From the NCBI GenBank assembly GCA_040830765.1, contig JBFOMH010000020.1:1-64000 (forward strand): DNA of 64,000 nt, written 5' to 3'. Below are positions 1-64,000 of this stretch, one piece after another. Within the stretch, counting starts at the first letter, position 1; every line of letters begins with the position of its first letter. The position numbers and the translations under genes are program-made. The stretch is from Puniceicoccaceae bacterium. Lineage in GTDB: Bacteria > Verrucomicrobiota > Verrucomicrobiia > Opitutales > Oceanipulchritudinaceae. A model generated the notes under the pieces. It was not told where the DNA came from, made no database searches, and worked only from the letters and a program-made list of their open reading frames with translations.

Positions 1-230
1 ATGCGGCCCTGCTGGGGGAAAAAATCCCGCAGCAGGGAGACGAGCACGCCCGAAAAAAGAAGGACAAAGGTCGTCGCCAGCCCCAGGGGGGGGGAGTTCA
101 TGGGGGTGTTGGTCACGGCCAGGACCGGGCACAGGCCCAGAAACATGACAAAGACGGGTTTTTCCCGCCACAGGCCCACCATGAAGGTGTCCCAGCTCAG
201 GGGTTCCGGCAATCGTGGATCGCGTACCAT
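1..230 (-). CDS. rnfE: Rnf complex subunit E (N-terminal part, runs off window edge)
   Basis: Not in the ORF track. Manual translation from ATG at 230 gives MVRDPRLPEPLSWDTFMVGLWREKPVFVMFLGLCPVLAVTNT..., matching the RnfE 'NP..LGLCP.LAVT' motif. Lies downstream of rnfG. Confidence 0.9.
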   Translation of the reverse strand, partial: MVRDPRLPEPLSWDTFMVGLWREKPVFVMFLGLCPVLAVTNTPMNSPPLGLATTFVLLFSGVLVSLLRDFFPQQGR

Positions 231-255
231 CAGTTATGCCCTTTCAAGTTGCTGT

Positions 256-945
256 TCATGGATTGAGAGTTGTGTTGAGGGATTCCTTGTAGCGCTCCAG
301 CAGCGGGAGCATTTCCATTGTGCTTTTACGCAGGCCGTCTCCAATAGCGGTCGAGGTGACGGTGGCGCCGGAGATGCCGTCGATCTGCCAGCCTTCAGTC
401 TTTTCACCGTTCTTGACGGTGACAATTGGGTTGGCGACCGCGGTTCCCTCCTCGTTCAGGGAAGCGTCGAGGCACTCGAAGTTGGCCAGGAAGTCCGGGT
501 CTGTCTCAACCTTGTCGCCAAGGCCGGGTGTCTCCGTGCTCTGAAGGACGGTAATGCCGATGACGCAGGCACTGTCCACAGAGTATCCGTAAAGGGTGGT
601 CACGACATCCTGGTAGCCCCGCGCGGAGGCTTCCATGGCCAGGCCGGCCAGTTGGCCCTCGGCATCGTAGCCGGCAAAGACATTGGCCTCGGCGATGGCC
701 TCATCCGGCAAGGCAACAAGACCCGTTTCATCGAGCTTGTAGTTCTTGCGTACACTGGCTTGGGGGAGGACCGTAAAGATAGCTTTTTCCAGGGCGCGTT
801 GCTTGTTCATGGCGATACGGGGCGCCGTGAGCTGGAAGGCCATGACAACGAGCAACCCGGACATCATGGCGATGAGACCGAGGGAAAAAATCAAGCGGCC
901 GCTGCTGGGCATGGTCGGCGGGGGAGTGGAGCCATTCTCGCTCAT
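256..945 (-). CDS. rnfG: Rnf complex subunit G (FMN-binding)
   Basis: One N-terminal TM segment, ETPGLG motif and flavinylation motif DGISGAT. Start taken as MSENG at 945, overlapping the rnfD stop. Confidence 0.92.
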   Translation of the reverse strand: MSENGSTPPPTMPSSGRLIFSLGLIAMMSGLLVVMAFQLTAPRIAMNKQRALEKAIFTVLPQASVRKNYKLDETGLVALPDEAIAEANVFAGYDAEGQLAGLAMEASARGYQDVVTTLYGYSVDSACVIGITVLQSTETPGLGDKVETDPDFLANFECLDASLNEEGTAVANPIVTVKNGEKTEGWQIDGISGATVTSTAIGDGLRKSTMEMLPLLERYKESLNTTLNP

Positions 946-1997
946 GCGGCCTCCTTTGGCTTGCTGGCGCCGTAGATGCGCGGCTGGGTGAGAAGACTGA
1001 TCAGGGGCGAACAGGCATTGGCAAGGAGGATGGCGTACATGACTCCCTCGTTCAGGCCTCCAAAAAGGCGAATGATGACCGTGATGAATCCAATCAAGGC
1101 GCCATATATCCAGACGCCGGCTGGCGTGACCGGAGAGGCCACCATATCCGTGGCCATGAAGACCGCCCCGAGCATCAAGCCGCCGGAGCAAATGGTGAAT
1201 ATCGGATCCGGATAAACGGCCGGGTTGAGAAGGTAGAAGAGACCCGAGATTCCGCCCGCAGTGACCAAGACACTGAACGTGATGCGCCAATCCATCATGC
1301 GGCGTGCGGCGAGGTAAAGGCCGCAGATAAGAATCAGGATGGCGGAGGTTTCACCAGCCGATCCGGCGGTTGTGCCAAGGAGCAGTTCCAGCGAATCAGT
1401 GGAGGCATGATCGAATTTCATGATGGCCAGCGGAGTGGCTCCGCTGAACCCGTCCGGGGCCACCTGAGCAATCCAGTCCTTGACCGGATTGGGCTTCAAG
1501 AAGGGCAAGGTCAGGGTGGAGGGAATGAATTCCGTGAACCGGTTTTCCACCATGTAGGGGGTCCAGGTCGTTATCGGTACCGTGAAGGATGCCTGGGCGA
1601 AGGCCCGCCCGAGAAGCGCAGGGTTCATGACATTGAACCCGAGGCCACCGAAGAACATCTTCCCGAGTCCGATCCCGGCAAAGGAAGCGACTGCGCCCAT
1701 CCAGAGCGGAAAGCCCGGCGGCAGGCACAGGGCGAGCAGGATCCCGGTAATGACGGCGCTCCAGTCCCCGATGGGCGTTTCCTTGCCCGATACCTTGGCG
1801 AGCAGGTGTTCCGAAAGGACGCAGGTGGCGGTACAGACAATTATCAGGGCCAGAACGCTGATCCCGAACTGGTAGATGGAAAAGGCACAGACCGGCAGCA
1901 GCGCATAGACGACATTGCGCATGATGACGTTGACCGGTGGGCTCACCCGCAGGTGCGGGGAGGTCCTTAACATGACACTGGGGCCTGGATCGCTCAT
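942..1997 (-). CDS. rnfD: Rnf complex subunit D
   Basis: SPH..., FGGLGFNVMNPAL, DGFSGATPL flavinylation site, GSAGETS, FMATD; polytopic membrane protein. Start at ATG 1997 overlaps the rnfC stop. Confidence 0.95.
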   Translation of the reverse strand: MSDPGPSVMLRTSPHLRVSPPVNVIMRNVVYALLPVCAFSIYQFGISVLALIIVCTATCVLSEHLLAKVSGKETPIGDWSAVITGILLALCLPPGFPLWMGAVASFAGIGLGKMFFGGLGFNVMNPALLGRAFAQASFTVPITTWTPYMVENRFTEFIPSTLTLPFLKPNPVKDWIAQVAPDGFSGATPLAIMKFDHASTDSLELLLGTTAGSAGETSAILILICGLYLAARRMMDWRITFSVLVTAGGISGLFYLLNPAVYPDPIFTICSGGLMLGAVFMATDMVASPVTPAGVWIYGALIGFITVIIRLFGGLNEGVMYAILLANACSPLISLLTQPRIYGASKPKEAA

Positions 1998-3376
1998 GAT
2001 GCTTTGGCTTTCTCGCGCATGGCTTTTTCGCGGTTGGACGATTTGGCGATTCGGAAGTACTGGACCAAGGGAATGTTGGAGGGGCAGACGTAGCTGCAGC
2101 AGCCGCACTCAAAGCAGTCCATCAGATGGTAGTCGGAGGCCATTTCCTCGTAACGGTGCTTGTAGGCCAGCTTGCCCATCTGCGACGGATTGAGGTGCAT
2201 CGGGCAGGCGTCGACGCACTTGGCGCAGCTGATACAGGGGTAAGTCGCCCGTGAAATCTGGTCGTGGGTGTCCTCTTCAGTGAGGACGAGGACACCACCG
2301 CACCCCTTGGTAATGGGCACGTCGAGGGAAGCGACGGTTCCGCCCATCATGGGGCCACCCATGATAAGGTGACGAGCCTGGCCGCTGAAGCCCAGTTGCT
2401 TGAGGATAAAGCGGAGGGGCGTACCGATCGGCACGATGAAATTGCCCGGATTCTCAACCCCGGGTCCGGTGATGGTGACAACCCGCTCGATAACGCCACG
2501 GTTCAAGGGCAGCAATTCACCCAGCTGGGCGGTCGAGGAGACATTGAAAACACCAAGTCCAACCGAGGAGGGGAAATTGCCGGAGGGGATCTCAATATCC
2601 ATGAGGGCCTTGGCCAGCATCTTCTCTGCACCCTGCGGGTACTTGGTCTTGACCGCCTTGACGGTTATCGACCCATCAGCCGGCAGCGCTTTTTCAAGCG
2701 CTTCCACGGCATCGAGTTTGTTGTCTTCCGTGCCGATGATGGCCTTTTCCGCCCCGAGGGCCTTCATGAGGATTTTGGTGCCGGCGATCAGATAATCGGC
2801 CTGTTCAATCATCACGCGATGATCGGTGGTCAGGAAGGGCTCGCATTCGCAACCGTTGATGAGGACCGTGTGGACGTTGTGCTCCTTGGGCGGGGACAAC
2901 TTGACGTGGGTGGGGAAGGCTGCCCCGCCGAGACCGACGAGGCCGGTGTCCTGCACCGCCTGGATGATCTCCTGCGGGGTCATCTTGTCCACGTCACGCT
3001 CCTGATAGAAACGGACTTCCTGGTTGTCGCCGGGATAGACATCAAGCAGCACGCTGGGTGTCTTTGGGCCCTTGGCCGTCGGCATCAACTCGACGCCCTT
3101 GATAACCCCGGTGGCGGGGGCATGCTGGGGAACCGAGACAAAACCCCCCGCCTTGGCGATGGGCTCCCCGCGGACAACCTCCTGGCCCGGGTGGACCAGC
3201 AATTGCGACGGGGCGCCGGCATGCTGGGACAGCGGAATGACCAGCCGGGGCGGGAACGGCAGGCGCCGGATCGGCTTGTTCGCCGTGTAGTGCTTGTTTT
3301 CCGTTGGATGGATACCGTGGGAAAATGAGCTCCGGAACCAGTGGGCCGGGTCAAGAAGTTTGGCTAAGCCACTCAT
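1994..3376 (-). CDS. rnfC: Rnf complex subunit C
   Basis: QHAGAP, GLGGAAFPTHVK, INGCECEPFLTTD, YPQGAEK, GGPMMG and two CxxCxxCxxxCP clusters. Confidence 0.96.
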   Translation of the reverse strand: MSGLAKLLDPAHWFRSSFSHGIHPTENKHYTANKPIRRLPFPPRLVIPLSQHAGAPSQLLVHPGQEVVRGEPIAKAGGFVSVPQHAPATGVIKGVELMPTAKGPKTPSVLLDVYPGDNQEVRFYQERDVDKMTPQEIIQAVQDTGLVGLGGAAFPTHVKLSPPKEHNVHTVLINGCECEPFLTTDHRVMIEQADYLIAGTKILMKALGAEKAIIGTEDNKLDAVEALEKALPADGSITVKAVKTKYPQGAEKMLAKALMDIEIPSGNFPSSVGLGVFNVSSTAQLGELLPLNRGVIERVVTITGPGVENPGNFIVPIGTPLRFILKQLGFSGQARHLIMGGPMMGGTVASLDVPITKGCGGVLVLTEEDTHDQISRATYPCISCAKCVDACPMHLNPSQMGKLAYKHRYEEMASDYHLMDCFECGCCSYVCPSNIPLVQYFRIAKSSNREKAMREKAKAS

Positions 3377-3416
3377 TGCTCCAATCCGTTACCGTTATTC
3401 ACAAGGTCAGGACTCC

Positions 3417-6400
3417 TTACTGGAATTTCTCCGCGCGCTTGATCAACTTGTCGACGCCCTTCTCGTTGGGATCAACCGGGGTGCCTGGATGAATGCACCG
3501 GCCGGTGCACTTTTCCGCGGCCCGGACGATGTCCTTGAAGGGGCCGCCCTTCGGATCCACGACATACGCCTTCTTGTTGTCGTCGTAGGCGAAGATCTTC
3601 TGGTTGATGTTGATACACTCGTCGCAGGACGTGCACTCCGTCTGGTCAATCCAGACCGGCTCGAATCCGCCTGCGGCGGCCGGGGCGGCCGGGCCTTCCG
3701 AACCATTGGTCGCCGGGACGGCCGCCGATGCGGCATCCGCGGAAACAGCCGGCATGTCGAGGATGGCCTTGGCCACGCCGCCTTCGCCGGTCAGCATGGA
3801 CATCAGTCCCTGGGCGAGGCGTTGAGCGGTCTCGTTGCGGACATTCTGGGCAATCTGGTCCGGATCCACCTTGCGGCTAAGGCCGGCGATACCCTTCATG
3901 GTACGCCAGAAGTCGAGGCGTTCCTCCGTCGAGCGGACAATCTCCTCGGCGACAAGGACCCGCATGAGCTGGTTCTTCTTGTCCACCGCCCAGATGTAGG
4001 GATAGAGGTCCTCGCGGTCCTCTTCGGAGAGTTCAAGGAACTCAGCCAGCGGAACCATGCTGTCGTTCCAGGTATCCTGTGGGGCCTTGCGGAAGTGCTT
4101 CCGGAAGCGGCCTTCCTGGACGGCAAAGTCGGCGAAGGTCATGGGCAGTTCCATGGACTGCTGGTTGCCCTCGTCGTCGACGTACTCCAGGTTGTAGACC
4201 GGCCAGTCAGTATCAATCGAGGGATTGCCCTCGAGGCTGAAACACTCTTCCCAGCTGTTGCCAGCGTCCGGATCGAAGGTGATGAGCGGATAGGCGCGGG
4301 ATTCCAGCGCCATCTTGCTGCGGTAGTGCGTCGAGTCATCGGGCACACCGTGTTCCGGCTGACAGACCGCATACACGTTGAAGAGGGCCGGACGGCGGGA
4401 GTTGAGCCCGTCGATAAAGCCCTCGATGAGGTGCGTGTAGTTGGCAATGTTGCCCTGCATGACATAGGCGGAACGGTGGGCCGCCCCGATGAGGGTCATT
4501 TCCTTGCGGATTTCCTCCTTGCCCTTCCAGGCCTTGCCGTACGGGGCCATGTCGGAAACCTGTCCGATGAAGCCTGAGGTACAGGCTTGGCCACCGGTGT
4601 TGGAGTAGACTTGGGTGTCGAGGACGAAGACCTTGATCGGCCGGCCCGACATGAGGGCGCGGGAGAGGTTCTGGAAGCCGATGTCGTACATCGCCCCGTC
4701 ACCCCCAACAGCCACCACCGGCGGGCAGAGGAGGTATTCCTCGTCCGTGAACTTGGCCCAGTTGAAGTATTGGAGGGATTCCTCGACCTTTTTGTAGTCC
4801 TCATTGCCTTCCAGCTCGGCTTCCGCCTGCCGGATGGCCTTGAAACCTTCACCCATGGAGCGCATGTGACCCTCGAAAAGACCGAGGGAAACGGACGGCG
4901 CGTCCTGGAAGAGGTGATTCGACCACGGGAAAGGATACGGGTTGTAGGGCCAGGAAGAGCCATAGACGGATGAACAGCCGGTGGCGTTCTGGATACCCAT
5001 GGCGGCGCGGCCGGCCTTGGTCGGGCCTTCTGTGTAACGCCACTTGAGGTCCTTCAGCTTGGCCAACAGGCTGGTGATCCACTTGAGCCAATCCTGGTCG
5101 AGCGGGGAACCTTCCTTGCCCTCGTCGAGGGCTTTGGCGAGGTCGGCCAGCTTGAGGTCCTTGTCGCTGCTGGCGTCAACGACCTTCTGCACGGCACCGA
5201 GGTCGCTGATATCGACCGTCTCGGCGGGCTTGTCCTTGACCCGGTTTTCCAGCCCGGCGATGGGCTCGTCGATCTTCTCGACCTGCTTCTTGACGCGACC
5301 CTGCATGAGGGCGGTCATGGTGCCGGTGAAAATGTGCAGGAGGCCCTTTTCACCACATCCGGTACAGGAACCGTCACCGCAGCTCATGGACTGGTAGACG
5401 GACTTGTCCATCAGCATGGTCTCGAGGGCACCGATCTTCTCGTCGAGGTCATCGATGCGGATGAAGTCCTTCGGCGTGGTCGGCAGGTCCTGCCAGAATT
5501 CCCACTCGTCGCGCAGTTTCTTGACCGAATCGTTGGTCTGTTCCTCGACCGTCAGGGCGCCGTCTTCACAGACGTCCACACAGAGCATACAACCCTTACA
5601 GGTGTACGGGTTGATGGTGATAGCATAGAGCCCGCCGGAACCCGCCTGGCCCTTCTCACGCTGGTCGTAATAGGGCTTGGTGAAGGCAAACTTGAACTCG
5701 CCGATGGATTCTTTGAACCAGGCAAATTCCTTTTCCATGTCCTCGGCTTCACCGTTGGCCCCGGCAATGGTGTCATTGATGGCCAGGTTGAGGAGGGGCA
5801 CACTGTTCAGGCTGGCGGTTTCGGCATTGGTTTCGGCAACCGCTTTGCGGAGGTGCTTCTCAACCGTGCGGACCGCCTTGGGCAGCAGCTTCACCTCATG
5901 GCCGGCCTTCTGGACCCGCTTGATGGTAGTGCTGAAGACTTCCTGAATGGGCAGGGCCAAGCCGGGGATGGCACTGTCCGGGCAAACTGTGAAACAGTCG
6001 CTACAAGCCGTACACTTCTCCGGATGCCACACCGGGTGGGTGAAACGGATCTGGGTCATGTCGCGGTAGACACCGGTGTTGGCCGGAATCAGGGCGAGAG
6101 CGTTGAAGGGATCGGCAAGGTTGTCGTTGGGACGACCACCAAGGTAGAAGCTACCAGTCTGTTCCCAGAAGCGATGGATGTCAGTCCGCGGGTCATCGCT
6201 GGCCGGCATGCGCTTGAGGACAGGGGGAAGATTGGTTTCCTTGCGGGTGACAGAAGTTGCCCCGTCGAGGGACTTCTCGGTGATCTCCGTGATTTCGTCG
6301 AAACCGCGGCGGACAACGCGCATGTTGTCTTCAACAACACGGGCGCCCTTGCTGCCGAACTTCTTGGTCACCTGTTCGCGGATGGCATTGAAGAGCGATT

Positions 6401-8372
6401 CCTCGTTCAGGTCGGCTGTCTTCATCAGCGTCGAGCCGGCGAAGAAGGCACCCTGGAAGGCAATACCCTGCATCCGGAACTGGAGTTCCGGGTCGGTGGC
6501 TTCTTCCCGGGCCACCTTGAAGGCGTCGAGGTAGAAGACCCGGATGTCGTTCTCGATGATGTACTGGCGCGCCGGTACCGGGAAGGAATTCCAGACTTCC
6601 TCGGCCGAATCCAATTCGCTCTGGATGATGAACGTTCCGCCCTTCTTGAGACCGAAGAGGGGATTGGAGTGACTGAAGACGTTCGGGTCCGGTGAAAGGA
6701 CGGCGTCGACAAAGAAGTATTCGCAGTTGATGCGGATCGGTTCCGGGGCGGCCGACAGGTAATAAGTGGTCGGCTGGCCTTTCTTCTCCGAACCATACTT
6801 CGGGTTGGCCTTGATGTCGTAACCCAGGAGATCGTAGAGGGTGATGGCCAGGTTCTTACCCGTGGTGATGGCTCCCCAGCCACCGACGGAGTGCATCCGG
6901 ACCGTTACCGCACCCTTTGGGAGCAGATTCGGGTTGGTGCTGCCCTTCAACGCCAGTTCCTTCACGGTGGGATAGGACTCCAGCAGCTTTTGCTGGTAGA
7001 TCTCATTCTTCGGCGAGGAAGGCTTGTCATGGATGAAATCGATGGAGAGGTAGAAGAACTTCTTCTTCTTGCCGTCCGGAAGCATGTTCTCCACGGCCCC
7101 GACAACCCCTTCGGGTTGAAGGTCGCGGCTTCCCATGCCGAAACAGCCGGAAAACAGCGTCGGGCTGTCCTTGGAGCTCTTGAAACTGGCATACTTGGGG
7201 TAGGGCAGTTCCTCACCGCGGCCGCAAAGACCGTTTTCCATGCACTTGCTGATGGTAGCGCGGATTTCCCGGATCAGCGGAAGGTCCTCGGCCAGCGGCT
7301 GGTCCGTGCGCTCGAGCACGGTCACGCCCTTGCGGCCCTTGAGGAGGTGGCTCAGGACATCGCCCGGGAAGGGACGGAACATCGTCATGTTGACCACGCC
7401 CACCTTCAGCTTGCGCTCCTCGCGCATGTAGTCGGCAACCGCTTCGGCAGTCCCGATAAGGCTGCCCTGGCCGATGATGAGGTAATCCGCATCCTCGCAC
7501 TTATAAGTGGCGACGCGGCTGTAGGGCCGTCCCGTCAGTTCGCTGTATTCCTTCATGCACTGGTCGGCGATGGCCGGGATGTGCTCAAAGAAGTAGGGCC
7601 GCTGGGAGGCGACGGACTGCATGTAGGCATCCTGATTCTGTACCGGGCCGGAAAGGACCGGGTTGTCGACATCCCAGAGAATGGGGATCCGGCGCCGGGT
7701 CTTGCCGTAGATCATCTCCTGGGCAGGCGTCGGGGTGTCGATGACGTCATCGGGACGGCCGAGGTACTCGGCAATCAGTTCCCGTTCGGGAACGAGCATT
7801 GTCTCGATGAGGTGGGTGGTCAGGAAGCCGTCCTGGCCGACCGCACCCGGGGTAAGGGATAGCTCGGCAATCTTGCGGGAGATGATGTTGAGGTCAGCCG
7901 CTTCCTGGGCGTTCTTGCCCATGACCTGGAAGAAGCCGGTATCGTCCATCAAGTGGTAGTCATCATGCCCGGCGTGGACATTCAGGGTTGTCTTCGTAAT
8001 GGCCCGGCAACCGACATTGAGAATGTACGGCAGGCGCTTGCCTACTGCCCCGTAGAGGGACTCGTGCATGTAGGCGATCCCCTGTCCGGAGGAAAAGTTG
8101 GAGGCTCGCAATCCGGTCATGGCCATGCCGGCGGTCACCCCGGCGGCAGCGTGTTCACCCTCGGGCTCAACAAAAATCAGGGGCTTGCCCGAGATGTTGA
8201 TATGGCCGCGAGCAGTTTCCTCGGCCCAGTATTCACCCATCTGGGTGGAAGGCGTGATTGGGTAGGCACCAGCAGCATCGCTGGATTCGCGCTCGCACAT
8301 GATAACGGCGGTGTTGCCATCCATGGCGGCTGGAATGCCCGGATATTTTACGGTCTTTTTTTCGGAAGCCAT
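3417..8372 (-). CDS. por: Large single-chain pyruvate:ferredoxin (2-oxoacid:acceptor) oxidoreductase with insertions and an extra C-terminal ferredoxin
   Basis: YPITPS, EGEHAA, GGWGAIT..K, KYGSEKKGQPT, two CxxCxxCxxxC motifs, SCTGCGEK, NATGCSSVY, GGDGAMYDIG (TPP) and YSNTGGQ; 1651 aa. Confidence 0.92.
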   Translation of the reverse strand: MASEKKTVKYPGIPAAMDGNTAVIMCERESSDAAGAYPITPSTQMGEYWAEETARGHINISGKPLIFVEPEGEHAAAGVTAGMAMTGLRASNFSSGQGIAYMHESLYGAVGKRLPYILNVGCRAITKTTLNVHAGHDDYHLMDDTGFFQVMGKNAQEAADLNIISRKIAELSLTPGAVGQDGFLTTHLIETMLVPERELIAEYLGRPDDVIDTPTPAQEMIYGKTRRRIPILWDVDNPVLSGPVQNQDAYMQSVASQRPYFFEHIPAIADQCMKEYSELTGRPYSRVATYKCEDADYLIIGQGSLIGTAEAVADYMREERKLKVGVVNMTMFRPFPGDVLSHLLKGRKGVTVLERTDQPLAEDLPLIREIRATISKCMENGLCGRGEELPYPKYASFKSSKDSPTLFSGCFGMGSRDLQPEGVVGAVENMLPDGKKKKFFYLSIDFIHDKPSSPKNEIYQQKLLESYPTVKELALKGSTNPNLLPKGAVTVRMHSVGGWGAITTGKNLAITLYDLLGYDIKANPKYGSEKKGQPTTYYLSAAPEPIRINCEYFFVDAVLSPDPNVFSHSNPLFGLKKGGTFIIQSELDSAEEVWNSFPVPARQYIIENDIRVFYLDAFKVAREEATDPELQFRMQGIAFQGAFFAGSTLMKTADLNEESLFNAIREQVTKKFGSKGARVVEDNMRVVRRGFDEITEITEKSLDGATSVTRKETNLPPVLKRMPASDDPRTDIHRFWEQTGSFYLGGRPNDNLADPFNALALIPANTGVYRDMTQIRFTHPVWHPEKCTACSDCFTVCPDSAIPGLALPIQEVFSTTIKRVQKAGHEVKLLPKAVRTVEKHLRKAVAETNAETASLNSVPLLNLAINDTIAGANGEAEDMEKEFAWFKESIGEFKFAFTKPYYDQREKGQAGSGGLYAITINPYTCKGCMLCVDVCEDGALTVEEQTNDSVKKLRDEWEFWQDLPTTPKDFIRIDDLDEKIGALETMLMDKSVYQSMSCGDGSCTGCGEKGLLHIFTGTMTALMQGRVKKQVEKIDEPIAGLENRVKDKPAETVDISDLGAVQKVVDASSDKDLKLADLAKALDEGKEGSPLDQDWLKWITSLLAKLKDLKWRYTEGPTKAGRAAMGIQNATGCSSVYGSSWPYNPYPFPWSNHLFQDAPSVSLGLFEGHMRSMGEGFKAIRQAEAELEGNEDYKKVEESLQYFNWAKFTDEEYLLCPPVVAVGGDGAMYDIGFQNLSRALMSGRPIKVFVLDTQVYSNTGGQACTSGFIGQVSDMAPYGKAWKGKEEIRKEMTLIGAAHRSAYVMQGNIANYTHLIEGFIDGLNSRRPALFNVYAVCQPEHGVPDDSTHYRSKMALESRAYPLITFDPDAGNSWEECFSLEGNPSIDTDWPVYNLEYVDDEGNQQSMELPMTFADFAVQEGRFRKHFRKAPQDTWNDSMVPLAEFLELSEEDREDLYPYIWAVDKKNQLMRVLVAEEIVRSTEERLDFWRTMKGIAGLSRKVDPDQIAQNVRNETAQRLAQGLMSMLTGEGGVAKAILDMPAVSADAASAAVPATNGSEGPAAPAAAGGFEPVWIDQTECTSCDECININQKIFAYDDNKKAYVVDPKGGPFKDIVRAAEKCTGRCIHPGTPVDPNEKGVDKLIKRAEKFQ

Positions 8373-8418
8373 AATTCTTCTCTTTCTGGTTTTGGTATTA
8401 GTAATTATCTAAAAGGGA

Positions 8419-9309
8419 TTAAGCTGAGTCGGGGCGAATGGGGAGGGGTTCCTTGCGGATGATCTTCTTGGCCGCTCCACCCTTGGTGGCCTGGCCATTC
8501 TCCATCCAGACGATGGCCCCGGTGGGGCACCGCTCGATGGGGATCCGGGTAGCGAGGTTGTTCTTGCTGTAATCGACGACAGCGAGGTTGTTCTTGATGC
8601 AAACAAGTCCTTCCGGGGCATCCATCGCACAGCGGGCGCAGCCAGTGCAGGCAACTTCGCAGTCAGCGAGGGCATCATCCCCCTCGGCGAGGCTTTTGCA
8701 GGCCACCCACAGCTGATGGCTGACCGGGTGCAGGGAAAAGAGGTCCAGCGGGCAGGCTTCGACGCAGTCGTTGCAGGCGACGCACTTGTCTTCATCGACG
8801 ACCGGGAGGCCATGCTTGTCCATATGAATGGCGTCGAAATCACAGGAAACCTCGCAATCGCCCAACCCCAGGCAACCCCACGCACAGGCCTTGCCACCAC
8901 CACCGGCGGCTACTGCAGCCCGGCAGGTGCCCATGCCGCTGTATTCAGCGCGCATGCGGGCGACATGGTTGCCCCCGGCGCACGCCAGGCGGGCGACGAT
9001 TTTCTCCTGATCACCGACCTCGACCCCGAGGTAATCGGCAATGAAAGTAACCATGTCCTTGGAACTGACCGTGCATTGGCTGGGATTCTTGTCCCCGGCC
9101 ACACAGGCCTCTGCGAATGCCCGGCAACCCGGGCTGCCACAAGCGCCGCAATTGGTCGCGGGCAGCATTTCCTCCACTTCCCCAATGCGCGGGTCCTCAT
9201 GCACATGCAATTTCTTGTTGGCCAGCGCAAGGACACCAGCGAGGACGATCCCAAGGCCTCCCATAAAGACCAGGGCGTTTATGACGAAGGTTAAGAGCTC
9301 GGGGTTCAA
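8419..9309 (-). CDS. rnfB: Rnf complex subunit B
   Basis: N-terminal TM, LPATNCGACGSPGC Fe-S motif, CAWGCLGLGDCEVSC, CVACNDCVEACP. TTG start preceded by GAAGGAG RBS. Confidence 0.93.
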   Translation of the reverse strand: MNPELLTFVINALVFMGGLGIVLAGVLALANKKLHVHEDPRIGEVEEMLPATNCGACGSPGCRAFAEACVAGDKNPSQCTVSSKDMVTFIADYLGVEVGDQEKIVARLACAGGNHVARMRAEYSGMGTCRAAVAAGGGGKACAWGCLGLGDCEVSCDFDAIHMDKHGLPVVDEDKCVACNDCVEACPLDLFSLHPVSHQLWVACKSLAEGDDALADCEVACTGCARCAMDAPEGLVCIKNNLAVVDYSKNNLATRIPIERCPTGAIVWMENGQATKGGAAKKIIRKEPLPIRPDSA

Positions 9310-9324
9310 GGGGGACTCCTTCGC

Positions 9325-10323
9325 TTAACTGATGGAGGGGAATCCATCCGTCCTGATTTCCCGGCCGTCTTTGGTCACAAAGACCGCTTCGACTCCGGGG
9401 CGTTCCTCGATCATGGCCCTGCCTTTATCCAGTCCCAGGAGGAAGACGGCGGTGGACAGGGCATCCGCCTGCATGGCGGAATCGGCTATTACTGAAACAC
9501 TGGAAAGTTCTTCGGGGGAATACCCGGTTTGCGGGTCCAGGAGGTGGTGATGGCGGTAATCCTCACTAAACCGGGTTTCGTAGTCGCCGGAGGTGGCAAG
9601 GCACATCCCTTTCAGCGGAGCTACCCCCATAAGGGCCTCTTGTTCGCGCGGGTGCTTGATGCCAACGGACCAGCTGTCCTTTTCCGCATGGGTGCCAATG
9701 GCTCCAAATTCTCCGGTGTCAATCAAGGCACTTTCCACCCCATGGGCCTTGAGTACCGCCGCAACGCGGTCTGCGGCGAAGCCTTGGGCTATGCCATTCA
9801 ATGACACCGCCTGACCACTTCTGCCTAATTGGACTTTTTCCCGGGAAATCGTCAACTGGCGGTAATCAACAAGGGCCAGGGCTTTCTCAATTTCTTCCGC
9901 AGTAGCGACCGTTCCTTTCTGGGAGTGCTCGAAATGAAGCCTCCAAAGCGGCTGGATTGTCACATCAAAAGCACCATTTGTAGCGCTGGAAAGGTTCCGG
10001 GAAGTCTCGAGCACCTCGACCAGGTAGGCATGTGGGTTGCTGAGGCTACCAGCCTTGTTCAGTTGGCTGATCTGGCTTTCCGGACGGTAAAGGCTCATGA
10101 TGTCCTCTACCTTGTCGAGTTCGGCGAAGGCGGCATCCAGGGCCGCGTTGGCTTCCTTTTCATCGGGATGGAAGACCGTCAGCGAAACCTGCGTTCCCAA
10201 GGCGAATCCCTTGCGGGACACCTTGACCATATGGGAAGGGACACCGGGTCTGCTCAAGCGCAGTCCAGCCAGGCCTGCCGCGGCTGTTCCGGCGAGGCAG
10301 AATATGAATGTGCGACGTTTCAT
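9325..10323 (-). CDS. apbE: FAD:protein FMN transferase (ApbE/NosX/RnfF family)
   Basis: GAFDVTI, LNGIAQGFAAD, LATSGDYE, HHLLDP.TG, ADALSTA. Start taken as MKRRTF at 10323. Confidence 0.93.
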   Translation of the reverse strand: MKRRTFIFCLAGTAAAGLAGLRLSRPGVPSHMVKVSRKGFALGTQVSLTVFHPDEKEANAALDAAFAELDKVEDIMSLYRPESQISQLNKAGSLSNPHAYLVEVLETSRNLSSATNGAFDVTIQPLWRLHFEHSQKGTVATAEEIEKALALVDYRQLTISREKVQLGRSGQAVSLNGIAQGFAADRVAAVLKAHGVESALIDTGEFGAIGTHAEKDSWSVGIKHPREQEALMGVAPLKGMCLATSGDYETRFSEDYRHHHLLDPQTGYSPEELSSVSVIADSAMQADALSTAVFLLGLDKGRAMIEERPGVEAVFVTKDGREIRTDGFPSIS

Positions 10324-10608
10324 GGATAGTATAAAAGCCAGCTGAAACCCCGCCCGGCAATCAATCAAATCAATTGCCGGGTTTTCTGTGCATAAATGGA
10401 GGGGGAAGTATGCATTTGGGGGATTAGCTGTTATAAGTTTTTCTAAATAAGGCCGGTTATCCGTCAAGAAAAACTTATACGTGTGAGTAACTTTCCTGTG
10501 TATAAGGCGGAGACCTTTCCATAAGAGGATGATCGATCCTCTTGACAAGAGACCTAATCCTAGGGAATTTCACCGTTTTCCCGATTTTAAACACAAATTC
10601 TTCCCCAC

Positions 10609-11376
10609 ATGATTAGTCTAAAAATCCGCTTATTGATCTCAGCAGCGGGGATTTCGGCCGTATTGGCGGCGCCATCTTTTGCATCCCTTCTGGACGATAC
10701 TACCAACACCCTTGAGCAATGGGTGGAAACCGAACGTCAAATCAGTGTCTCTCAGGCTGAATGGGAGACGGAGAAAGCATCCATTGAGAACCTCATCTCC
10801 ATATATACCGAGGAGATTGAATCCTTAACCGGTATCATCGAGGCTGCTGAAAGTGACACCAGCGCAGCGGAAACGCGCCGGGCCGAGCTTCTGGAGCAGG
10901 ATGAGTCTGTCAAAGCCCTGGAGGCACAACTCGTTGATGCCCTGATCAAGACCGAGATCAACATCAAGAGCCTGGAGGCAACCCTGCCACCACCTTTGCA
11001 GGAGGAATTGAGCCCGCTCTTCAAGAGCCTGCCCGAGGATCCCGCCACTTCCAAGCTCGCCATTGGCCAGCGGATTCAGCCGATCGTCGCGATCCTGACC
11101 CAGGTCCAGAAGTTCAACCAGGTGGTTACGGTCGTGGAAGGGTTTCGGGAGTTCGAGGCCGGGAGTACGGTCCAAACCGAAATGGTCTATTTTGGGTTGG
11201 GAGCAGCCTTCTATGTTGATCAGGCGAACGAGCATGCCGGAGTAGCTGTCCCCGGACCGGATGGCTGGACCTGGAAGGATGATGATACCCTGGCTTCCAC
11301 CGTGCGGGCCTTCATCGACATTTACCGCGGGACCCAGCAGGCCCGGTATATTGAAATTCCGGTCTCTGTGAACTGA
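10609..11376 (+). CDS. DUF3450/TtpB-like secreted coiled-coil TonB-system accessory protein
   Basis: Signal peptide, coiled-coil, C-terminal 'YFGLG...W.W' region; first gene of an exbB/exbD/tonB operon. Confidence 0.75.
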   Translation: MISLKIRLLISAAGISAVLAAPSFASLLDDTTNTLEQWVETERQISVSQAEWETEKASIENLISIYTEEIESLTGIIEAAESDTSAAETRRAELLEQDESVKALEAQLVDALIKTEINIKSLEATLPPPLQEELSPLFKSLPEDPATSKLAIGQRIQPIVAILTQVQKFNQVVTVVEGFREFEAGSTVQTEMVYFGLGAAFYVDQANEHAGVAVPGPDGWTWKDDDTLASTVRAFIDIYRGTQQARYIEIPVSVN

Positions 11377-11417
11377 AGCAACGGCTGTTGACGAGAAACT
11401 TTCCACAAAGGATTCCT

Positions 11418-12833
11418 GTGAAAAATTTAATCCGACTTTCATTTATCTTATTCGCCCCCTTGCTCCTCAATGGAGTTACCATGGACGAGGCCAACGCCAG
11501 TGCGAAGGCTGACCTCGATGACGCCCTGAAGCGCTTTGCCGATTTGCAGGAAAGCATCAAGGAAGAGAAGATTCCCCTGTCCAAGACCTTGAACGAGCTG
11601 AAATCCGAACTGCGGGAAAAGCGGCGCGAAGCGCAGCGGGCCCAGCGGTTCAAGGACAACAGCACGGTCGACTTGAATTCCCTGCAGGACCGGGTAGTCA
11701 AGCGCCGTGAGCAGCTGGACTATGTTGCCAACCTGGTGGCGGACTACGGGGAACGGTTTGAGCGGGACATCGCGCTTCCCGAGCAGCAGTTATACAGTTC
11801 GCAAATCGAGGCCTTCCGGGCCGCCGCTGATTCGCCGCTCGCTGATGAGCAGCTCGGCAAGGCGATGCGCCTACTGGAACAGGTTTTCATCCTCAACACT
11901 TCCATTGATCGCTTCAAGGGAGTCGTAGGGGGACAGATTTTTGATGGAAACGCTGTGGTTTCCGACGGCGAAGTGGAAAGTGGAAAGTTTCTTCTTCTCG
12001 GCCCAACCAATTACTTCGCCAGCTCTGTCAGCGAAGAGTCAGGGGTTACCGTCAAGTCCGGACTCCTCCCCCCCGTCATCAGTATTGATGATGATCTTAA
12101 CCAGCTGATCCGCGATACGATCCAGTCAGGCTCGGGTGACATACCCCTGGACCCGTCCCTCGGAAGTGCCCTAGCGATCGCCGCCCAGGATGAAACGGTC
12201 TGGGAACACATCCAAAAGGGTGGCATCTGGATCTGGCCCATTCTTTTCTTCGCTTTCCTGGCGACAATCACTGCCATCTTCAAGGCCTTCGAAATTTACC
12301 GGGTCAAGATGCCCCGGCCGGGTTCCCTGCATGATATCCTGAAGGCCATTAATGAAGGCGATTCAGCGCAGGCCCTTGAACTGGCCAAGGCTGTTGAAGG
12401 TCCTGCACGGGACATGCTGGTCGACGCGGTCGAGCATAGTGACGAAAGCAAGGAGCTGGTTGAGGAAGTCATGTATGAGCGAATGCTTGAGGTGCAGCCC
12501 AAGCTGGAGCGACTACTGCCTTTTATTGCAGTCACCGCTGCCACAGCCCCTCTGATGGGTCTTTTGGGTACCGTCACCGGTATGATCAATACCTTCAAGT
12601 TGATCACCATTTTCGGCACGGGTGATGCCAAGCAGCTTTCCAGTGGTATTTCTGAAGCCCTTGTCACCACGGAGTTTGGTCTCATTGTGGCGATTCCCTC
12701 GCTCATCATGCACGCCTTGCTCAATCGTCGTGCCCAGGGAGTGATGGCAAACATGGAACGGATGGCGGTGGCCTTCGTCAATGGCCTTGCGGTCTCCAAG
12801 TCTTCCCAGCCTGCTTCAGCAGATGAAGGCTGA
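11418..12833 (+). CDS. Large MotA/TolQ/ExbB protein with periplasmic N-terminal domain (TtpC-like)
   Basis: Signal peptide and coiled-coil, then [14 protein letters not shown] and GISEALVTT. Start uncertain (11388 or 11418). Confidence 0.88.
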   Translation: MKNLIRLSFILFAPLLLNGVTMDEANASAKADLDDALKRFADLQESIKEEKIPLSKTLNELKSELREKRREAQRAQRFKDNSTVDLNSLQDRVVKRREQLDYVANLVADYGERFERDIALPEQQLYSSQIEAFRAAADSPLADEQLGKAMRLLEQVFILNTSIDRFKGVVGGQIFDGNAVVSDGEVESGKFLLLGPTNYFASSVSEESGVTVKSGLLPPVISIDDDLNQLIRDTIQSGSGDIPLDPSLGSALAIAAQDETVWEHIQKGGIWIWPILFFAFLATITAIFKAFEIYRVKMPRPGSLHDILKAINEGDSAQALELAKAVEGPARDMLVDAVEHSDESKELVEEVMYERMLEVQPKLERLLPFIAVTAATAPLMGLLGTVTGMINTFKLITIFGTGDAKQLSSGISEALVTTEFGLIVAIPSLIMHALLNRRAQGVMANMERMAVAFVNGLAVSKSSQPASADEG

Positions 12834-12886
12834 CCGGGAGTCCGGAGCACCGGTACTTTCGTGACCCGCCAACTGGAGTAACGACC

Positions 12887-13516
12887 TTGCAATCGATCTG
12901 GCAACAATTTCAAACGGAGTTCATGACTATCCTCACGGACGGGGGGATGCTCATGGTGCCACTGACAATTCTGGCCCTGACGATCTACTGGACTGCCTTC
13001 AAGTTGTACTTCTTCTTCTCGGAGCATCCGTTTTACAAGATCAACCGCAGCCAGTTGGTGGAATATGTTTTCAATCCCATTCTGGCCTCCGGGGAAATTC
13101 GTTCCGTGCTGGACTACACTCAGCACAAGGCGGTGGAAACAGTACCACAAGTGCAATCCCGTTTCGCCGAGGTGCTGAATGCCTATCTTGCTGAAGTGGA
13201 TAGCAAACGCGGTTATCTCCTGATCCTGATTACGACAGCTCCATTGATGGGGCTGCTGGGAACGGTCATGGGAATGTTGACCACATTCAGCGGCCTGGCC
13301 ATCAGCACTGGTGGCAGCACGGTGGACCAGATTGCCGACGGTATCTCCGAGGCACTCATTACAACCCAGACCGGGCTTATCATCGCCATTCCGGCCTACG
13401 TCATGGCGACCATGATCCAAAAGCGACGCAACGAGATGGAGGCGTGCCTTTCCACCATGGAGGCCCTCACCGTTCAACTATACGAAAAGAACAGCAAACC
13501 GGATATCAATTCATGA
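12887..13516 (+). CDS. exbB: ExbB/TolQ proton channel protein
   Basis: [13 protein letters not shown] and [13 protein letters not shown]. Confidence 0.9.
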
Positions 13517-13923
13517 AACGCAGACGGGTATTTTCAGCAAACAGGGGAGCGACCGAGGACATCAACATCTCGCCGCTCATCGACATGGTCTTCATCCTCC
13601 TGATTTTCTTCATTGTCACGACAGTATTCGTCGAGGAAACAGGGGTCGAAGTGACCAAACCGCAGGCTGCCTCCCAGATCCAGTTGGAGAAAAACAGCAT
13701 CCTGATCGCCATCACCGCAAACAACAATGTCGTCTATGGGGGACGGGACATCGGAGTCAACGGTGTCCGGGGTGTCGTCAAGCGCTTGGTCCAGGATGAC
13801 CCGCGGATGCCGGTCATCATACAAGCCGATGAAAACGTGCCCACCCGCATCCTGGTCCGGGTTATTGACGAGGCCAAGCTCGCCGGGGCCAACTCTGTTA
13901 ATATTTCGACTGAAGAGGGCTAA
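13513..13923 (+). CDS. exbD: ExbD/TolR
   Basis: [31 protein letters not shown] overlap with exbB. Confidence 0.93.
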
Positions 13924-14597
13924 TGCCAAACGGAAACAACAGGCTGGTCGGCTACAAGGTACCCCGATCCAACAAGTACGTCATCCGGATCGTCATCGCG
14001 ACGATTATCATGACGCTGGCCATCCTTGCCATCCTGCCCTTTACCCAGGCCCTTTCGGGTGATCCGCGTGACCGCAACCTGCGTTCCGTCGATGTTGCCA
14101 ACTTGCCACCCCCCGAGCCGCCTCCCCCGGAGCCTCCGCCTCCGCCGGAGGAAGAGGAGGAAGAGGAAATCGAGGATTTTGAAGAGCCGCCTCCGCCGCT
14201 GGACCTCTCGCAACTGGAAGCCGCCCTCAATCCCGGCACCGGGAACGCCATGGCGGGTGCCTTCGGGTTCGGTGGATTTGCCGTCCGTCCGGATTCCCTC
14301 TCCGAGATGCAGATTTTCGAGATCAAGGACCTCGACAGCCGTCCCAAGCGCCTCAAGGCAGTGGCGCCGGTTTATCCAATGGAACTGCAGCGGGCTGGTA
14401 TCGAGGGGACGGTCCGGGTGCGAATCCTGATCGACCAAGCCGGCTCGGTCCGGGTTCTCGAATTTGTCGATGTTGTCGACCGGCGCTTTATTGAGCCGGT
14501 CACCGACGCTGTTGAACGGTGGCAGTTTGAAGCACCGATGAAGGACGGCAAGCCGGTCCAGGCGGCCTACATTCTACCCTTACCCTTTCAATTGTAA
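13923..14597 (+). CDS. tonB: Energy transducer TonB
   Basis: N-terminal TM, Pro/Glu-rich linker, C-terminal PVYP..GIEG.V..W.F.P TonB_C domain. Confidence 0.92.
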   Translation: MPNGNNRLVGYKVPRSNKYVIRIVIATIIMTLAILAILPFTQALSGDPRDRNLRSVDVANLPPPEPPPPEPPPPPEEEEEEEIEDFEEPPPPLDLSQLEAALNPGTGNAMAGAFGFGGFAVRPDSLSEMQIFEIKDLDSRPKRLKAVAPVYPMELQRAGIEGTVRVRILIDQAGSVRVLEFVDVVDRRFIEPVTDAVERWQFEAPMKDGKPVQAAYILPLPFQL

Positions 14598-14615
14598 TTC
14601 CCACACCCAATCAGC

Positions 14616-15989
14616 ATGAAAAAGTTAATCAGCATGATTCTCGGTATCTGTGTCCTCACGCCGCTAACCGGCATGGCCACGGTTCTTCCCTTGTCTTCCA
14701 ACAGCTGGGATAATCCTCAATTCGTCAATCGCTTCCTCGGGACCTATGGTGTCGACAGCAAAAAGGAGCCCCAGATTACCGAAGAGGAGAGCACGATCCT
14801 CCAGGAGGTCATTGATGCTGCCCGGGCTGAAAACTACACCGGCTCCCTGGCCATCGTCATGGAAAGCGGGATCAAGGCCGACAATTCGCATAGTCCGGCT
14901 TTCGACTTCATCGCCGGTAACTTGAATTTCCAACTCGGCAACCTTGACGCGGCAGTGGTCAACTACAAGGCCGCCATTGAGCGCTTTCCCGAATTTCGCC
15001 GGGCCTATGAAAATCTCGGCCGCCTCAGCCTGCAGCAGGGTGATTATGACGCAGCTGTTGAGTACATCACCGCCGCCATGGAGTTAGGCAGCACCTCCAG
15101 CGACCTCTACGGGCTGCTTGGATTCTGTTACTTGAACGCTGGACACCCGCTTTCAGCGCTTGACGCCTACCGTCTGGCTTCCGCTCTTGATCCTGACAAC
15201 AAGGACTGGAAAGTGGGCAAGGCGCAGGCCCTCCTGATGACCGAACAGTTTGCCAGTGCCGCCGCCTTGTTCCGCGAGCTTCTGGAGGAGGACCCTGCCA
15301 ACGACCGGTACTTGACCGCGTTGTCCAATTGCCATCTGGGCCTTGGGGACCATGTTTCGTCCTCCCGCATCCTTGAGATTCTTCGGCGGATGGGTAAAGC
15401 GGATGGAAATGCGCTCCGCCTCCTGGGGGACATCTACCTTAACGAAAACATGCCGGACCTGGCTCTCGGACCTTACCTTGAGGCCAGGACAGCCAGCAAG
15501 CCCCTCAATCTGGAGACTCAGGTCAAGATAGCCGGTATTCTTGCCGCCCGTGACGGGACCGAGCAGGCCGAGGAACTGGTTGAGCGAATTGAGGCTGATG
15601 CCTCCGAGATGGACGATGCCCTGAAGCTCGACTTCCTCCTCGTCAAGGCGAGCCTGGCCCAGAGTGGAGGAGATTTGGATACCGCCGCCGAAATCCTTGA
15701 GGATATCCTCAAATTGGACCCGGTTTATGGTCCCGGACTGCTTCAGTTGGGCCGGATGAATTACGACAAGGGAGAATTTGAGGAATCCATCTTCTACTTC
15801 GAACGGGCTACAGCTATCAAATCGATTGAAGGAGAGGCTCTCATTGCGCTCGCCCGGGCCCATGTTGCCATGCGCAACTACACCGATGCAGCCCGCTACC
15901 TGCGCCGTTCCGTGGCCCTCAATCCGAACGAAAATGTCCGCAATTACCTCGATGCCGTTGTCAGGGCAGGGGAGCGACAGAATTTCTAA
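14616..15989 (+). CDS. Secreted TPR-repeat protein (TtpD-like)
   Basis: Signal peptide and many TPR-like helical repeats; last gene of the tonB operon. Confidence 0.85.
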   Translation: MKKLISMILGICVLTPLTGMATVLPLSSNSWDNPQFVNRFLGTYGVDSKKEPQITEEESTILQEVIDAARAENYTGSLAIVMESGIKADNSHSPAFDFIAGNLNFQLGNLDAAVVNYKAAIERFPEFRRAYENLGRLSLQQGDYDAAVEYITAAMELGSTSSDLYGLLGFCYLNAGHPLSALDAYRLASALDPDNKDWKVGKAQALLMTEQFASAAALFRELLEEDPANDRYLTALSNCHLGLGDHVSSSRILEILRRMGKADGNALRLLGDIYLNENMPDLALGPYLEARTASKPLNLETQVKIAGILAARDGTEQAEELVERIEADASEMDDALKLDFLLVKASLAQSGGDLDTAAEILEDILKLDPVYGPGLLQLGRMNYDKGEFEESIFYFERATAIKSIEGEALIALARAHVAMRNYTDAARYLRRSVALNPNENVRNYLDAVVRAGERQNF

Positions 15990-15997
15990 TAGGCGGT

Positions 15998-16024
15998 TTC
16001 CCTTATAAATAAGGGGGTCTTTTT
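15998..16024 (+). terminator. Possible weak intrinsic terminator after the TPR gene
   Basis: CCCTTA-TAAA-TAAGGG stem followed by GGTCTTTTT. Confidence 0.35.
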
Positions 16025-16236
16025 GCAGGTATTCCCCTACTCAAAGCGGCGTTAGGTTGCATCGATTGCACCCTCATGCGGCCGTCAATCCCGCTTAAAT
16101 AAAGGGATTCGACCCGCGACACTCCACTTTTGGAAATGTTCAAAATTTCCACATTTTTCTTGATAGTAGGAGAACCTTAGATCAATATCCCGCCTGTTTG
16201 TAAGTGCATTAACCACTTCATAATAGGAATACATAC

Positions 16237-19200
16237 ATGAATAAACACATTAACCAAATTACTCGTTGGCTTGCTGTGGGCTCCGTTATCGCGGGCATCA
16301 CACTGGCTACATCTGTTGGTTTTGCCCAGGAAGAGGATGAAGAGCTGGAAGCTTTTATCATTACCGGTTCCCTCATCCCGCAAAGCCAGACTGCGTTCGA
16401 GGCTGGTGCCCTGCCCGTTTCGTTGTTCAGTCGCGAGGATATCGACCGGACTGGTTTCACCAGCACCGCCGAGATTCTTCAGGACTTGAACGTCAATAAC
16501 GGTGCCAGTGTGCCGATCTCCAACAATGCCACAGGTTTCACGCCGGCCGCCTCCTCCGTTTCCCTCCGTGGTCTCGGTCCGGAAGCGACCCTCGTCCTGA
16601 TTGATGGCCTGCGCATCGCCCCGTACCCGACCGGTACTGGCGGTACGACTGCCTTCATCGACCTGAATTCCATTCCGTTGGCTGCCATTGAGAGCTTTGA
16701 AGTTCTCAAGGACGGTGCTTCCGCCACTTATGGTGCGGACGCTGTTGCCGGGGTTATCAACCTCATCCTGACGGACGAATTCGTTGGTGCGGAAACCCGC
16801 ATGCAGTACGGTAACACCACCGCCAGCACGGACTCCTCCGAGTTCATCCTGAGCGGCGTTGTCGGTTCCGTCACGGACCGCACAAAAATGGTTGCCGGAT
16901 TCAACTACTACAGCCGGAAGGCCATCTTCAACAAGGACCGCAAGTTCTCGGAAGTTCCTCCGTTCCTATCCACCAATTCCAGCCCGCTGAACATCACGAT
17001 TTCGCAGGCTGCTTATGATGAGTCGGTTGGAAACGCGGTTGACCCGACAAGTGCCGGCCAGATTGAAATCACTTCTGGTCCCAGTGCCGCCGACCTGACC
17101 CCTCTCCCGGGTTACGAAATCGGTACCATCAACAATAACGGTAATGTTCCTGCTGAAGATTACACCGTTGTTGACCCGAGCCTTGGCAAGACCTTTGCCG
17201 GTTCGCACTTCAACTACAACCTGACTTCCGGTTCTTACCCGGAAATCAAGCGCTACGGTGCTTTCATGAAGTTCGAGCACGACATCAACGGTCTCGACAA
17301 GCTCAAGCTCTTCGGGGATGCGCTTTACCAGCACACCTTCTCCCGTAGTGAGTTGGCTCCGTCCGCTACCGGTAACTTCTTTGACCCGGGCAGCCAGGCT
17401 CTGATCATTCCGGCACGTACACCGACTCCGTTCATCGTTCGCGGTTCCAACCGTCTGAACAGTGACCTCGGAACGGCCACCGCCAACCCGATCATGGCTC
17501 CGGGCGATGCCGACTACGACGTCGAGCGCCGTATTGTTTCGGACAAGAACGCCTTCAATCCGTTCAATCCGTTCAACCAGGACCTGTCGGACACCTCCCG
17601 TATCCGTCTCTGGGAATTCGGTAATCGTATCTTCCGCACCTACACCAACTCCGGTGTTGGTACGCTGGGTATCGCCGGCAAGGACATCTCCGACAAGTGG
17701 GACTTCAGGACTGGCCTTCGCTACAGCTTCATCGAACAGACCGACCGTAACAACGTCGCCTCCATCACGAACATCAATCGTCTGCTCAACCAGAACGATC
17801 CGATTTTCGATCCGGACAGCAACGAGTACATCGGTTCCACGGTTGCCTTCAACCCGTTTGGTTATTTCCTCAACCCGATCGAGAACAACGACGTTGTCGC
17901 TGAGTTCGCCAAGGTTGAAACCAAGGGTTATGCGGTTTCCGACCTGCTGATGGGCTTCTTCCAGGCCAACACCACGGAACTGCTCGAACTGCCGGCTGGT
18001 GACGTTGGTTTCGCCTTTGGCGCCGACTACCGTGTTGAGTCAGTTGACCAGTCTCCGGACGCCCTCGCCCAGACCGGGTCGCTCATCGGTTCCTCGCCTC
18101 GCGCTGTGACCGACGCTTCCCGCGACATCTGGTCCGTCTATGCTGAAGCCAACATTCCGTTGGTCAGCCCGGAACAGGACGTCACCGGCTTCTACCTCAT
18201 CGACATGAACATTGCTGCCCGTTATGAGCGCTTTGTGACCAGTGGTCGTGACACCTTCGTCCCGAAGGTTGGCGTCCGCGTCATGCCGATCAAGGAACTC
18301 ATGATTCGCGGTTCCTACGGTGAAGGTTTCCGTGAGCCGTCCCTCTTCGAATTGTTCTCCGGTCAGAGCTACGGCTTGAGCACCGTTTACAATCCGTTGA
18401 CCGACACCAGCGAACGTGAAGTCAGTGTATCCAGCTCCGGTAACGTTGAGTTGGCTGCTGAAGATACCACCTCTTACAACATTGGTGTTATCTACACGCC
18501 GACCAACAAGTGGCTCAGCGGCTTCACCTTTGGTGTTGACCTGTGGCGCATTGAGCGTGAAGGCACTGTTTCCCTCAGCTATGAGCGGACTGTCGAGCGT
18601 TTCGTTTCCGGTGACCTGCTCGCCGGTGAAAGCGTTCTCATTGACCCGGCCAGCAACGCGCTGGTACAGGTTAACAGTGTGTTCGCCAATGCTGGCCGCA
18701 CCCGCGTCCAAGGTATCGACTTCGATATCGCCTACGCCCTGCGGACCGAAGATCTGGGTCGTTTCGACTTCCGTGTCGTTGCCACCTGGCTGGACAAGTG
18801 GCTCTTCGCTTCCCAACCGGGAGCTGAGCTCGTCAACTTCGTTGAAGAAGACTCCTCCATTGCTGCCCAGGACGGTTACCTCCGCTGGAAGGCAAACGCT
18901 AGCTTGAGCTGGCTCTACGAAAACCACAAGGCCACCATCCGTGCCCGCTATCGTGACGGTTTCAACGATGGCAAGTACGCTGACCCGGCCAACCTGGATT
19001 TCGCCGCTGTCTTCTTCGAAGTCAAGGACCGCGTCCTCTTCGACGTACAGTATGGTTACACCTTCTTCACCGACAGCGACAGCTGGTTCAAGGACCTGGA
19101 AGTTACTGCTGGTATCCGCAATGTCCTCGACACGGATCCGCCAGAATCCAATGGCTTCCTCTCCAGCTCGACCGGTTACCCGGACTTCCTCTACACTGCT

Positions 19201-19242
19201 GAGGGCCGGTTCTACTATGTCGGTCTGACGAAGGGCTTCTAA
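16237..19242 (+). CDS. TonB-dependent outer membrane receptor
   Basis: Signal peptide, TonB box-like EAFIITGS, plug motifs LRGLG..TLVLIDG and EVLKDGASATYGADAVAGVIN, C-terminal GRFYYVGLTKGF ending in Phe. Confidence 0.96.
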   Translation: MNKHINQITRWLAVGSVIAGITLATSVGFAQEEDEELEAFIITGSLIPQSQTAFEAGALPVSLFSREDIDRTGFTSTAEILQDLNVNNGASVPISNNATGFTPAASSVSLRGLGPEATLVLIDGLRIAPYPTGTGGTTAFIDLNSIPLAAIESFEVLKDGASATYGADAVAGVINLILTDEFVGAETRMQYGNTTASTDSSEFILSGVVGSVTDRTKMVAGFNYYSRKAIFNKDRKFSEVPPFLSTNSSPLNITISQAAYDESVGNAVDPTSAGQIEITSGPSAADLTPLPGYEIGTINNNGNVPAEDYTVVDPSLGKTFAGSHFNYNLTSGSYPEIKRYGAFMKFEHDINGLDKLKLFGDALYQHTFSRSELAPSATGNFFDPGSQALIIPARTPTPFIVRGSNRLNSDLGTATANPIMAPGDADYDVERRIVSDKNAFNPFNPFNQDLSDTSRIRLWEFGNRIFRTYTNSGVGTLGIAGKDISDKWDFRTGLRYSFIEQTDRNNVASITNINRLLNQNDPIFDPDSNEYIGSTVAFNPFGYFLNPIENNDVVAEFAKVETKGYAVSDLLMGFFQANTTELLELPAGDVGFAFGADYRVESVDQSPDALAQTGSLIGSSPRAVTDASRDIWSVYAEANIPLVSPEQDVTGFYLIDMNIAARYERFVTSGRDTFVPKVGVRVMPIKELMIRGSYGEGFREPSLFELFSGQSYGLSTVYNPLTDTSEREVSVSSSGNVELAAEDTTSYNIGVIYTPTNKWLSGFTFGVDLWRIEREGTVSLSYERTVERFVSGDLLAGESVLIDPASNALVQVNSVFANAGRTRVQGIDFDIAYALRTEDLGRFDFRVVATWLDKWLFASQPGAELVNFVEEDSSIAAQDGYLRWKANASLSWLYENHKATIRARYRDGFNDGKYADPANLDFAAVFFEVKDRVLFDVQYGYTFFTDSDSWFKDLEVTAGIRNVLDTDPPESNGFLSSSTGYPDFLYTAEGRFYYVGLTKGF

Positions 19243-19278
19243 TCGAAGCTTAAGCCAGATTAAGAAAATCATCTTTCA

Positions 19279-19310
19279 GGGGATGCCTTCGGGCATCCCC
19301 TTTTTTCTTT
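19279..19310 (+). terminator. Rho-independent terminator of the receptor gene
   Basis: GGGGATGCC-TTCG-GGCATCCCC followed by TTTTTTCTTT. Confidence 0.93.
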
Positions 19311-19354
19311 TCCGGAATGGACAAGGCCGGTGAAAATCCCAACCATTGCCATTC

Positions 19355-19900
19355 ATGAAGAACCAGTTCCGTTTTTCCGTTCTCTGTCTATCGGTTTCTC
19401 TCCTCAGCACGATTGCAACAGCCCAGTCGGAGACGAACCTTTCAGCTATTGTGGGTGAGGATACCTTCAACGCAGCCGGCTTGGATAAACTTTCACCGGA
19501 GGAACAGGCTGTCCTCGCGACTTGGATCACCAACCGCGAGACCGAAGCGGAAGCCCAGGTTGAGGAACGCATCGCCCAGGTTGTCGAGGAACGGGTCGAG
19601 GAAGAGCGCCAGCGGGCCATTGAGGAGCGCAAGAAGAAGGCCAAGTTAGACTTCGGGCTCGACCGGCGGGATGAATTTGCAGTCGACTCCATCACCACTA
19701 CCGTCCGCGGCCATTTCGAGGGCTGGACTGGGAAAACCCGCTTCTACCTCGAGAATGGACAAGTCTGGCAGCAGCGCCTCGGGGGGACCTACTACAAGTA
19801 CATCAAGAATCCAGAGGTCAGCATCGCCAAGGAAAGCCTCGGTTACTGGATGACTGTTAAAAAGACCGGCGCCCGCGTCGCCGTGATGCGCCTGGAATAA
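19355..19900 (+). CDS. Secreted hypothetical protein
   Basis: Signal peptide, 'FNAAGLDKLSPEEQ' helix, coiled-coil, C-terminal beta domain FEGWTGKTRFYLENGQVWQQ. Confidence 0.75.
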   Translation: MKNQFRFSVLCLSVSLLSTIATAQSETNLSAIVGEDTFNAAGLDKLSPEEQAVLATWITNRETEAEAQVEERIAQVVEERVEEERQRAIEERKKKAKLDFGLDRRDEFAVDSITTTVRGHFEGWTGKTRFYLENGQVWQQRLGGTYYKYIKNPEVSIAKESLGYWMTVKKTGARVAVMRLE

Positions 19901-19953
19901 CAACTGCCAGCCCGGCGGGAGCCTCTCCCGGTCCTCTCCAACGGACTTTCCCG

Positions 19954-19989
19954 TTGACATCCCCGGCATTTCCTAACACGTGTTAGAAT
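19954..19989 (+). promoter_or_regulatory. Promoter elements with an overlapping LacI-type operator candidate
   Basis: TTGACA at 19954-19959, perfect palindrome CTAACACGTGTTAG at 19973-19986, and TGnTAGAAT at 19981-19989, immediately before the LacI ATG. Confidence 0.7.
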
Positions 19990-19991
19990 AT

Positions 19992-21056
19992 ATGGGGGAA
20001 GGACAACCAACAAGGACCAGAGGCGGCATCCGGATCGAGGGAACGGCTGGCCTGGCGCGCCATTTAGGGTTGTCACGGTGGACGGTATCGCGGGTCCTGA
20101 ACGGGCACAGCGGGGTCAAGGAGGAGACGCGGAAACGGGTCATGGAGGCGGTAGAGGAGCTGGGCTTTGAGCCCAACAAGCTGGCGCGGGGCCTGAGGGG
20201 TGGACCCAGCGGTCTGGTCGGCGTAAGTTTTCCTTATCTGGAAGCGACGGTTTTGGCGGAGAAGAGCCGGGTATTAAAGAACGCCTTGGGCGAGGCGGGC
20301 TACCGGGGAATATTTGAGATCCCGGAAGGCGACCCGAAGGCGGAAGCCGATGTTATCCGGCATTTTCTGTCCATTAATGTTGATGGAATCGTCCTTATAG
20401 CCTCGAAGCTGGAACGGGATAATCCGGTTTTGGAGGAGGTGAGGCAACGGGGCGTTGGATTGGTAGCAGTCGATGCGAGAAACAGCCTATCGTCGATGCA
20501 GGTGCAGCTGGATCGCCAGGAGGCAATGGAGAAAGTCCTGCAGCATCTGCACGAACTGGGTCATCGAAAAATCGCCCTGCTGGGGCTGGGAAGCGATGAC
20601 ATGTACCGTGCGGATCGGCTCAAGGGACTGAAAAGAGGCTGCCGTGACCTGGGAATGCAGTTTGAAAAGAATCTCCTCTTCATTGATGAGGAGGGTTTCT
20701 CCTGGCGGGATTACGCCTTCGGGGCGGTTTTGGGGAAGAAGGTCCTCGAGCTGGAGGGGCAGCAGCCCACGGCTTTGATCTGCCTCAACGATTGCCTGGC
20801 CATTGGGGCCATGCGGGCGCTGCAGGAGGCGGGTAAAGCAATTCCGGAGGATTATTCAGTGGTTGGCTTTGATAACACGCCTGAGTCGCAATGGGGTTAC
20901 CCCTCGTTGACTTCTGTCGACCAGAATATAGGAAGCCTAATGGATAACGCCAAGAGCCTGCTCTGGGATTCCCTGAACGGGAAGGGCAGCCGACTGAGAA
21001 AAGTTAAGCCCAAGCTGATTATCAGGGGGTCAACAGGATCTCTCCGGACGAGGTGA
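19992..21056 (+). CDS. LacI-family transcriptional regulator (probable hexuronate regulator)
   Basis: HTH LARHLGLSRWTVSRVLN..V.EETRKRV, PNKLARGL hinge, C-terminal PTALIC.ND..A.G / SVVGFD / LTSVDQ. Confidence 0.93.
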   Translation: MGEGQPTRTRGGIRIEGTAGLARHLGLSRWTVSRVLNGHSGVKEETRKRVMEAVEELGFEPNKLARGLRGGPSGLVGVSFPYLEATVLAEKSRVLKNALGEAGYRGIFEIPEGDPKAEADVIRHFLSINVDGIVLIASKLERDNPVLEEVRQRGVGLVAVDARNSLSSMQVQLDRQEAMEKVLQHLHELGHRKIALLGLGSDDMYRADRLKGLKRGCRDLGMQFEKNLLFIDEEGFSWRDYAFGAVLGKKVLELEGQQPTALICLNDCLAIGAMRALQEAGKAIPEDYSVVGFDNTPESQWGYPSLTSVDQNIGSLMDNAKSLLWDSLNGKGSRLRKVKPKLIIRGSTGSLRTR

Positions 21057-21086
21057 ATGGATTGAAACTTTAAACTGACTAAACAT

Positions 21087-22184
21087 ATGAAATTATCGAT
21101 ACGACCAGAGAACGAATGCTATTTTGACTGTATTTCCCTTGGGGAAGTGATGCTCCGCCTGGATCCAGGAGAGGGCCGCATTCGCACCACGCGAAACTTC
21201 CGGGCTTGGGAAGGCGGTGGTGAATACAATGTCAGCCGTGGCCTGCGCCGATGTTTTGGACTCAAGACAGCGCTTGTGACGGCGTTTGCGGATAATGATA
21301 TTGGCCGGCTGGTGGAGGACTTGATCCTCCAGGGAGGGGTTGATACCCGGTTTATCCAGTGGAAGGACTATGACGGAATTGGACGATCAGTCCGAAATGG
21401 ACTCAATTTCACGGAACGTGGATTCGGTATCCGCGGAGCGGTGGGGGTTTCCGATCGTGGCCTTACAGCCGCCTCTCAATTGAAGCCGGGTGATATCGAC
21501 TGGGATGAAATCTTTGGCAAGCTGGGGTCAAGATGGTTCCACACCGGAGGCATCTATGCGGCCTTGAGCGAGTCTGCTGCGGAACTGACCATTGAGGCGG
21601 TCAAGGCGGCAAAGAAACACGGGACGGTTGTCAGCTATGATCTTAATTATCGGCCCTCCTTGTGGAAGAGTATCGGTGGCCAGAAGAAGGCCCAGGAAGT
21701 AAACCGGGAAATTGCCAAGTATGTGGATGTGATGATTGGCAATGAGGAAGATTTCACAGCCAGTCTGGGCTTTGAAGTGGAAGGAGTGGACGAGAACCTG
21801 TCCGACCTCCCAATTGAGAACTTCAAGAAAATGATCAACAACGCCACCCGGGAATTCCCGAACTTCAAGGCCACGGCGACGACCTTGCGAGGGGTGAAGA
21901 CGGCGACAGTTAATGACTGGGGAGCTATCGCCTGGATGGATGGCGAATTCTTTCAGAGCAAGGCCTATCCGGAACTGGAAATCATGGACCGCGTTGGCGG
22001 AGGCGACAGTTTTGCCTCGGGTTTTATTTATGGATTGATGGTCCGGGGAAATCCCCAGGATGCAGTTGAGTACGGCGCTGCCCATGGGGCTTTGGCCATG
22101 ACAACGCCTGGCGACACCACCATGGCCAACCTCAAGGAAGTTGAGAAGATTGTTGGTGGTGGAGGGGCACGAGTAGATAGATAA
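21087..22184 (+). CDS. kdgK: 2-keto-3-deoxygluconate kinase (PfkB family)
   Basis: [40 protein letters not shown]; in an operon with uxaC. Confidence 0.88.
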
Positions 22185-22222
22185 TCACAGGTTTGAGGAA
22201 GATTGTTTATAAAGGTAACAGT

Positions 22223-23005
22223 ATGAATGAATTGATAAACGAATTATTTTCCCTGGAGAACAAGGTAGCACTTGTCATTGGGGGAACCGGTGAACTGTGT
22301 GGCACAATGGCAGAAGGTCTTGCTGGGGCCGGGGCGCATGTGCTGCTCGTTGGCCGCAACGAGGAAAAGGCAAAGGTACGGCTCGACAATATCCGTGAAG
22401 CAGGTGGCCGGGCAGATTTCCTCAAGGCGGATGTGGGAACAAAAGCATCCATCGAGGTCTTGCTGTCCAAGGCAGTAGAATTGGCCGGTGAAATAGATAT
22501 CATCGTCAACGGTGCAGGCATTAATTCCCCGACTCCATTCCTGGAAGTGGCAGAGGAGGAGCTGGACCGGATAATGACCATCAATTTCCGGTCCGTGTAC
22601 CTGGCCTGTCAGGTATTTGGTTCCTATCTCGTCGAACGGGGCAAGGGAGGGAGTATCATCAACATCGGCTCCATGTCGGGAATCATCCCCTTGTCGCGGG
22701 TTTTTACCTACAGTGCCAGCAAGGCGGCGGTGCACAACTTGTCCAAGAACCTGGCCCGTGAATGGGCAACCGAGGGAATCCGGGTCAATACCATTGTACC
22801 CGGCTTTTTCCCGGCCGAACAAAACAGGAAAGTCCTTACTGAAGAGCGGGTGGCCCAGATTATGGGGCATACGCCCATGAAGCGCTTTGGCAATTCGAGC
22901 GAGCTCATTGGGGCCACACTGCTGCTGGCCAGCGAGAAGGCCGGAAGCTTCATCACTGGCCATGAACTGGTGGTTGATGGGGGCTATGCCAGCATGACCA
23001 TCTGA
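22223..23005 (+). CDS. SDR oxidoreductase, probable D-mannonate oxidoreductase (fructuronate reductase, UxuB-like)
   Basis: [34 protein letters not shown]; lies between kdgK and uxaC. Confidence 0.75.
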
Positions 23006-23031
23006 GTAAATATCCTACACCCCGAAAACCC

Positions 23032-24459
23032 ATGACGTTTATCACCGACAACTTCCTCCTCCGCAACGATGTGGCAGCCGAGCTCTACCATGACACGGCA
23101 AAGGACCTGCCCATCATTGACTATCATTGTCATCTTCCTCCCGGAGATGTGGCTTCCAACCGGACATTTGGCGACTTATTTGAGATCTGGCTCGAGGGAG
23201 ACCATTACAAGTGGCGCGCCATGCGGGCCAATGGCATTGAGGAGCGGTACTGCACCGGGGATGCAAGTCCGAGGGAAAAGTTCGATGCCTTTGCCCGGAC
23301 TTTGCCGGAATGCCTCCGCAATCCCCTTTACCACTGGTCCCACCTGGAACTCCTGCGTTACTTCGGAATTGATTCCCTTCTGGGGCCGGAAACGGCCGAC
23401 GCTGTCTGGGATGCTGCCAACCAAAAGCTGGCTGGTGATGAACTGACGGCACAAGGCATCCTCAAAAAGTTCAAGGTTTCCGTCGTCTGCACCACGGATG
23501 ATCCCACGGACTCGCTGGAGCACCACGCCAGCATTGCCTCAGGAAATATCGGGACGCGGGTGTATCCGACCTTCCGCCCGGACAAGGCGCTGGGAATCGG
23601 TGAAAATGGTCCTTGGAATGTCTGGACGGACAAACTGGCTGAAGTGAGCGGAATTGATTGTGGTTCACTGGCTGGATTTTGTGAAGCTCTCCAGGCCCGT
23701 CATGACTATTTTCATTCCATGGGCGGGCGCCTCTCGGATCACGGGATTGAAGTGTGCTATGCTGAATTTCCCTCTGGATCCGAGGCTGAGGCCATCTATT
23801 CCAAGGCCCGGGAAGGGCACACCGTTTCGGGTGATGAGGCAAACCGGTTTGCCGCCTACATGATGGAGTTCTTTGGTGAACTGGATGCTGCCAAGGGGTG
23901 GGTAAAACAGTTGCACCTTGGCGCCATGCGGAATGTCAATGACAAGCTGTTTGCCGATCTGGGCCCTGATGTTGGGGGTGATTCCATTGGTGATTTCCGC
24001 CAGGGTGACCCGCTGGGGCGTTATCTCGGACGTCTTGCCGGCAAGGACCAGTTACCAAAAATGGTCCTTTATAACCTCAATCCAAGCGACAATTACCTGA
24101 TGGCCACGATGGCGGCCAATTTCCAGGGTGGTGGTGCTCCCGGCAAGATGCAGTTTGGTACGGGGTGGTGGCACCTCGATCAAAAGGAAGGCATGACATG
24201 GCAAATCAACGCCTTGTCCAACCTCGGGTTGCTAGGCCACTTTGTCGGCATGTTGACGGACTCCAGAAGTTTCATGAGCTACTGCCGTCATGAATACTTC
24301 CGCCGCCTGCTTTGCCAGTTGATTGGGGATGACGTGGTTAATGGGGAGTTGCCACATGACATGGAATTGTTGCGTCGTCTTGTCTGGAAAGTCTGCTATG
24401 GCAACGCCTCGACTTATTTTGGATTTGAACTCGGCAAGTATCAGTCGTCCTGGGCTTGA
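23032..24459 (+). CDS. uxaC: Glucuronate (uronate) isomerase
   Basis: PIIDYHCHL, WLEGDHYKWRAMR, NPLYHWSHLEL, GMLTDSRSFMSY.RHEYFRR. Confidence 0.97.
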   Translation: MTFITDNFLLRNDVAAELYHDTAKDLPIIDYHCHLPPGDVASNRTFGDLFEIWLEGDHYKWRAMRANGIEERYCTGDASPREKFDAFARTLPECLRNPLYHWSHLELLRYFGIDSLLGPETADAVWDAANQKLAGDELTAQGILKKFKVSVVCTTDDPTDSLEHHASIASGNIGTRVYPTFRPDKALGIGENGPWNVWTDKLAEVSGIDCGSLAGFCEALQARHDYFHSMGGRLSDHGIEVCYAEFPSGSEAEAIYSKAREGHTVSGDEANRFAAYMMEFFGELDAAKGWVKQLHLGAMRNVNDKLFADLGPDVGGDSIGDFRQGDPLGRYLGRLAGKDQLPKMVLYNLNPSDNYLMATMAANFQGGGAPGKMQFGTGWWHLDQKEGMTWQINALSNLGLLGHFVGMLTDSRSFMSYCRHEYFRRLLCQLIGDDVVNGELPHDMELLRRLVWKVCYGNASTYFGFELGKYQSSWA

Positions 24460-25838
24460 TAAGGCCTGATCGCGGTTTCCTGCAGCGCAGACGGCAAACA
24501 GCACGGGTCGATGACTTTCCAGGTAAATTCAGCCTTTGGCATGCTGGGGTCTTCTACAGAGAGTCGCTGATTAACAACAAGGCGGACGGAATCCGCCAGA
24601 ATCCCTGGAGGGACGCCCCAGGCCAGCAACCGGTGCAAGGCAGCATCCGTGTTCCTGGCGTGCATGGTGCTCAATACGGCGTGTCCGCTGAGGGCAGCCC
24701 TGCAGGAGGCAATGGCCGAGTTGGCATCCCGTACTTCCCCAACCATTATGACATCCGGATCCTGTCTCAGGAACGAACGGACAGCAGAAGCGAAAGTCCA
24801 GCCCCTGGCCTCATTGACAGGACATTGGACGACGTCTGGGAGTTCCTGTTCCACGGGATCCTCGATAGTGATGATCTTCAAGTCATACCGGGAAAGTTCA
24901 TGCATCAAGCTGTACAGTGTCGTTGTCTTGCCACTACCAGTCGGCCCACAACAGAGGATCAAGCCTGGATTCGCCAACACGCTGTCCAAACACTCCTCCA
25001 TTAATTCTGGGGGCATTCCCAATTCAGGTAAAGGGAGAGCTGAGAGTTCCTGTTTTGGAATCCGCAGAACCACGCTCTCGCCATCCACAGTGGTCAAATG
25101 GGATAAGCGGGCACTGCTTCCGCCGGGGACCCCATTGAGTTTCATCAGACCATCCATGGGCGGTCCCCGGGTTGCCCCGGCCAATCCTGCCTGTGTCTTC
25201 AGAAGCTGCATCGCAGCCTTGGCCCGATCACCCTCCCAGTGTCCTCCTGCCTCAAGACTCCTTCCGGCATGAAACCGGATATCAAGCTTGTCCGCGGCAA
25301 GTTCGAAGTGAATGTCCGTCGCTCCCCTGACGATAAGGCCCTGTATCAAATCGTCGAGCCAGTTTCTGGGCGATTCCGATACTGCCCCATCCCCCTCTAT
25401 GCCATGGAACGGCGCTACAATTTTGGACCGGTCAGGGTGCATCAGTACCCATTGCCAATGGAATGCATGGGGTCCGAGGATAGGCTCCAACGACGGGGGC
25501 AGGTCCGGACCACCCGCGAGAACGTGCAAATCCCCCTCCTGACCAAGGTAAACGAATCCGAGTTGCTCCAGAAGGCCAGACTGCGGCGGGCGCTCTTCCA
25601 CTTCATTGTAGCGATCAAGATGGCCAAGAGGTGCCCCGGTAGCGGTTTGCAGTGCCTCGATTAGGGAAGTTTCCTCAACAATTCCATTTCGAAGAAGCCA
25701 GACAAGCAGGGATTCTTTCCCGGGTTGTGATTCCCACCGATGAACTGTTTCGTCCCAAGTTGATTTCCGGATGGGATCCGGGACGAGAATTTTGCTTAAC
25801 AATGGAGCGTTAGACTCATAGGCAAAACCATCCCGCAT
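24441..25838 (-). CDS. Divergent GspE/PilB-family ATPase, C-terminally short
   Basis: [40 protein letters not shown]; ends soon after NQRL. Confidence 0.85.
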   Translation of the reverse strand: MRDGFAYESNAPLLSKILVPDPIRKSTWDETVHRWESQPGKESLLVWLLRNGIVEETSLIEALQTATGAPLGHLDRYNEVEERPPQSGLLEQLGFVYLGQEGDLHVLAGGPDLPPSLEPILGPHAFHWQWVLMHPDRSKIVAPFHGIEGDGAVSESPRNWLDDLIQGLIVRGATDIHFELAADKLDIRFHAGRSLEAGGHWEGDRAKAAMQLLKTQAGLAGATRGPPMDGLMKLNGVPGGSSARLSHLTTVDGESVVLRIPKQELSALPLPELGMPPELMEECLDSVLANPGLILCCGPTGSGKTTTLYSLMHELSRYDLKIITIEDPVEQELPDVVQCPVNEARGWTFASAVRSFLRQDPDVIMVGEVRDANSAIASCRAALSGHAVLSTMHARNTDAALHRLLAWGVPPGILADSVRLVVNQRLSVEDPSMPKAEFTWKVIDPCCLPSALQETAIRPYQAQDD

Positions 25839-25862
25839 CTGGACCCTCGGGTAAAGGGATTG

Positions 25863-26981
25863 TTAAACCTCGGTGAAGGCTATCCCGGCGTCGCGGAACT
25901 TCTGCTTCAGCTCGTTCGGGTTTTGCGACTTCTCCAGCGCGACATCGGCTTCGACCAGACCCCGGTTGACGAGGCTGGCGAGGTGTGCATCCAGGGAAAT
26001 CATGCCATACTGGGATCCTGTCTGGATTTCGGAGGCAATTCGGTAAGTCTTGTTTTCCCGAATGAGTGCGGCAACAGAGGTCGTCGTCACCATGATTTCG
26101 AAGGCGGCAATTCGGCCCCCGCCTTTTTTCTTCAGCAGGACCTGCGAAATGACGGACACGATCGAGGACGCCAACTGGGTCCGAATCTGGTCCTTCGTGG
26201 AGTCCGGGAAGGCATCCACAATACGGTCCACCGTGCGGGCGGAACCCGTGGTATGCAAGGTGCCAAAGACAAGGTGACCCGTTTCCGCCGCGGAGACGGC
26301 CGCCTCAATGGTTTCAAGGTCACGCATTTCACCGACAAGAATGACATCCGGATCCTGCCGCAGGGCTCCGCGAAGAGCCTCGGAGAAGGACGGCGTGTCG
26401 TTGCCAACTTCCCGTTGGGTGACGATGGAATGCTTGTGCTCGTGATAATATTCAATCGGATCCTCAATCGTGATGATGTGGCCATCACGGTTCTCATTGA
26501 TCCAGTTGACCATCGAGGCAAGGGTGGTGGATTTACCCGAACCCGTGGGGCCGGTGACAAGAATGAGGCCCCGGGGGCGCTTGAGGAGGTCCTTGATATG
26601 GTCCGGGAGGCCGATCTGCCGCAGCCCGAACATGTCCTTGGGAATGGTACGCAGGACCATCCCGTAGTTGCCCTTGGCTTTCATGACACTGACCCGGAAA
26701 CGGGCGCGGTCGAGGAAGGCGAAGCCAAAGTCGGCCCCACCCTTGGTCTTCAACTGTTCCTGCATGGCATCCGAGGTAATGGCCTGCATAAGGACCTTTG
26801 TATCGGCTGCCGTCAAAGGCGGACCATCAACAGGAACCATGGAACCGCTGATGCGGAGGGTTGGCGCTTGATTCACTTGCAGGTGAAGGTCGCTCGCTTC
26901 CTGGTCGACCATCAATTCAAGCAAATCGTTCATCTCATATGGACAATCCAAATGACTTTCTACTGCTGCTTCCATTGTCAT
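25863..26981 (-). CDS. pilT: Type IV pilus retraction ATPase
   Basis: [65 protein letters not shown]. Confidence 0.95.
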
Positions 26982-27055
26982 AAGTTTAGAATTTGCCGAG
27001 TTCCCGGCAGAGACACCACCGGGTATAGCATCTGACTGAGTATTTAACAAAATCC

Positions 27056-28627
27056 TTACACATGGCAAAGCGTAAATTTCCTACGAACGGGCCGCGGAAA
27101 ATAAGGCAGGAGGCATTCCAGGGTTATCCTCTGGCGAACCAACAGCGGCCAGGCTGCCTGAAACAGGTTCAAACGGGTGTCGCCTCCTGAAAGGCTGGTA
27201 GAGACATCAAAAATTCCGATTCTGCCGGCATAGCCCCGTCTGCATTCCTGACAACCCTCTGCGGCAACAACACTATCTGGAAGCCCTCCCGGCACCCAAT
27301 CAAGGAGTTCCCGGACGCTTGGTGATATTTCCAGGAAGGAAGAACAGATTCGGCAAACAAGCCTTATCAGCCGTTGATGAATGACAGCCGCGCAGGTGGC
27401 CCTGACGATTCCCGGGGATTGTCCCAGGTCCTGGAAGCGTCGAAGGATGCCATTGTTGCTGGAAGCATGGACAGACGCGAGAATACGGTGACCCGAATTT
27501 GCCGCCTGGATGGCAATGGCCGCTGTTTCCTCGTCCCGGACTTCCCCGATGAGGATGGTGTCCGGAGCCTGACGCATGAAGGCCTTCAAGAGGATGGCAA
27601 ATGTCTCACCCGATTGTTCGTCCACCTCTACCTGCTGGATGCCGGGAAGGAATACTTCAACTGGATCCTCGGCTGTAAGGATTTTTTCATCCATGTGGAC
27701 CGCAATCTGAAGCAAGCTGTACAGGGTTGTTGACTTACCGCAACCAGTAGGACCGGCAACCAGCCAAAGTCCGTCGGGGTGGTGGAATTCGTCATGGACT
27801 TGACGCACCTGCCGGGGACCGAAACCCAAATGTTCCAGTTTCAACGCATCCTTGGCCGGGGGATGCAGGAAACGGACAACCATCGATCGCCCGTGACAAG
27901 TGGGAACCAATGAGACACGGGCATGGATTTCCATCATGGTGCCCTTCCTGAGGCGAAAGGAGCCGTCCGCAGGGGAGTCAGCGGGAAGGTTTCCCAATCC
28001 GGAGGCGCGGACGACCGAATTCAGCAACCAGTTTCCCTTCTTTGTAGTCAAGTTGGTGTGCTTTTCCAAGCGGCCATCCACCCTCAGCCGGGAAACATAA
28101 CCTTCCCTGGCCGGTTCAAGGTGCCAGTCCGAGACCAAGCGTTCAGCATTCAATTGGCTGAGAAACGCATGCAAGGCGATGACGGATTTTTCTCGAACGG
28201 CATCCGGTTTGACTGATCCGGAGGTCACCTCCAAGGCTGAAAGTGCCTGACTGTACCATTCGAGGAAGAGAGAGGGCCTTGCCAATGCTGGTCTTTGCTG
28301 CCCCTGCCTCAGGCGATCGAAGTGGGGTAGCGCCGATGGGTGTTCAAGGACAAACCAGGACTCCTGGGGGCCTTGTAGCAGCAGAATTCTTCCGGGAGAT
28401 GGTTGATTCCCGATGTCGTCCGGTATGGTTGGATGCGATCCTTCTGGCAGTTCGGTCAGCAGGGGTATGCCAATCGTCCGCTGCAGCTTTTCCCCCAATT
28501 GTTCCCACAGTCGTGGAATCCCCTGAAGGGCCTGTTCCTCCTCGATTGGACTTTGGGCTGAAAACGGCTTCCCGCTCTTTCGTTCCAGTTCAACATACGG
28601 AATCAGGAATGGTTCGTACACTGGCAT
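27056..28627 (-). CDS. Divergent GspE/PilB-family ATPase
   Basis: [46 protein letters not shown]...[14 protein letters not shown]. Confidence 0.85.
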
Positions 28628-28701
28628 TACCCGTAAAGCATCAGGTCTGCCACTTATTCCGGGCGAGTCGTCCTTTCGCCTAAATTCAGGCGTTGCTGCG
28701 C

Positions 28702-29709
28702 TTATGTGCGGGGGACAAAGCCTGCCTTGCGATAAACCTTGGAAAGCATCCTGTAGGCCCGTTTCTGGGCGACTGCGGCCCCTTCCTTGAACACGGAGTC
28801 CAGATACGCCTTGTCCTGGTGGATTTCCTCATACAGGGCCTGGATGGGTTCCAGGGCGCTGATGACCGCATTGGCCACCGCATCCTTGAAGGTACCATAC
28901 TGGCAGCCCTCAAACGCCTTCTCCAACTCCCCGATGGATTTCCCGGTGGATGAGCTCAGGATGGCGAGGAGATTGCTTATTCCAGGCTTGTCATCCCCGG
29001 CCCTGACTTCGCTTCCAGAATCCGTCACCGCAGAACGAATCTTCTTACGGATCGTCTTGGGCGGATCCAGTAGGTAAACGCAGCCCGACTGGTTGGGATC
29101 GGACTTGGACATTTTTTTGAGGGGATCCTGCAGGGACTTGATACGAGCTCCCGTCTTGGGGATATAAACCTCCGGAACCTTGAAGGTGTCCGAGTAGGTG
29201 TTATTAAACTTGATGGCCAGGTCCCGGCACAGTTCCACGTGCTGTTTCTGGTCTTCTCCAACCGGCACTCGGTCAGCATTGTAGAGAAGGATGTCCGCTG
29301 CCATGAGGACCGGATAGTTCAGCAGTCCGGAGCCGATAAACCCAGAATCCTGACGCTGTGACTTGTCCTTGTACTGGGTCATGCGTTCCAGTTGCCCGAT
29401 CGGGCACAGGCAGCCAAGAATCCAGGACAATTCGGTGTGCCCGATGACATGGCTCTGGCAGAAGAGATGGCACTTTTTCGGATCAAGGCCACAAGCAATA
29501 TAGAGAGCAAGATTCCGGTAGGTTGCCTGGCGTAATTCAGCCGGGACGTAAGGCACGGTAATGGCATGGAGGTCGACAATGCCGAAGTAGCACTCGAACT
29601 CATCGATCATCGAGGCCCAGTTGCGTATGGCACCAAAATAATTACCCAGGTGCAGCTGGCCCGTCGGTTGGGCACAGGTCAGGATGACTTTCTTTTCACT
29701 TTCAGCCAT
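28702..29709 (-). CDS. trpS: Tryptophan--tRNA ligase
   Basis: QPTGQLHLGNY, YPVLMAADIL, VPVGEDQKQH, KMSKS. Confidence 0.97.
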   Translation of the reverse strand: MAESEKKVILTCAQPTGQLHLGNYFGAIRNWASMIDEFECYFGIVDLHAITVPYVPAELRQATYRNLALYIACGLDPKKCHLFCQSHVIGHTELSWILGCLCPIGQLERMTQYKDKSQRQDSGFIGSGLLNYPVLMAADILLYNADRVPVGEDQKQHVELCRDLAIKFNNTYSDTFKVPEVYIPKTGARIKSLQDPLKKMSKSDPNQSGCVYLLDPPKTIRKKIRSAVTDSGSEVRAGDDKPGISNLLAILSSSTGKSIGELEKAFEGCQYGTFKDAVANAVISALEPIQALYEEIHQDKAYLDSVFKEGAAVAQKRAYRMLSKVYRKAGFVPRT

Positions 29710-29712
29710 GTC

Positions 29713-30639
29713 TTAAAGGGGAAGGATTTTTCGGGCGGCCTCGAGGTAACGGGCCCGGGTCTGGTCGATAACCGATTCGGGCAGTTCCGGTCCAGGAGCC
29801 GTCTTGTCCCAGTCAAGTGTTTCCAGGTAGTCCCGGACATACTGCTTGTCGAAGGCCGTTTGTGAGCGGCCCGGCTCATAGGCCTCTGCCGGCCAGTATC
29901 GGGAAGAATCGGGTGTCAAAATCTCATCGATGAGGAAAAGGTTGCCGTCCGTGTCCGTCCCAAACTCGAATTTTGTATCGGCCAACATCAACCCGGCTTT
30001 ACGGGCGGAAGCCACACCGAGGGCAAAGAGTTTCAAACTGATGTCACGGACTTCCTCAAAGCGCTCCTTGCCCAGCAATTCCATGCCTTCCTCTGGGGTA
30101 ACGGGAATGTCGTGCTGCCCGGCTTCAGCCTTTGTTGTTGGGGTGAACATGGGAGTGGGGAGCCCCTCGCTTTCCCGAAGGCCTTCAGGGACGGGCAGGC
30201 CGAAGAGAGTACCGGTGGCAAGGTAGTCCTTCCAGCCGCTGCCAGCCAGATATTGCCGGACGACGGCTTCCATCGGCAGAGGATTCAATTTCCTGACCAG
30301 CATCGACCGGGGAATCAGGTGTTCATGGCCTTCAAGGACCTTGGCCAATTCCTCAGCATGGGATGGCACAAGATGGTTCTGAATCAGCTCCTCGGTTTCC
30401 TCGAACCAGTACAGGCTGACCTGGGTCAGGATGATTCCTTTCCCCGGGATGCCATCCGGCAATACGACGTCAAATGCGCTTAACCGGTCACTGGCGACAA
30501 TGAGAAAGGCGTCCCCAGTGTCGAAAATCTCTCGGACTTTGCCACTGGCTATCCGCTCGTAGGGGAGCCCCTCAATCTGGCGTAATGCTGTTTCTGGCAG
30601 GGCGGCCTCAAGGGCCTTGTAATCCATGTGTAGCCTCAT
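29713..30639 (-). CDS. purC: SAICAR synthase
   Basis: GKVRE, SDRLSAFDV, ADTKFEFG, DEILTPDSSRYW, FDKQYVRDYL. Start may be at 30627. Confidence 0.96.
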   Translation of the reverse strand: MRLHMDYKALEAALPETALRQIEGLPYERIASGKVREIFDTGDAFLIVASDRLSAFDVVLPDGIPGKGIILTQVSLYWFEETEELIQNHLVPSHAEELAKVLEGHEHLIPRSMLVRKLNPLPMEAVVRQYLAGSGWKDYLATGTLFGLPVPEGLRESEGLPTPMFTPTTKAEAGQHDIPVTPEEGMELLGKERFEEVRDISLKLFALGVASARKAGLMLADTKFEFGTDTDGNLFLIDEILTPDSSRYWPAEAYEPGRSQTAFDKQYVRDYLETLDWDKTAPGPELPESVIDQTRARYLEAARKILPL

Positions 30640-30745
30640 CTTGGTGCAAAACCACCACCGTGGTGATAATTACCGCTCAGGCAATTTTTTTTAGAAAAAG
30701 CTTGCGGAGGCATAAGCTACAGGTAGCTTCCTGAATCTTTCCTGC

Positions 30746-30823
30746 GTCCCGTTCGTCTAGCCAGGCCTAGGACACCGGGTTTTCATCCCGGCGACAGGAG
30801 TTCAAATCTCCTACGGGATGCCA
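30746..30823 (+). tRNA. tRNA-Glu (TTC)
   Basis: Cloverleaf with acceptor GTCCCGT/ACGGGAT, anticodon arm CCGGG-TTTTCAT-CCCGG, T arm AGGAG-TTCAAAT-CTCCT, and encoded CCA. Confidence 0.95.
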
Positions 30824-30862
30824 TTCCCCGCCCATCGGGCCGTGCAGGGCAGGTTACCGCCC

Positions 30863-32026
30863 TTAGCTGACGACACCGGCGAGGTTGAAGATCGGCAGGA
30901 ACATCGCCATGACGATGGAACCGATAACCACCCCCAGGAACACGATCAAGGCCGGTTCCAGCAGTGATGTCAGGGAATCCACCGTGGTTTCAATCTCCGC
31001 ATCGTAGAAGTCGGCGATTTTACCCATCATGCCATCGACATTACCGGTTTGTTCACCGGCCCGGGCCATGTGCTTGACGGTTGGCGGAAAGTAGGGGATC
31101 TCGGCAATGGTTTCCGAGAGTTGGCCACCCTGGCTGATGTTGCGGCTGATTTCCCGACAGGAATTCTCGATGTAGGTATTGCCACTGGCGTTTGCGACAA
31201 TCTCCAGGGTCCGCAGGATTGGCACACCGCTTCGGAGAAGGATGGCATACGTGCGGCAGAAACGGGAAAGGGCGATTTTCTGGATCAGTGGTCCGACGAT
31301 CGGCACCTTGAGAAGGACGACATCCTTGGCCCGGCGACCCTTGGGGGTCTTCAGGATTCGCTTCATGACAAACCAGAAGGCGATGAGCCCGGCAATGATG
31401 TAAAGAATGTAGGCCTTGAGGAAATTCGAGGTGGAAATGAGCAACTGGGTGGGCTTCGGCAGCTCTTTCCCGAAACTGGCGAACATCTCGGCAAATACCG
31501 GAATGACGAAGATCAGGAGCACCTGAACCAGGACAATTGCCAGGCCAATAACCGCAATCGGGTAGGTCATGGCACTCTTCACCTGCTTGATGAGTTTTAC
31601 CGTGTCCTCAAAGTAGATGGCCACCTTGCCAAGGATGCTGGCAAGGCCGCCGGAGGCTTCACCGGCTTCGACCATGGAAATAAAGAGATTCGGGAAGGCA
31701 TTGGGATACTTGGCCACCGCCTCCGAAAATGCCGTACCGCTGGAGATGTCCAGCTTCACGTTCCGGATAACAATCTGGAAGACGGGATCTTCCGTCTGAT
31801 CCTGGAGCGCTTCCAGTGCTGAAACAAGGGGCAAACCCGCTTCCAGCATGGAAGAGAGCTGCTGCGTGAAGACGGTCAGCTGGTCCAGCTTTACCTTCTT
31901 GCGCCGAGCCTGCTTCTCGTACTGTTTTTGTTTCGCCAGGCGTTGGCTCTCCCAGAAGGAGACCCGCTTGCGTGAAGACGCTGAGCTTTCCCGGCCCGAT
32001 ACTGCTGCTGCTGATGATGTGGCCAT
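30863..32026 (-). CDS. pilC: Type IV pilus / T2SS platform protein PilC/GspF
   Basis: FTQQLSSMLEAGLPL, GEASG, AMTYP, GEQTG, LLEPALIVFLG..MFLPIF. Confidence 0.93.
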   Translation of the reverse strand: MATSSAAAVSGRESSASSRKRVSFWESQRLAKQKQYEKQARRKKVKLDQLTVFTQQLSSMLEAGLPLVSALEALQDQTEDPVFQIVIRNVKLDISSGTAFSEAVAKYPNAFPNLFISMVEAGEASGGLASILGKVAIYFEDTVKLIKQVKSAMTYPIAVIGLAIVLVQVLLIFVIPVFAEMFASFGKELPKPTQLLISTSNFLKAYILYIIAGLIAFWFVMKRILKTPKGRRAKDVVLLKVPIVGPLIQKIALSRFCRTYAILLRSGVPILRTLEIVANASGNTYIENSCREISRNISQGGQLSETIAEIPYFPPTVKHMARAGEQTGNVDGMMGKIADFYDAEIETTVDSLTSLLEPALIVFLGVVIGSIVMAMFLPIFNLAGVVS

Positions 32027-32155
32027 GCTGTTGCCAGAAGAATTTAGAAGTCACCTTTCGGCAACACAATCCATTTCTCCCGGACCGCTTTCAGGAAAAT
32101 TTTACAACTCTGGGACCATCGGGAACCCGGCTGTCAAAAGCGGGTAAAGCAAGGC

Positions 32156-32902
32156 TTACTCGTCGTCGAGCAGGGAATCGTCGATTTCCGAGTTGTCGTA
32201 GACGTTTTGCACGTCATCGAGGTCCTCCAGCGCCGTGGTCAGGCGGAGAAGCTTCTGGACCGCGTCCTTTTCCGTCAATGGGGTGACCGAGCCGGGGATA
32301 TAGGCCAGTTCGGAGCTATCCGCCTGTAGCCCTGCCTGCTCAAGTGCGGATGACAGGGCATCAAACTCCCCGATCGGGCAACGGACCTCAAAGTGGTCTC
32401 CATTGTTGATGATATCCTCGGCACCGTTCTCAATGGCGATTTCCATCAACTGGTCCTCAGTCGTTTTCTCCGCTGCGAGGAGGAACTGGCCCTGGCGGCT
32501 GAAAAAGTGCTGCAGGGCGCCTGGCTGGGCGAGGTTGCCGCCGAATTTGGAAAAGGTGGAGCGGACCTCGCTGGCGGCCCGGTTCTTGTTGTCGGTAGTG
32601 ACCTCAACAATGATCCCGATGCCCCCGGGCGCGTAGCCTTCGTAGAGGAGTTCAAAGTACTCCACACCGGGGAGCTCGCCCGTGCCCTTCTTGATGGCCC
32701 GGTCAATATTGTCCGCGGGCATGTTGGCTCCCTTGGCCTTGGTGATAATGGTCCGGAGTCGGGGATTGAACTCCGGATCGCCGCCACCACTGCGGGCGGC
32801 GAGCGTCAATTCCTTGGAAATGACACTGAAGATTTTGCCACGCTTGGCATCAATGGCTGCCTTGTGGCGCTTGGTGGTGGCCCATTTGCTATGACCTGAC
32901 AT
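32156..32902 (-). CDS. yebC: YebC/PmpR-family protein
   Basis: MSGHSKWATTKRHK, NPRLR, YEGY, TDNKNR, LEDLDDVQNVY. Confidence 0.96.
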   Translation of the reverse strand: MSGHSKWATTKRHKAAIDAKRGKIFSVISKELTLAARSGGGDPEFNPRLRTIITKAKGANMPADNIDRAIKKGTGELPGVEYFELLYEGYAPGGIGIIVEVTTDNKNRAASEVRSTFSKFGGNLAQPGALQHFFSRQGQFLLAAEKTTEDQLMEIAIENGAEDIINNGDHFEVRCPIGEFDALSSALEQAGLQADSSELAYIPGSVTPLTEKDAVQKLLRLTTALEDLDDVQNVYDNSEIDDSLLDDE

Positions 32903-32952
32903 CGCTAATTTTGGATTGAATGAAAGTTGAGGTGAACGCTGGACGCAAATGC

Positions 32953-34860
32953 CTACCGGGGGCCGTCCTTCTTTTTCTTCTTCTTTTTGGAGATGAGCGG
33001 TCCGGTGGGCAGTTTGCCCTTCTTCTTGTTTTCCATTTCAGCAATTTCTTCCTCAATGGCAATATCCTCTTCGTCGCGTTTGCGGTTGGTCGTCCATTGC
33101 TGGAAGATGGAGAAGCAGTTGGTCGTGGTCCAGTAAAGGACCAGACCGCTGGAGAAGTAATAGGTGAAGGGGAAGAAGATGAACGGCATCCACTTGATCA
33201 TCTTCGTCTGCGCATTGTCGATGGAAGGGGTCGGCATCATCTTCATCTGGAAATACATCGAGATGAGCCAGATGAAGGGAAGGACGTTGATCGCTGTTCC
33301 GACGAGCGGCAGGCCGTCTCCGGGGACGGGAATGGTGCCGTCTGGCATTGACAAGTCATTGATCCAGAGGAAGTTGGCAAAACGTAGGTCCGATGAATTG
33401 CGGAGCAGGTTGAAAAAGGCGATGAAAATGGGGAACTGGATGAGGACCGGCCAGCATCCGGAGAGGGGGTTGATTTTGTGCTTTTTCCAAAGCTTCATCA
33501 TTTCCTCATTCAGCTTCTGGGCATTGTCGGCGTACTTCTCCTTGATTTCCTGCAGCGGCTTTTGCAGCTCCTGCATACGCTTGGAGGAGCGGGCGGCCTT
33601 GGCCGTCAGGGGCCAGAGGCAGAGTCGGATGATGAAAGTGGTCAGGATGATGGCGATGCCCCAGTTGCCGATAACCCCCTCGATACTGCCCATGAGGAGC
33701 AAGAGGCCTTTCGAGACCGCGGCCACCAGACCGACAAAGAATCCGAGGAACCAGCCCAGCTGCATGACATCATCCTGCTTCATGCCCAGCTCCTTGAGAC
33801 GGTTGTAGCTCTTGGGACCGGCGTAATATTCACCACTGAGTGAGTACTGCTCGGTAGGCTGAAGGACCGGAACGTCGAATTCCATGGCCGCCGTGATGCC
33901 GATCGGAACCTTGCCGGTCTTTGGATCCTGCGGGAAGCGGATACCGCGGGCAATGATGGCATCCCCAGGGCTTTCGGGAGTGAAAATGGTGGTGAAGAAC
34001 TGGTTCTTGACCGCACCCCACTGGATTATTCCACGCTCTTCGACAAACTCCTTGGGCTGCCGCTTGAAGGGAAAACTGCCTCCGGTAAACTTGCTGGCTG
34101 GGATGTTATCGTAGTCCCCATTCTCGTAAAAGGAGGCATTGAGGTTAAAGCCCATGTAATCGGCATCGGTTGGCGCGGCCGTTCCCAAGTCGAGGTAGAT
34201 CCGATCCAAACTGACCGGGTTCGCCGTCGGGTTGGTAAAGGTCGAACGGTGCTCAATAAGGAAGGAACCGGGTCCGTCAGCCGCTTCGCCGTTCTTCAAC
34301 TCATAGGAGCGCCGCACGATGACTCCCGTCGGGAGGACCGCCTCGAATGTTGCCGAACGCTCCGATCGAGCAGCCAACCTGTAAAAGAGGGCCACCGGGG
34401 CCAATTGATCGCCTGTCTGCCGCTTGAGATCCAGTGCCGGGTTGTTGGAGACCCTGTTCAGGACTACCGGCAAGGGCGCCTCATTGGTGTGGGGATTGTC
34501 AGCGGGGTAGGTCTTGAGGACTATCTTGGAAATGGCTCCACCGTAACTGCTGAGCGTGATCTCGAGCTGCTCGTTCTCGAGGATAATCTTCTCCTCAGCC
34601 GGCTTCTCAACTGTCTGTGAGGGGATTTCGACCCGTTCTTCAACAGACGGTGGCCCTTCGGCCGGAGCGACAATCTCCGCATCCTCCGCGGTGATGGCAT
34701 CCCCTGCCCATCCGGACTGGCTGAGGGCCCTCTCGTTCTCCTGGGCTTGCTCCATCAAGCGCTCCTGACGGGCTTTCGTCTCCTGGACACCATTGTACAT
34801 CATGAGGAGGAATCCCCCAACGAGGAACAGGATGCCGAGTGTTATGCTTTTCTTATCCAT
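32953..34860 (-). CDS. yidC: Membrane protein insertase YidC
   Basis: NWGIAII.T..IR..LWPL, INPLSGCWPVLIQ.PIF, FLWINDLS.PD, GLVLYW; follows yidD. Confidence 0.95.
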   Translation of the reverse strand: MDKKSITLGILFLVGGFLLMMYNGVQETKARQERLMEQAQENERALSQSGWAGDAITAEDAEIVAPAEGPPSVEERVEIPSQTVEKPAEEKIILENEQLEITLSSYGGAISKIVLKTYPADNPHTNEAPLPVVLNRVSNNPALDLKRQTGDQLAPVALFYRLAARSERSATFEAVLPTGVIVRRSYELKNGEAADGPGSFLIEHRSTFTNPTANPVSLDRIYLDLGTAAPTDADYMGFNLNASFYENGDYDNIPASKFTGGSFPFKRQPKEFVEERGIIQWGAVKNQFFTTIFTPESPGDAIIARGIRFPQDPKTGKVPIGITAAMEFDVPVLQPTEQYSLSGEYYAGPKSYNRLKELGMKQDDVMQLGWFLGFFVGLVAAVSKGLLLLMGSIEGVIGNWGIAIILTTFIIRLCLWPLTAKAARSSKRMQELQKPLQEIKEKYADNAQKLNEEMMKLWKKHKINPLSGCWPVLIQFPIFIAFFNLLRNSSDLRFANFLWINDLSMPDGTIPVPGDGLPLVGTAINVLPFIWLISMYFQMKMMPTPSIDNAQTKMIKWMPFIFFPFTYYFSSGLVLYWTTTNCFSIFQQWTTNRKRDEEDIAIEEEIAEMENKKKGKLPTGPLISKKKKKKKDGPR

Positions 34861-35229
34861 TCAAAGATTACGGGTGGTGGAATGTGAGGGGCCTTCCAGG
34901 TGGGGAGAAGGCTTGAAAGGGGTTGGATGCTGGTGATCCTTTTGCTCGGTGCAAGAACAACTGTGCGGGACCGGGTCATATCCGGATCCACCCCATGGAT
35001 GACAGCGGGCGAGGCGCTTCATTGCCAGCCACGTTCCCTTGAAGGGTCCATGGCTGCGGACGGCCTCCAGCGCATATGCTGAGCACGTTGGCTCATACCG
35101 GCAACCGCTGCCGGGAGCGAACAGGTGAATGACCGGGGAAATGGTGTACCGATAGACAAATAGCAGCGCGACCAGCAGGCCCCCAAGGAGCCGGCGCAGC
35201 AACACATATGCCTGTCGGAAGAATGTCAT
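34861..35229 (-). CDS. yidD: Membrane protein insertion efficiency factor
   Basis: [10 protein letters not shown]...[14 protein letters not shown]. Confidence 0.95.
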
Positions 35230-35579
35230 GATCGTTGGCCAGTGACCTTTTTGATAGCTCCGAGGAGCCGGTGTTCAATCTCTGCCAGGGTCGCGTCATT
35301 GATAGACGAACGGGCGATAAAGACAACATCGCAGGATGCGGGGAGTCTTTCCTGGTTCCTGCGGAAAGCTTCGCGGAGCAGACGCTTGGCCCGGTTGCGC
35401 TTGACGGCGTTGCCGACACGGCGTGAGGCAATGAAGCCAGCCCGCCGCAATAGGGGCGTTCGTTCCGGAAATTCAAGAAAGTTGAAATAAAAAAATCCGC
35501 ACTCCCGACGGATTCCGGAAGCGCGAATTGCTTGAAATTCCTCTGCCTTGCGCAGGTGTTGCTGACGGGAATACCGCAT
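35226..35579 (-). CDS. rnpA: Ribonuclease P protein component
   Basis: RNR motif [16 protein letters not shown]; lies between rpmH and yidD. Confidence 0.93.
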
Positions 35580-35596
35580 GGCTGCGGTCCCCTCGC

Positions 35597-35731
35597 TTAT
35601 GCGCTCAATTGCTTGCGACCACGGGCCCGGCGGGCCTTGAGGACCTTGCGGCCTCCACGGGTGGACTTGCGGGCACGGAATCCGAATTTGCGGGCTCTCT
35701 TGAGCTTTGAAGGTCTGTATGTCGGTTGCAT
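35597..35731 (-). CDS. rpmH: 50S ribosomal protein L34
   Basis: Not in the ORF track. Manual translation gives [44 protein letters not shown] (44 aa). Confidence 0.96.
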
Positions 35732-35832
35732 GATGTACTACTCCCTGAAGAAAAAAGGACGAGAAGAAGGGCTTTTACGGGTAGTGTCAAGCCGATCGAA
35801 CCTGAAAATACCCCGTCTTTTCCCCCGGATGT

Positions 35833-36420
35833 CTAAATGGCGTCCGTTGAACGGTCGTACCACTTCTCCTCAACCTGAACTGGTTTGTAGGAGGCAAGGT
35901 AGGGAAAGATGGATTGAACGTCCGGAAGGGCCGCGTAGAGCATCTCCACCGCCCGTTTTGTGAAGCGCTCCTCATAAAAACCGGAAAAGGTGGCAAAGAG
36001 CGGTTCGTAAAAGCCTCGATGGTTCAGGAAAATAACCGGTTTCTGGTGATACCGGAGGTATTTCAGGTTGAGGACTTCAATAATCTCCTCGAGAGTCCCA
36101 AGGCCGCCCGGGATGGCCACAAAGGCGTCGGCATAGTCATCCATGATGGCCTTTCGATCGCGTAAGTCTTTGGAAATAATTAACTTGTCACATTTCAGAT
36201 AAGATCTGCCCAAATCGTGGAGCTTCTGCGGGACGACACCAACGACCGAGCCACCCGCCGCCTTGACAGCGTCCGCCAGTTTTCCCATGAGGCCGGTATT
36301 GTTGCCCCCGAAAACGAGCGTGTGTCCTTGTTCGCCAATGGCTGTCCCCAATTCAAGCGCCAACTCGACGAAATGGGGTGCGACGGCGTCGCTCGAGGAT
36401 AGATAGACGCAGATTTTCAC
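35833..36420 (-). CDS. LOG-family (TIGR00730) nucleotide phosphoribohydrolase
   Basis: LVFGG..GLMG, RK, PGGLGTLEE; GTG start. Confidence 0.88.
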   Translation of the reverse strand: MKICVYLSSSDAVAPHFVELALELGTAIGEQGHTLVFGGNNTGLMGKLADAVKAAGGSVVGVVPQKLHDLGRSYLKCDKLIISKDLRDRKAIMDDYADAFVAIPGGLGTLEEIIEVLNLKYLRYHQKPVIFLNHRGFYEPLFATFSGFYEERFTKRAVEMLYAALPDVQSIFPYLASYKPVQVEEKWYDRSTDAI

Positions 36421-36429
36421 CGCAAGGCC

Positions 36430-36699
36430 TCAGGATTCCTCGAATTTTCGCTCAAAGAGCGCGCTCATTTCCTTGAGCATGTCCTCGGCATCATTGCCCT
36501 CGGCTTTGAAGCGGAGCGTGGAGCCGTTTCCGGCAGCCAGCATCATCAGGCCCATGATCGATTTCCCGTTCACTTGTTCGTCATCCTTTTCCACCAGGAC
36601 ATCGGCGGCATACTTGTTGGCTACCCGGACGATCATGGCTGCGGGGCGCGCATGGATGCCCATCTTGTTGGTGACTGTCAGTACGATTTCTTGCTCCAT
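36430..36699 (-). CDS. ptsH: HPr phosphocarrier protein
   Basis: GIHARPA (His15) and NGKSIMGLM (Ser46). Confidence 0.95.
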   Translation of the reverse strand: MEQEIVLTVTNKMGIHARPAAMIVRVANKYAADVLVEKDDEQVNGKSIMGLMMLAAGNGSTLRFKAEGNDAEDMLKEMSALFERKFEES

Positions 36700-36771
36700 T
36701 GAGGGAAAAATTGGGTAGGAATGATTAGGAACATGCGTTTTGGAGTGCCGAAGTAAAAGAAAAAATTCGGC

Positions 36772-38598
36772 TCAACCGCCGGCCTCCTGTCTTTTCCGGG
36801 ATTTCCCGAGGAAGATGCGGACATCAGCATCGCGGGTTCCCATAATCTCCATTGCCCGTCGCAAGGCCTTGGCGGTGGCCATTGTCGGGTTGGAAGGCAG
36901 GTCGGGAAAGATGTTTTCCCGGCCGATGATATCGATCAAGCCACTGTCCTTGAATATCCGGACGGCATCCTTGCGGACCTCCGAGATGAGCAAGGTCCTG
37001 TCCTTCTCCCGCATGTAACGGATGAGCTCCTCCAGGGCGAGGACACTGGTGGCATCCAGATGGTAGGCATTACGCATCTTCAGGATGACAATCTTCAAGG
37101 CCGGCTTTTCACAAACCCGCCGCATCTGGTCACGGAATAGCTCCGAAGCCCCGAAAAAGAGATCTCCCTCCACGTGGACGATTGAAATTTCCGGGGTCGA
37201 GGTGGCTTTCTCCTTTTCCAGTGGAGCCAGTTGACCTTCCTCATCCGGCGCAAATTCCGTTAACTCCGGCTGAGCTGCCTTGCGCAGGAAAAGGAGGACG
37301 GAGGTACCGGTGCCGAGGATAATGGCAAAGTCGAGGCGAATGAAAAGGGCGGCCAGGAAGGTCGTGGCAAAGACGATCCGGTCGGACTTGGTGGCGTTCC
37401 AAACCACCCGGATGACGTGGCGGTTGATCAGGGAAATGCCAATGGCGATAACCAGTACGCCGAGTACGCTGACCGGGATGAACCGCGTCAGTGGGCCAAA
37501 GGCGTAAGCTCCGATGGCGCAAAGGAGGCCGGACAGGATGCTGGCGAGCGGGGTTGCCGCCCCGCTGACCCAGTTGAGCTGGGACCGGGTGAGGGAGCCA
37601 GAGGCCGGCATGCCCTGGTAAAGGGCGCACCCGATGTTGGCTATACCCATGCCCAGCATCTCCTGGTTGGAATCCAGTTTCTGTCCAGCCCGTGAAGCCA
37701 GTGATTTGCCGATGGAGGTCCCTTCCAGCACAGACAGGAAGGCGATTACCAGGGCCACGCTGGATACCTGGCTTATTAGGTCGCCACTGATCGGGGGCAG
37801 GCTGACTCTCCATGCCGTGGCATCGATTCCGTTGAGCGTCAAAATTGCGGAAGACCACTCTTTCGTCAGGATCAGGTTGTTGAACCCGAAGGCGATGAAG
37901 GACATGATCACAAGGGTGATGGCCACATTCGGGAATGTCCTGAAACGACGGTTCAGGCCCCAGAACACGCCGGCGGTCAGCAGGGAAACAACAAAGGTTG
38001 GCCAGTGGGTGGCCGGAAGGGATTTCAAGGTCAGGAGGACCACGGTCATGAAGGTGGAGCCGTCCGGGAGGGTGAAATCGAATCCCAATGCCTTCTTCAG
38101 CTGGTTGACGATGATGTAGATGGCCGCCGCCGTGATATACCCGGTGACCACGGAACGGGAAATATACTGGATGAGATTGGCAACCTTGAGAAAGGCCCCA
38201 AGGACGAGAAATACGCCCGAGAGCAGGACTATCAGTGAAATCAGGGCCAGTTTTTCACCTTGATCGACAATCCCCATGCCGAGAAAGGAGGCGAAAACCA
38301 GCACAGAGGTGGCGTTGGTGGGGCCAAGAATGATGAACCGGGAACCGGAAAAGAGAGGGCCCAGCATAGCCGCAATGGCCGAGGCAAATATCCCGTATTG
38401 GATGGGAAGCCCGGCAATGGCTGCATAGGCCATCCCTTGGGGAAAGGCCAGCAGGGCCACATTCAGGCCAGCCCTGAGGTCACCCCTTGCCTTGGTGGTG
38501 TCGTATCCCCGCAAACTTTTCCGGATGGGAAAGAATGACAAATGGTTGTGGTCCCTCAGGTTCTGCAGGACACGACGGATCGAATTTGAGGATAGCAA
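36772..38598 (-). CDS. SulP/SLC26 anion transporter with STAS domain
   Basis: PQGMAYA, GPT, NQEM, GSLTRS, C-terminal STAS (EGDLFFG, LDAT). Start codon uncertain. Confidence 0.93.
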   Translation of the reverse strand: MLSSNSIRRVLQNLRDHNHLSFFPIRKSLRGYDTTKARGDLRAGLNVALLAFPQGMAYAAIAGLPIQYGIFASAIAAMLGPLFSGSRFIILGPTNATSVLVFASFLGMGIVDQGEKLALISLIVLLSGVFLVLGAFLKVANLIQYISRSVVTGYITAAAIYIIVNQLKKALGFDFTLPDGSTFMTVVLLTLKSLPATHWPTFVVSLLTAGVFWGLNRRFRTFPNVAITLVIMSFIAFGFNNLILTKEWSSAILTLNGIDATAWRVSLPPISGDLISQVSSVALVIAFLSVLEGTSIGKSLASRAGQKLDSNQEMLGMGIANIGCALYQGMPASGSLTRSQLNWVSGAATPLASILSGLLCAIGAYAFGPLTRFIPVSVLGVLVIAIGISLINRHVIRVVWNATKSDRIVFATTFLAALFIRLDFAIILGTGTSVLLFLRKAAQPELTEFAPDEEGQLAPLEKEKATSTPEISIVHVEGDLFFGASELFRDQMRRVCEKPALKIVILKMRNAYHLDATSVLALEELIRYMREKDRTLLISEVRKDAVRIFKDSGLIDIIGRENIFPDLPSNPTMATAKALRRAMEIMGTRDADVRIFLGKSRKRQEAGG

Positions 38599-38673
38599 GG
38601 ATCTGGATGGTTTCTGAACGAGTATTCCCGCACTTCCGGTGAAGCAAATTTTTTCTCGTCATCCTGTAGGATT

Positions 38674-39321
38674 ATGGCGAATCGTCTTTGCCGGATGATT
38701 GCCGCGATCCTATACATCCTGGCTGTATTACTGGCCAACCTGACCGCCACGCTCTTTCTACCTTTTGAAATTGCTCCCGGTACGGGAATCCTGGTTTCGG
38801 TGGGTACCCTGGTTTTCGGGATCACCTTTACCCAGCGGGACCGCATGCATGCAAGGGGCCGACCTTTTGTCTACAAGGTGATCTTCCTCTCGGCCTTCCT
38901 CAATCTCCTCATGCTAACATCCCTTCGCTACATCTGGGGAGAGCCGGTCCTTGGCTGGTTTCAGAGCCGGCAATTGGATTGGTTGAGCGGTGCCACAGCC
39001 ATGCTCATGGAAAATGGATGGCGAGTCTTTCTGGCTTCCTTCCTGGCCATTATCATTGCGGAGGGTACCGACACGGAGGTCTTCCACCATTACCGCAATC
39101 GTTCCTGGATAACTCGTGTAGTCCGTTCCAATGCGGTCAGCATACCGGTTGATTCAGTGCTCTTCAATCTGATCGCCTTTGCTGGCAGTGCCTTTTTCCC
39201 GGCCATTGTCCTCTTGAAGGTCATTCTCGGGGAAATCGTCTCCAAGTTTCTTGTCGGCATCCTATATGCCCTGGTCTATCCGAATAAGAAGGACAGCGAG
39301 ACCAACGGTCAGGACTTCTGA
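38674..39321 (+). CDS. VUT/YhhQ-family (queuosine precursor) transporter
   Basis: ANL, GITFTQRD, ASFLA, DTEVF, SNAVSIPVDSVLF..AF.G. Confidence 0.82.
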   Translation: MANRLCRMIAAILYILAVLLANLTATLFLPFEIAPGTGILVSVGTLVFGITFTQRDRMHARGRPFVYKVIFLSAFLNLLMLTSLRYIWGEPVLGWFQSRQLDWLSGATAMLMENGWRVFLASFLAIIIAEGTDTEVFHHYRNRSWITRVVRSNAVSIPVDSVLFNLIAFAGSAFFPAIVLLKVILGEIVSKFLVGILYALVYPNKKDSETNGQDF

Positions 39322-39554
39322 CGGCTGGTGCGATTTCCGGGGCGTCGGGTTGCCCGCCATGCGTCGCGGTGTTGACGGATCCAGTCCAACAATGCCCGTT
39401 CAAATCCGATGTCTTTTCCGGCCTTTTCAGACTCCAACCACTTATGGCGGAGTATTTCCTCCCGTTCAGCAAGAAACTCCCGGTACAGGCTGGAGCGCTC
39501 AAGGACGGGGCGTTCCTTGCCGGCAGGGGCTGGATTTTCGTCGGGGGACTTCAT
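39309..39554 (-). CDS. Small conserved protein (DUF4032-like)
   Basis: SLYREFLAEREEILRHKWLESEKAGKDIGFERALLDW. Confidence 0.75.
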   Translation of the reverse strand: MKSPDENPAPAGKERPVLERSSLYREFLAEREEILRHKWLESEKAGKDIGFERALLDWIRQHRDAWRATRRPGNRTSRQKS

Positions 39555-39663
39555 GGTGGAGTTTACTCTCGATGAATTGAGAGGCATTTAAAATTAGGCA
39601 AGGTGATACTTAACGGACGATCCAGCTATGCCAATCTTTTTTATGCGCTTTGATGCGACTGAT

Positions 39664-40719
39664 TTACAGTCCTTCCAGAACCTTCCGGGCAATTTCGCGA
39701 TAAATGAGGGAAGGCTTGCTATCTGGGTAGCCGATGGTGATGGGGATGCCCCGGTCGCATCCCTCTCGAATTTCCCCGTCGAGGGGGATTTCCCCGAGGA
39801 GTGGGGCTTCCAAGGCATCGGCTGTCCATTGTCCACCGCCTTTGCCAAAGATATGGTTTCTGATGCCATCAGGCCCTTCCAGATAGCTCATATTCTCACA
39901 GACCCCAATTATGGGCACGTTCACCTTGTCAAACATCCGTGCTCCTCTGGCGGCCACATTGACAGCCGCCGCCTGAGGCGTGGTGACTACAACCGCGCCA
40001 TCCACGGGAAGCGTTTGGACAAGGGAAAGCTGTGCGTCACCAGTACCGGGGGGAAGGTCGACGACCAGCACGTCCAGTTCCCCCCAGCTGACATGCTGGG
40101 CGAATTGTGAGATGGCGTTGTTAATCATGGGGCCTCGCCAGATAACCGGGGAATCCTCGTCAACAAGGAGGGCCATCGACATGACCTTGATTCCGTAATT
40201 GGAAGGCGGCACGATTTTCTCGTTCTCGATTTCCGGCCGTGCATTGATGCCCATCATCAGGGGGATTGAGGGACCATAGATGTCGCAGTCGAAGATCCCA
40301 ACACCTTTGAATTCCTTTTCCTCCCTCAAAATGCGTTCAATGGCACAAGCGAGATTCACCGAGACGGTGGACTTGCCGACGCCGCCCTTGCCGCTGGCTA
40401 CGGCGATGATCTTTTTTACCCCGGGGATGCCCTGCGGTTGCCGGGCTGCTGCTGTACCGGGCGTACCGGACTTCGGCTTTTGCACAGCAATCTCGACCGT
40501 AACCGGCCCGACACCTTCCACAGCCCTGACGGCTTCCTCGGAAGCGGTTTTAATTTTCAAAGGCACAGTTTCATCCCCTGTCGTCACATTGATTCGGATG
40601 GAAACGGCATTACCGTCCACGGAGATTTCTTCAACCAGCCCGAAGGAGACGATATCCCGGCTAAAACCGGGATATTTGACCGCCTTGAGGGCGCTGCGGA
40701 TTGTTTCTTTGTCGATCAT
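39664..40719 (-). CDS. mrp: Mrp/ApbC/NBP35 ATPase with N-terminal DUF59-like domain
   Basis: VKYPGFSRDIVSFG, GKGGVGKST, DIYGPS, WRGPM, DLPPGTGD, VTTPQ, ENMS. Confidence 0.93.
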   Translation of the reverse strand: MIDKETIRSALKAVKYPGFSRDIVSFGLVEEISVDGNAVSIRINVTTGDETVPLKIKTASEEAVRAVEGVGPVTVEIAVQKPKSGTPGTAAARQPQGIPGVKKIIAVASGKGGVGKSTVSVNLACAIERILREEKEFKGVGIFDCDIYGPSIPLMMGINARPEIENEKIVPPSNYGIKVMSMALLVDEDSPVIWRGPMINNAISQFAQHVSWGELDVLVVDLPPGTGDAQLSLVQTLPVDGAVVVTTPQAAAVNVAARGARMFDKVNVPIIGVCENMSYLEGPDGIRNHIFGKGGGQWTADALEAPLLGEIPLDGEIREGCDRGIPITIGYPDSKPSLIYREIARKVLEGL

Positions 40720-40829
40720 AGTTCTCGAGGGAAGGGAAAACTTCTTGAAGTCTTCAGGAAAGCATATTCCGTCAACATGGCAATTGATGGCGGCAAGTTC
40801 TGCGCCATTTCTTACATGCATATTTCGTT

Positions 40830-42032
40830 ATGATTTCCAGAAGAATCCTCTTACTTCTCAGCCTGTGGCCGATAATTTGTGCTCCTTTCGTCCTTGGACA
40901 GGATGCCATCGAGCTTGGGGACGTCGTTGGCTCTGCCTCGGTCCGGACCCGGACAATTGAAGTCTACGGGGAACCGGCCACACTGGGCGACCAGGCGGCT
41001 CGCCTGTTTGCGTTGCATGGCGGCTATGAGCGGGTGGGGGACCGTGCCGACTTTACCTTTCGATTCATTGCTTCCGGGGCCAACGGCGTGAACCTGAAAA
41101 TCGGATCCCGGGGCAAGAGCCTCTGGGAGGGAAGCTTCCAGGGTACGACGCAGAGGGAAGCCCTGTTCGCCGCGGCGGACGCAGCGGTCACAAAAACGCT
41201 TGGCACGCCCGGCTTTTTCCAGAGCACACTGGCCTTTATCTCCGACCGGACAGGCAATGCTGAAGTCTACAAGTCGGATATCCTGTTCCAGGCTGTCCGC
41301 CAACTGACCCGTGATCGATCCCAATGCCTGTCCCCGAATCTCTCTCCTGACGGACAAATCCTCCTCTACACCAGCTATCACGGAACCGGATTTCCTGACA
41401 TCTACCGGATCGACCTCGGTACCGGAAAGCGCTCCCTGTTCGCCGGTTTCAAGGGTACCAACACCGGGGCAACCTTTTCACCGAGTGGACGGTCCGTGGC
41501 CATGATTCTCAGTGGTTCGGGCAATTCGGAGGTTTATTTGAGCAATGCCGAGGGGCACCAGCTGCGGCGCCTGACCCGGTCACCAAGCCTGGAAGCGGAT
41601 CCCACCTGGTCCCCTGACGGGAGACGGCTGGCTTTTACCTCCGACCAAATGGGTGGCCCTCAAATTTTCTCAATGGACGTGCAGGGGCGTTCACTCAGCC
41701 GCGTCCGCACGGATATCAGCCGCAATTGTTCGGAACCGTCCTGGAACCCAAGGGATCCCTCCCAGATTGCTTTCACAGCGGCCATTGCCGGTGAATTCGA
41801 GGTTGCGGTTTATTCCTTCAAGGAAGGCCGTAGCCGGATTGTTTCCAAGGGAGCCGGCGATGCGGTCCATCCGGCCTGGCTCAATGATGGCCGTCACCTA
41901 ATATACACCGAACGGACCTCGCGTTATTCCCGGCTGATGATCCTCGACACGGTAACCGGCAAGCGCAATCGCCTCAGCCCTGTTGAACTCAACAACGCCC
42001 GCGAAGCTTCGCCGATTTATCAGGCGCGTTGA
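40830..42032 (+). CDS. tolB: TolB-like beta-propeller periplasmic protein
   Basis: Signal peptide, AFISDRTG, repeated SPDG/PD40 motifs. Confidence 0.82.
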   Translation: MISRRILLLLSLWPIICAPFVLGQDAIELGDVVGSASVRTRTIEVYGEPATLGDQAARLFALHGGYERVGDRADFTFRFIASGANGVNLKIGSRGKSLWEGSFQGTTQREALFAAADAAVTKTLGTPGFFQSTLAFISDRTGNAEVYKSDILFQAVRQLTRDRSQCLSPNLSPDGQILLYTSYHGTGFPDIYRIDLGTGKRSLFAGFKGTNTGATFSPSGRSVAMILSGSGNSEVYLSNAEGHQLRRLTRSPSLEADPTWSPDGRRLAFTSDQMGGPQIFSMDVQGRSLSRVRTDISRNCSEPSWNPRDPSQIAFTAAIAGEFEVAVYSFKEGRSRIVSKGAGDAVHPAWLNDGRHLIYTERTSRYSRLMILDTVTGKRNRLSPVELNNAREASPIYQAR

Positions 42033-42578
42033 TCAGGCGCAGATCGAACGACTTATTTCACGGGCCTTGTCTTCCCCGCACAGGGCTTCCACAAGGGCCA
42101 AGGCAAAGGCCGTGGCGGTGCCCGCTCCCTGCGAGGTTATGATGTTGCCGTCGCGGACGACTTCCTCATCCGGTCGCCTGTCCGGCAATTGCTCGCTGGT
42201 GCCGGGGTAAGAGGTATAAGCCTTTCCCTCGAGGACGCCCGCTTGGTCAAGGACGACCGGGCCCGCACAGATGGATCCAATCAACCGGCCCGCCTGGTCC
42301 TGTTGCTGCAGCATCTGCAAGATGCGGGAGTCTGCAGCCATGGTGGCGTGGCCTGGGCCTCCCGGTATGACCAGAAGGTCATAGTCATGCCCAAAGCAGG
42401 CATCGAGGAGGGTATCAGCGACCAAGTGGATGCCATTCCGGCCTTCCACCTGCAGGGCTTGTGTCGCGGATGCCACGGTTGTTTGCACCGAAGCCCGCCG
42501 AAGGCAGTCAATCGGGGCGACAGCTTCCAGTTCCTCGACCCCGTCGGTGAGGATCACTAGGGCGGTTGGTTCGGACAT
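42033..42578 (-). CDS. DJ-1/YajL/ThiJ-family protein
   Basis: GVEELEA, IPGG, ICAGP nucleophile Cys, ITSQGAGTA. Confidence 0.92.
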   Translation of the reverse strand: MSEPTALVILTDGVEELEAVAPIDCLRRASVQTTVASATQALQVEGRNGIHLVADTLLDACFGHDYDLLVIPGGPGHATMAADSRILQMLQQQDQAGRLIGSICAGPVVLDQAGVLEGKAYTSYPGTSEQLPDRRPDEEVVRDGNIITSQGAGTATAFALALVEALCGEDKAREISRSICA

Positions 42579-42598
42579 GGTATTCTTTATGCTTGGGA

Positions 42599-43384
42599 TT
42601 AAATGGATTTGATGAACCGAGTTACACTGCTGTAGTAGGAATCTCGATACGCCTCGATGAGGTTGTTATGGGTTCCCCCGTCCAGCCAGGTGAAGGACTT
42701 CTGGCCGGGAGCGGCTTCATAGAGAGCCTTGCCATGGGAAAAGGGGATGACCCTGTCCTCGGTGCCGTGGATGACCAGGACCGGGCACTGGACTTTGCGG
42801 ATCCGGGCCAGATTGTCGAACATGTCCCATGGAAGGATGTTCTTCCCAAGGCCGACCCGAAAGATGCTGGTAAAGGTGCCTTCGAGGATGATGCCGGCAC
42901 ACGGCTGCTCGGCTGCCATCGCAAGGGCCGGGCCGCCCCCAAGCGAGCGCCCGTAGTGAATAATCCGGTCCGGTTGGTAGCCAAAGGAGGAGGGAATCTC
43001 TGCCAGGATTTTCCGGGCCACCGTATTGACCAGTTTTTCACTGGGCTTGCCATCGCTGGTACCGTAACCCGGATAATCCCAACCGAGGACGGCGCATCCG
43101 GCTTCCCGGAGGGCCTGCATCCGGAATATGGCGGAGTGAAGATCCTCCCCGTTGCCATGGTGATAAAAGATGAGGTGCCGGCTACCCGGGTTATCGAGAA
43201 AGACCATGGCCACACTCTTCCCGTCATCGTAGGGAAAACGGATGATGTCTTTGGAATCGGAATAGCCGGGTGGCGGGGCGGGAAAGACCAGCTTGTTGGC
43301 AAAAAGGAAGGCATAGGCCATCAGGCCGGCATAGACGATTACCGGCAGGAGCAGAAGCAGCTTGATGAATCCTATACTTGGCAT
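42599..43384 (-). CDS. Alpha/beta hydrolase (ABHD17-like)
   Basis: HGNGED, DYPGYG, GRSLG nucleophile, HGTED, HN. Confidence 0.9.
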   Translation of the reverse strand: MPSIGFIKLLLLLPVIVYAGLMAYAFLFANKLVFPAPPPGYSDSKDIIRFPYDDGKSVAMVFLDNPGSRHLIFYHHGNGEDLHSAIFRMQALREAGCAVLGWDYPGYGTSDGKPSEKLVNTVARKILAEIPSSFGYQPDRIIHYGRSLGGGPALAMAAEQPCAGIILEGTFTSIFRVGLGKNILPWDMFDNLARIRKVQCPVLVIHGTEDRVIPFSHGKALYEAAPGQKSFTWLDGGTHNNLIEAYRDSYYSSVTRFIKSI

Positions 43385-43496
43385 GGATCGGAGGTCCAAA
43401 CTTCAGGAAAGGCCTGCCAACCGGGACTGCCAATCCTTAATTTCCGGCAGTTTGTGCAGTTGACTTCAATTCCCCCAGCTTCTCTCATCGGCATCC

Positions 43497-44945
43497 ATGG
43501 AAGTTATCCGCCTATTCGATACCCTTAGCCGTGAGGTGCGTGAGTTGCCTGCCGGTCCGAATGGCCGGTTCCGACTGTACGTCTGTGGACCGACGGTCTA
43601 CGGCCCGGCGCACATCGGGAACTTCCTGACGTTCATCCGTTTTGACGTCTTGTTCCGCCTGCTCCAATTGGCGGGATACGAGCCGCTCTATGTGCGAAAT
43701 ATCACGGATGTGGATGACAAGACGATTCGCGGGGCGATGGAGGCAGGGGTACCCCTTGAGACGGTAACGACCAAATGGACGGAACGGTTCCATGCCGACT
43801 GCGAGGAACTGAACCTGCTTCCACCCGATGTTGAGCCGCGGGCCACGGAGCACATCGCCGAACAGATAGAGATGGTCCAGTCACTGGTCGATTCGGGCCA
43901 TGCCTATGTGGGGGGTGACGGTTCTGTTTACTACAAGGTTTCCTCCTTTGGGGAATACGGAAAGTTATCCCATTTTGATCCCGAGGCCCTGCGCCAGCAA
44001 TCAACCACCAGTGGCGGCGCGGTTAATTTGTCCGACGAGTATGAACGGGACTCCGTGGCCGACTTTGCCCTCTGGAAAAGTCACAAGGAAGCGGATGGAT
44101 CGGTTTACTGGGACAGTCCCTGGGGCAAGGGCCGCCCGGGCTGGCACCTGGAGTGTTCAGCGATGAGCCTGAAGTACCTCGGGAACGGATTTGAACTCCA
44201 TGGGGGCGGTGAGGATTTGTGCTTTCCCCATCATGAAAACGAGATCGCCCAGAGTGAAGCGGTGACCGGCGAACCCTTTGCCACTCACTGGATGCACAGT
44301 GTGCACCTGCTGGTCGAGGGTAAGAAGATGTCCAAGAGCCTCGGCAATTTCTTTGTCCTCCAGGACCTGGTCGACAAAGGGTTTCATCCCGCCGAAGTGC
44401 GCCTGGCCATGCTCGGTGGCCATTACCGGCAACAGCTGAACTTTACCTTTGGCGGTCTGGAAGCCGCCCGCAGCGGGATGAACAAGCTGGAATCCGGGAT
44501 CGGGAACTTGCTCGAAACAGCAGGATTGGCAAAGCAAGACTGGGGGAAATTTGTTCGTCCGGATCTTCCCTCCGAATGGGGTCCTTTCAAGAATGCCTGG
44601 GAAGCCTTTCGCAACGACATGAATACACCCGCGGCTCTGGGGGCCTTTTATAATGGTCTCAAGAAGGCGCGGGCGGTCGCCGGGGATTCGCAGGCTGCCG
44701 TGGCCCTCCTGCAGGCAGCGGGCGCACTGGCCTATGCCCTTGGTTTGCAGCTTTTTGCCCGACCCTCAGGCGATCCTTCCGGGGTTGAGGTGCCGGCAGA
44801 GATAGAGGAGTTGGCCCGGAACCGCTGGGAAGCGAAAAAGGAGAAGGACTTCGCCAGGGCTGACCAACTGCGTGACGAGCTGGCGGCAAAAGGATGGCTT
44901 GTCGTGGATACGCCCGAAGGCTACACTTTGAATTCCAAACCCTGA
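43497..44945 (+). CDS. cysS: Cysteine--tRNA ligase
   Basis: [41 protein letters not shown]. Confidence 0.97.
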
Positions 44946-44953
44946 AAATTGTC

Positions 44954-45958
44954 ATGTTAGAAGCTGGAGAACCCCGCCCCCGCCGTTTGCGCAAGAGTGA
45001 TGCCGTCCGGAAACTTGTCCGGGAGAACGCCGTCCAGGTAACAGACCTGATTCAACCCCTCTTTGTCATCGAAGGGGAAGGTTCGACCGAACCGATTGGC
45101 AGCATGCCCGGCCAGTACCGGCTAACGATAGACGAATTGTGCCGGGAATGCCGTGAGCTGGCGGACCTTGGAATCCAGGCCGTGGCCTTGTTTCCTTCCC
45201 TTGATGCTTCCTTGAAATCCGAAGATGGTTCGGAGTCCTGCAATCCTGACACCCTGATCCTGAGGGCCATCCGTGCTGTGAAAGAGGCCGTGCCGGATCT
45301 GCAGGTCCTCGCCGATATTGCCCTGGATCCGTACACCACCCACGGGCACGACGGCGTCTTGAATGCGGACGGCACGGATGTCGACAATGACAGCACCCTT
45401 TCCATCCTGGCCCGGATGGCCGTCCTCAATGCCGAGGCCGGAGCGGATTTCGTTGCTCCTTCAGACATGATGGATGGCCGGATTGGCACTATCCGGGAAG
45501 CCCTGGATGAGGCAGGATTGATCAATTGTGGCATCGTGGCCTACTCCGCCAAATACAACAGCGCCTATTACGGCCCCTTCCGGGATGCGGTCGGCAGCTC
45601 AGCCGCTGCCGGGACAAAACTCCTCAGCAAGGCGACATACCAGCTGGACCCTGCCAATTCCGAGCAAGCTGAGAGGGAATTGATGCTCGATGAGCTGGAA
45701 GGAGCCGACATCCTCATGGTCAAGCCAGCCGGACCTTATCTGGATATCATCCGTCTGGCCCGTGAGGGGACCACCCTTCCAGTGGCTGCCTACCAAGTCA
45801 GCGGTGAATACGCCCAAATCCATGCGGCTGCCCAGATGGGCTGGCTGGATCTGGAGCGTTGCCGGGAAGAGAGCCTGTTAGCGATCAAGCGTGCCGGAGC
45901 CAGTCTCATCCTGACCTATTTTGCCAAGGAGTGGGCTGCCGCGCAAAAAGAGGCCTGA
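44954..45958 (+). CDS. hemB: Porphobilinogen synthase (Asp-rich, non-Zn type)
   Basis: DIALDPYTTHGHDG, APSDMMDGR, YYGPFRDA, MVKP, AYQVSGEY. Start taken at ATG 44954. Confidence 0.96.
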   Translation: MLEAGEPRPRRLRKSDAVRKLVRENAVQVTDLIQPLFVIEGEGSTEPIGSMPGQYRLTIDELCRECRELADLGIQAVALFPSLDASLKSEDGSESCNPDTLILRAIRAVKEAVPDLQVLADIALDPYTTHGHDGVLNADGTDVDNDSTLSILARMAVLNAEAGADFVAPSDMMDGRIGTIREALDEAGLINCGIVAYSAKYNSAYYGPFRDAVGSSAAAGTKLLSKATYQLDPANSEQAERELMLDELEGADILMVKPAGPYLDIIRLAREGTTLPVAAYQVSGEYAQIHAAAQMGWLDLERCREESLLAIKRAGASLILTYFAKEWAAAQKEA

Positions 45959-45996
45959 GGGGCACAGTTGACTGTTTTGAGCAAGAATGAGGGAAG

Positions 45997-46695
45997 TTAC
46001 TTCTCTTCCTCTTCTTCCTCGTCTTCGTCCTCTTCCTCTTCGTCCTCGTCCCAACGCATGGTTTCGTCTTCTTCCAGCTTCTCGGATTCATCCTCCTCGA
46101 AGTCAGGAATCTCGTCGATGTCCTCCTCGTCGCGCTTGGCCGGTTCGTCATCGTCGAGCTCGTAACCTTGGGGAACATACTCAAGGATGGAAATCACCTC
46201 CTGAAACGGGTGGACGGCCTTGCCCTCCATGTAGTCCTGGTTTTGCCGTTCCCGAATCTCTTCCTCGAGCTCATCGACGGTCAAGTTCTGGTCGAACTCG
46301 ATCAGGTCATTGAGCATCTTGACCCGGAAGCGGGTAATATTGTCGAGCAGGTCCGCGTAGGGCCCTTTTTCCTCGTCGATAATGTCGGGCAGGGCAAAGT
46401 GAGTGTTGTCGTCTTCAAGGAGGGAATCCCGGGTGCTGCTGAGCTTGACCTGCTCCTTCTTCTCCTCGGAGACAATCTTCATGCAGCAGAAGGCATCATC
46501 GATGATGTCAGCATCAAACCCATATTCCCGCAGCGCGTCACACTGTTCGAGGATGTAGCTCATTTGGCGGGGATCGATGATCCCGAGGCCATCGACATCC
46601 CAGTGAATGGGATCGGAAACCTCGGTAACCCACCAGTTCATGTCCTCGCCAATCCGGACAAGGCACCATTCCAAGTTGTTCTTGTTTTTAACCAT
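45997..46695 (-). CDS. Hypothetical acidic protein
   Basis: 232-aa ORF with typical codon usage, an upstream TTGACA on the minus strand, and a D/E-rich C-terminus; no family recognised. Confidence 0.8.
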   Translation of the reverse strand: MVKNKNNLEWCLVRIGEDMNWWVTEVSDPIHWDVDGLGIIDPRQMSYILEQCDALREYGFDADIIDDAFCCMKIVSEEKKEQVKLSSTRDSLLEDDNTHFALPDIIDEEKGPYADLLDNITRFRVKMLNDLIEFDQNLTVDELEEEIRERQNQDYMEGKAVHPFQEVISILEYVPQGYELDDDEPAKRDEEDIDEIPDFEEDESEKLEEDETMRWDEDEEEEDEDEEEEEEK

Positions 46696-46815
46696 TCGAG
46701 TAGCTGGGCGTTATTAGAGAGAAATTCGGGTGAAAATTGATTTCACTACAGAAAGGCGATGGATGATTGGGGCATCTTGTCAATCCCCATATGGCAATGA
46801 GGAAAGCGCTACCGT

Positions 46816-47880
46816 TCAGACCCAGGAACTTTGGCGCGGTGCCAGGGCCTTGGCCAGGGTCTTTGCGATGAAGGGTCCCCGGTAAACCATCCCGGTGTAG
46901 ATTTGCACCAGAGCGGCCCCGTTGTCGACCATGGCACCAGCCGTTTCCGGACTGTCGATGCCTCCGACCCCAATAATCGGCAGCTTGCCCGAGGTACGGC
47001 GGCTGATGTAATTCACTACCTCCAGCGACCGATGGTGCAGGGGGGCACCGCTGAGACCGCCCGGCTCACGGACATTGGCAAACTGTCCTGGCCGGTTGAT
47101 GGTCGTATTGGTGGCGATGATGCCATCCAGTTGCCACTTCTCGAGGCAGGCAAGAACTTCATCAATCTCCCGGAAAGTCAGGTCTGGAGCTATTTTCAGG
47201 AGCATGGGGGTCGGCTTGATGCCGAGCTTCTTGGCCCGTCCGCGGTTGGTGTTGGAAAGCTCGCCCAGGAGTGTATCGAGGTAGGCTTCCTTTTGCAGTT
47301 CCCTTAAATCCTGGGTATTCGGACTGCTGACGTTAATGGAAATATAATCCGCGTAATCAACGAGGAGGCCAAAGGAGGAAAGATAATCCGGGATCGCCTG
47401 GTCCAGGGGGACAACTTTGCTTTTCCCGATATTGATCCCGAGGGGGATGCGGGAACTTTTTTTGCCGAGGATGCCCTTCAATCGCTTGGCCACTGCTTCT
47501 GCGCCGTCGTTGTTGAAGCCCATCCGGTTGATGATGGCATTGTCTTCCGGATACCGAAAAACACGCGGGCGCTCGTTCCCCGGTTGCTGCAGATGGGTGA
47601 TGGTCCCGATTTCCGCATGACCGAACCCAAGCGCTGGAGCAGCCCGGAAGAACCGGCCGTTCTTGTCCATCCCCGCTGCCAGGCCAACGGCATTGGGAAA
47701 TTCGAGGCCAAACGCCTCGACCGGCTTGTCGGACCTGATCAGGTTGAACTTTTCCATCCACCGGCAGAGTGGAGTGACTCTGCCCAGGTAGTCCATGGCG
47801 GTAACGCCGAGGTCGTGAGCCTTTTCCGGGTCGGTCCGGAAGAGAACCGGCCGGATGACTTTTTCGTAGTAAAAGCCCAT
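46816..47880 (-). CDS. pyrD: Quinone-dependent dihydroorotate dehydrogenase (class 2)
   Basis: GLAAGMDK, INRMGFNN, INIGK, NVSSPNT, KIAPD, TNTT, GGLSG. Confidence 0.96.
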   Translation of the reverse strand: MGFYYEKVIRPVLFRTDPEKAHDLGVTAMDYLGRVTPLCRWMEKFNLIRSDKPVEAFGLEFPNAVGLAAGMDKNGRFFRAAPALGFGHAEIGTITHLQQPGNERPRVFRYPEDNAIINRMGFNNDGAEAVAKRLKGILGKKSSRIPLGINIGKSKVVPLDQAIPDYLSSFGLLVDYADYISINVSSPNTQDLRELQKEAYLDTLLGELSNTNRGRAKKLGIKPTPMLLKIAPDLTFREIDEVLACLEKWQLDGIIATNTTINRPGQFANVREPGGLSGAPLHHRSLEVVNYISRRTSGKLPIIGVGGIDSPETAGAMVDNGAALVQIYTGMVYRGPFIAKTLAKALAPRQSSWV

Positions 47881-47893
47881 GGTCAGTTGCCTC

Positions 47894-48268
47894 CTACTTT
47901 TCCCATTGAAGGGCACCCTTCTTCATCTCATAGACCAGCCCGGCGACGAGCAAAAGGATGAAGAAAAGAACCGGTGTCAGAATGGGCAGGTTCTGAGCCA
48001 GGAAATCCCGGTAGACGAGGACCCAGGGAATGAGGAACACAATCTCGATATCGAAGAGGATAAAGAGCATGGCCGTCACGTAGAACTTGACGCTGAAGCG
48101 TGCGGCGGAAGGGCCTTCAGGCTTGAGACCGCACTCGTAGGCGGAATCCTTGAAGCGATTACTCGGACCACGCTGTCCAAACAGGTGGCTGAAGATGAGG
48201 ACCGCGGCACCAATGGAGAGGGCCAGGCCGATTTGAATGAGGACCGGGAGATAATCCGACAGTTCCAT
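47894..48268 (-). CDS. nuoA: NADH-quinone oxidoreductase subunit A
   Basis: YECG, FSVKFY..MLFILFDIEIVFL.PW, YE.KKGALQW. Confidence 0.94.
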   Translation of the reverse strand: MELSDYLPVLIQIGLALSIGAAVLIFSHLFGQRGPSNRFKDSAYECGLKPEGPSAARFSVKFYVTAMLFILFDIEIVFLIPWVLVYRDFLAQNLPILTPVLFFILLLVAGLVYEMKKGALQWEK

Positions 48269-48312
48269 GATGTCTGACAGAAAACCCTCCAATTGCTTAT
48301 CCGCAAGGTAAT

Positions 48313-49383
48313 TCAATCACCAGCAGTGCCGGGTACCTCAATGAAGCGGGTTTCGGAAGGAATTCCACGCCCCAGTCCCAGTTGCATTGAATAAAGGACA
48401 AACTCTGGAACCTCTGGCAATCGCCGAAAACCTCTTGAATCCCGGGCCCGGTTGATCAGCTTGACCAAATTGGCATCGAGAATGACCGGGTCCACCGACA
48501 TCCACAATTCCGGTTGGCTGCTGGTGTAGTTGGCATTATACGCTGGGCCGGCAATGAACTGATATTGCTCAAGACTGACGAGGTTCAAGGCCCATGCTGA
48601 ATTCAACTCGGGAATGGCCGCGACCTCAGCTACCGCTACAGGAGCATTGGCCGGGCTGCTGAAAAAGCGGGTGGCGTTAGTGATGTTCCACAGGCTGGCA
48701 TTGACGAGGGCCCCGCTCATGCCGGTCGACGGGTGATGGCTGACAACCGGCATGTTAATCCAGAAATCAACCTGCCCGAGCAAGAGTGCAGGGAGAAAGC
48801 TCTTCCGCGCCTTGACTGGGTCAGGCTCAATCAATGGCCGGAGCATCTCCCGGCCCAGGGGACTGGTGTATTCCCTCGGCAAGGGGCTTTCGTAAAACCA
48901 GGTCGGTGATTGCAGCGCTCCCTCATCCAGGCCATAGACGCGGACACCCTTGAAATAGGGCCCAAGACTGCGAGCCTGGCTGAGGGGTGGCAGGAATCCA
49001 GCTTCCCTCAAAAGCCTTTCCTCTGCGTCAACCAGGCAAATGTTTTCCCTCTGGAATCCCCGGTCAACGAGGGCATCGACCACGGCCAGAACCATGCTTT
49101 CCGGCGTGTGCAGGCCGGCTCCTGAGTTGGTGTAGATTTTCAGGGCCACGCGACCATGTTCAGCCGGGACCAACTCCTTGCCTGTCTTGGATTCAAACTC
49201 GGCCAGCAGTGTTTCGATGGCTTGCTGGTAATTGCTGGCGGAGAAGTCCTTCATCGGGGTACGCCAAATTACCCCATGCCAGGCCTTCTTGGCTTCGTTC
49301 TCGAAATCCCAGAAGATTCCCTCCGCTGCATCAGCGAGGAAAGGAAGCAAAGTCGTTGCTATTAGGCACCAAAGGGCTTTCAT
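48313..49383 (-). CDS. Secreted DUF362-like protein
   Basis: Signal peptide; VALK..T....TP..V.AV, INMPV.SHH..GMSGALVN and DPV.LD resemble DUF362 motifs. Confidence 0.6.
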   Translation of the reverse strand: MKALWCLIATTLLPFLADAAEGIFWDFENEAKKAWHGVIWRTPMKDFSASNYQQAIETLLAEFESKTGKELVPAEHGRVALKIYTNSGAGLHTPESMVLAVVDALVDRGFQRENICLVDAEERLLREAGFLPPLSQARSLGPYFKGVRVYGLDEGALQSPTWFYESPLPREYTSPLGREMLRPLIEPDPVKARKSFLPALLLGQVDFWINMPVVSHHPSTGMSGALVNASLWNITNATRFFSSPANAPVAVAEVAAIPELNSAWALNLVSLEQYQFIAGPAYNANYTSSQPELWMSVDPVILDANLVKLINRARDSRGFRRLPEVPEFVLYSMQLGLGRGIPSETRFIEVPGTAGD

Positions 49384-49432
49384 TTCTACTTATTGGGTCT
49401 AAATCGGGATAATTGTCCAATACGAAACAAGA

Positions 49433-50866
49433 ATGACACGATTAGTTTGGAAGCCATTTTTTGCTCTGGGGTTCATCCTTTTTTTGATTTTTTCCGGATG
49501 TGGAGAACGGCAGGTCCCTGTTGAGGAAATCGTTCAACAAGCGGAATCCCTGATGGAAGTGGGCCAGATCGAGGGAGCGATTAGCCTCCTGGAAAAGGGT
49601 CTGGATTCAAACCCCAACCGGGTTGACATCATGGAACCGCTGGCCTTTGCCTACTCCGCCAGCGGGGACCCCGTGATGGCCGCGATCACCTTCAAACGCA
49701 TCGCGGACCTGGTAGCCGAAGAACCGGAATACCTTCTCTATTCCGCTGAATCCCTTCTTGAGGCAGATGACCGAAAAGGTGCGGTAGCCCGCTATGAGGA
49801 GTACCTTGAGGTACGTCCTGAGGACCGTGCGATCTGGATTACCCTGGCCGAACTGCAGGCGGATTCCGGAAGAATGGGGGAAGCTCTGGAGGCATTTCTG
49901 GCAGCTGAACGGATTCAGACCCGTCCGGTACAACAGGTTGCCATCGGCCAGCTATATCTGCGCTCCCAGAATCTCGCCCAGGCCCAATCGTGGTTTGCGA
50001 GGGCCCTGGAAGGCGATGCCGATGTCCGGGATGAGGCCCTTCTGGGACTTTTGGAAACGGCGATCCGCTCTAAGCGTTTTTCAGAAGCGGAACAATTGCT
50101 CCGACAAATTGATGCGGAGTACCCTGGTCGAGTCGACCAGTCCTCCCTTGACGGGGTCAGGGACCAACTGGCGGAGTGGCGTCGGCGCCGGGAGGCCGCA
50201 TTGGAAGCATTGGCGGCCTTGGAGGAAAAAGCTGCCGAGGAGGCGGCGGCCAGAGAGTCCTCAGCCGAGCCGGAGGAAGCTGTGGTCGCGGAGGCCGTTG
50301 AAACGATCCCTGAGCCGGTTCCAGAGGCGGTTGCGGAAAGTGAGTCCGAGCCGGAGGGTCCGCCAGCTGCTGATGAGCCCGTGCGGGAAGTTGCCGCCCA
50401 GCCAAGACCGGAAGATCACCTTGCCTGGGCTCGACAATACCGGGAACAAGGGGATACGGAGGAGGCGATTCGCCGCTACAAGCAGGCCCTCGTGAAAAAC
50501 GACAACCAACCGGTGATTTGGGCAGAGTTGAGCGAGCTGTATTTGGAGACCGGGCAGAACAGATGGGCCCAAGCAACCGCAAACGAAGCATTGCGGCGGG
50601 ATCCGCAAAATCCAAAATTGTTCCTTCAGTTTCTACGGGCGGCCCAGCGGACCATGGACCCGCAGCAAGTTATTAATGAAGCAGAAAATGGCTACCGGCA
50701 GTTTCCCGAACAACCGGAGATCGTCCTTGTTCTCGCCCGAGCCTATGCCGATCAGGGGAATGCCCGCAACGCCTACATGCTTTTCCGCAAGTTTCTCGAC
50801 CTGGTCCCGTTGGAGCATCCAGAACGGGCAAATGTTGAATTTGAGTTGCAACAGCTGGGACGGTGA
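49433..50866 (+). CDS. TPR-repeat lipoprotein
   Basis: Lipobox FSGC; two TPR blocks separated by an E/A/P-rich linker. Confidence 0.85.
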   Translation: MTRLVWKPFFALGFILFLIFSGCGERQVPVEEIVQQAESLMEVGQIEGAISLLEKGLDSNPNRVDIMEPLAFAYSASGDPVMAAITFKRIADLVAEEPEYLLYSAESLLEADDRKGAVARYEEYLEVRPEDRAIWITLAELQADSGRMGEALEAFLAAERIQTRPVQQVAIGQLYLRSQNLAQAQSWFARALEGDADVRDEALLGLLETAIRSKRFSEAEQLLRQIDAEYPGRVDQSSLDGVRDQLAEWRRRREAALEALAALEEKAAEEAAARESSAEPEEAVVAEAVETIPEPVPEAVAESESEPEGPPAADEPVREVAAQPRPEDHLAWARQYREQGDTEEAIRRYKQALVKNDNQPVIWAELSELYLETGQNRWAQATANEALRRDPQNPKLFLQFLRAAQRTMDPQQVINEAENGYRQFPEQPEIVLVLARAYADQGNARNAYMLFRKFLDLVPLEHPERANVEFELQQLGR

Positions 50867-50898
50867 TGGTCCCCCGATTCCTGCCAGCTTACTGAGGT

Positions 50899-52761
50899 AT
50901 GCCGTTTTTTTCTGAAGAGACCCTGCAGGCTGTACGGGCTATCCCCTTGTACGACATTGTCCGGGGAACAGTCGAGTTGAGCCGCTCCGGGCGTAACTGG
51001 AAAGGCTTGAGCCCGTTCACCGATGAGAAAACGCCCTCTTTCTACATCCTCACGGACAAAAACTACTACAAGTGCCATTCCAGCGGGTTGGCCGGTGATG
51101 GAATCCGATTTCTCCAGGAGACGGAGAAACTGACCTTCCCCGAGGCGGTCGAGGCTTTGGCGGAGCGCTTCAACATCCCGGTTACCTACGCCAGCGGGCA
51201 AGGACCCGACCCGGAGGTGAGAAGCCTCAAGCAGGCCCTTCTGGATATCCATGAGTATGCCCGCGAGTATTATCACCAGGCGTTTCTGGCAGATCATCCG
51301 GTGGCTGAGGAGATTCGCCGCTACTGGATTGAAGAGAGGGGATTTCCCCTCGAGCTGGCGGAGGAATTCAGTATTGGGTTTGCTCCACCGAAGAGCCGGC
51401 GCCTGCTGGAAGTTTTGCAAGGCAAGGGATTTTCAAACAAGGCCTTGGCTGAATCAGGACTGTTCCACACCCGTGGCAGGCCCTCTGATCCGGATTCCTG
51501 GTTTTTCGTTTTCAATGGTCGCTTGATGATTCCCATTCGGGATCTTCAGGGACAGGTGATTGCCTTCACTGCGCGGCAGCTCGAGATGACACCGAAAGAC
51601 CACGCTTCCTGGAAGGCCAAGTACATCAATTCACCGGAGACGCTGCTGTTCAGGAAAAGTCATTTGCTCTTCAATCTGGACCGGGCCAAGGAGGTTGTCC
51701 GGGAAAGTGGCCGCATTCTCCTCGTCGAGGGCCAGTTGGATGCATTGCGCTGCTGGAACTGCGGATTAAAGGACGCGGTTGCCCCTCAAGGAACTTCTGT
51801 CACGGAAGACCAGCTAAAGCTGGTTAAGCGGTATGTCGACAGGCTTGAGGTTCTCCTGGACAACGATGCAGCCGGTGCCAAGGCGGTGTTGCGGCTCTTG
51901 CCAATGGCGTTCAAGTGCGGTTTGGAGGTCCATGTTATCAACCTGCCAGAAGGGGAGGATCCTGATGACTTTTTATTGAAAAACGGGGCTGAAGCCGTTG
52001 CCGGACTGGAGAATCAGTCAGGTATTTCTTTTGCCGGGAAGGTCCTGGTCGGGACAGGGGCACCGTCCCCTGAGCAACGGTCAAAGGCCCTCCATTCACT
52101 GTTTGAAATGCTTGCCGCCTGCCCCAGTGCTGTTGTCCGGGAAGGGTATTTTGAAGATGCCGTCGCAGCCACCGGGGTATCCCGGGAGGCTGCCCGCCAG
52201 GACTTTGCCCGGTTCTCCGTTGCCGCACCAACAGCCAAGCAGGCCATACCCGCCAAAACCATAAAACGGGGAACAAATTCATCCGAAACATTGACAAACT
52301 TGGAAGGCGACTTAGTTTGGGCCGTCCTTAAGAATGTTGGGTGGGCTGAATCTCTTGCGCAGGTCATTGACCATCAATGGATTAGAATCCATACCATCGA
52401 AGGCAAAGTGCTGTCCCGCATTCTGGCCCAGGCAACAGTTGATCGCATTGAAAATTCTGACGACATCCTTTTCCTTCTCGAGACTGACGAAGAGCGGGAT
52501 TGTGTGGCTCGCTACACGGTGGATGACCGCCCGGATTCCGACATGCCAACTTATGTCAACCAGACCATCGCTTCATTGGCCCGTCGTTTCTGCAAGGAAC
52601 GGGTCGATCATTTGAACCAGGAAATTTCCAAAACCACCCAGACCAATAGTGATCCTTCCCAAATCCGTGATTTCATGATGGAGCGTCAGGAGCTGATGCG
52701 CTTCATGCAAACCGGTCCTTTCCCAACAGCCGAATCACCCCCTGCCTCCACCGACGAATAA
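50899..52761 (+). CDS. dnaG: DNA primase
   Basis: [35 protein letters not shown]; upstream of rpoD. Confidence 0.96.
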
Positions 52762-52789
52762 CGATCCTTCCCAACTTTTCAAACCGACC

Positions 52790-54910
52790 ATGCCAGCAAA
52801 GAAAACATCTGCCAAGAAACAGCCTCAAAAGAAAAAAGCAGCTGCCAAGAAAGCCGCTGTGAAGAAATCCGCCCCCAAAAAGGCTACCGCCAAAAAAGCG
52901 GCCACCAAGAAGGTTGCTGTGAAAAAGACGGCTACCAAGAAGGCGACTGCGAAAAAAGCGCCCACGAAGAAGGCTGCGGCGAAGAAGACACCTGCCAAAA
53001 AGGCAGCCGCGAAAAAAGTGAGTGCCAAGAAAAAGGCATCGGCAACCAAGAAGGCTGCGACCAAGAAGACCGCTGCCAAGAAGGTTGCGGCCAAGAAAGT
53101 GCCTGCGAAAAAGTCGGCCGCGGCGGCCAAGAAAGCGGCTGCCGAAAAGAAAGCGGCAGCCAGAAAATCCAATCTTGAGGCCGTGGCCAAGAAGATAGCG
53201 GAGAAGAAAGCCTCCGGTAAGAAAGGGAAGGCCAAGGACAAGGCCGCTACCGGCGAGGACAAGTCCGCGGATGTCAATGATCGCATCCGTTCGCTGATCC
53301 GGCTGTCCAAGGAGCAGGGTTTTCTGACCTACAAGGATATCAACAGCCAGCTTCCTGAAACCGTTGATTCCCCCAGCGAGATTGAAAACGTCATCACTAT
53401 CCTCGAGAACCTCGACATCGATATCATCGATTCCGAGGAGGTGGAGATGTACAAGCAGCGCCTCGAGGAAAGTACCGAGGAGGAAGTCCGCAATGCCCAG
53501 TCGGACATTCTTGATGATCCGGTGCGCATGTATCTCAAGCAGATGGGACAAGTGCCCCTGCTGACCCGCGAGGAGGAAGTGGCTATTTCCAAGCGCATTG
53601 AGGAAGCCGAGATGCGTGCCATGGATACCCTTTTCTCGATCGCCTTCACAAAGGGCTTCCAGAGGGAATTGGCGCAAAAGCTGATCGATCGGGATGAACG
53701 GTTCGACCGTGTAGTCCTCGACAAGAAGATCGAAAGCCGGGAGCAGTACTTCAAGTTGTTGCCGCGACTCATTGAGCAGATTGATGCCATTGAGAAGAAG
53801 CTGGATGAGGCCTGGGTTGTGGCCCAGTCTGGCAAGGACAAGGGGACCCGGGAGAAGGCCTTCAAGCGTTACGAAAAATACCAGGCTGAGCTAAAGCCGA
53901 TTTTCCGCAAATTCTGTTTCAAATTGAAGGTTTTCGAGGAGTATCTGGAAACCCTCGAACCGATGATCCGAGAAATCCACACCGTGGTGGAGAGCAAAAA
54001 ATTGGCCGAGCAGGCTAAGACGCGGCGCGGCCGGGCCATCGACATCGACAAGGTCAACAAGCGGCTGGGGGAAATCCAGCAGCAGTTACGGGTCGAGCCG
54101 ACCGATTTCCTTGATATCCTCAAAGGTGTCCGCCGCGGAATGCGCATGGCTCACCGGGCAAAGACGGAAATGGTGGAAGCCAATCTGCGATTGGTCATTT
54201 CCATTGCCAAGAAGTACACCAACCGTGGTCTCAGCTTCCTGGACCTGATCCAGGAAGGCAACATGGGCCTGATGAAGGCGGTCGAGAAGTTCGAGTACCG
54301 CCGGGGCTACAAATTCAGTACCTATGCCACATGGTGGATTCGTCAGGCCATTACCCGCTCCATTGCCGACCAGGCCCGGACCATTCGAATTCCGGTCCAC
54401 ATGATTGAAACCCTCAATAAGGTCATGCAGGTTCAGAAGCAGCTTCTCCAGGAGCTCGGACATGAGCCTACTGCTGAAGAGGTGGCCGATGAAATGGATC
54501 TCCCCGTGGAACGGGTGCAGCAGATCATGAAGATGGCCCAGCAGCCGATTTCCCTGCAAAGCCCGGTCGGGGACAGCGATGATACCAATTTTGGTGACTT
54601 CATTGAGGACAAGGGTGCTGACAATCCCTACGACATGACGGCCTATTCCCTTCTCCGGGAGAAAATCATGGATGTCCTCGATTCCCTGACGGACCGCGAA
54701 CGGCGCGTCCTCAGCCTGCGATTTGGTCTGGTGGACGGATACAGCCGGACACTGGAGGAAGTGGGTCGCCAGTTCAACGTGACCCGGGAACGTATCCGCC
54801 AAATCGAGGCCAAAGCCTTGAGGAAGATGCGTCACCCCACCCGCATCCGCCAGTTGCACGGATTCTTCGAGCCCGAGCACGTGAAGAATCAGCTGGAACC
54901 GAATCCGTAG
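52790..54910 (+). CDS. rpoD: Primary sigma factor RpoD with Lys/Ala-rich N-terminal extension
   Basis: Region 1.1 (GFLTYKDIN), [50 protein letters not shown]. Confidence 0.97.
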
Positions 54911-54921
54911 TTCGTCGCCTT

Positions 54922-55004
54922 TGGAGTGCGGCGGCTTGACGCCGCCTTCAATCAGGCTCGACATGTCGAGCCCTTTCAAGGCGCTGACATGTCAGCGCAC
55001 TCCA
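54922..55004. repeat. Structured intergenic palindromic (REP/MITE-like) element
   Basis: Terminal inverted repeat TGGAGTGCG/CGCACTCCA around three hairpins, two of them perfect 18-bp palindromes centred on GACATGTC. Confidence 0.65.
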
Positions 55005-55012
55005 TGGAGGAC

Positions 55013-55045
55013 AAAAAAAGACCACACGGAAAGGTGTGGCCTTTT
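55013..55045 (-). terminator. Intrinsic terminator of rpmG, possibly bidirectional
   Basis: Minus strand reads GGCCACAC-CTTTCC-GTGTGGTC-TTTTTTT; a short T-run also follows on the plus strand. Confidence 0.7.
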
Positions 55046-55070
55046 AGTTTTAAAAAGCTTGGTAAGAAGC

Positions 55071-55238
55071 CTACTTGATTTCGCGGTGCAGGGTGTGGCG
55101 GCGAAGATGAGGATTGTACTTCTTCTTCTCGATGCGGCCCTGTTGCAGCTTCTTGTTGCGGGTGGACATGTAGCGGGAAACCGGCTTGTTCTCTCCGCGG
55201 GCTTCTGTGCATTCCAAAATGATGTGTTCTCTCGGCAT
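55071..55238 (-). CDS. rpmG: 50S ribosomal protein L33
   Basis: [13 protein letters not shown]...RYMSTRNKK...[17 protein letters not shown]. Confidence 0.95.
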
Positions 55239-55311
55239 GGCTAAAAATAGGTTAAACGGGGTAACCTGAGGGTTTTTACAGGCTGTGCAAGTCAGAAATG
55301 ACCCCGTGAGA

Positions 55312-56403
55312 TCAATTTCCGGACCCGGCTGCTGCGGTTCCGTTTTCTTCCTGATGCCCAAGGGAACTGCCCCCGACCACCTGGACCTTGCCATAGATGG
55401 CCCGGGTGATTTCCTCGGCCACGTCCGGATTTTCCATCAGGTACTGCTTGGCGGCTTCGCGGCCCTGGCCAACAAGATTGCCGTCGTAGGAAATCCAGGA
55501 GCCCTTTTTCTCGAGGATCTTGTGCTCAAGCCCGAGGTCGAGAACGGAGCCCGTACGCGAGATACCCTCGTTGTACATGATGTCGAACTCGCACTCTGTG
55601 AAGGGTGGGGCGACCTTGTTCTTGACCACCTTGAGCCGCGTCCGGTTACCCTTGACCGAGCCGGATGTGTCCTTGATGGCCCCGATGCGACGGATATCCA
55701 TCCGGATGGAGGCGAAGAACTTGAGTGCCCGGCCGCCCGGTTGGGTTTCCGGATTGCCAAACATGACCCCGATTTTCTCGCGAATCTGGTTGGTGAAAAG
55801 GCAGACACACTGGGTGCGGTTGATGGCTGCGGTCAGGCGCCGCATGGCCTGGCTCATCATCCGGGCCTGCAAGCCGACGGTGCTGTCCCCGAACTGGCCA
55901 TCGAGCTCATTCTTGGAGACGAGAGCCGCCACCGAGTCGATGACAATAATGTCGATGGCGCCGCTGCGGATCAGTGTTTCAGTAATATTGAGGGCATCCT
56001 CACCGCTTTCGGGCTGGGAAACCATGAGATTATCCACGTCCACCCCGACCACCCGGGCGTAGCGCGGGTCAAGGGCATGCTCGACATCGATGAAAACGGC
56101 GTTGCCGCCAGCCCGCTGGGCCTGGGCAATCAAAGCCAGGCAAAGGGTGGTCTTACCGGAGGATTCCGGACCGTAGATTTCGCTGATACGACCTCTGGGG
56201 AGCCCGCCGACGCCGAGGGCCAGGTCAATTGAAGGACAACCGGTGGGAATAACGGGTATTTCCACCTTGGAGGCTTCCCCGAGGCGCATGATGGCGCCAT
56301 CGCCGAATTGCTTGTTGATGGCGGAAAGGGCTAAATCGAGAGCCTTGTTCCCCGGTGCGGGTGCTTTTGTGGATTTTGCTGTCGTGCTGCGTGCCATGAT
56401 CAT
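55312..56403 (-). CDS. recA: Recombinase RecA
   Basis: [49 protein letters not shown]. Confidence 0.98.
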
Positions 56404-56564
56404 GAAATTGTTTAGCTTTCAGGTTTCTAGCAACTTGAGACCATAATTATTTTCAGGCAAGAAAAATGTGTTATTATGTTCACTATTTCTGAAATGGCTG
56501 AAATTTGGCGCTGAATTACACCGGCGGCATTGACCTTGGTCCGGATCTGGCCATCCCTGAAGGC

Positions 56565-57116
56565 ATGATCTGTGTGATTTCGGGAACCTCGCGTGACGGC
56601 AGCAACGGCCTCAAGGTGGCGCGGCATGTCGCTGGTATCTATGAAGAATTGGGGGAAACCGTCGAGTTGCTGGACCTGTCCGGATTGCCGGATGGATCGT
56701 TCAGCGAGTCGGTTTTCAAGGAGAAGCCGGCCGATTTGGAGGCAGCCTACACCGACAAGGTCCTGGCCTCGGACGGCGTTGTGGTGGTGGTGCCGGAATA
56801 CAATGGCAGCTATCCCGGCATCCTGAAGCATTTCATTGATCTTCTGCCTTTTCCGGAAAGCTTTGAGTGTCGTCCGGTGGCTTTTATTGGCATCGCCGGG
56901 GGGTATTACGGTGGCTTGCGGGCGGTTGAGCAGCTGCAGATGGTTTTTGCCTACCGCAATGCCTATCTCTTCAACCGGAGGGTCTTCATTCCCTCGGCTT
57001 ACAGCCTCTTCGATGAGGCAGGCGAAATTAAGGACGACGATCTCAAGGATCGCCTCAAGCTTCAGTCGACCAAGTTTATCGCCTTCTCAAAGGCCTTGAA
57101 GGGTTTGGAAGGATAA
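56565..57116 (+). CDS. NADPH-dependent FMN reductase
   Basis: ISGTSR..S, PEYNGSYPGILK, GGLRA. Confidence 0.9.
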   Translation: MICVISGTSRDGSNGLKVARHVAGIYEELGETVELLDLSGLPDGSFSESVFKEKPADLEAAYTDKVLASDGVVVVVPEYNGSYPGILKHFIDLLPFPESFECRPVAFIGIAGGYYGGLRAVEQLQMVFAYRNAYLFNRRVFIPSAYSLFDEAGEIKDDDLKDRLKLQSTKFIAFSKALKGLEG

Positions 57117-57148
57117 GAGTGGAACTTTCCAGCGTCTTTTTGCACTAT

Positions 57149-57865
57149 ATGGATATGAGACGCTCAATTACCCTTTTCCTTGGACTGGGATTGCTGCTGG
57201 TCCTGTTTTCCGGTTGTGCGACCACCCACAAGGTCCGCGTTGATGCCCTGAGCATGGGTTCAGTGAACAGTGGTTCCGGTTTCACATATGTTCTGGCCAG
57301 CGGAACTGAAGGAGTTGATGAGACCGACTTGTTCTTCAAGACTGTGGGCCGTCATGTGAACCCGGTGCTGACCGGCAAAGGTTACCGCCTGGTTGAGGAC
57401 CCGACGATGGCGGAACTGGTCATTGTCGTGGATGCCTACATGTCCGAGCCACTGGTGGAGACCCGGCACTATTCCGAGCCGGTTTATTTACGTACCGGCG
57501 GATATTATCATCGGTACCGGGTGCCGGTCGTGAACAAGGACGGAAAAGTGGTTCGCTACCACTATGGCTACTACTGGGACCCGGGTTACATGCACCACGG
57601 TGGCTGGGTCAACAGCACCAGCCAGATCACGGTCTATGACAAGGTATTGCACCTGAGTGCAAAGCGCCTGTTGCCCACCGGTGAAGCAGGTGAGGAGGAG
57701 TGGACGACCAAGGCGGTCCTGCGCAACCGCTCCACGGACTATCGTTCCGCGTTGCCCATCCTCCTGATGGCGGCAACTCCTTATATCGGAGAAGAAACCG
57801 AGAAACAGGAGACGATTACCATCCGCGAGGATTCACCAGAGTTGGAGTCGTACAAGGTCAACTAA
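57149..57865 (+). CDS. Lipoprotein, DUF4136-like
   Basis: Lipobox LFSGC, GY..V...A.L.I, Tyr-rich loop, W..KA. Confidence 0.65.
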   Translation: MDMRRSITLFLGLGLLLVLFSGCATTHKVRVDALSMGSVNSGSGFTYVLASGTEGVDETDLFFKTVGRHVNPVLTGKGYRLVEDPTMAELVIVVDAYMSEPLVETRHYSEPVYLRTGGYYHRYRVPVVNKDGKVVRYHYGYYWDPGYMHHGGWVNSTSQITVYDKVLHLSAKRLLPTGEAGEEEWTTKAVLRNRSTDYRSALPILLMAATPYIGEETEKQETITIREDSPELESYKVN

Positions 57866-57871
57866 GGCGGA

Positions 57872-58396
57872 ATGGCGGACAATCCCGACGAGCTTTTTGA
57901 TGTCGTAGACAATGCGGATCGCGTCGTAGGTGTTGCCCGGAGGGCGGATGTCCATGCCAAGGGCCTTCTGCACCGGGCGGTCCATATCCTTGTCCTCCGG
58001 AAAGACGGGGCCATTTTCCTGCAGCAGCGTTCGATGGAGAAGGACAGTCATCCGGGCAAATGGGATTCTTCAGCCAGTGGTCATCTGGATAGCGGCGAAG
58101 GCTACGCTGAAGCAGCGGTGCGTGAATTGCGGGAAGAGCTTGGCGTGGAAGTGGATGACCTCATCGAGATCGGGAGGCTTCCTGCGAGCGAGGCAACAGG
58201 CCAGGAATTTGTACGCATCTACTGGGCCTTCCACGAGGGCCCCTTCCAGTTGCATCCGGATGAGATCGCTGGAGGCAAGTGGATTTCCCCTGCCGGTTTG
58301 GCGGCATGGATAGAGAAAATGCCGGAAGACTTTGCCCGTTGCTTCCTTGATGTCTTTGCCGAAGCCCTGCCGGTATTGGGAAAACTCAGCCGCTGA
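57872..58396 (+). CDS. NUDIX hydrolase (IDI/YfcD-like)
   Basis: DVVD, LHRAVH, Nudix box G...GE....AAVRELREELG. Confidence 0.9.
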   Translation: MADNPDELFDVVDNADRVVGVARRADVHAKGLLHRAVHILVLRKDGAIFLQQRSMEKDSHPGKWDSSASGHLDSGEGYAEAAVRELREELGVEVDDLIEIGRLPASEATGQEFVRIYWAFHEGPFQLHPDEIAGGKWISPAGLAAWIEKMPEDFARCFLDVFAEALPVLGKLSR

Positions 58397-59225
58397 GGTG
58401 GTTCTTGGTCAGTTGCTCGACGATGTAGGCTTTCGCCTCCTCCACGGAGTCAACAATCTTGAACAGGCCCAGGTCCTTTGGGGAAATCGTTCCAAACTCA
58501 AGGAAGGCCTCGAAGTTGATCACCTTGTTCCAGAAGTCGGATCCATAGAGGACGACCGGGAGAACCTTTTGCAGTTTTGAGGTCTGGATAAGGGTAAGGG
58601 TCTCGAACAGCTCATCCATGGTCCCGAAACCACCCGGGAAGGCGACCAGCGCCTTGGCGAGGTAGATAAACCAGAATTTGCGGACAAAGAAGTAGTGGAA
58701 TTCAAACTGCAGGTCCTTGGTGATGTAGGGATTGAGACCCTGCTCAAAAGGCAGGCTGATCCCGAGCCCTATGGAGGCCCCGCCGGCATCTCGGGCGCCC
58801 CGGTTGGCCGCTTCCATGATTCCCGGACCGCCTCCCGAGCAGACAATGAAGCGCCGTTTCTTATCCGGAAGGGACATGGACCATTTGGTCAATTCCCGGG
58901 CCAGTTCGCGGGTGGCTTCGTAATAAGGGGCGTTTTTCACATGGGCCCGCGCGGCCTCAATTTCCCGCGTCTCCTCTTCGGTTAACTTCTTTTTATCCTT
59001 GAAGCGTTCCTCAAGTGTGGTGAGCCGGTACTGGGCCACCTCAAGGGGAAGCGTCCGGGCTGAACCGAACATGACGATGGTGTCCTCGATGTTCTCTTCC
59101 TTGAAGCGCTTTTCGGTTTCCTCCAATTCGCAAAGGATGCGGATTTTCCGGGCTTCCGGACTGTTGAGGAACTCGAGATTCTTATAGGCCTTCGGCGGCC
59201 ACGGGTCTTTGTTTTCTTCTGTCAT
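58386..59225 (-). CDS. LOG-family protein (long form)
   Basis: FGSAR, GGGPGIMEAANRG, FHYFFVRK, PGGFGTMDE. Confidence 0.9.
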   Translation of the reverse strand: MTEENKDPWPPKAYKNLEFLNSPEARKIRILCELEETEKRFKEENIEDTIVMFGSARTLPLEVAQYRLTTLEERFKDKKKLTEEETREIEAARAHVKNAPYYEATRELARELTKWSMSLPDKKRRFIVCSGGGPGIMEAANRGARDAGGASIGLGISLPFEQGLNPYITKDLQFEFHYFFVRKFWFIYLAKALVAFPGGFGTMDELFETLTLIQTSKLQKVLPVVLYGSDFWNKVINFEAFLEFGTISPKDLGLFKIVDSVEEAKAYIVEQLTKNHLSG

Positions 59226-59246
59226 GGGCAATTGGATGGTGATGTC

Positions 59247-61172
59247 TTAATTTCCGGAGTCTGTTCTGCCCCGGAAGGGTAAAAATGATTTCTTGGGACT
59301 CTCCTTTCGGGTATCCGTACTGCTGAGGGGAATTTCGATACGAATGGTATGGATATCTTCGCCCTTGGATTCATCGGCACCATAGGCGCGGAAAAGGGAT
59401 AGCATGGGACTGTTATCCCGGTCAACCTGGGCCCAGAGGTAGTTCAGATCCCGTTCCCGGGCAATTTCCATGAGCCGTTCGAGAAGCGTCCGGGCCATTC
59501 CCAGCCGGCGTTTATTTTCGGAAACAACAAAGGCCATCTCCGCGCTGCGGCCATCCTTGTCGAGATAGTATCGCCCGACGGCATGGATGACCTGGCGGGG
59601 CCCCTGCAATTCCACGATAGCGAGGGCGAGGTCCCGGGTCTGGTCCACGCCGACCAGTTCAAAGGCCCGCTCCCGGCTCATCCGGGTGACCGTGAACCCG
59701 TAACGCCGGACAATGGTTTCCTCCGTATGGGAGTAGAAAAATTCCTGCAGGCGGCGGTCGTCGGCTGGCCCGAGCGGACGCAGGATGTACTCCTTTTCAT
59801 CCCGCAATTGCAGGCGGCGGTATTGGACGCCGTGGGCTTCTGCAGTCCATGGGGGGGGTAGCTGGAAGTATTGTGGCAAGAGGTGATGTTCACGGGCTTG
59901 CCGCAATAAGTCCTCCCGGAAATCCGGATGCGCAACCTGGATCAATTCCTGAACCCGTTCCTGGATGGTCCGTCCCCGCAAGCTGGCAATGCCGTGCTCG
60001 GTGACGAGATAATGAACATCCGAGCGGTGGCAGCCAACACCAGCCCCCGCCGGCAAGTCCGCAACCAGACGGGAGAACCGCTCCCCGTTCTCATCCATGC
60101 CCGTGGAGGGGAGGGCGATAATTGGCCTGCCCTTGCGGCTCATCGCCGCTCCACGAACAAAGTCGACCATGGACCCGACCCCGCTACGGAATAGTCCCTT
60201 CACCGAATCAACGACAACTTGTCCGGTGAGATCGCTGAGGATGGCGCCGTTTATGGAGACCATGTTGTCGTTGCGGGCGATGTTGATCGGATCGTTGGTA
60301 AATTCCGCCGGGCGGAAATCAAAATGGAAGTTACGGTCGAGAAAAGCGTAGAGCTCGCTGGAGCCGAGGGCATGAGAAGTAACTACCTTGCCGCGAAGAA
60401 GCGTTTTCTGGGAATTATCGATGACCCCGAGCCGGAAGAGATCCATGACACCGTCACCGATAACCTCGGAATGAATCCCGAGGTTGCGATGCTGCCTGAG
60501 GGCGGCCGTGAGACCTGCCGCGACCGGGCCAACTCCAAACTGGAGAGTGTCCCCGTTGTTAATCAACTGGGCGGCATATTCCCCGATCTGGGCGTAGGCC
60601 TTGTCCTCCTCCGCGGCCGGAAGCTCCGGCAGTGATGAAGCCGCCTCGATTGCGTAGTTGATTTTCGATACATGGATATGGCTCAGGCCGCCGGTTTTGG
60701 GAATTTCCGGATTGATCTGGGCGATGACAATTTTGGCCCTTTCCATGGCTGCTTGTGTCCACTCGATGGTTGGCCCGAGGGAACAGTACCCAAATTCGTC
60801 CGGAGGGGAGACCATGATGAGGGCGGCATCAATGCGGATTGTCCCGTCCCGGTACAGTTTGGGAATATCCGAGTAATGGGCCGGGGAGTAATCGGCAAAG
60901 CCTTCATTGACCAGTTTTTCCAGCGTCGGGTCGAGATAGAAGGCGTTGACCTTGAGGTGCGGGAGGTAGGGCTTTTCGAGCCATGGAGCGGGCGGAAGAG
61001 TGAGCCCCTGGACAAGTTCAAGATCACCGATGACCTTCACGTGGGGCAGCAGGTCCTCCATCAGCTTCACCGGGCATCCGGCGCCGGAGGCCAGGTGCAG
61101 GCGCATCCCCGGACGGAGGCACTTGCGCCAGTCGGGAGCAGGGATCGAGGAAGGTGTGCTGTTACGGGTCAT
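59247..61172 (-). CDS. Acetyl-CoA hydrolase/CoA-transferase fused to a C-terminal GNAT acetyltransferase
   Basis: VSPPDEFGYCSLG, GDTLQFG, GIHSE, DLTGQV, DFVRGA, VTEHG.A.L.G; C-terminal LRPL..D, AEMAFVV, RLGMA, N..ML. Confidence 0.88.
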   Translation of the reverse strand: MTRNSTPSSIPAPDWRKCLRPGMRLHLASGAGCPVKLMEDLLPHVKVIGDLELVQGLTLPPAPWLEKPYLPHLKVNAFYLDPTLEKLVNEGFADYSPAHYSDIPKLYRDGTIRIDAALIMVSPPDEFGYCSLGPTIEWTQAAMERAKIVIAQINPEIPKTGGLSHIHVSKINYAIEAASSLPELPAAEEDKAYAQIGEYAAQLINNGDTLQFGVGPVAAGLTAALRQHRNLGIHSEVIGDGVMDLFRLGVIDNSQKTLLRGKVVTSHALGSSELYAFLDRNFHFDFRPAEFTNDPINIARNDNMVSINGAILSDLTGQVVVDSVKGLFRSGVGSMVDFVRGAAMSRKGRPIIALPSTGMDENGERFSRLVADLPAGAGVGCHRSDVHYLVTEHGIASLRGRTIQERVQELIQVAHPDFREDLLRQAREHHLLPQYFQLPPPWTAEAHGVQYRRLQLRDEKEYILRPLGPADDRRLQEFFYSHTEETIVRRYGFTVTRMSRERAFELVGVDQTRDLALAIVELQGPRQVIHAVGRYYLDKDGRSAEMAFVVSENKRRLGMARTLLERLMEIARERDLNYLWAQVDRDNSPMLSLFRAYGADESKGEDIHTIRIEIPLSSTDTRKESPKKSFLPFRGRTDSGN

Positions 61173-61227
61173 GGGCTTCGGTGACTAGGATTAGTCACAT
61201 TGCCGGATTCTGTAAAGCCCGGAGCCT

Positions 61228-61851
61228 TCAGCCGGCATTTGCCGCCGAAGCCTGCAGATGGTAGATGGCGTAGCCGGCGGTCAGGTTGGGGAGGAAGCGG
61301 GTTTGGTTTCGCCAGTTACCTTTAAGGAACGCGGTGTTGGCAATGTGGATACCATGCTCTTTGGCAAAGGCATTGAAACCCTCGACGGTGACCGGGTTGT
61401 AGGGATGGCCGGCTTCCCAGGAGAGCGGGAAGACCTCGTTGGTGGGACGGGAACCCGTCAGCAGGGTGGCCCAGCGGTTGAGCCAGAAGCCATGATTGAC
61501 GAAGCCGACGGCGACATTTCTGGAGACCCTCAGGGACTCGCGGATCAGTTCCCCGGGATGGGCCAGCTCCTGAACCATACGGGAGAGGATGATCCAGTCG
61601 AAGAAACCGTCGGGAAAGGCTTGGAGAAGGTCTTCGGCGGTTCCATGGTAGACTGGAACCCCCCGTTTGACGCAGGACTGTACTTTATCGAGATTCGGAT
61701 CCACCCCGAGGCCGCTCACGCTCAAACTGCGGATAAGGTGCTCTAGGAGAATGCCCCGGCCACAACCGATATCGAGCACGCGGTTGCCCTCATCAATCCA
61801 GCCGCTGATGATCTGGAAGTCGGTCTCGCGTTTGATCTTGTGCCGTTTCAT
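61228..61851 (-). CDS. metW: Methionine biosynthesis protein MetW
   Basis: RVLDIGCG.G, FPD..FD.IILS, VGF.N.G.W; directly downstream of metX. Confidence 0.9.
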   Translation of the reverse strand: MKRHKIKRETDFQIISGWIDEGNRVLDIGCGRGILLEHLIRSLSVSGLGVDPNLDKVQSCVKRGVPVYHGTAEDLLQAFPDGFFDWIILSRMVQELAHPGELIRESLRVSRNVAVGFVNHGFWLNRWATLLTGSRPTNEVFPLSWEAGHPYNPVTVEGFNAFAKEHGIHIANTAFLKGNWRNQTRFLPNLTAGYAIYHLQASAANAG

Positions 61852-61860
61852 GGATTGGGG

Positions 61861-63006
61861 TCAGGCGTTGAGGAAATTCCGGACAATGGTGTAGAGGTCG
61901 GGAGCGTGGACGAGAAAGCTGTCGTGTCCAAGAGTCAGGCTCAGTTCGGCATAGGTGGCCTGCTTGCCACAGCGGAGGAGCGCATGGACAATGGAGCGGT
62001 TTTGTTCCGGCGGGAACAGCCAGTCGCTCTTGAAAGCGACAACCAGGCTCTGCGATTGGATGGCTTGCAGTTGGTCCTCCAGTTGGCCGGATTCGCCGAA
62101 GAGATCGAAGCGGTCGAGCGCCTTGGTCAGGTAGAGGTAGGAATTGGCATCGAAGCGGTTGATGAAACTCTGCCCCTGGTAACGGAGGTAACTCTCGACC
62201 TGGAACTCCGCATCGAACTGTGAACGCGCCCCTTCATGACGAATCTTGTCCCGGCCGAATTTCTCTTCCAGCCCGGCATCGCTGAGATAGGTGATGTGGG
62301 CCATCATGCGGGCCACCGCGAGTCCGACATTCGGGCCGTGTCCTTCCTCGTAAGCGCCTTCCTTCCAGTCGGGATCCTGCATGATGGCCAGGCGCCCGAC
62401 TTCGTTGAAAGCGATGGACTGGGCATTCTGGCGGGCAGTGGTCGCCATGGGGATCAGTTTTTCAACGAAATCCGGGAAATCGATGCCCCATTGGAGAACC
62501 TGCATGCCGCCCATGGAGCCACCAATGACGGCGAAGAGGCCCGGTAGGCCGAAGCCTTCGGTTAGCAAGAGGTGTTGTGCCCGAACCATGTCGCGGATGG
62601 AAACCAGGGGAAAGTCCATGTTGTAGGAGCTTCCTGTTGCCGGATTGAGAGATTTGGGTCCAGTCGAGCCCTGGCAACCACCGAGGCAGTTGCTGCAGAT
62701 GACAAAGTACTTATTGGTATCGAGCGGCTTTCCGGGTCCGATGATATTGTTCCACCAGCCGGGTTTGCTGTCCTTGAGGCTGTGGATGCCGGCACAATGG
62801 TGGTCCCCGCTCAAGGCATGGCAGACCAGGATCGCGTTGGACTTTCCGGCATTCAGTTTTCCGTAGGTCTCATAGCGGATGGTGAAGCCGGGGATTTCGT
62901 CACCGGAATCGAAAGCAAACGGCTGCCTCCAGTGAAAGTCGTTCCACTGCACAATTCCGATTTCCCCTGGGGATTGGTCCGTAGTCTCTGTCGGCGGGTC
63001 GTACAT
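61861..63006 (-). CDS. metX: Homoserine O-acetyltransferase
   Basis: CHALSGD, GGCQGSTGP, GGSMGG, RFDANSY, SDWLF, GHDSFL. Confidence 0.95.
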   Translation of the reverse strand: MYDPPTETTDQSPGEIGIVQWNDFHWRQPFAFDSGDEIPGFTIRYETYGKLNAGKSNAILVCHALSGDHHCAGIHSLKDSKPGWWNNIIGPGKPLDTNKYFVICSNCLGGCQGSTGPKSLNPATGSSYNMDFPLVSIRDMVRAQHLLLTEGFGLPGLFAVIGGSMGGMQVLQWGIDFPDFVEKLIPMATTARQNAQSIAFNEVGRLAIMQDPDWKEGAYEEGHGPNVGLAVARMMAHITYLSDAGLEEKFGRDKIRHEGARSQFDAEFQVESYLRYQGQSFINRFDANSYLYLTKALDRFDLFGESGQLEDQLQAIQSQSLVVAFKSDWLFPPEQNRSIVHALLRCGKQATYAELSLTLGHDSFLVHAPDLYTIVRNFLNA

Positions 63007-63027
63007 TGGGAGCTGGCCGCTGTCGGG

Positions 63028-64000
63028 CTACAGGATAGGAGCGGGTTCGTAGGCAGCGGCTTCCGGGTACGCCTGCAGCAGGGCATCCACGGTTGCGGCA
63101 AAGCCATCCACCTGGGCGGCGGCCTGACCTGAGAGCTGTGCTGCCCCGCTGATGACCGCGTCAATCGATTCCCGCGACAGGCCGAGGCGGCCGTCTTCCG
63201 CCAGTCGTGCGGCAAGATCATTTTGGGTGATCTTGCCTTTTCGCAGATCTAGGACAGTGGCCACGGCGTGTTCCTTGATGGCCTCGTGGGCGGCCTCCCG
63301 GCCGGCAGCGGCTTTGACCGCCTCCATTAACAGGGTGGTGGTGCTGAGGAAGGGAAAGTAATAGGCATTCTCCCGGTCAATGACGGCCGGAAAAACGTCC
63401 ATCTGGTTGAGCACGGTGAGTGTCGTCTCCAGCAGTCCGTCAATGGCGAAGCAGGCATCGGGCAGGGCAACCCGCCGGACCACGGAACAGGAAACATCCC
63501 CCTCGTTCCACTGGTCCCCGGCAAGGCCCTGGACCATGGCCAGGTGCCCCTTGAGAATTGTAGCGAAACCGTTGATACGTTCACAGGACCGGGCGTTCAT
63601 TTTGTGGGGCATGGCGGACGAGCCGACCTGGCCCTTGGCAAATCCTTCGGAGGCCAGCTCATAGCCGGCCATCAGCCGCAGTGTCCGGGCAAAGCTCGAC
63701 GGGCCCGCGGCCAACTGGTTGAAGACGGCCACCACTTCGAAGTCGAGGCTTCTGGGATAGACTTGCCCCACCGCACCGAATTGGCCGGGCAGGCCGAGGT
63801 GCTTGAGAATCTTGTTCTCGAGGCTGGCCACCTTGTCAGCATCCCCGTCAAAGAGGGTCAACAGGTCCAATTGCGTTCCGACCGCACCCTTGAGGCCGCG
63901 CGCTGGGTAATCACCGACGAGTGCCTCCAGTTTCTTGACCGCCCGCAGGGTTTCCTCCCCGAACATGGCGATGCGCTTGCCGACAGTGGTTGGCTGGGCA
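63028..64000 (-). CDS. purB: Adenylosuccinate lyase (5' part outside window)
   Basis: AQPTTVGKR, GLKGAVGT, GQVYPRS, GSSAMPHKMN, WNEGDVSCS. Confidence 0.93.
   Translation of the reverse strand, partial: AQPTTVGKRIAMFGEETLRAVKKLEALVGDYPARGLKGAVGTQLDLLTLFDGDADKVASLENKILKHLGLPGQFGAVGQVYPRSLDFEVVAVFNQLAAGPSSFARTLRLMAGYELASEGFAKGQVGSSAMPHKMNARSCERINGFATILKGHLAMVQGLAGDQWNEGDVSCSVVRRVALPDACFAIDGLLETTLTVLNQMDVFPAVIDRENAYYFPFLSTTTLLMEAVKAAAGREAAHEAIKEHAVATVLDLRKGKITQNDLAARLAEDGRLGLSRESIDAVISGAAQLSGQAAAQVDGFAATVDALLQAYPEAAAYEPAPIL

Follow-up and report, generated by a model that had tools for sequence, protein, structure and literature searches.

In the genome of this Puniceicoccaceae bacterium, a single operon combines the genes for an Rnf complex with the gene for an oversized PFOR-family 2-oxoacid:ferredoxin oxidoreductase, in the order apbE–rnfB–[PFOR with tethered ferredoxin]–rnfC–rnfD–rnfG–rnfE–rnfA–[small Cys-rich membrane protein]–fnr. 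The key feature, absent from the preliminary description of this DNA, is a single-[4Fe-4S] ferredoxin domain that is fused to the end of the PFOR on what its sequence indicates to be a flexible leash. The gene content suggests a dedicated module that would connect pyruvate and acetyl-CoA, through the tethered ferredoxin, with both Rnf (NAD and an ion gradient) and a ferredoxin-NADP reductase (FNR; NADP), the path and direction being proposed. We consider the chances about even that this operon encodes an Rnf variant with its own supply of, or outlet for, low-potential electrons, for which the oxidative, energy-conserving direction would be likely under anoxia.

The window, a stretch of 64,000 nucleotides, begins at the start of its contig (C20), and the operon is therefore divided between two contigs. 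The end of a second contig (C4) overlaps window positions 1–344 at 95% identity, and the operon runs on into it with rnfE, rnfA, a 75-amino-acid Cys-rich membrane protein and a plant-type FNR. All of the named operon genes were confirmed on the minus strand:

9325–10323, minus strand: apbE, which opens the operon and encodes an FAD:protein FMN transferase; Pfam ApbE, 259.5 bits
8419–9309, minus strand: rnfB, 296 amino acids; TIGR01944, 87.1 bits (cut-off 68.7)
3417–8372, minus strand: PFOR-family 2-oxoacid:ferredoxin oxidoreductase, 1651 amino acids (P0001); POR_N, PFOR_II, POR, Fer4 and TPP_enzyme_C
1994–3376, minus strand: rnfC, NADH/FMN-binding subunit, 460 amino acids; TIGR01945, 491.8 bits (cut-off 245.95)
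942–1997, minus strand: rnfD; TIGR01946, 285.3 bits (cut-off 207)
256–945, minus strand: rnfG; FMN_bind, 48.1 bits; TIGR01947, 93.6 bits, just below the cut-off of 102
1–230, minus strand: 5′ portion of rnfE, truncated where the contig begins, with its first 76 codons at 3–230; TIGR01948, 62 bits for 76 amino acids
Contig C4 (locus L003), 9224–9886, minus strand: rnfE; Pfam Rnf-Nqr, 215.1 bits
Contig C4 (locus L003), 8653–9234, minus strand: rnfA; Pfam Rnf-Nqr, 186.4 bits
Contig C4, 8419–8646, minus strand: small Cys-rich membrane protein, 75 amino acids
Contig C4, 7503–8363, minus strand: FNR-like gene; NAD_binding_1 and FAD_binding_6; NF045929 FNR, 216 bits

The genes are tightly spaced, as the preliminary description had it, with gaps of 15 bp (apbE–rnfB), 46 bp (rnfB–PFOR), 40 bp (PFOR–rnfC) and 25 bp (rnfG–rnfE), and with 4-nt ATGA overlaps at the rnfC/rnfD and rnfD/rnfG junctions, where the start codons of rnfD (ATG at 1997) and rnfG (ATG at 945) overlap the preceding stop. 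Purine runs resembling Shine–Dalgarno sequences precede the PFOR and rnfC starts (GGAG ahead of the rnfC ATG), and AGGAGG lies upstream of rnfG. A sequence scan found 12 terminator-like sites against 11.4 expected, none of them in the intergenic gaps, and no promoter-like sites beyond expectation. The proposed rnfB-CDGE(A) order holds within the window for B, C, D, G and the start of E, whereas rnfA lies outside it, on C4.

The PFOR is a single chain with domains I-II-III-V-VI and four additions:

5658–5954, minus strand: insert A, residues ~807–905, between the two [4Fe-4S] motifs of the enzyme's built-in ferredoxin domain V
5013–5342, minus strand: insert B, residues ~1011–1120, between C1006 and C1133, two ligands of the proximal cluster
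3663–3800, minus strand: Ala/Gly/Pro-rich linker, residues ~1525–1570
3420–3662, minus strand: C-terminal tethered ferredoxin domain, residues ~1571–1651, with one CxxCxxC...C cluster site

Insert A is delimited by the correspondence of residues 710–806 to 1b0p 612–708 and of 906–965 to 1b0p 725–785, leaving ~83 extra residues; for insert B, 1b0p 785–830 corresponds to residues 965–1124, leaving ~100 or more. Their mean consensus frequencies are 0.54 and 0.62, respectively. The tethered domain matches Fer4_13 (from residue 1573 or 1575 to 1628) and, with E values of 1.3e-6 and 3.4e-7, the ferredoxin I of D. africanus (1dax), and its four cluster-site cysteines (C1580, C1583, C1586 and C1622) are invariant in 65/65 sequences. 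In the same 65 sequences the preceding linker varies from 26 to 72 residues (median 37), is rich in alanine (28%), glycine (17%) and proline (9%), and has a consensus frequency of only 0.29 with 24% gaps, versus 0.74 for the ferredoxin domain. The operon does lack a free ferredoxin gene, as had been noted, but the PFOR itself carries a fused one.

The enzyme has lost none of its catalytic or cluster ligands. Its best PDB matches are single-chain PFORs (6cin, E 6.2e-76; 1b0p, E 1.1e-71). Aligned with solved PFORs, the 1651-residue query matches in a number of separate segments that total just 245–259 bits. All 16 cluster cysteines, together with T40, R123, V132, D1225 and N1258, are invariant in 65/65 sequences; D1225 and N1258 belong to the GDG...N motif, and T40, R123, V132 and N1258 occupy the positions of T31, R114, I123 and N996 in the D. 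africanus enzyme. These alignments show each of the three internal [4Fe-4S] sites to be intact, as are the ThDP/Mg site and the residues with which solved PFORs bind pyruvate. With 388.6 bits on TIGR02176 the protein falls far below the cut-off of 911, so pyruvate is no more than its presumed substrate.

The homodimeric single-chain PFORs of D. africanus (1B0P, 1231 amino acids) and Moorella thermoacetica (6CIN, 1171 amino acids), which represent the NifJ/TIGR02176 type, share with this protein the domain order in one chain, the ThDP/Mg motif, the 12 cysteine ligands of three [4Fe-4S] clusters and the pyruvate-site residues. In contrast to these enzymes, the protein described here is ~420 residues longer, with ~88 extra residues spread over domains I–IV, ~83 between the domain V cluster motifs, ~100 between two proximal-cluster ligands and a 270-residue C-terminal extension ending in the tethered ferredoxin domain, and its gene sits within an rnf operon. 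A comparable case is the pyruvate:NADP+ oxidoreductase (PNO) of Euglena and Cryptosporidium, where a PFOR core likewise has a dedicated partner through which electrons reach pyridine nucleotide, in that case a fused NADPH-cytochrome P450 reductase domain. The protein described here is instead fused to a ferredoxin domain; the NADP-linked flavoenzyme, FNR, has a gene of its own, and a membrane ion pump would be the main partner.

RnfB comprises an N-terminal membrane helix, a PF04060 Fe-S domain and ferredoxin-like domains, with 20 cysteines invariant across 54 sequences. Its nearest solved chains are those of A. woodii (9eri_B, E 2.8e-49) and C. tetanomorphum (7zc6_B, E 3.7e-48), whereas the A. 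vinelandii chain (8ahx_B) aligns to its N-terminus only (E 1.3e-12), which places RnfB, by sequence, in the ferredoxin-oxidising A. woodii/C. tetanomorphum type. RnfC likewise matches 7zc6_C best (E 3.6e-108; 9ERI, E 9.9e-103). All six subunits of these two complexes (9ERI and 7ZC6) are encoded here, in the order B-[PFOR]-CDGEA; unlike in those systems, an enzyme gene separates rnfB and rnfC, and a conserved small Cys-rich membrane protein, often accompanied by FNR, follows rnfA. RnfD and RnfG each carry an SGAT motif, which we take to be a flavinylation motif, and apbE (ATG at 10323; signal-like N-terminus, RRTF) suits it, in keeping with the earlier suggestion that the operon brings its own flavin transferase. 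An apbE gene of the same orientation is found upstream in the own-genus loci as well, and in loci L017, L019 and L021.

The PFOR occurs in at least 593 species genomes, and a neighbourhood survey bore out the earlier suggestion that large PFOR genes near rnf may be widespread. Among the best 80 of at least 593 loci, a sample consequently skewed towards close relatives, rnfB lies directly upstream of PFOR in 69/71 evaluable loci and rnfC downstream in 62/63, while FNR follows rnfA in 34/52 and is absent from 18/52. The arrangement is present in 11/11 own-genus loci. The two loci without an adjoining rnfB have a Peptidase_M29 gene in its place, and in one locus three unrelated genes separate PFOR from rnfC. 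By record labels, the rnfB–PFOR–rnfC order extends over at least five phyla (Verrucomicrobiota, Spirochaetota, Acidobacteriota, Hydrogenedentota and Pseudomonadota). The suggested comparison of PFOR with RnfB and RnfC trees, extended to RnfD, revealed matching histories: 30–31 of 53 splits are common to the PFOR and RnfB/C/D trees, against at most 3 with shuffled labels, and one spirochaete, one Hyphomicrobiales and one Hydrogenedentota locus have the same foreign neighbours in 3–4 of 4 trees. These data indicate that PFOR and Rnf move as a unit. The PFOR-linked RnfD proteins of four proteobacterial hosts are 54–64% identical to the RnfD here, against 32–38% for the other RnfD paralogues of these hosts, pointing to a distinct lineage of PFOR-linked Rnf.

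The order itself is not new as an observation. In the Solemya velum gill symbiont, the rnf2 cluster has PFOR genes between rnfB2 and rnfC2, and pyruvate was proposed as the electron donor (Dmytrenko et al. 2014, PMC4287430). That locus (L091) is in our survey set, has the same arrangement and encodes a PFOR 64% identical to the one here; the sentence that describes it does not mention size, fused ferredoxin, FNR, small protein or distribution. In agreement with the preliminary description, we found no biochemical characterization of an rnf-linked PFOR in the literature.

We propose that pyruvate and CoA would be oxidized to acetyl-CoA and CO2, with electrons passing from ThDP through the three clusters to the tethered ferredoxin domain, which would swing to the polyferredoxin RnfB. 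Rnf, as in the clostridial/Acetobacterium type, would then deliver the electrons to NAD+ at RnfC and export Na+ or H+, and the FNR at the end of the operon could exchange electrons between the tethered domain and NADP(H). Each step would be chemically reversible. We favour the oxidative, energy-conserving direction under anoxia because the genome looks fermentative, with two [FeFe] hydrogenases and a single Rnf. The earlier idea of a dedicated chain from pyruvate to RnfB remains plausible, given the tethered ferredoxin and the tree matching those of RnfB/C/D, but its corollary that the chain replaces pyruvate dehydrogenase (PDH) is not supported: another contig (C14) encodes PDH E1 alpha (TIGR03182, 401.8 bits; cut-off 393.85), E1 beta and E2, so the module is not the sole route from pyruvate to acetyl-CoA. 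Searches of the same genome found no PFL, flavodoxin or canonical ~1200-residue PFOR.

Alternatively, the same module may run in reverse, with Rnf using the ion gradient to drive electrons from NADH (and FNR from NADPH) to the tethered ferredoxin, so that the enzyme acts as a pyruvate synthase converting acetyl-CoA and CO2 to pyruvate for the assimilation of acetate, storage polymers or C2 units. We regard this as possible but rather unlikely here. PDH already covers oxidative decarboxylation in this genome, and FNR ends the operon in many of the surveyed loci. By record titles, moreover, the hosts are largely sulfur oxidisers, purple sulfur bacteria, Rhodocyclales, Bryobacterales and chemosynthetic symbionts, many of them respiratory or aerobic, which the reverse direction fits better. 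Kentron, whose proteins belong to the same PFOR family (65% identity), has a highly expressed PFOR argued to be a pyruvate synthase (PMC6593406), but the text concerned names neither the highly expressed copy nor an rnf linkage. The fermentative look of the genome and its RnfB, whose type has been studied in anaerobes that oxidise ferredoxin, also weigh against reversal, and direction is not readable from any sequence feature.

It is doubtful that the genes are merely co-regulated, on account of the ferredoxin that both PFOR and Rnf handle, with electrons travelling through a free ferredoxin pool and the C-terminal domain serving as a fixed extra relay or oxygen shield instead of a shuttle to RnfB. 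In the PFOR of D. africanus, a C-terminal extension is said to shield the clusters, two of the 71 evaluable loci lack the adjoining rnfB, and one free single-cluster Fer4_13-type ferredoxin gene on another contig (C39) makes a diffusible carrier possible. However, this ferredoxin is just 22% identical to the tethered domain (51 residues, E 0.063), PFOR lies inside rather than beside the rnf genes across phyla with matching trees, and a fixed relay would not need an Ala/Gly/Pro-rich linker of such variable length. That the module ties another carbon reaction to Rnf through a 2-oxoacid other than pyruvate, as the sub-threshold TIGR02176 score and fragmented alignments might suggest, is very improbable given the invariant pyruvate-site residues, the lead of single-chain PFORs by a wide margin among PDB and NCBIfam matches, and a KorAB-type two-subunit enzyme encoded separately on contig C38.

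The layout that would support such a coupling of PFOR to Rnf through a tethered ferredoxin recurs in hundreds of bacterial species.

Anaerobic energy conservation and ferredoxin-dependent CO2 fixation both depend centrally on Rnf and PFOR, which are usually assumed to communicate through a free ferredoxin pool. In the window, a 1651-residue PFOR-family protein (P0001, to which all residue numbers refer) is encoded between rnfB and rnfC. Six-frame open reading frames, Pfam and NCBIfam bear out the gene list of the preliminary description (apbE, rnfB, PFOR, rnfC, rnfD, rnfG and the start of rnfE), and the operon continues at one end (L003) of contig C4 of the same genome:

9325-10323, minus strand: apbE, the first gene; ATG at 10323, then a signal-like RRTF N-terminus
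8419-9309, minus strand: rnfB, over the NCBIfam cut-off
3417-8372, minus strand: PFOR-family gene encoding P0001, 1651 aa (Pfam and NCBIfam)
1994-3376, minus strand: rnfC, over the NCBIfam cut-off
942-1997, minus strand: rnfD, over the NCBIfam cut-off; ATG overlaps the preceding stop (ATGA)
256-945, minus strand: rnfG, 93.6 bits against an NCBIfam cut-off of 102; FMN_bind domain; ATG overlaps the preceding stop (ATGA)
3-230, minus strand: first 76 codons of rnfE, the remainder being on contig C4
L003 9224-9886 (contig C4), minus strand: rnfE, Rnf-Nqr 215.1 bits
L003 8653-9234 (contig C4), minus strand: rnfA, Rnf-Nqr 186.4 bits
L003 8419-8646 (contig C4), minus strand: 75-aa open reading frame directly after rnfA, outside the window
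L003 7503-8363 (contig C4), minus strand: 286-aa FAD/NAD(P)-binding reductase, plant-type ferredoxin-NADP reductase-like (FNR), closing the operon

Apart from the ATGA overlaps, the gaps measure 15, 46, 40 and 25 bp, and purine-rich, Shine-Dalgarno-like sequences lie 5′ of the PFOR and rnfC starts. The assembly broke inside rnfE/rnfG, splitting the operon over two contigs: the last 344 bp of C4 (G000:C4:302373-302716) correspond to window positions 1-344 at 95% identity, with scattered single-base differences. Because the genome has only one RnfC/RnfD set, the ends of C4 and of the window's contig (C20, of which the window is the first 64 kb) represent the same locus; the six Rnf subunits are thus encoded together, a completeness that rests on this overlap. 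The gene after FNR lies on the opposite strand. RnfD and RnfG contain the flavinylation-type motifs FSGATP and ISGATV, respectively, S/T-G-A-T/S being the covalent-FMN attachment motif of these two subunits, and the flavin transferase gene apbE leads the operon. Divergent from apbE (10609-19242) are genes for a DUF3450 protein, two MotA/ExbB-family proteins, a TonB_C protein, a TPR protein and a 1001-aa TonB-dependent receptor.

RNA data were available as Logan contigs only, from three libraries recorded as RNA (X2, X5 and X6) and one guessed to be RNA (X1). Short contigs cover parts of the operon and bridge the PFOR/rnfC junction (3217-3535, with 15 differences in 319), rnfG/rnfE (228-914) and apbE/rnfB (9212-9400 and 9026-9513); none of those listed bridges rnfB/PFOR. 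Most of the bridging contigs diverge from the window by 4-8% and hence derive from relatives, DNA carry-over is possible, and a contig that spans two genes does not prove a single transcript. A consensus scan for terminator- and promoter-like sites gave no excess over shuffled sequences and none in the operon gaps, and is uninformative on transcription units.

The arrangement extends well beyond this genome. A word-indexed protein search returned at least 120 proteins of 1464-1666 aa, with 65-100% identity among the matches listed; Verrucomicrobia, Kiritimatiellota, Acidobacteria, Latescibacteria, Spirochaetes, Chromatiaceae, Kentron, Parabeggiatoa and SAR324 are among the sources named. When a single genome of each species was scanned, there were at least 596 pattern matches, 593 of them confirmed. 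We counted linkage by tblastn with the proteins of the window operon in the best 80 of at least 593 loci; these are the closest relatives of the query, and the figures may not hold family-wide. In this set, rnfB lies directly upstream of the PFOR gene in 69 of the 71 loci with enough flank (a Peptidase_M29 gene takes its place in L026 and L035), rnfC lies within 2.5 kb downstream in 62 of 63, and FNR follows rnfA in 34 of 52 evaluable loci. These counts, together with the number of species genomes that encode the protein, substantiate the earlier suspicion that the linkage is widespread. Strains in culture also carry the module (Thiocapsa roseopersicina DSM 217, Shewanella atlantica, Sulfurisoma sediminicola, Allochromatium palmeri and Pelagicoccus mobilis), and it is therefore directly testable.

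In a gammaproteobacterial metagenome-assembled genome (MAG; L093 15211-19859), PFOR and rnfC are separated by three same-strand genes, for a CHASE histidine kinase, a response regulator and a cofactor-independent phosphoglycerate mutase (iPGM). Four acidobacterial loci, of which three are labelled Bryobacterales/Bryobacteraceae, have a second PFOR-like gene (21-24% identical) and an apbE immediately upstream of the module, both on the opposite strand (L060 3501-7114, L066 3096-7104, L072 2665-6301 and L076 3429-7068).

Within its own lineage the PFOR protein is patchy. It is present in 11 of 12 other genomes of the genus, and all 11 other loci of the genus have the order rnfB-PFOR-rnfC. Among 28 genomes that represent other genera of the family and order, none gave a full-length match, the best matches there being at most 37% identical in frames of about 1200 aa or shorter; in a sample of the phylum, a match to the C-terminal 327 residues at E ≤ 1e-30 was present in 8 of 301 genomes (6 of 148 genera). 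One genome from another genus of the family (G013) encodes an 817-aa frame (G013:C17:16205-17233; L101 8203-9342) that is 33% identical to residues 1239-1651 and covers the counterparts of the extension, the ferredoxin domain and the last part of the ThDP domain, with no rnf genes found by tblastn within 18 kb. On another contig of that genome, a separate 819-aa frame matches residues 18-377, and the two frames are possibly a split relative.

To compare the histories of the genes, we built FastTree trees of RnfB, RnfC, RnfD and PFOR from 56 rows (the window and 55 loci with near-complete copies of all four; 25 incomplete loci were dropped). The comparison of PFOR with RnfB/C trees proposed in the preliminary description gave matching trees: each Rnf tree has 30-31 of 53 splits in common with the PFOR tree, where shuffled labels give at most 3, and patristic distances correlate at r = 0.73-0.82. 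Shared ancestry alone would yield much of this agreement, and the stronger point is three taxonomically misplaced loci, namely a spirochaete among Verrucomicrobia, a member of Hyphomicrobiales among gammaproteobacterial symbionts and a Hydrogenedentota locus with Acidobacteria. Each keeps the same neighbours in three or four of the four trees, although bin or label errors are possible. The cluster thus moves as a unit.

The Rnf complex of the module is a separate lineage. Four hosts carry further RnfD paralogues besides the linked one: Shewanella atlantica, the Solemya velum symbiont, Thiocapsa roseopersicina and Sulfurisoma sediminicola. Identity to the RnfD of the window is 54-64% for their linked copies and 32-38% for the other paralogues. 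RnfB and RnfC of the window are nearest to those of the A. woodii and C. tetanomorphum complexes, and 20 cysteines of RnfB are invariant in 54 sequences. In a Chromatiaceae MAG (L082 3214-8217), an ordinary rnfABCDGE (RnfC 38% and RnfD 34% identical to those of the window) sits directly upstream of rnfB-PFOR-rnfCDGEA, so that two Rnf lineages adjoin each other.

P0001 is collinear with single-chain PFORs, its closest solved structures (6cin, E = 6.2e-76; 1b0p, E = 1.1e-71). Domains I, II, III, V (two [4Fe-4S] clusters) and VI (ThDP) follow in NifJ order on one chain, as do the Pfam matches POR_N (32-261), PFOR_II (295-376), POR (497-692), Fer4 (780-1007) and TPP_enzyme_C (1218-1331). The best NCBIfam model, TIGR02176, scores 388.6 bits against an equivalog cut-off of 911.35, and we therefore file P0001 as a PFOR-family enzyme and not as a NifJ equivalog. 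In a MAFFT alignment of 65 full-length family members, 12 cysteines of three [4Fe-4S] clusters are invariant in all 65 (C787/790/793/797, C925/928/931/935 and C1003/1006/1133/1337; ligands assigned by alignment to 1b0p and its known cluster ligands). Equally invariant are D1225 and N1258 of the ThDP/Mg2+ motif GDG...N, and T40, R123, V132 and N1258, which align to T31, R114, I123 (replaced by valine) and N996 of the D. africanus enzyme, residues of its pyruvate site. Judged from this conservation, the PFOR-type catalytic core is intact.

Relative to 1b0p, P0001 carries four additions: about 88 residues dispersed over domains I-IV; within the built-in ferredoxin domain, about 83 residues (807-905) that separate its two cluster motifs; about 100 or more residues between the proximal-cluster ligands C1006 and C1133; and a C-terminal extension of 270 residues. 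The extension ends in a Fer4_13 domain (1575-1628) that resembles D. africanus ferredoxin I (1dax, E = 3.4e-7) and whose four cysteines are invariant in 65 of 65 sequences. The linker that precedes it is 26-72 residues long in the 65 sequences (median 37), with a composition of 28% Ala, 17% Gly and 9% Pro, and has a consensus frequency of 0.29, compared with 0.74 for the ferredoxin domain; such variable length, composition and low consensus are the signature of a flexible tether. No hydrophobic stretch of P0001 is long enough for a membrane helix (maximum 19-residue hydropathy 1.12).

The 286-aa reductase matches NAD_binding_1 (48.6 bits) and FAD_binding_6 (23.8 bits), both over the Pfam cut-offs, and in NCBIfam it comes closest to PetH-type ferredoxin-NADP reductases, at 216 bits where the cut-off is 600; by this likeness it would link the module to NADP(H). 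The 75-aa protein combines a single membrane helix with an RHPE(F/L)GP motif and a tail of the form CG..C.C...C. It directly follows rnfA in 41 of 59 loci when the threshold is E ≤ 1e-3, and in 44 when it is E ≤ 10. It belongs to a compact, unnamed family of 209 representative clusters at E ≤ 1e-3, the best 150 of which are 55-113 aa long. NqrM, the maturation factor of the Na+-NQR complex, which is homologous to Rnf, is similar in build, with an N-terminal membrane helix followed by a cysteine motif. By analogy, the 75-aa protein could be a maturation factor for the RnfA/E metal centre. None of 39 members reaches E ≤ 10 with the NqrM profile PF04400, one of 56 further representatives scores 18.1 bits, below the cut-off of 22, and hhalign of the family with two NqrM sequences gives a probability of 40% over 17 columns. 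An atlas search found only unnamed clusters, together with a FeoB-associated Cys-rich protein at 0.80, which serves as a lead only. Contig C39 of the window's own genome (L100 1200-1385) encodes a 61-aa Cys-rich, single-helix protein of the same build as the 75-aa protein after a feoB fragment, and 1 kb beyond it (2403-2636) lies the only small free Fer4_13 ferredoxin of the genome.

That ferredoxin, recovered by family searches, is 22% identical to the tethered domain; a regular-expression scan of the genome for a small clostridial ferredoxin gave a single, spurious hit. By best hits, the host is a verrucomicrobium close to Oceanipulchritudo, within the class Opitutia. The genome is 96.9% complete, and the module is its sole PFOR and its sole Rnf. 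Pyruvate formate-lyase, flavodoxin (PF00258) and a canonical PFOR of about 1200 aa were not found in it; it encodes a KorAB-type two-subunit oxidoreductase and two [FeFe] hydrogenases, and the host is probably a facultative fermenter. It also encodes pyruvate dehydrogenase E1 alpha (over the cut-off), E1 beta and E2, and the module therefore does not replace pyruvate dehydrogenase: of the initial proposal of an energy-conserving unit in its stead, the conserved PFOR-rnf linkage stands and the replacement falls. Elsewhere in the window are a 706-aa primary sigma factor (52790-54910), in which some 150 residues at the N-terminus match the histone H1-like HC2 family (48.8 bits), and a 641-aa fusion (59247-61172) of acetyl-CoA hydrolase/transferase domains with a C-terminal GNAT acetyltransferase domain.

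The module thus brings together, in compact and conserved synteny, an intact PFOR-type catalytic core that has a ferredoxin domain on a leash, a complete Rnf and its flavin transferase, and an FNR-like reductase. On this basis, the tethered domain would pick up electrons at the distal cluster and hand them to RnfB, RnfC would reduce NAD+ while the membrane part moved Na+ or H+, and the same domain could also serve FNR. We lean towards the oxidative, energy-conserving direction in this organism, giving it about an even chance. Its main rival, in which the ion gradient drives the enzyme as a pyruvate synthase, is rather unlikely here; in sulfur oxidisers and polymer storers, the majority of the family, pyruvate synthesis could well be its chief role. 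Co-regulation of the genes, with no channelling of electrons between their products, seems to us distinctly improbable, and a 2-oxoacid substrate other than pyruvate highly so. On a bolder reading, which we consider less likely than not, the oversized PFOR may belong to a distinct Rnf lineage as a stoichiometric peripheral subunit, docking on RnfB/RnfC through its conserved inserts, with its leashed ferredoxin shuttling electrons among the enzyme, RnfB and FNR with no free carrier. Such an assembly would act in one direction as a membrane-bound, energy-conserving pyruvate:NAD(P)+ oxidoreductase and, in the other, as a gradient-driven pyruvate synthase that works in microaerobic and aerobic bacteria, with the small Cys-rich membrane protein as an NqrM-like factor installing the Fe-S centre of RnfA/E.

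Explicit statement of the PFOR-rnf arrangement in the full-text literature was found in one paper, which places PFOR genes of the S. velum symbiont between rnfB2 and rnfC2 and suggests pyruvate as the donor (Dmytrenko et al. 2014, PMC4287430); gene tables in supplements may list the cluster. For Kentron, the text available discusses a highly expressed PFOR as a pyruvate synthase and lists Rnf, and does not link the two (PMC6593406), and the available parts of PMC10734462, PMC13664910, PMC10892978 and PMC11636981 make no mention of the linkage. In the main texts of freely available papers no biochemical study of the module was found, in line with the preliminary description, and no structural one. 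The module is a real, ordinary-looking and uncharacterised form of a known system. That the enzyme is encoded between two rnf genes in a conserved operon, and supplies a leashed ferredoxin of its own, suggests that the pyruvate/acetyl-CoA node is hard-wired to NAD(H), NADP(H) and the membrane potential. Should the module run in reverse, this would account for the formation of pyruvate from acetyl-CoA, with no glyoxylate shunt, in sulfur-oxidising symbionts, purple sulfur bacteria and polymer-storing bacteria, and would explain how ferredoxin-dependent carboxylation is powered in respiring organisms.
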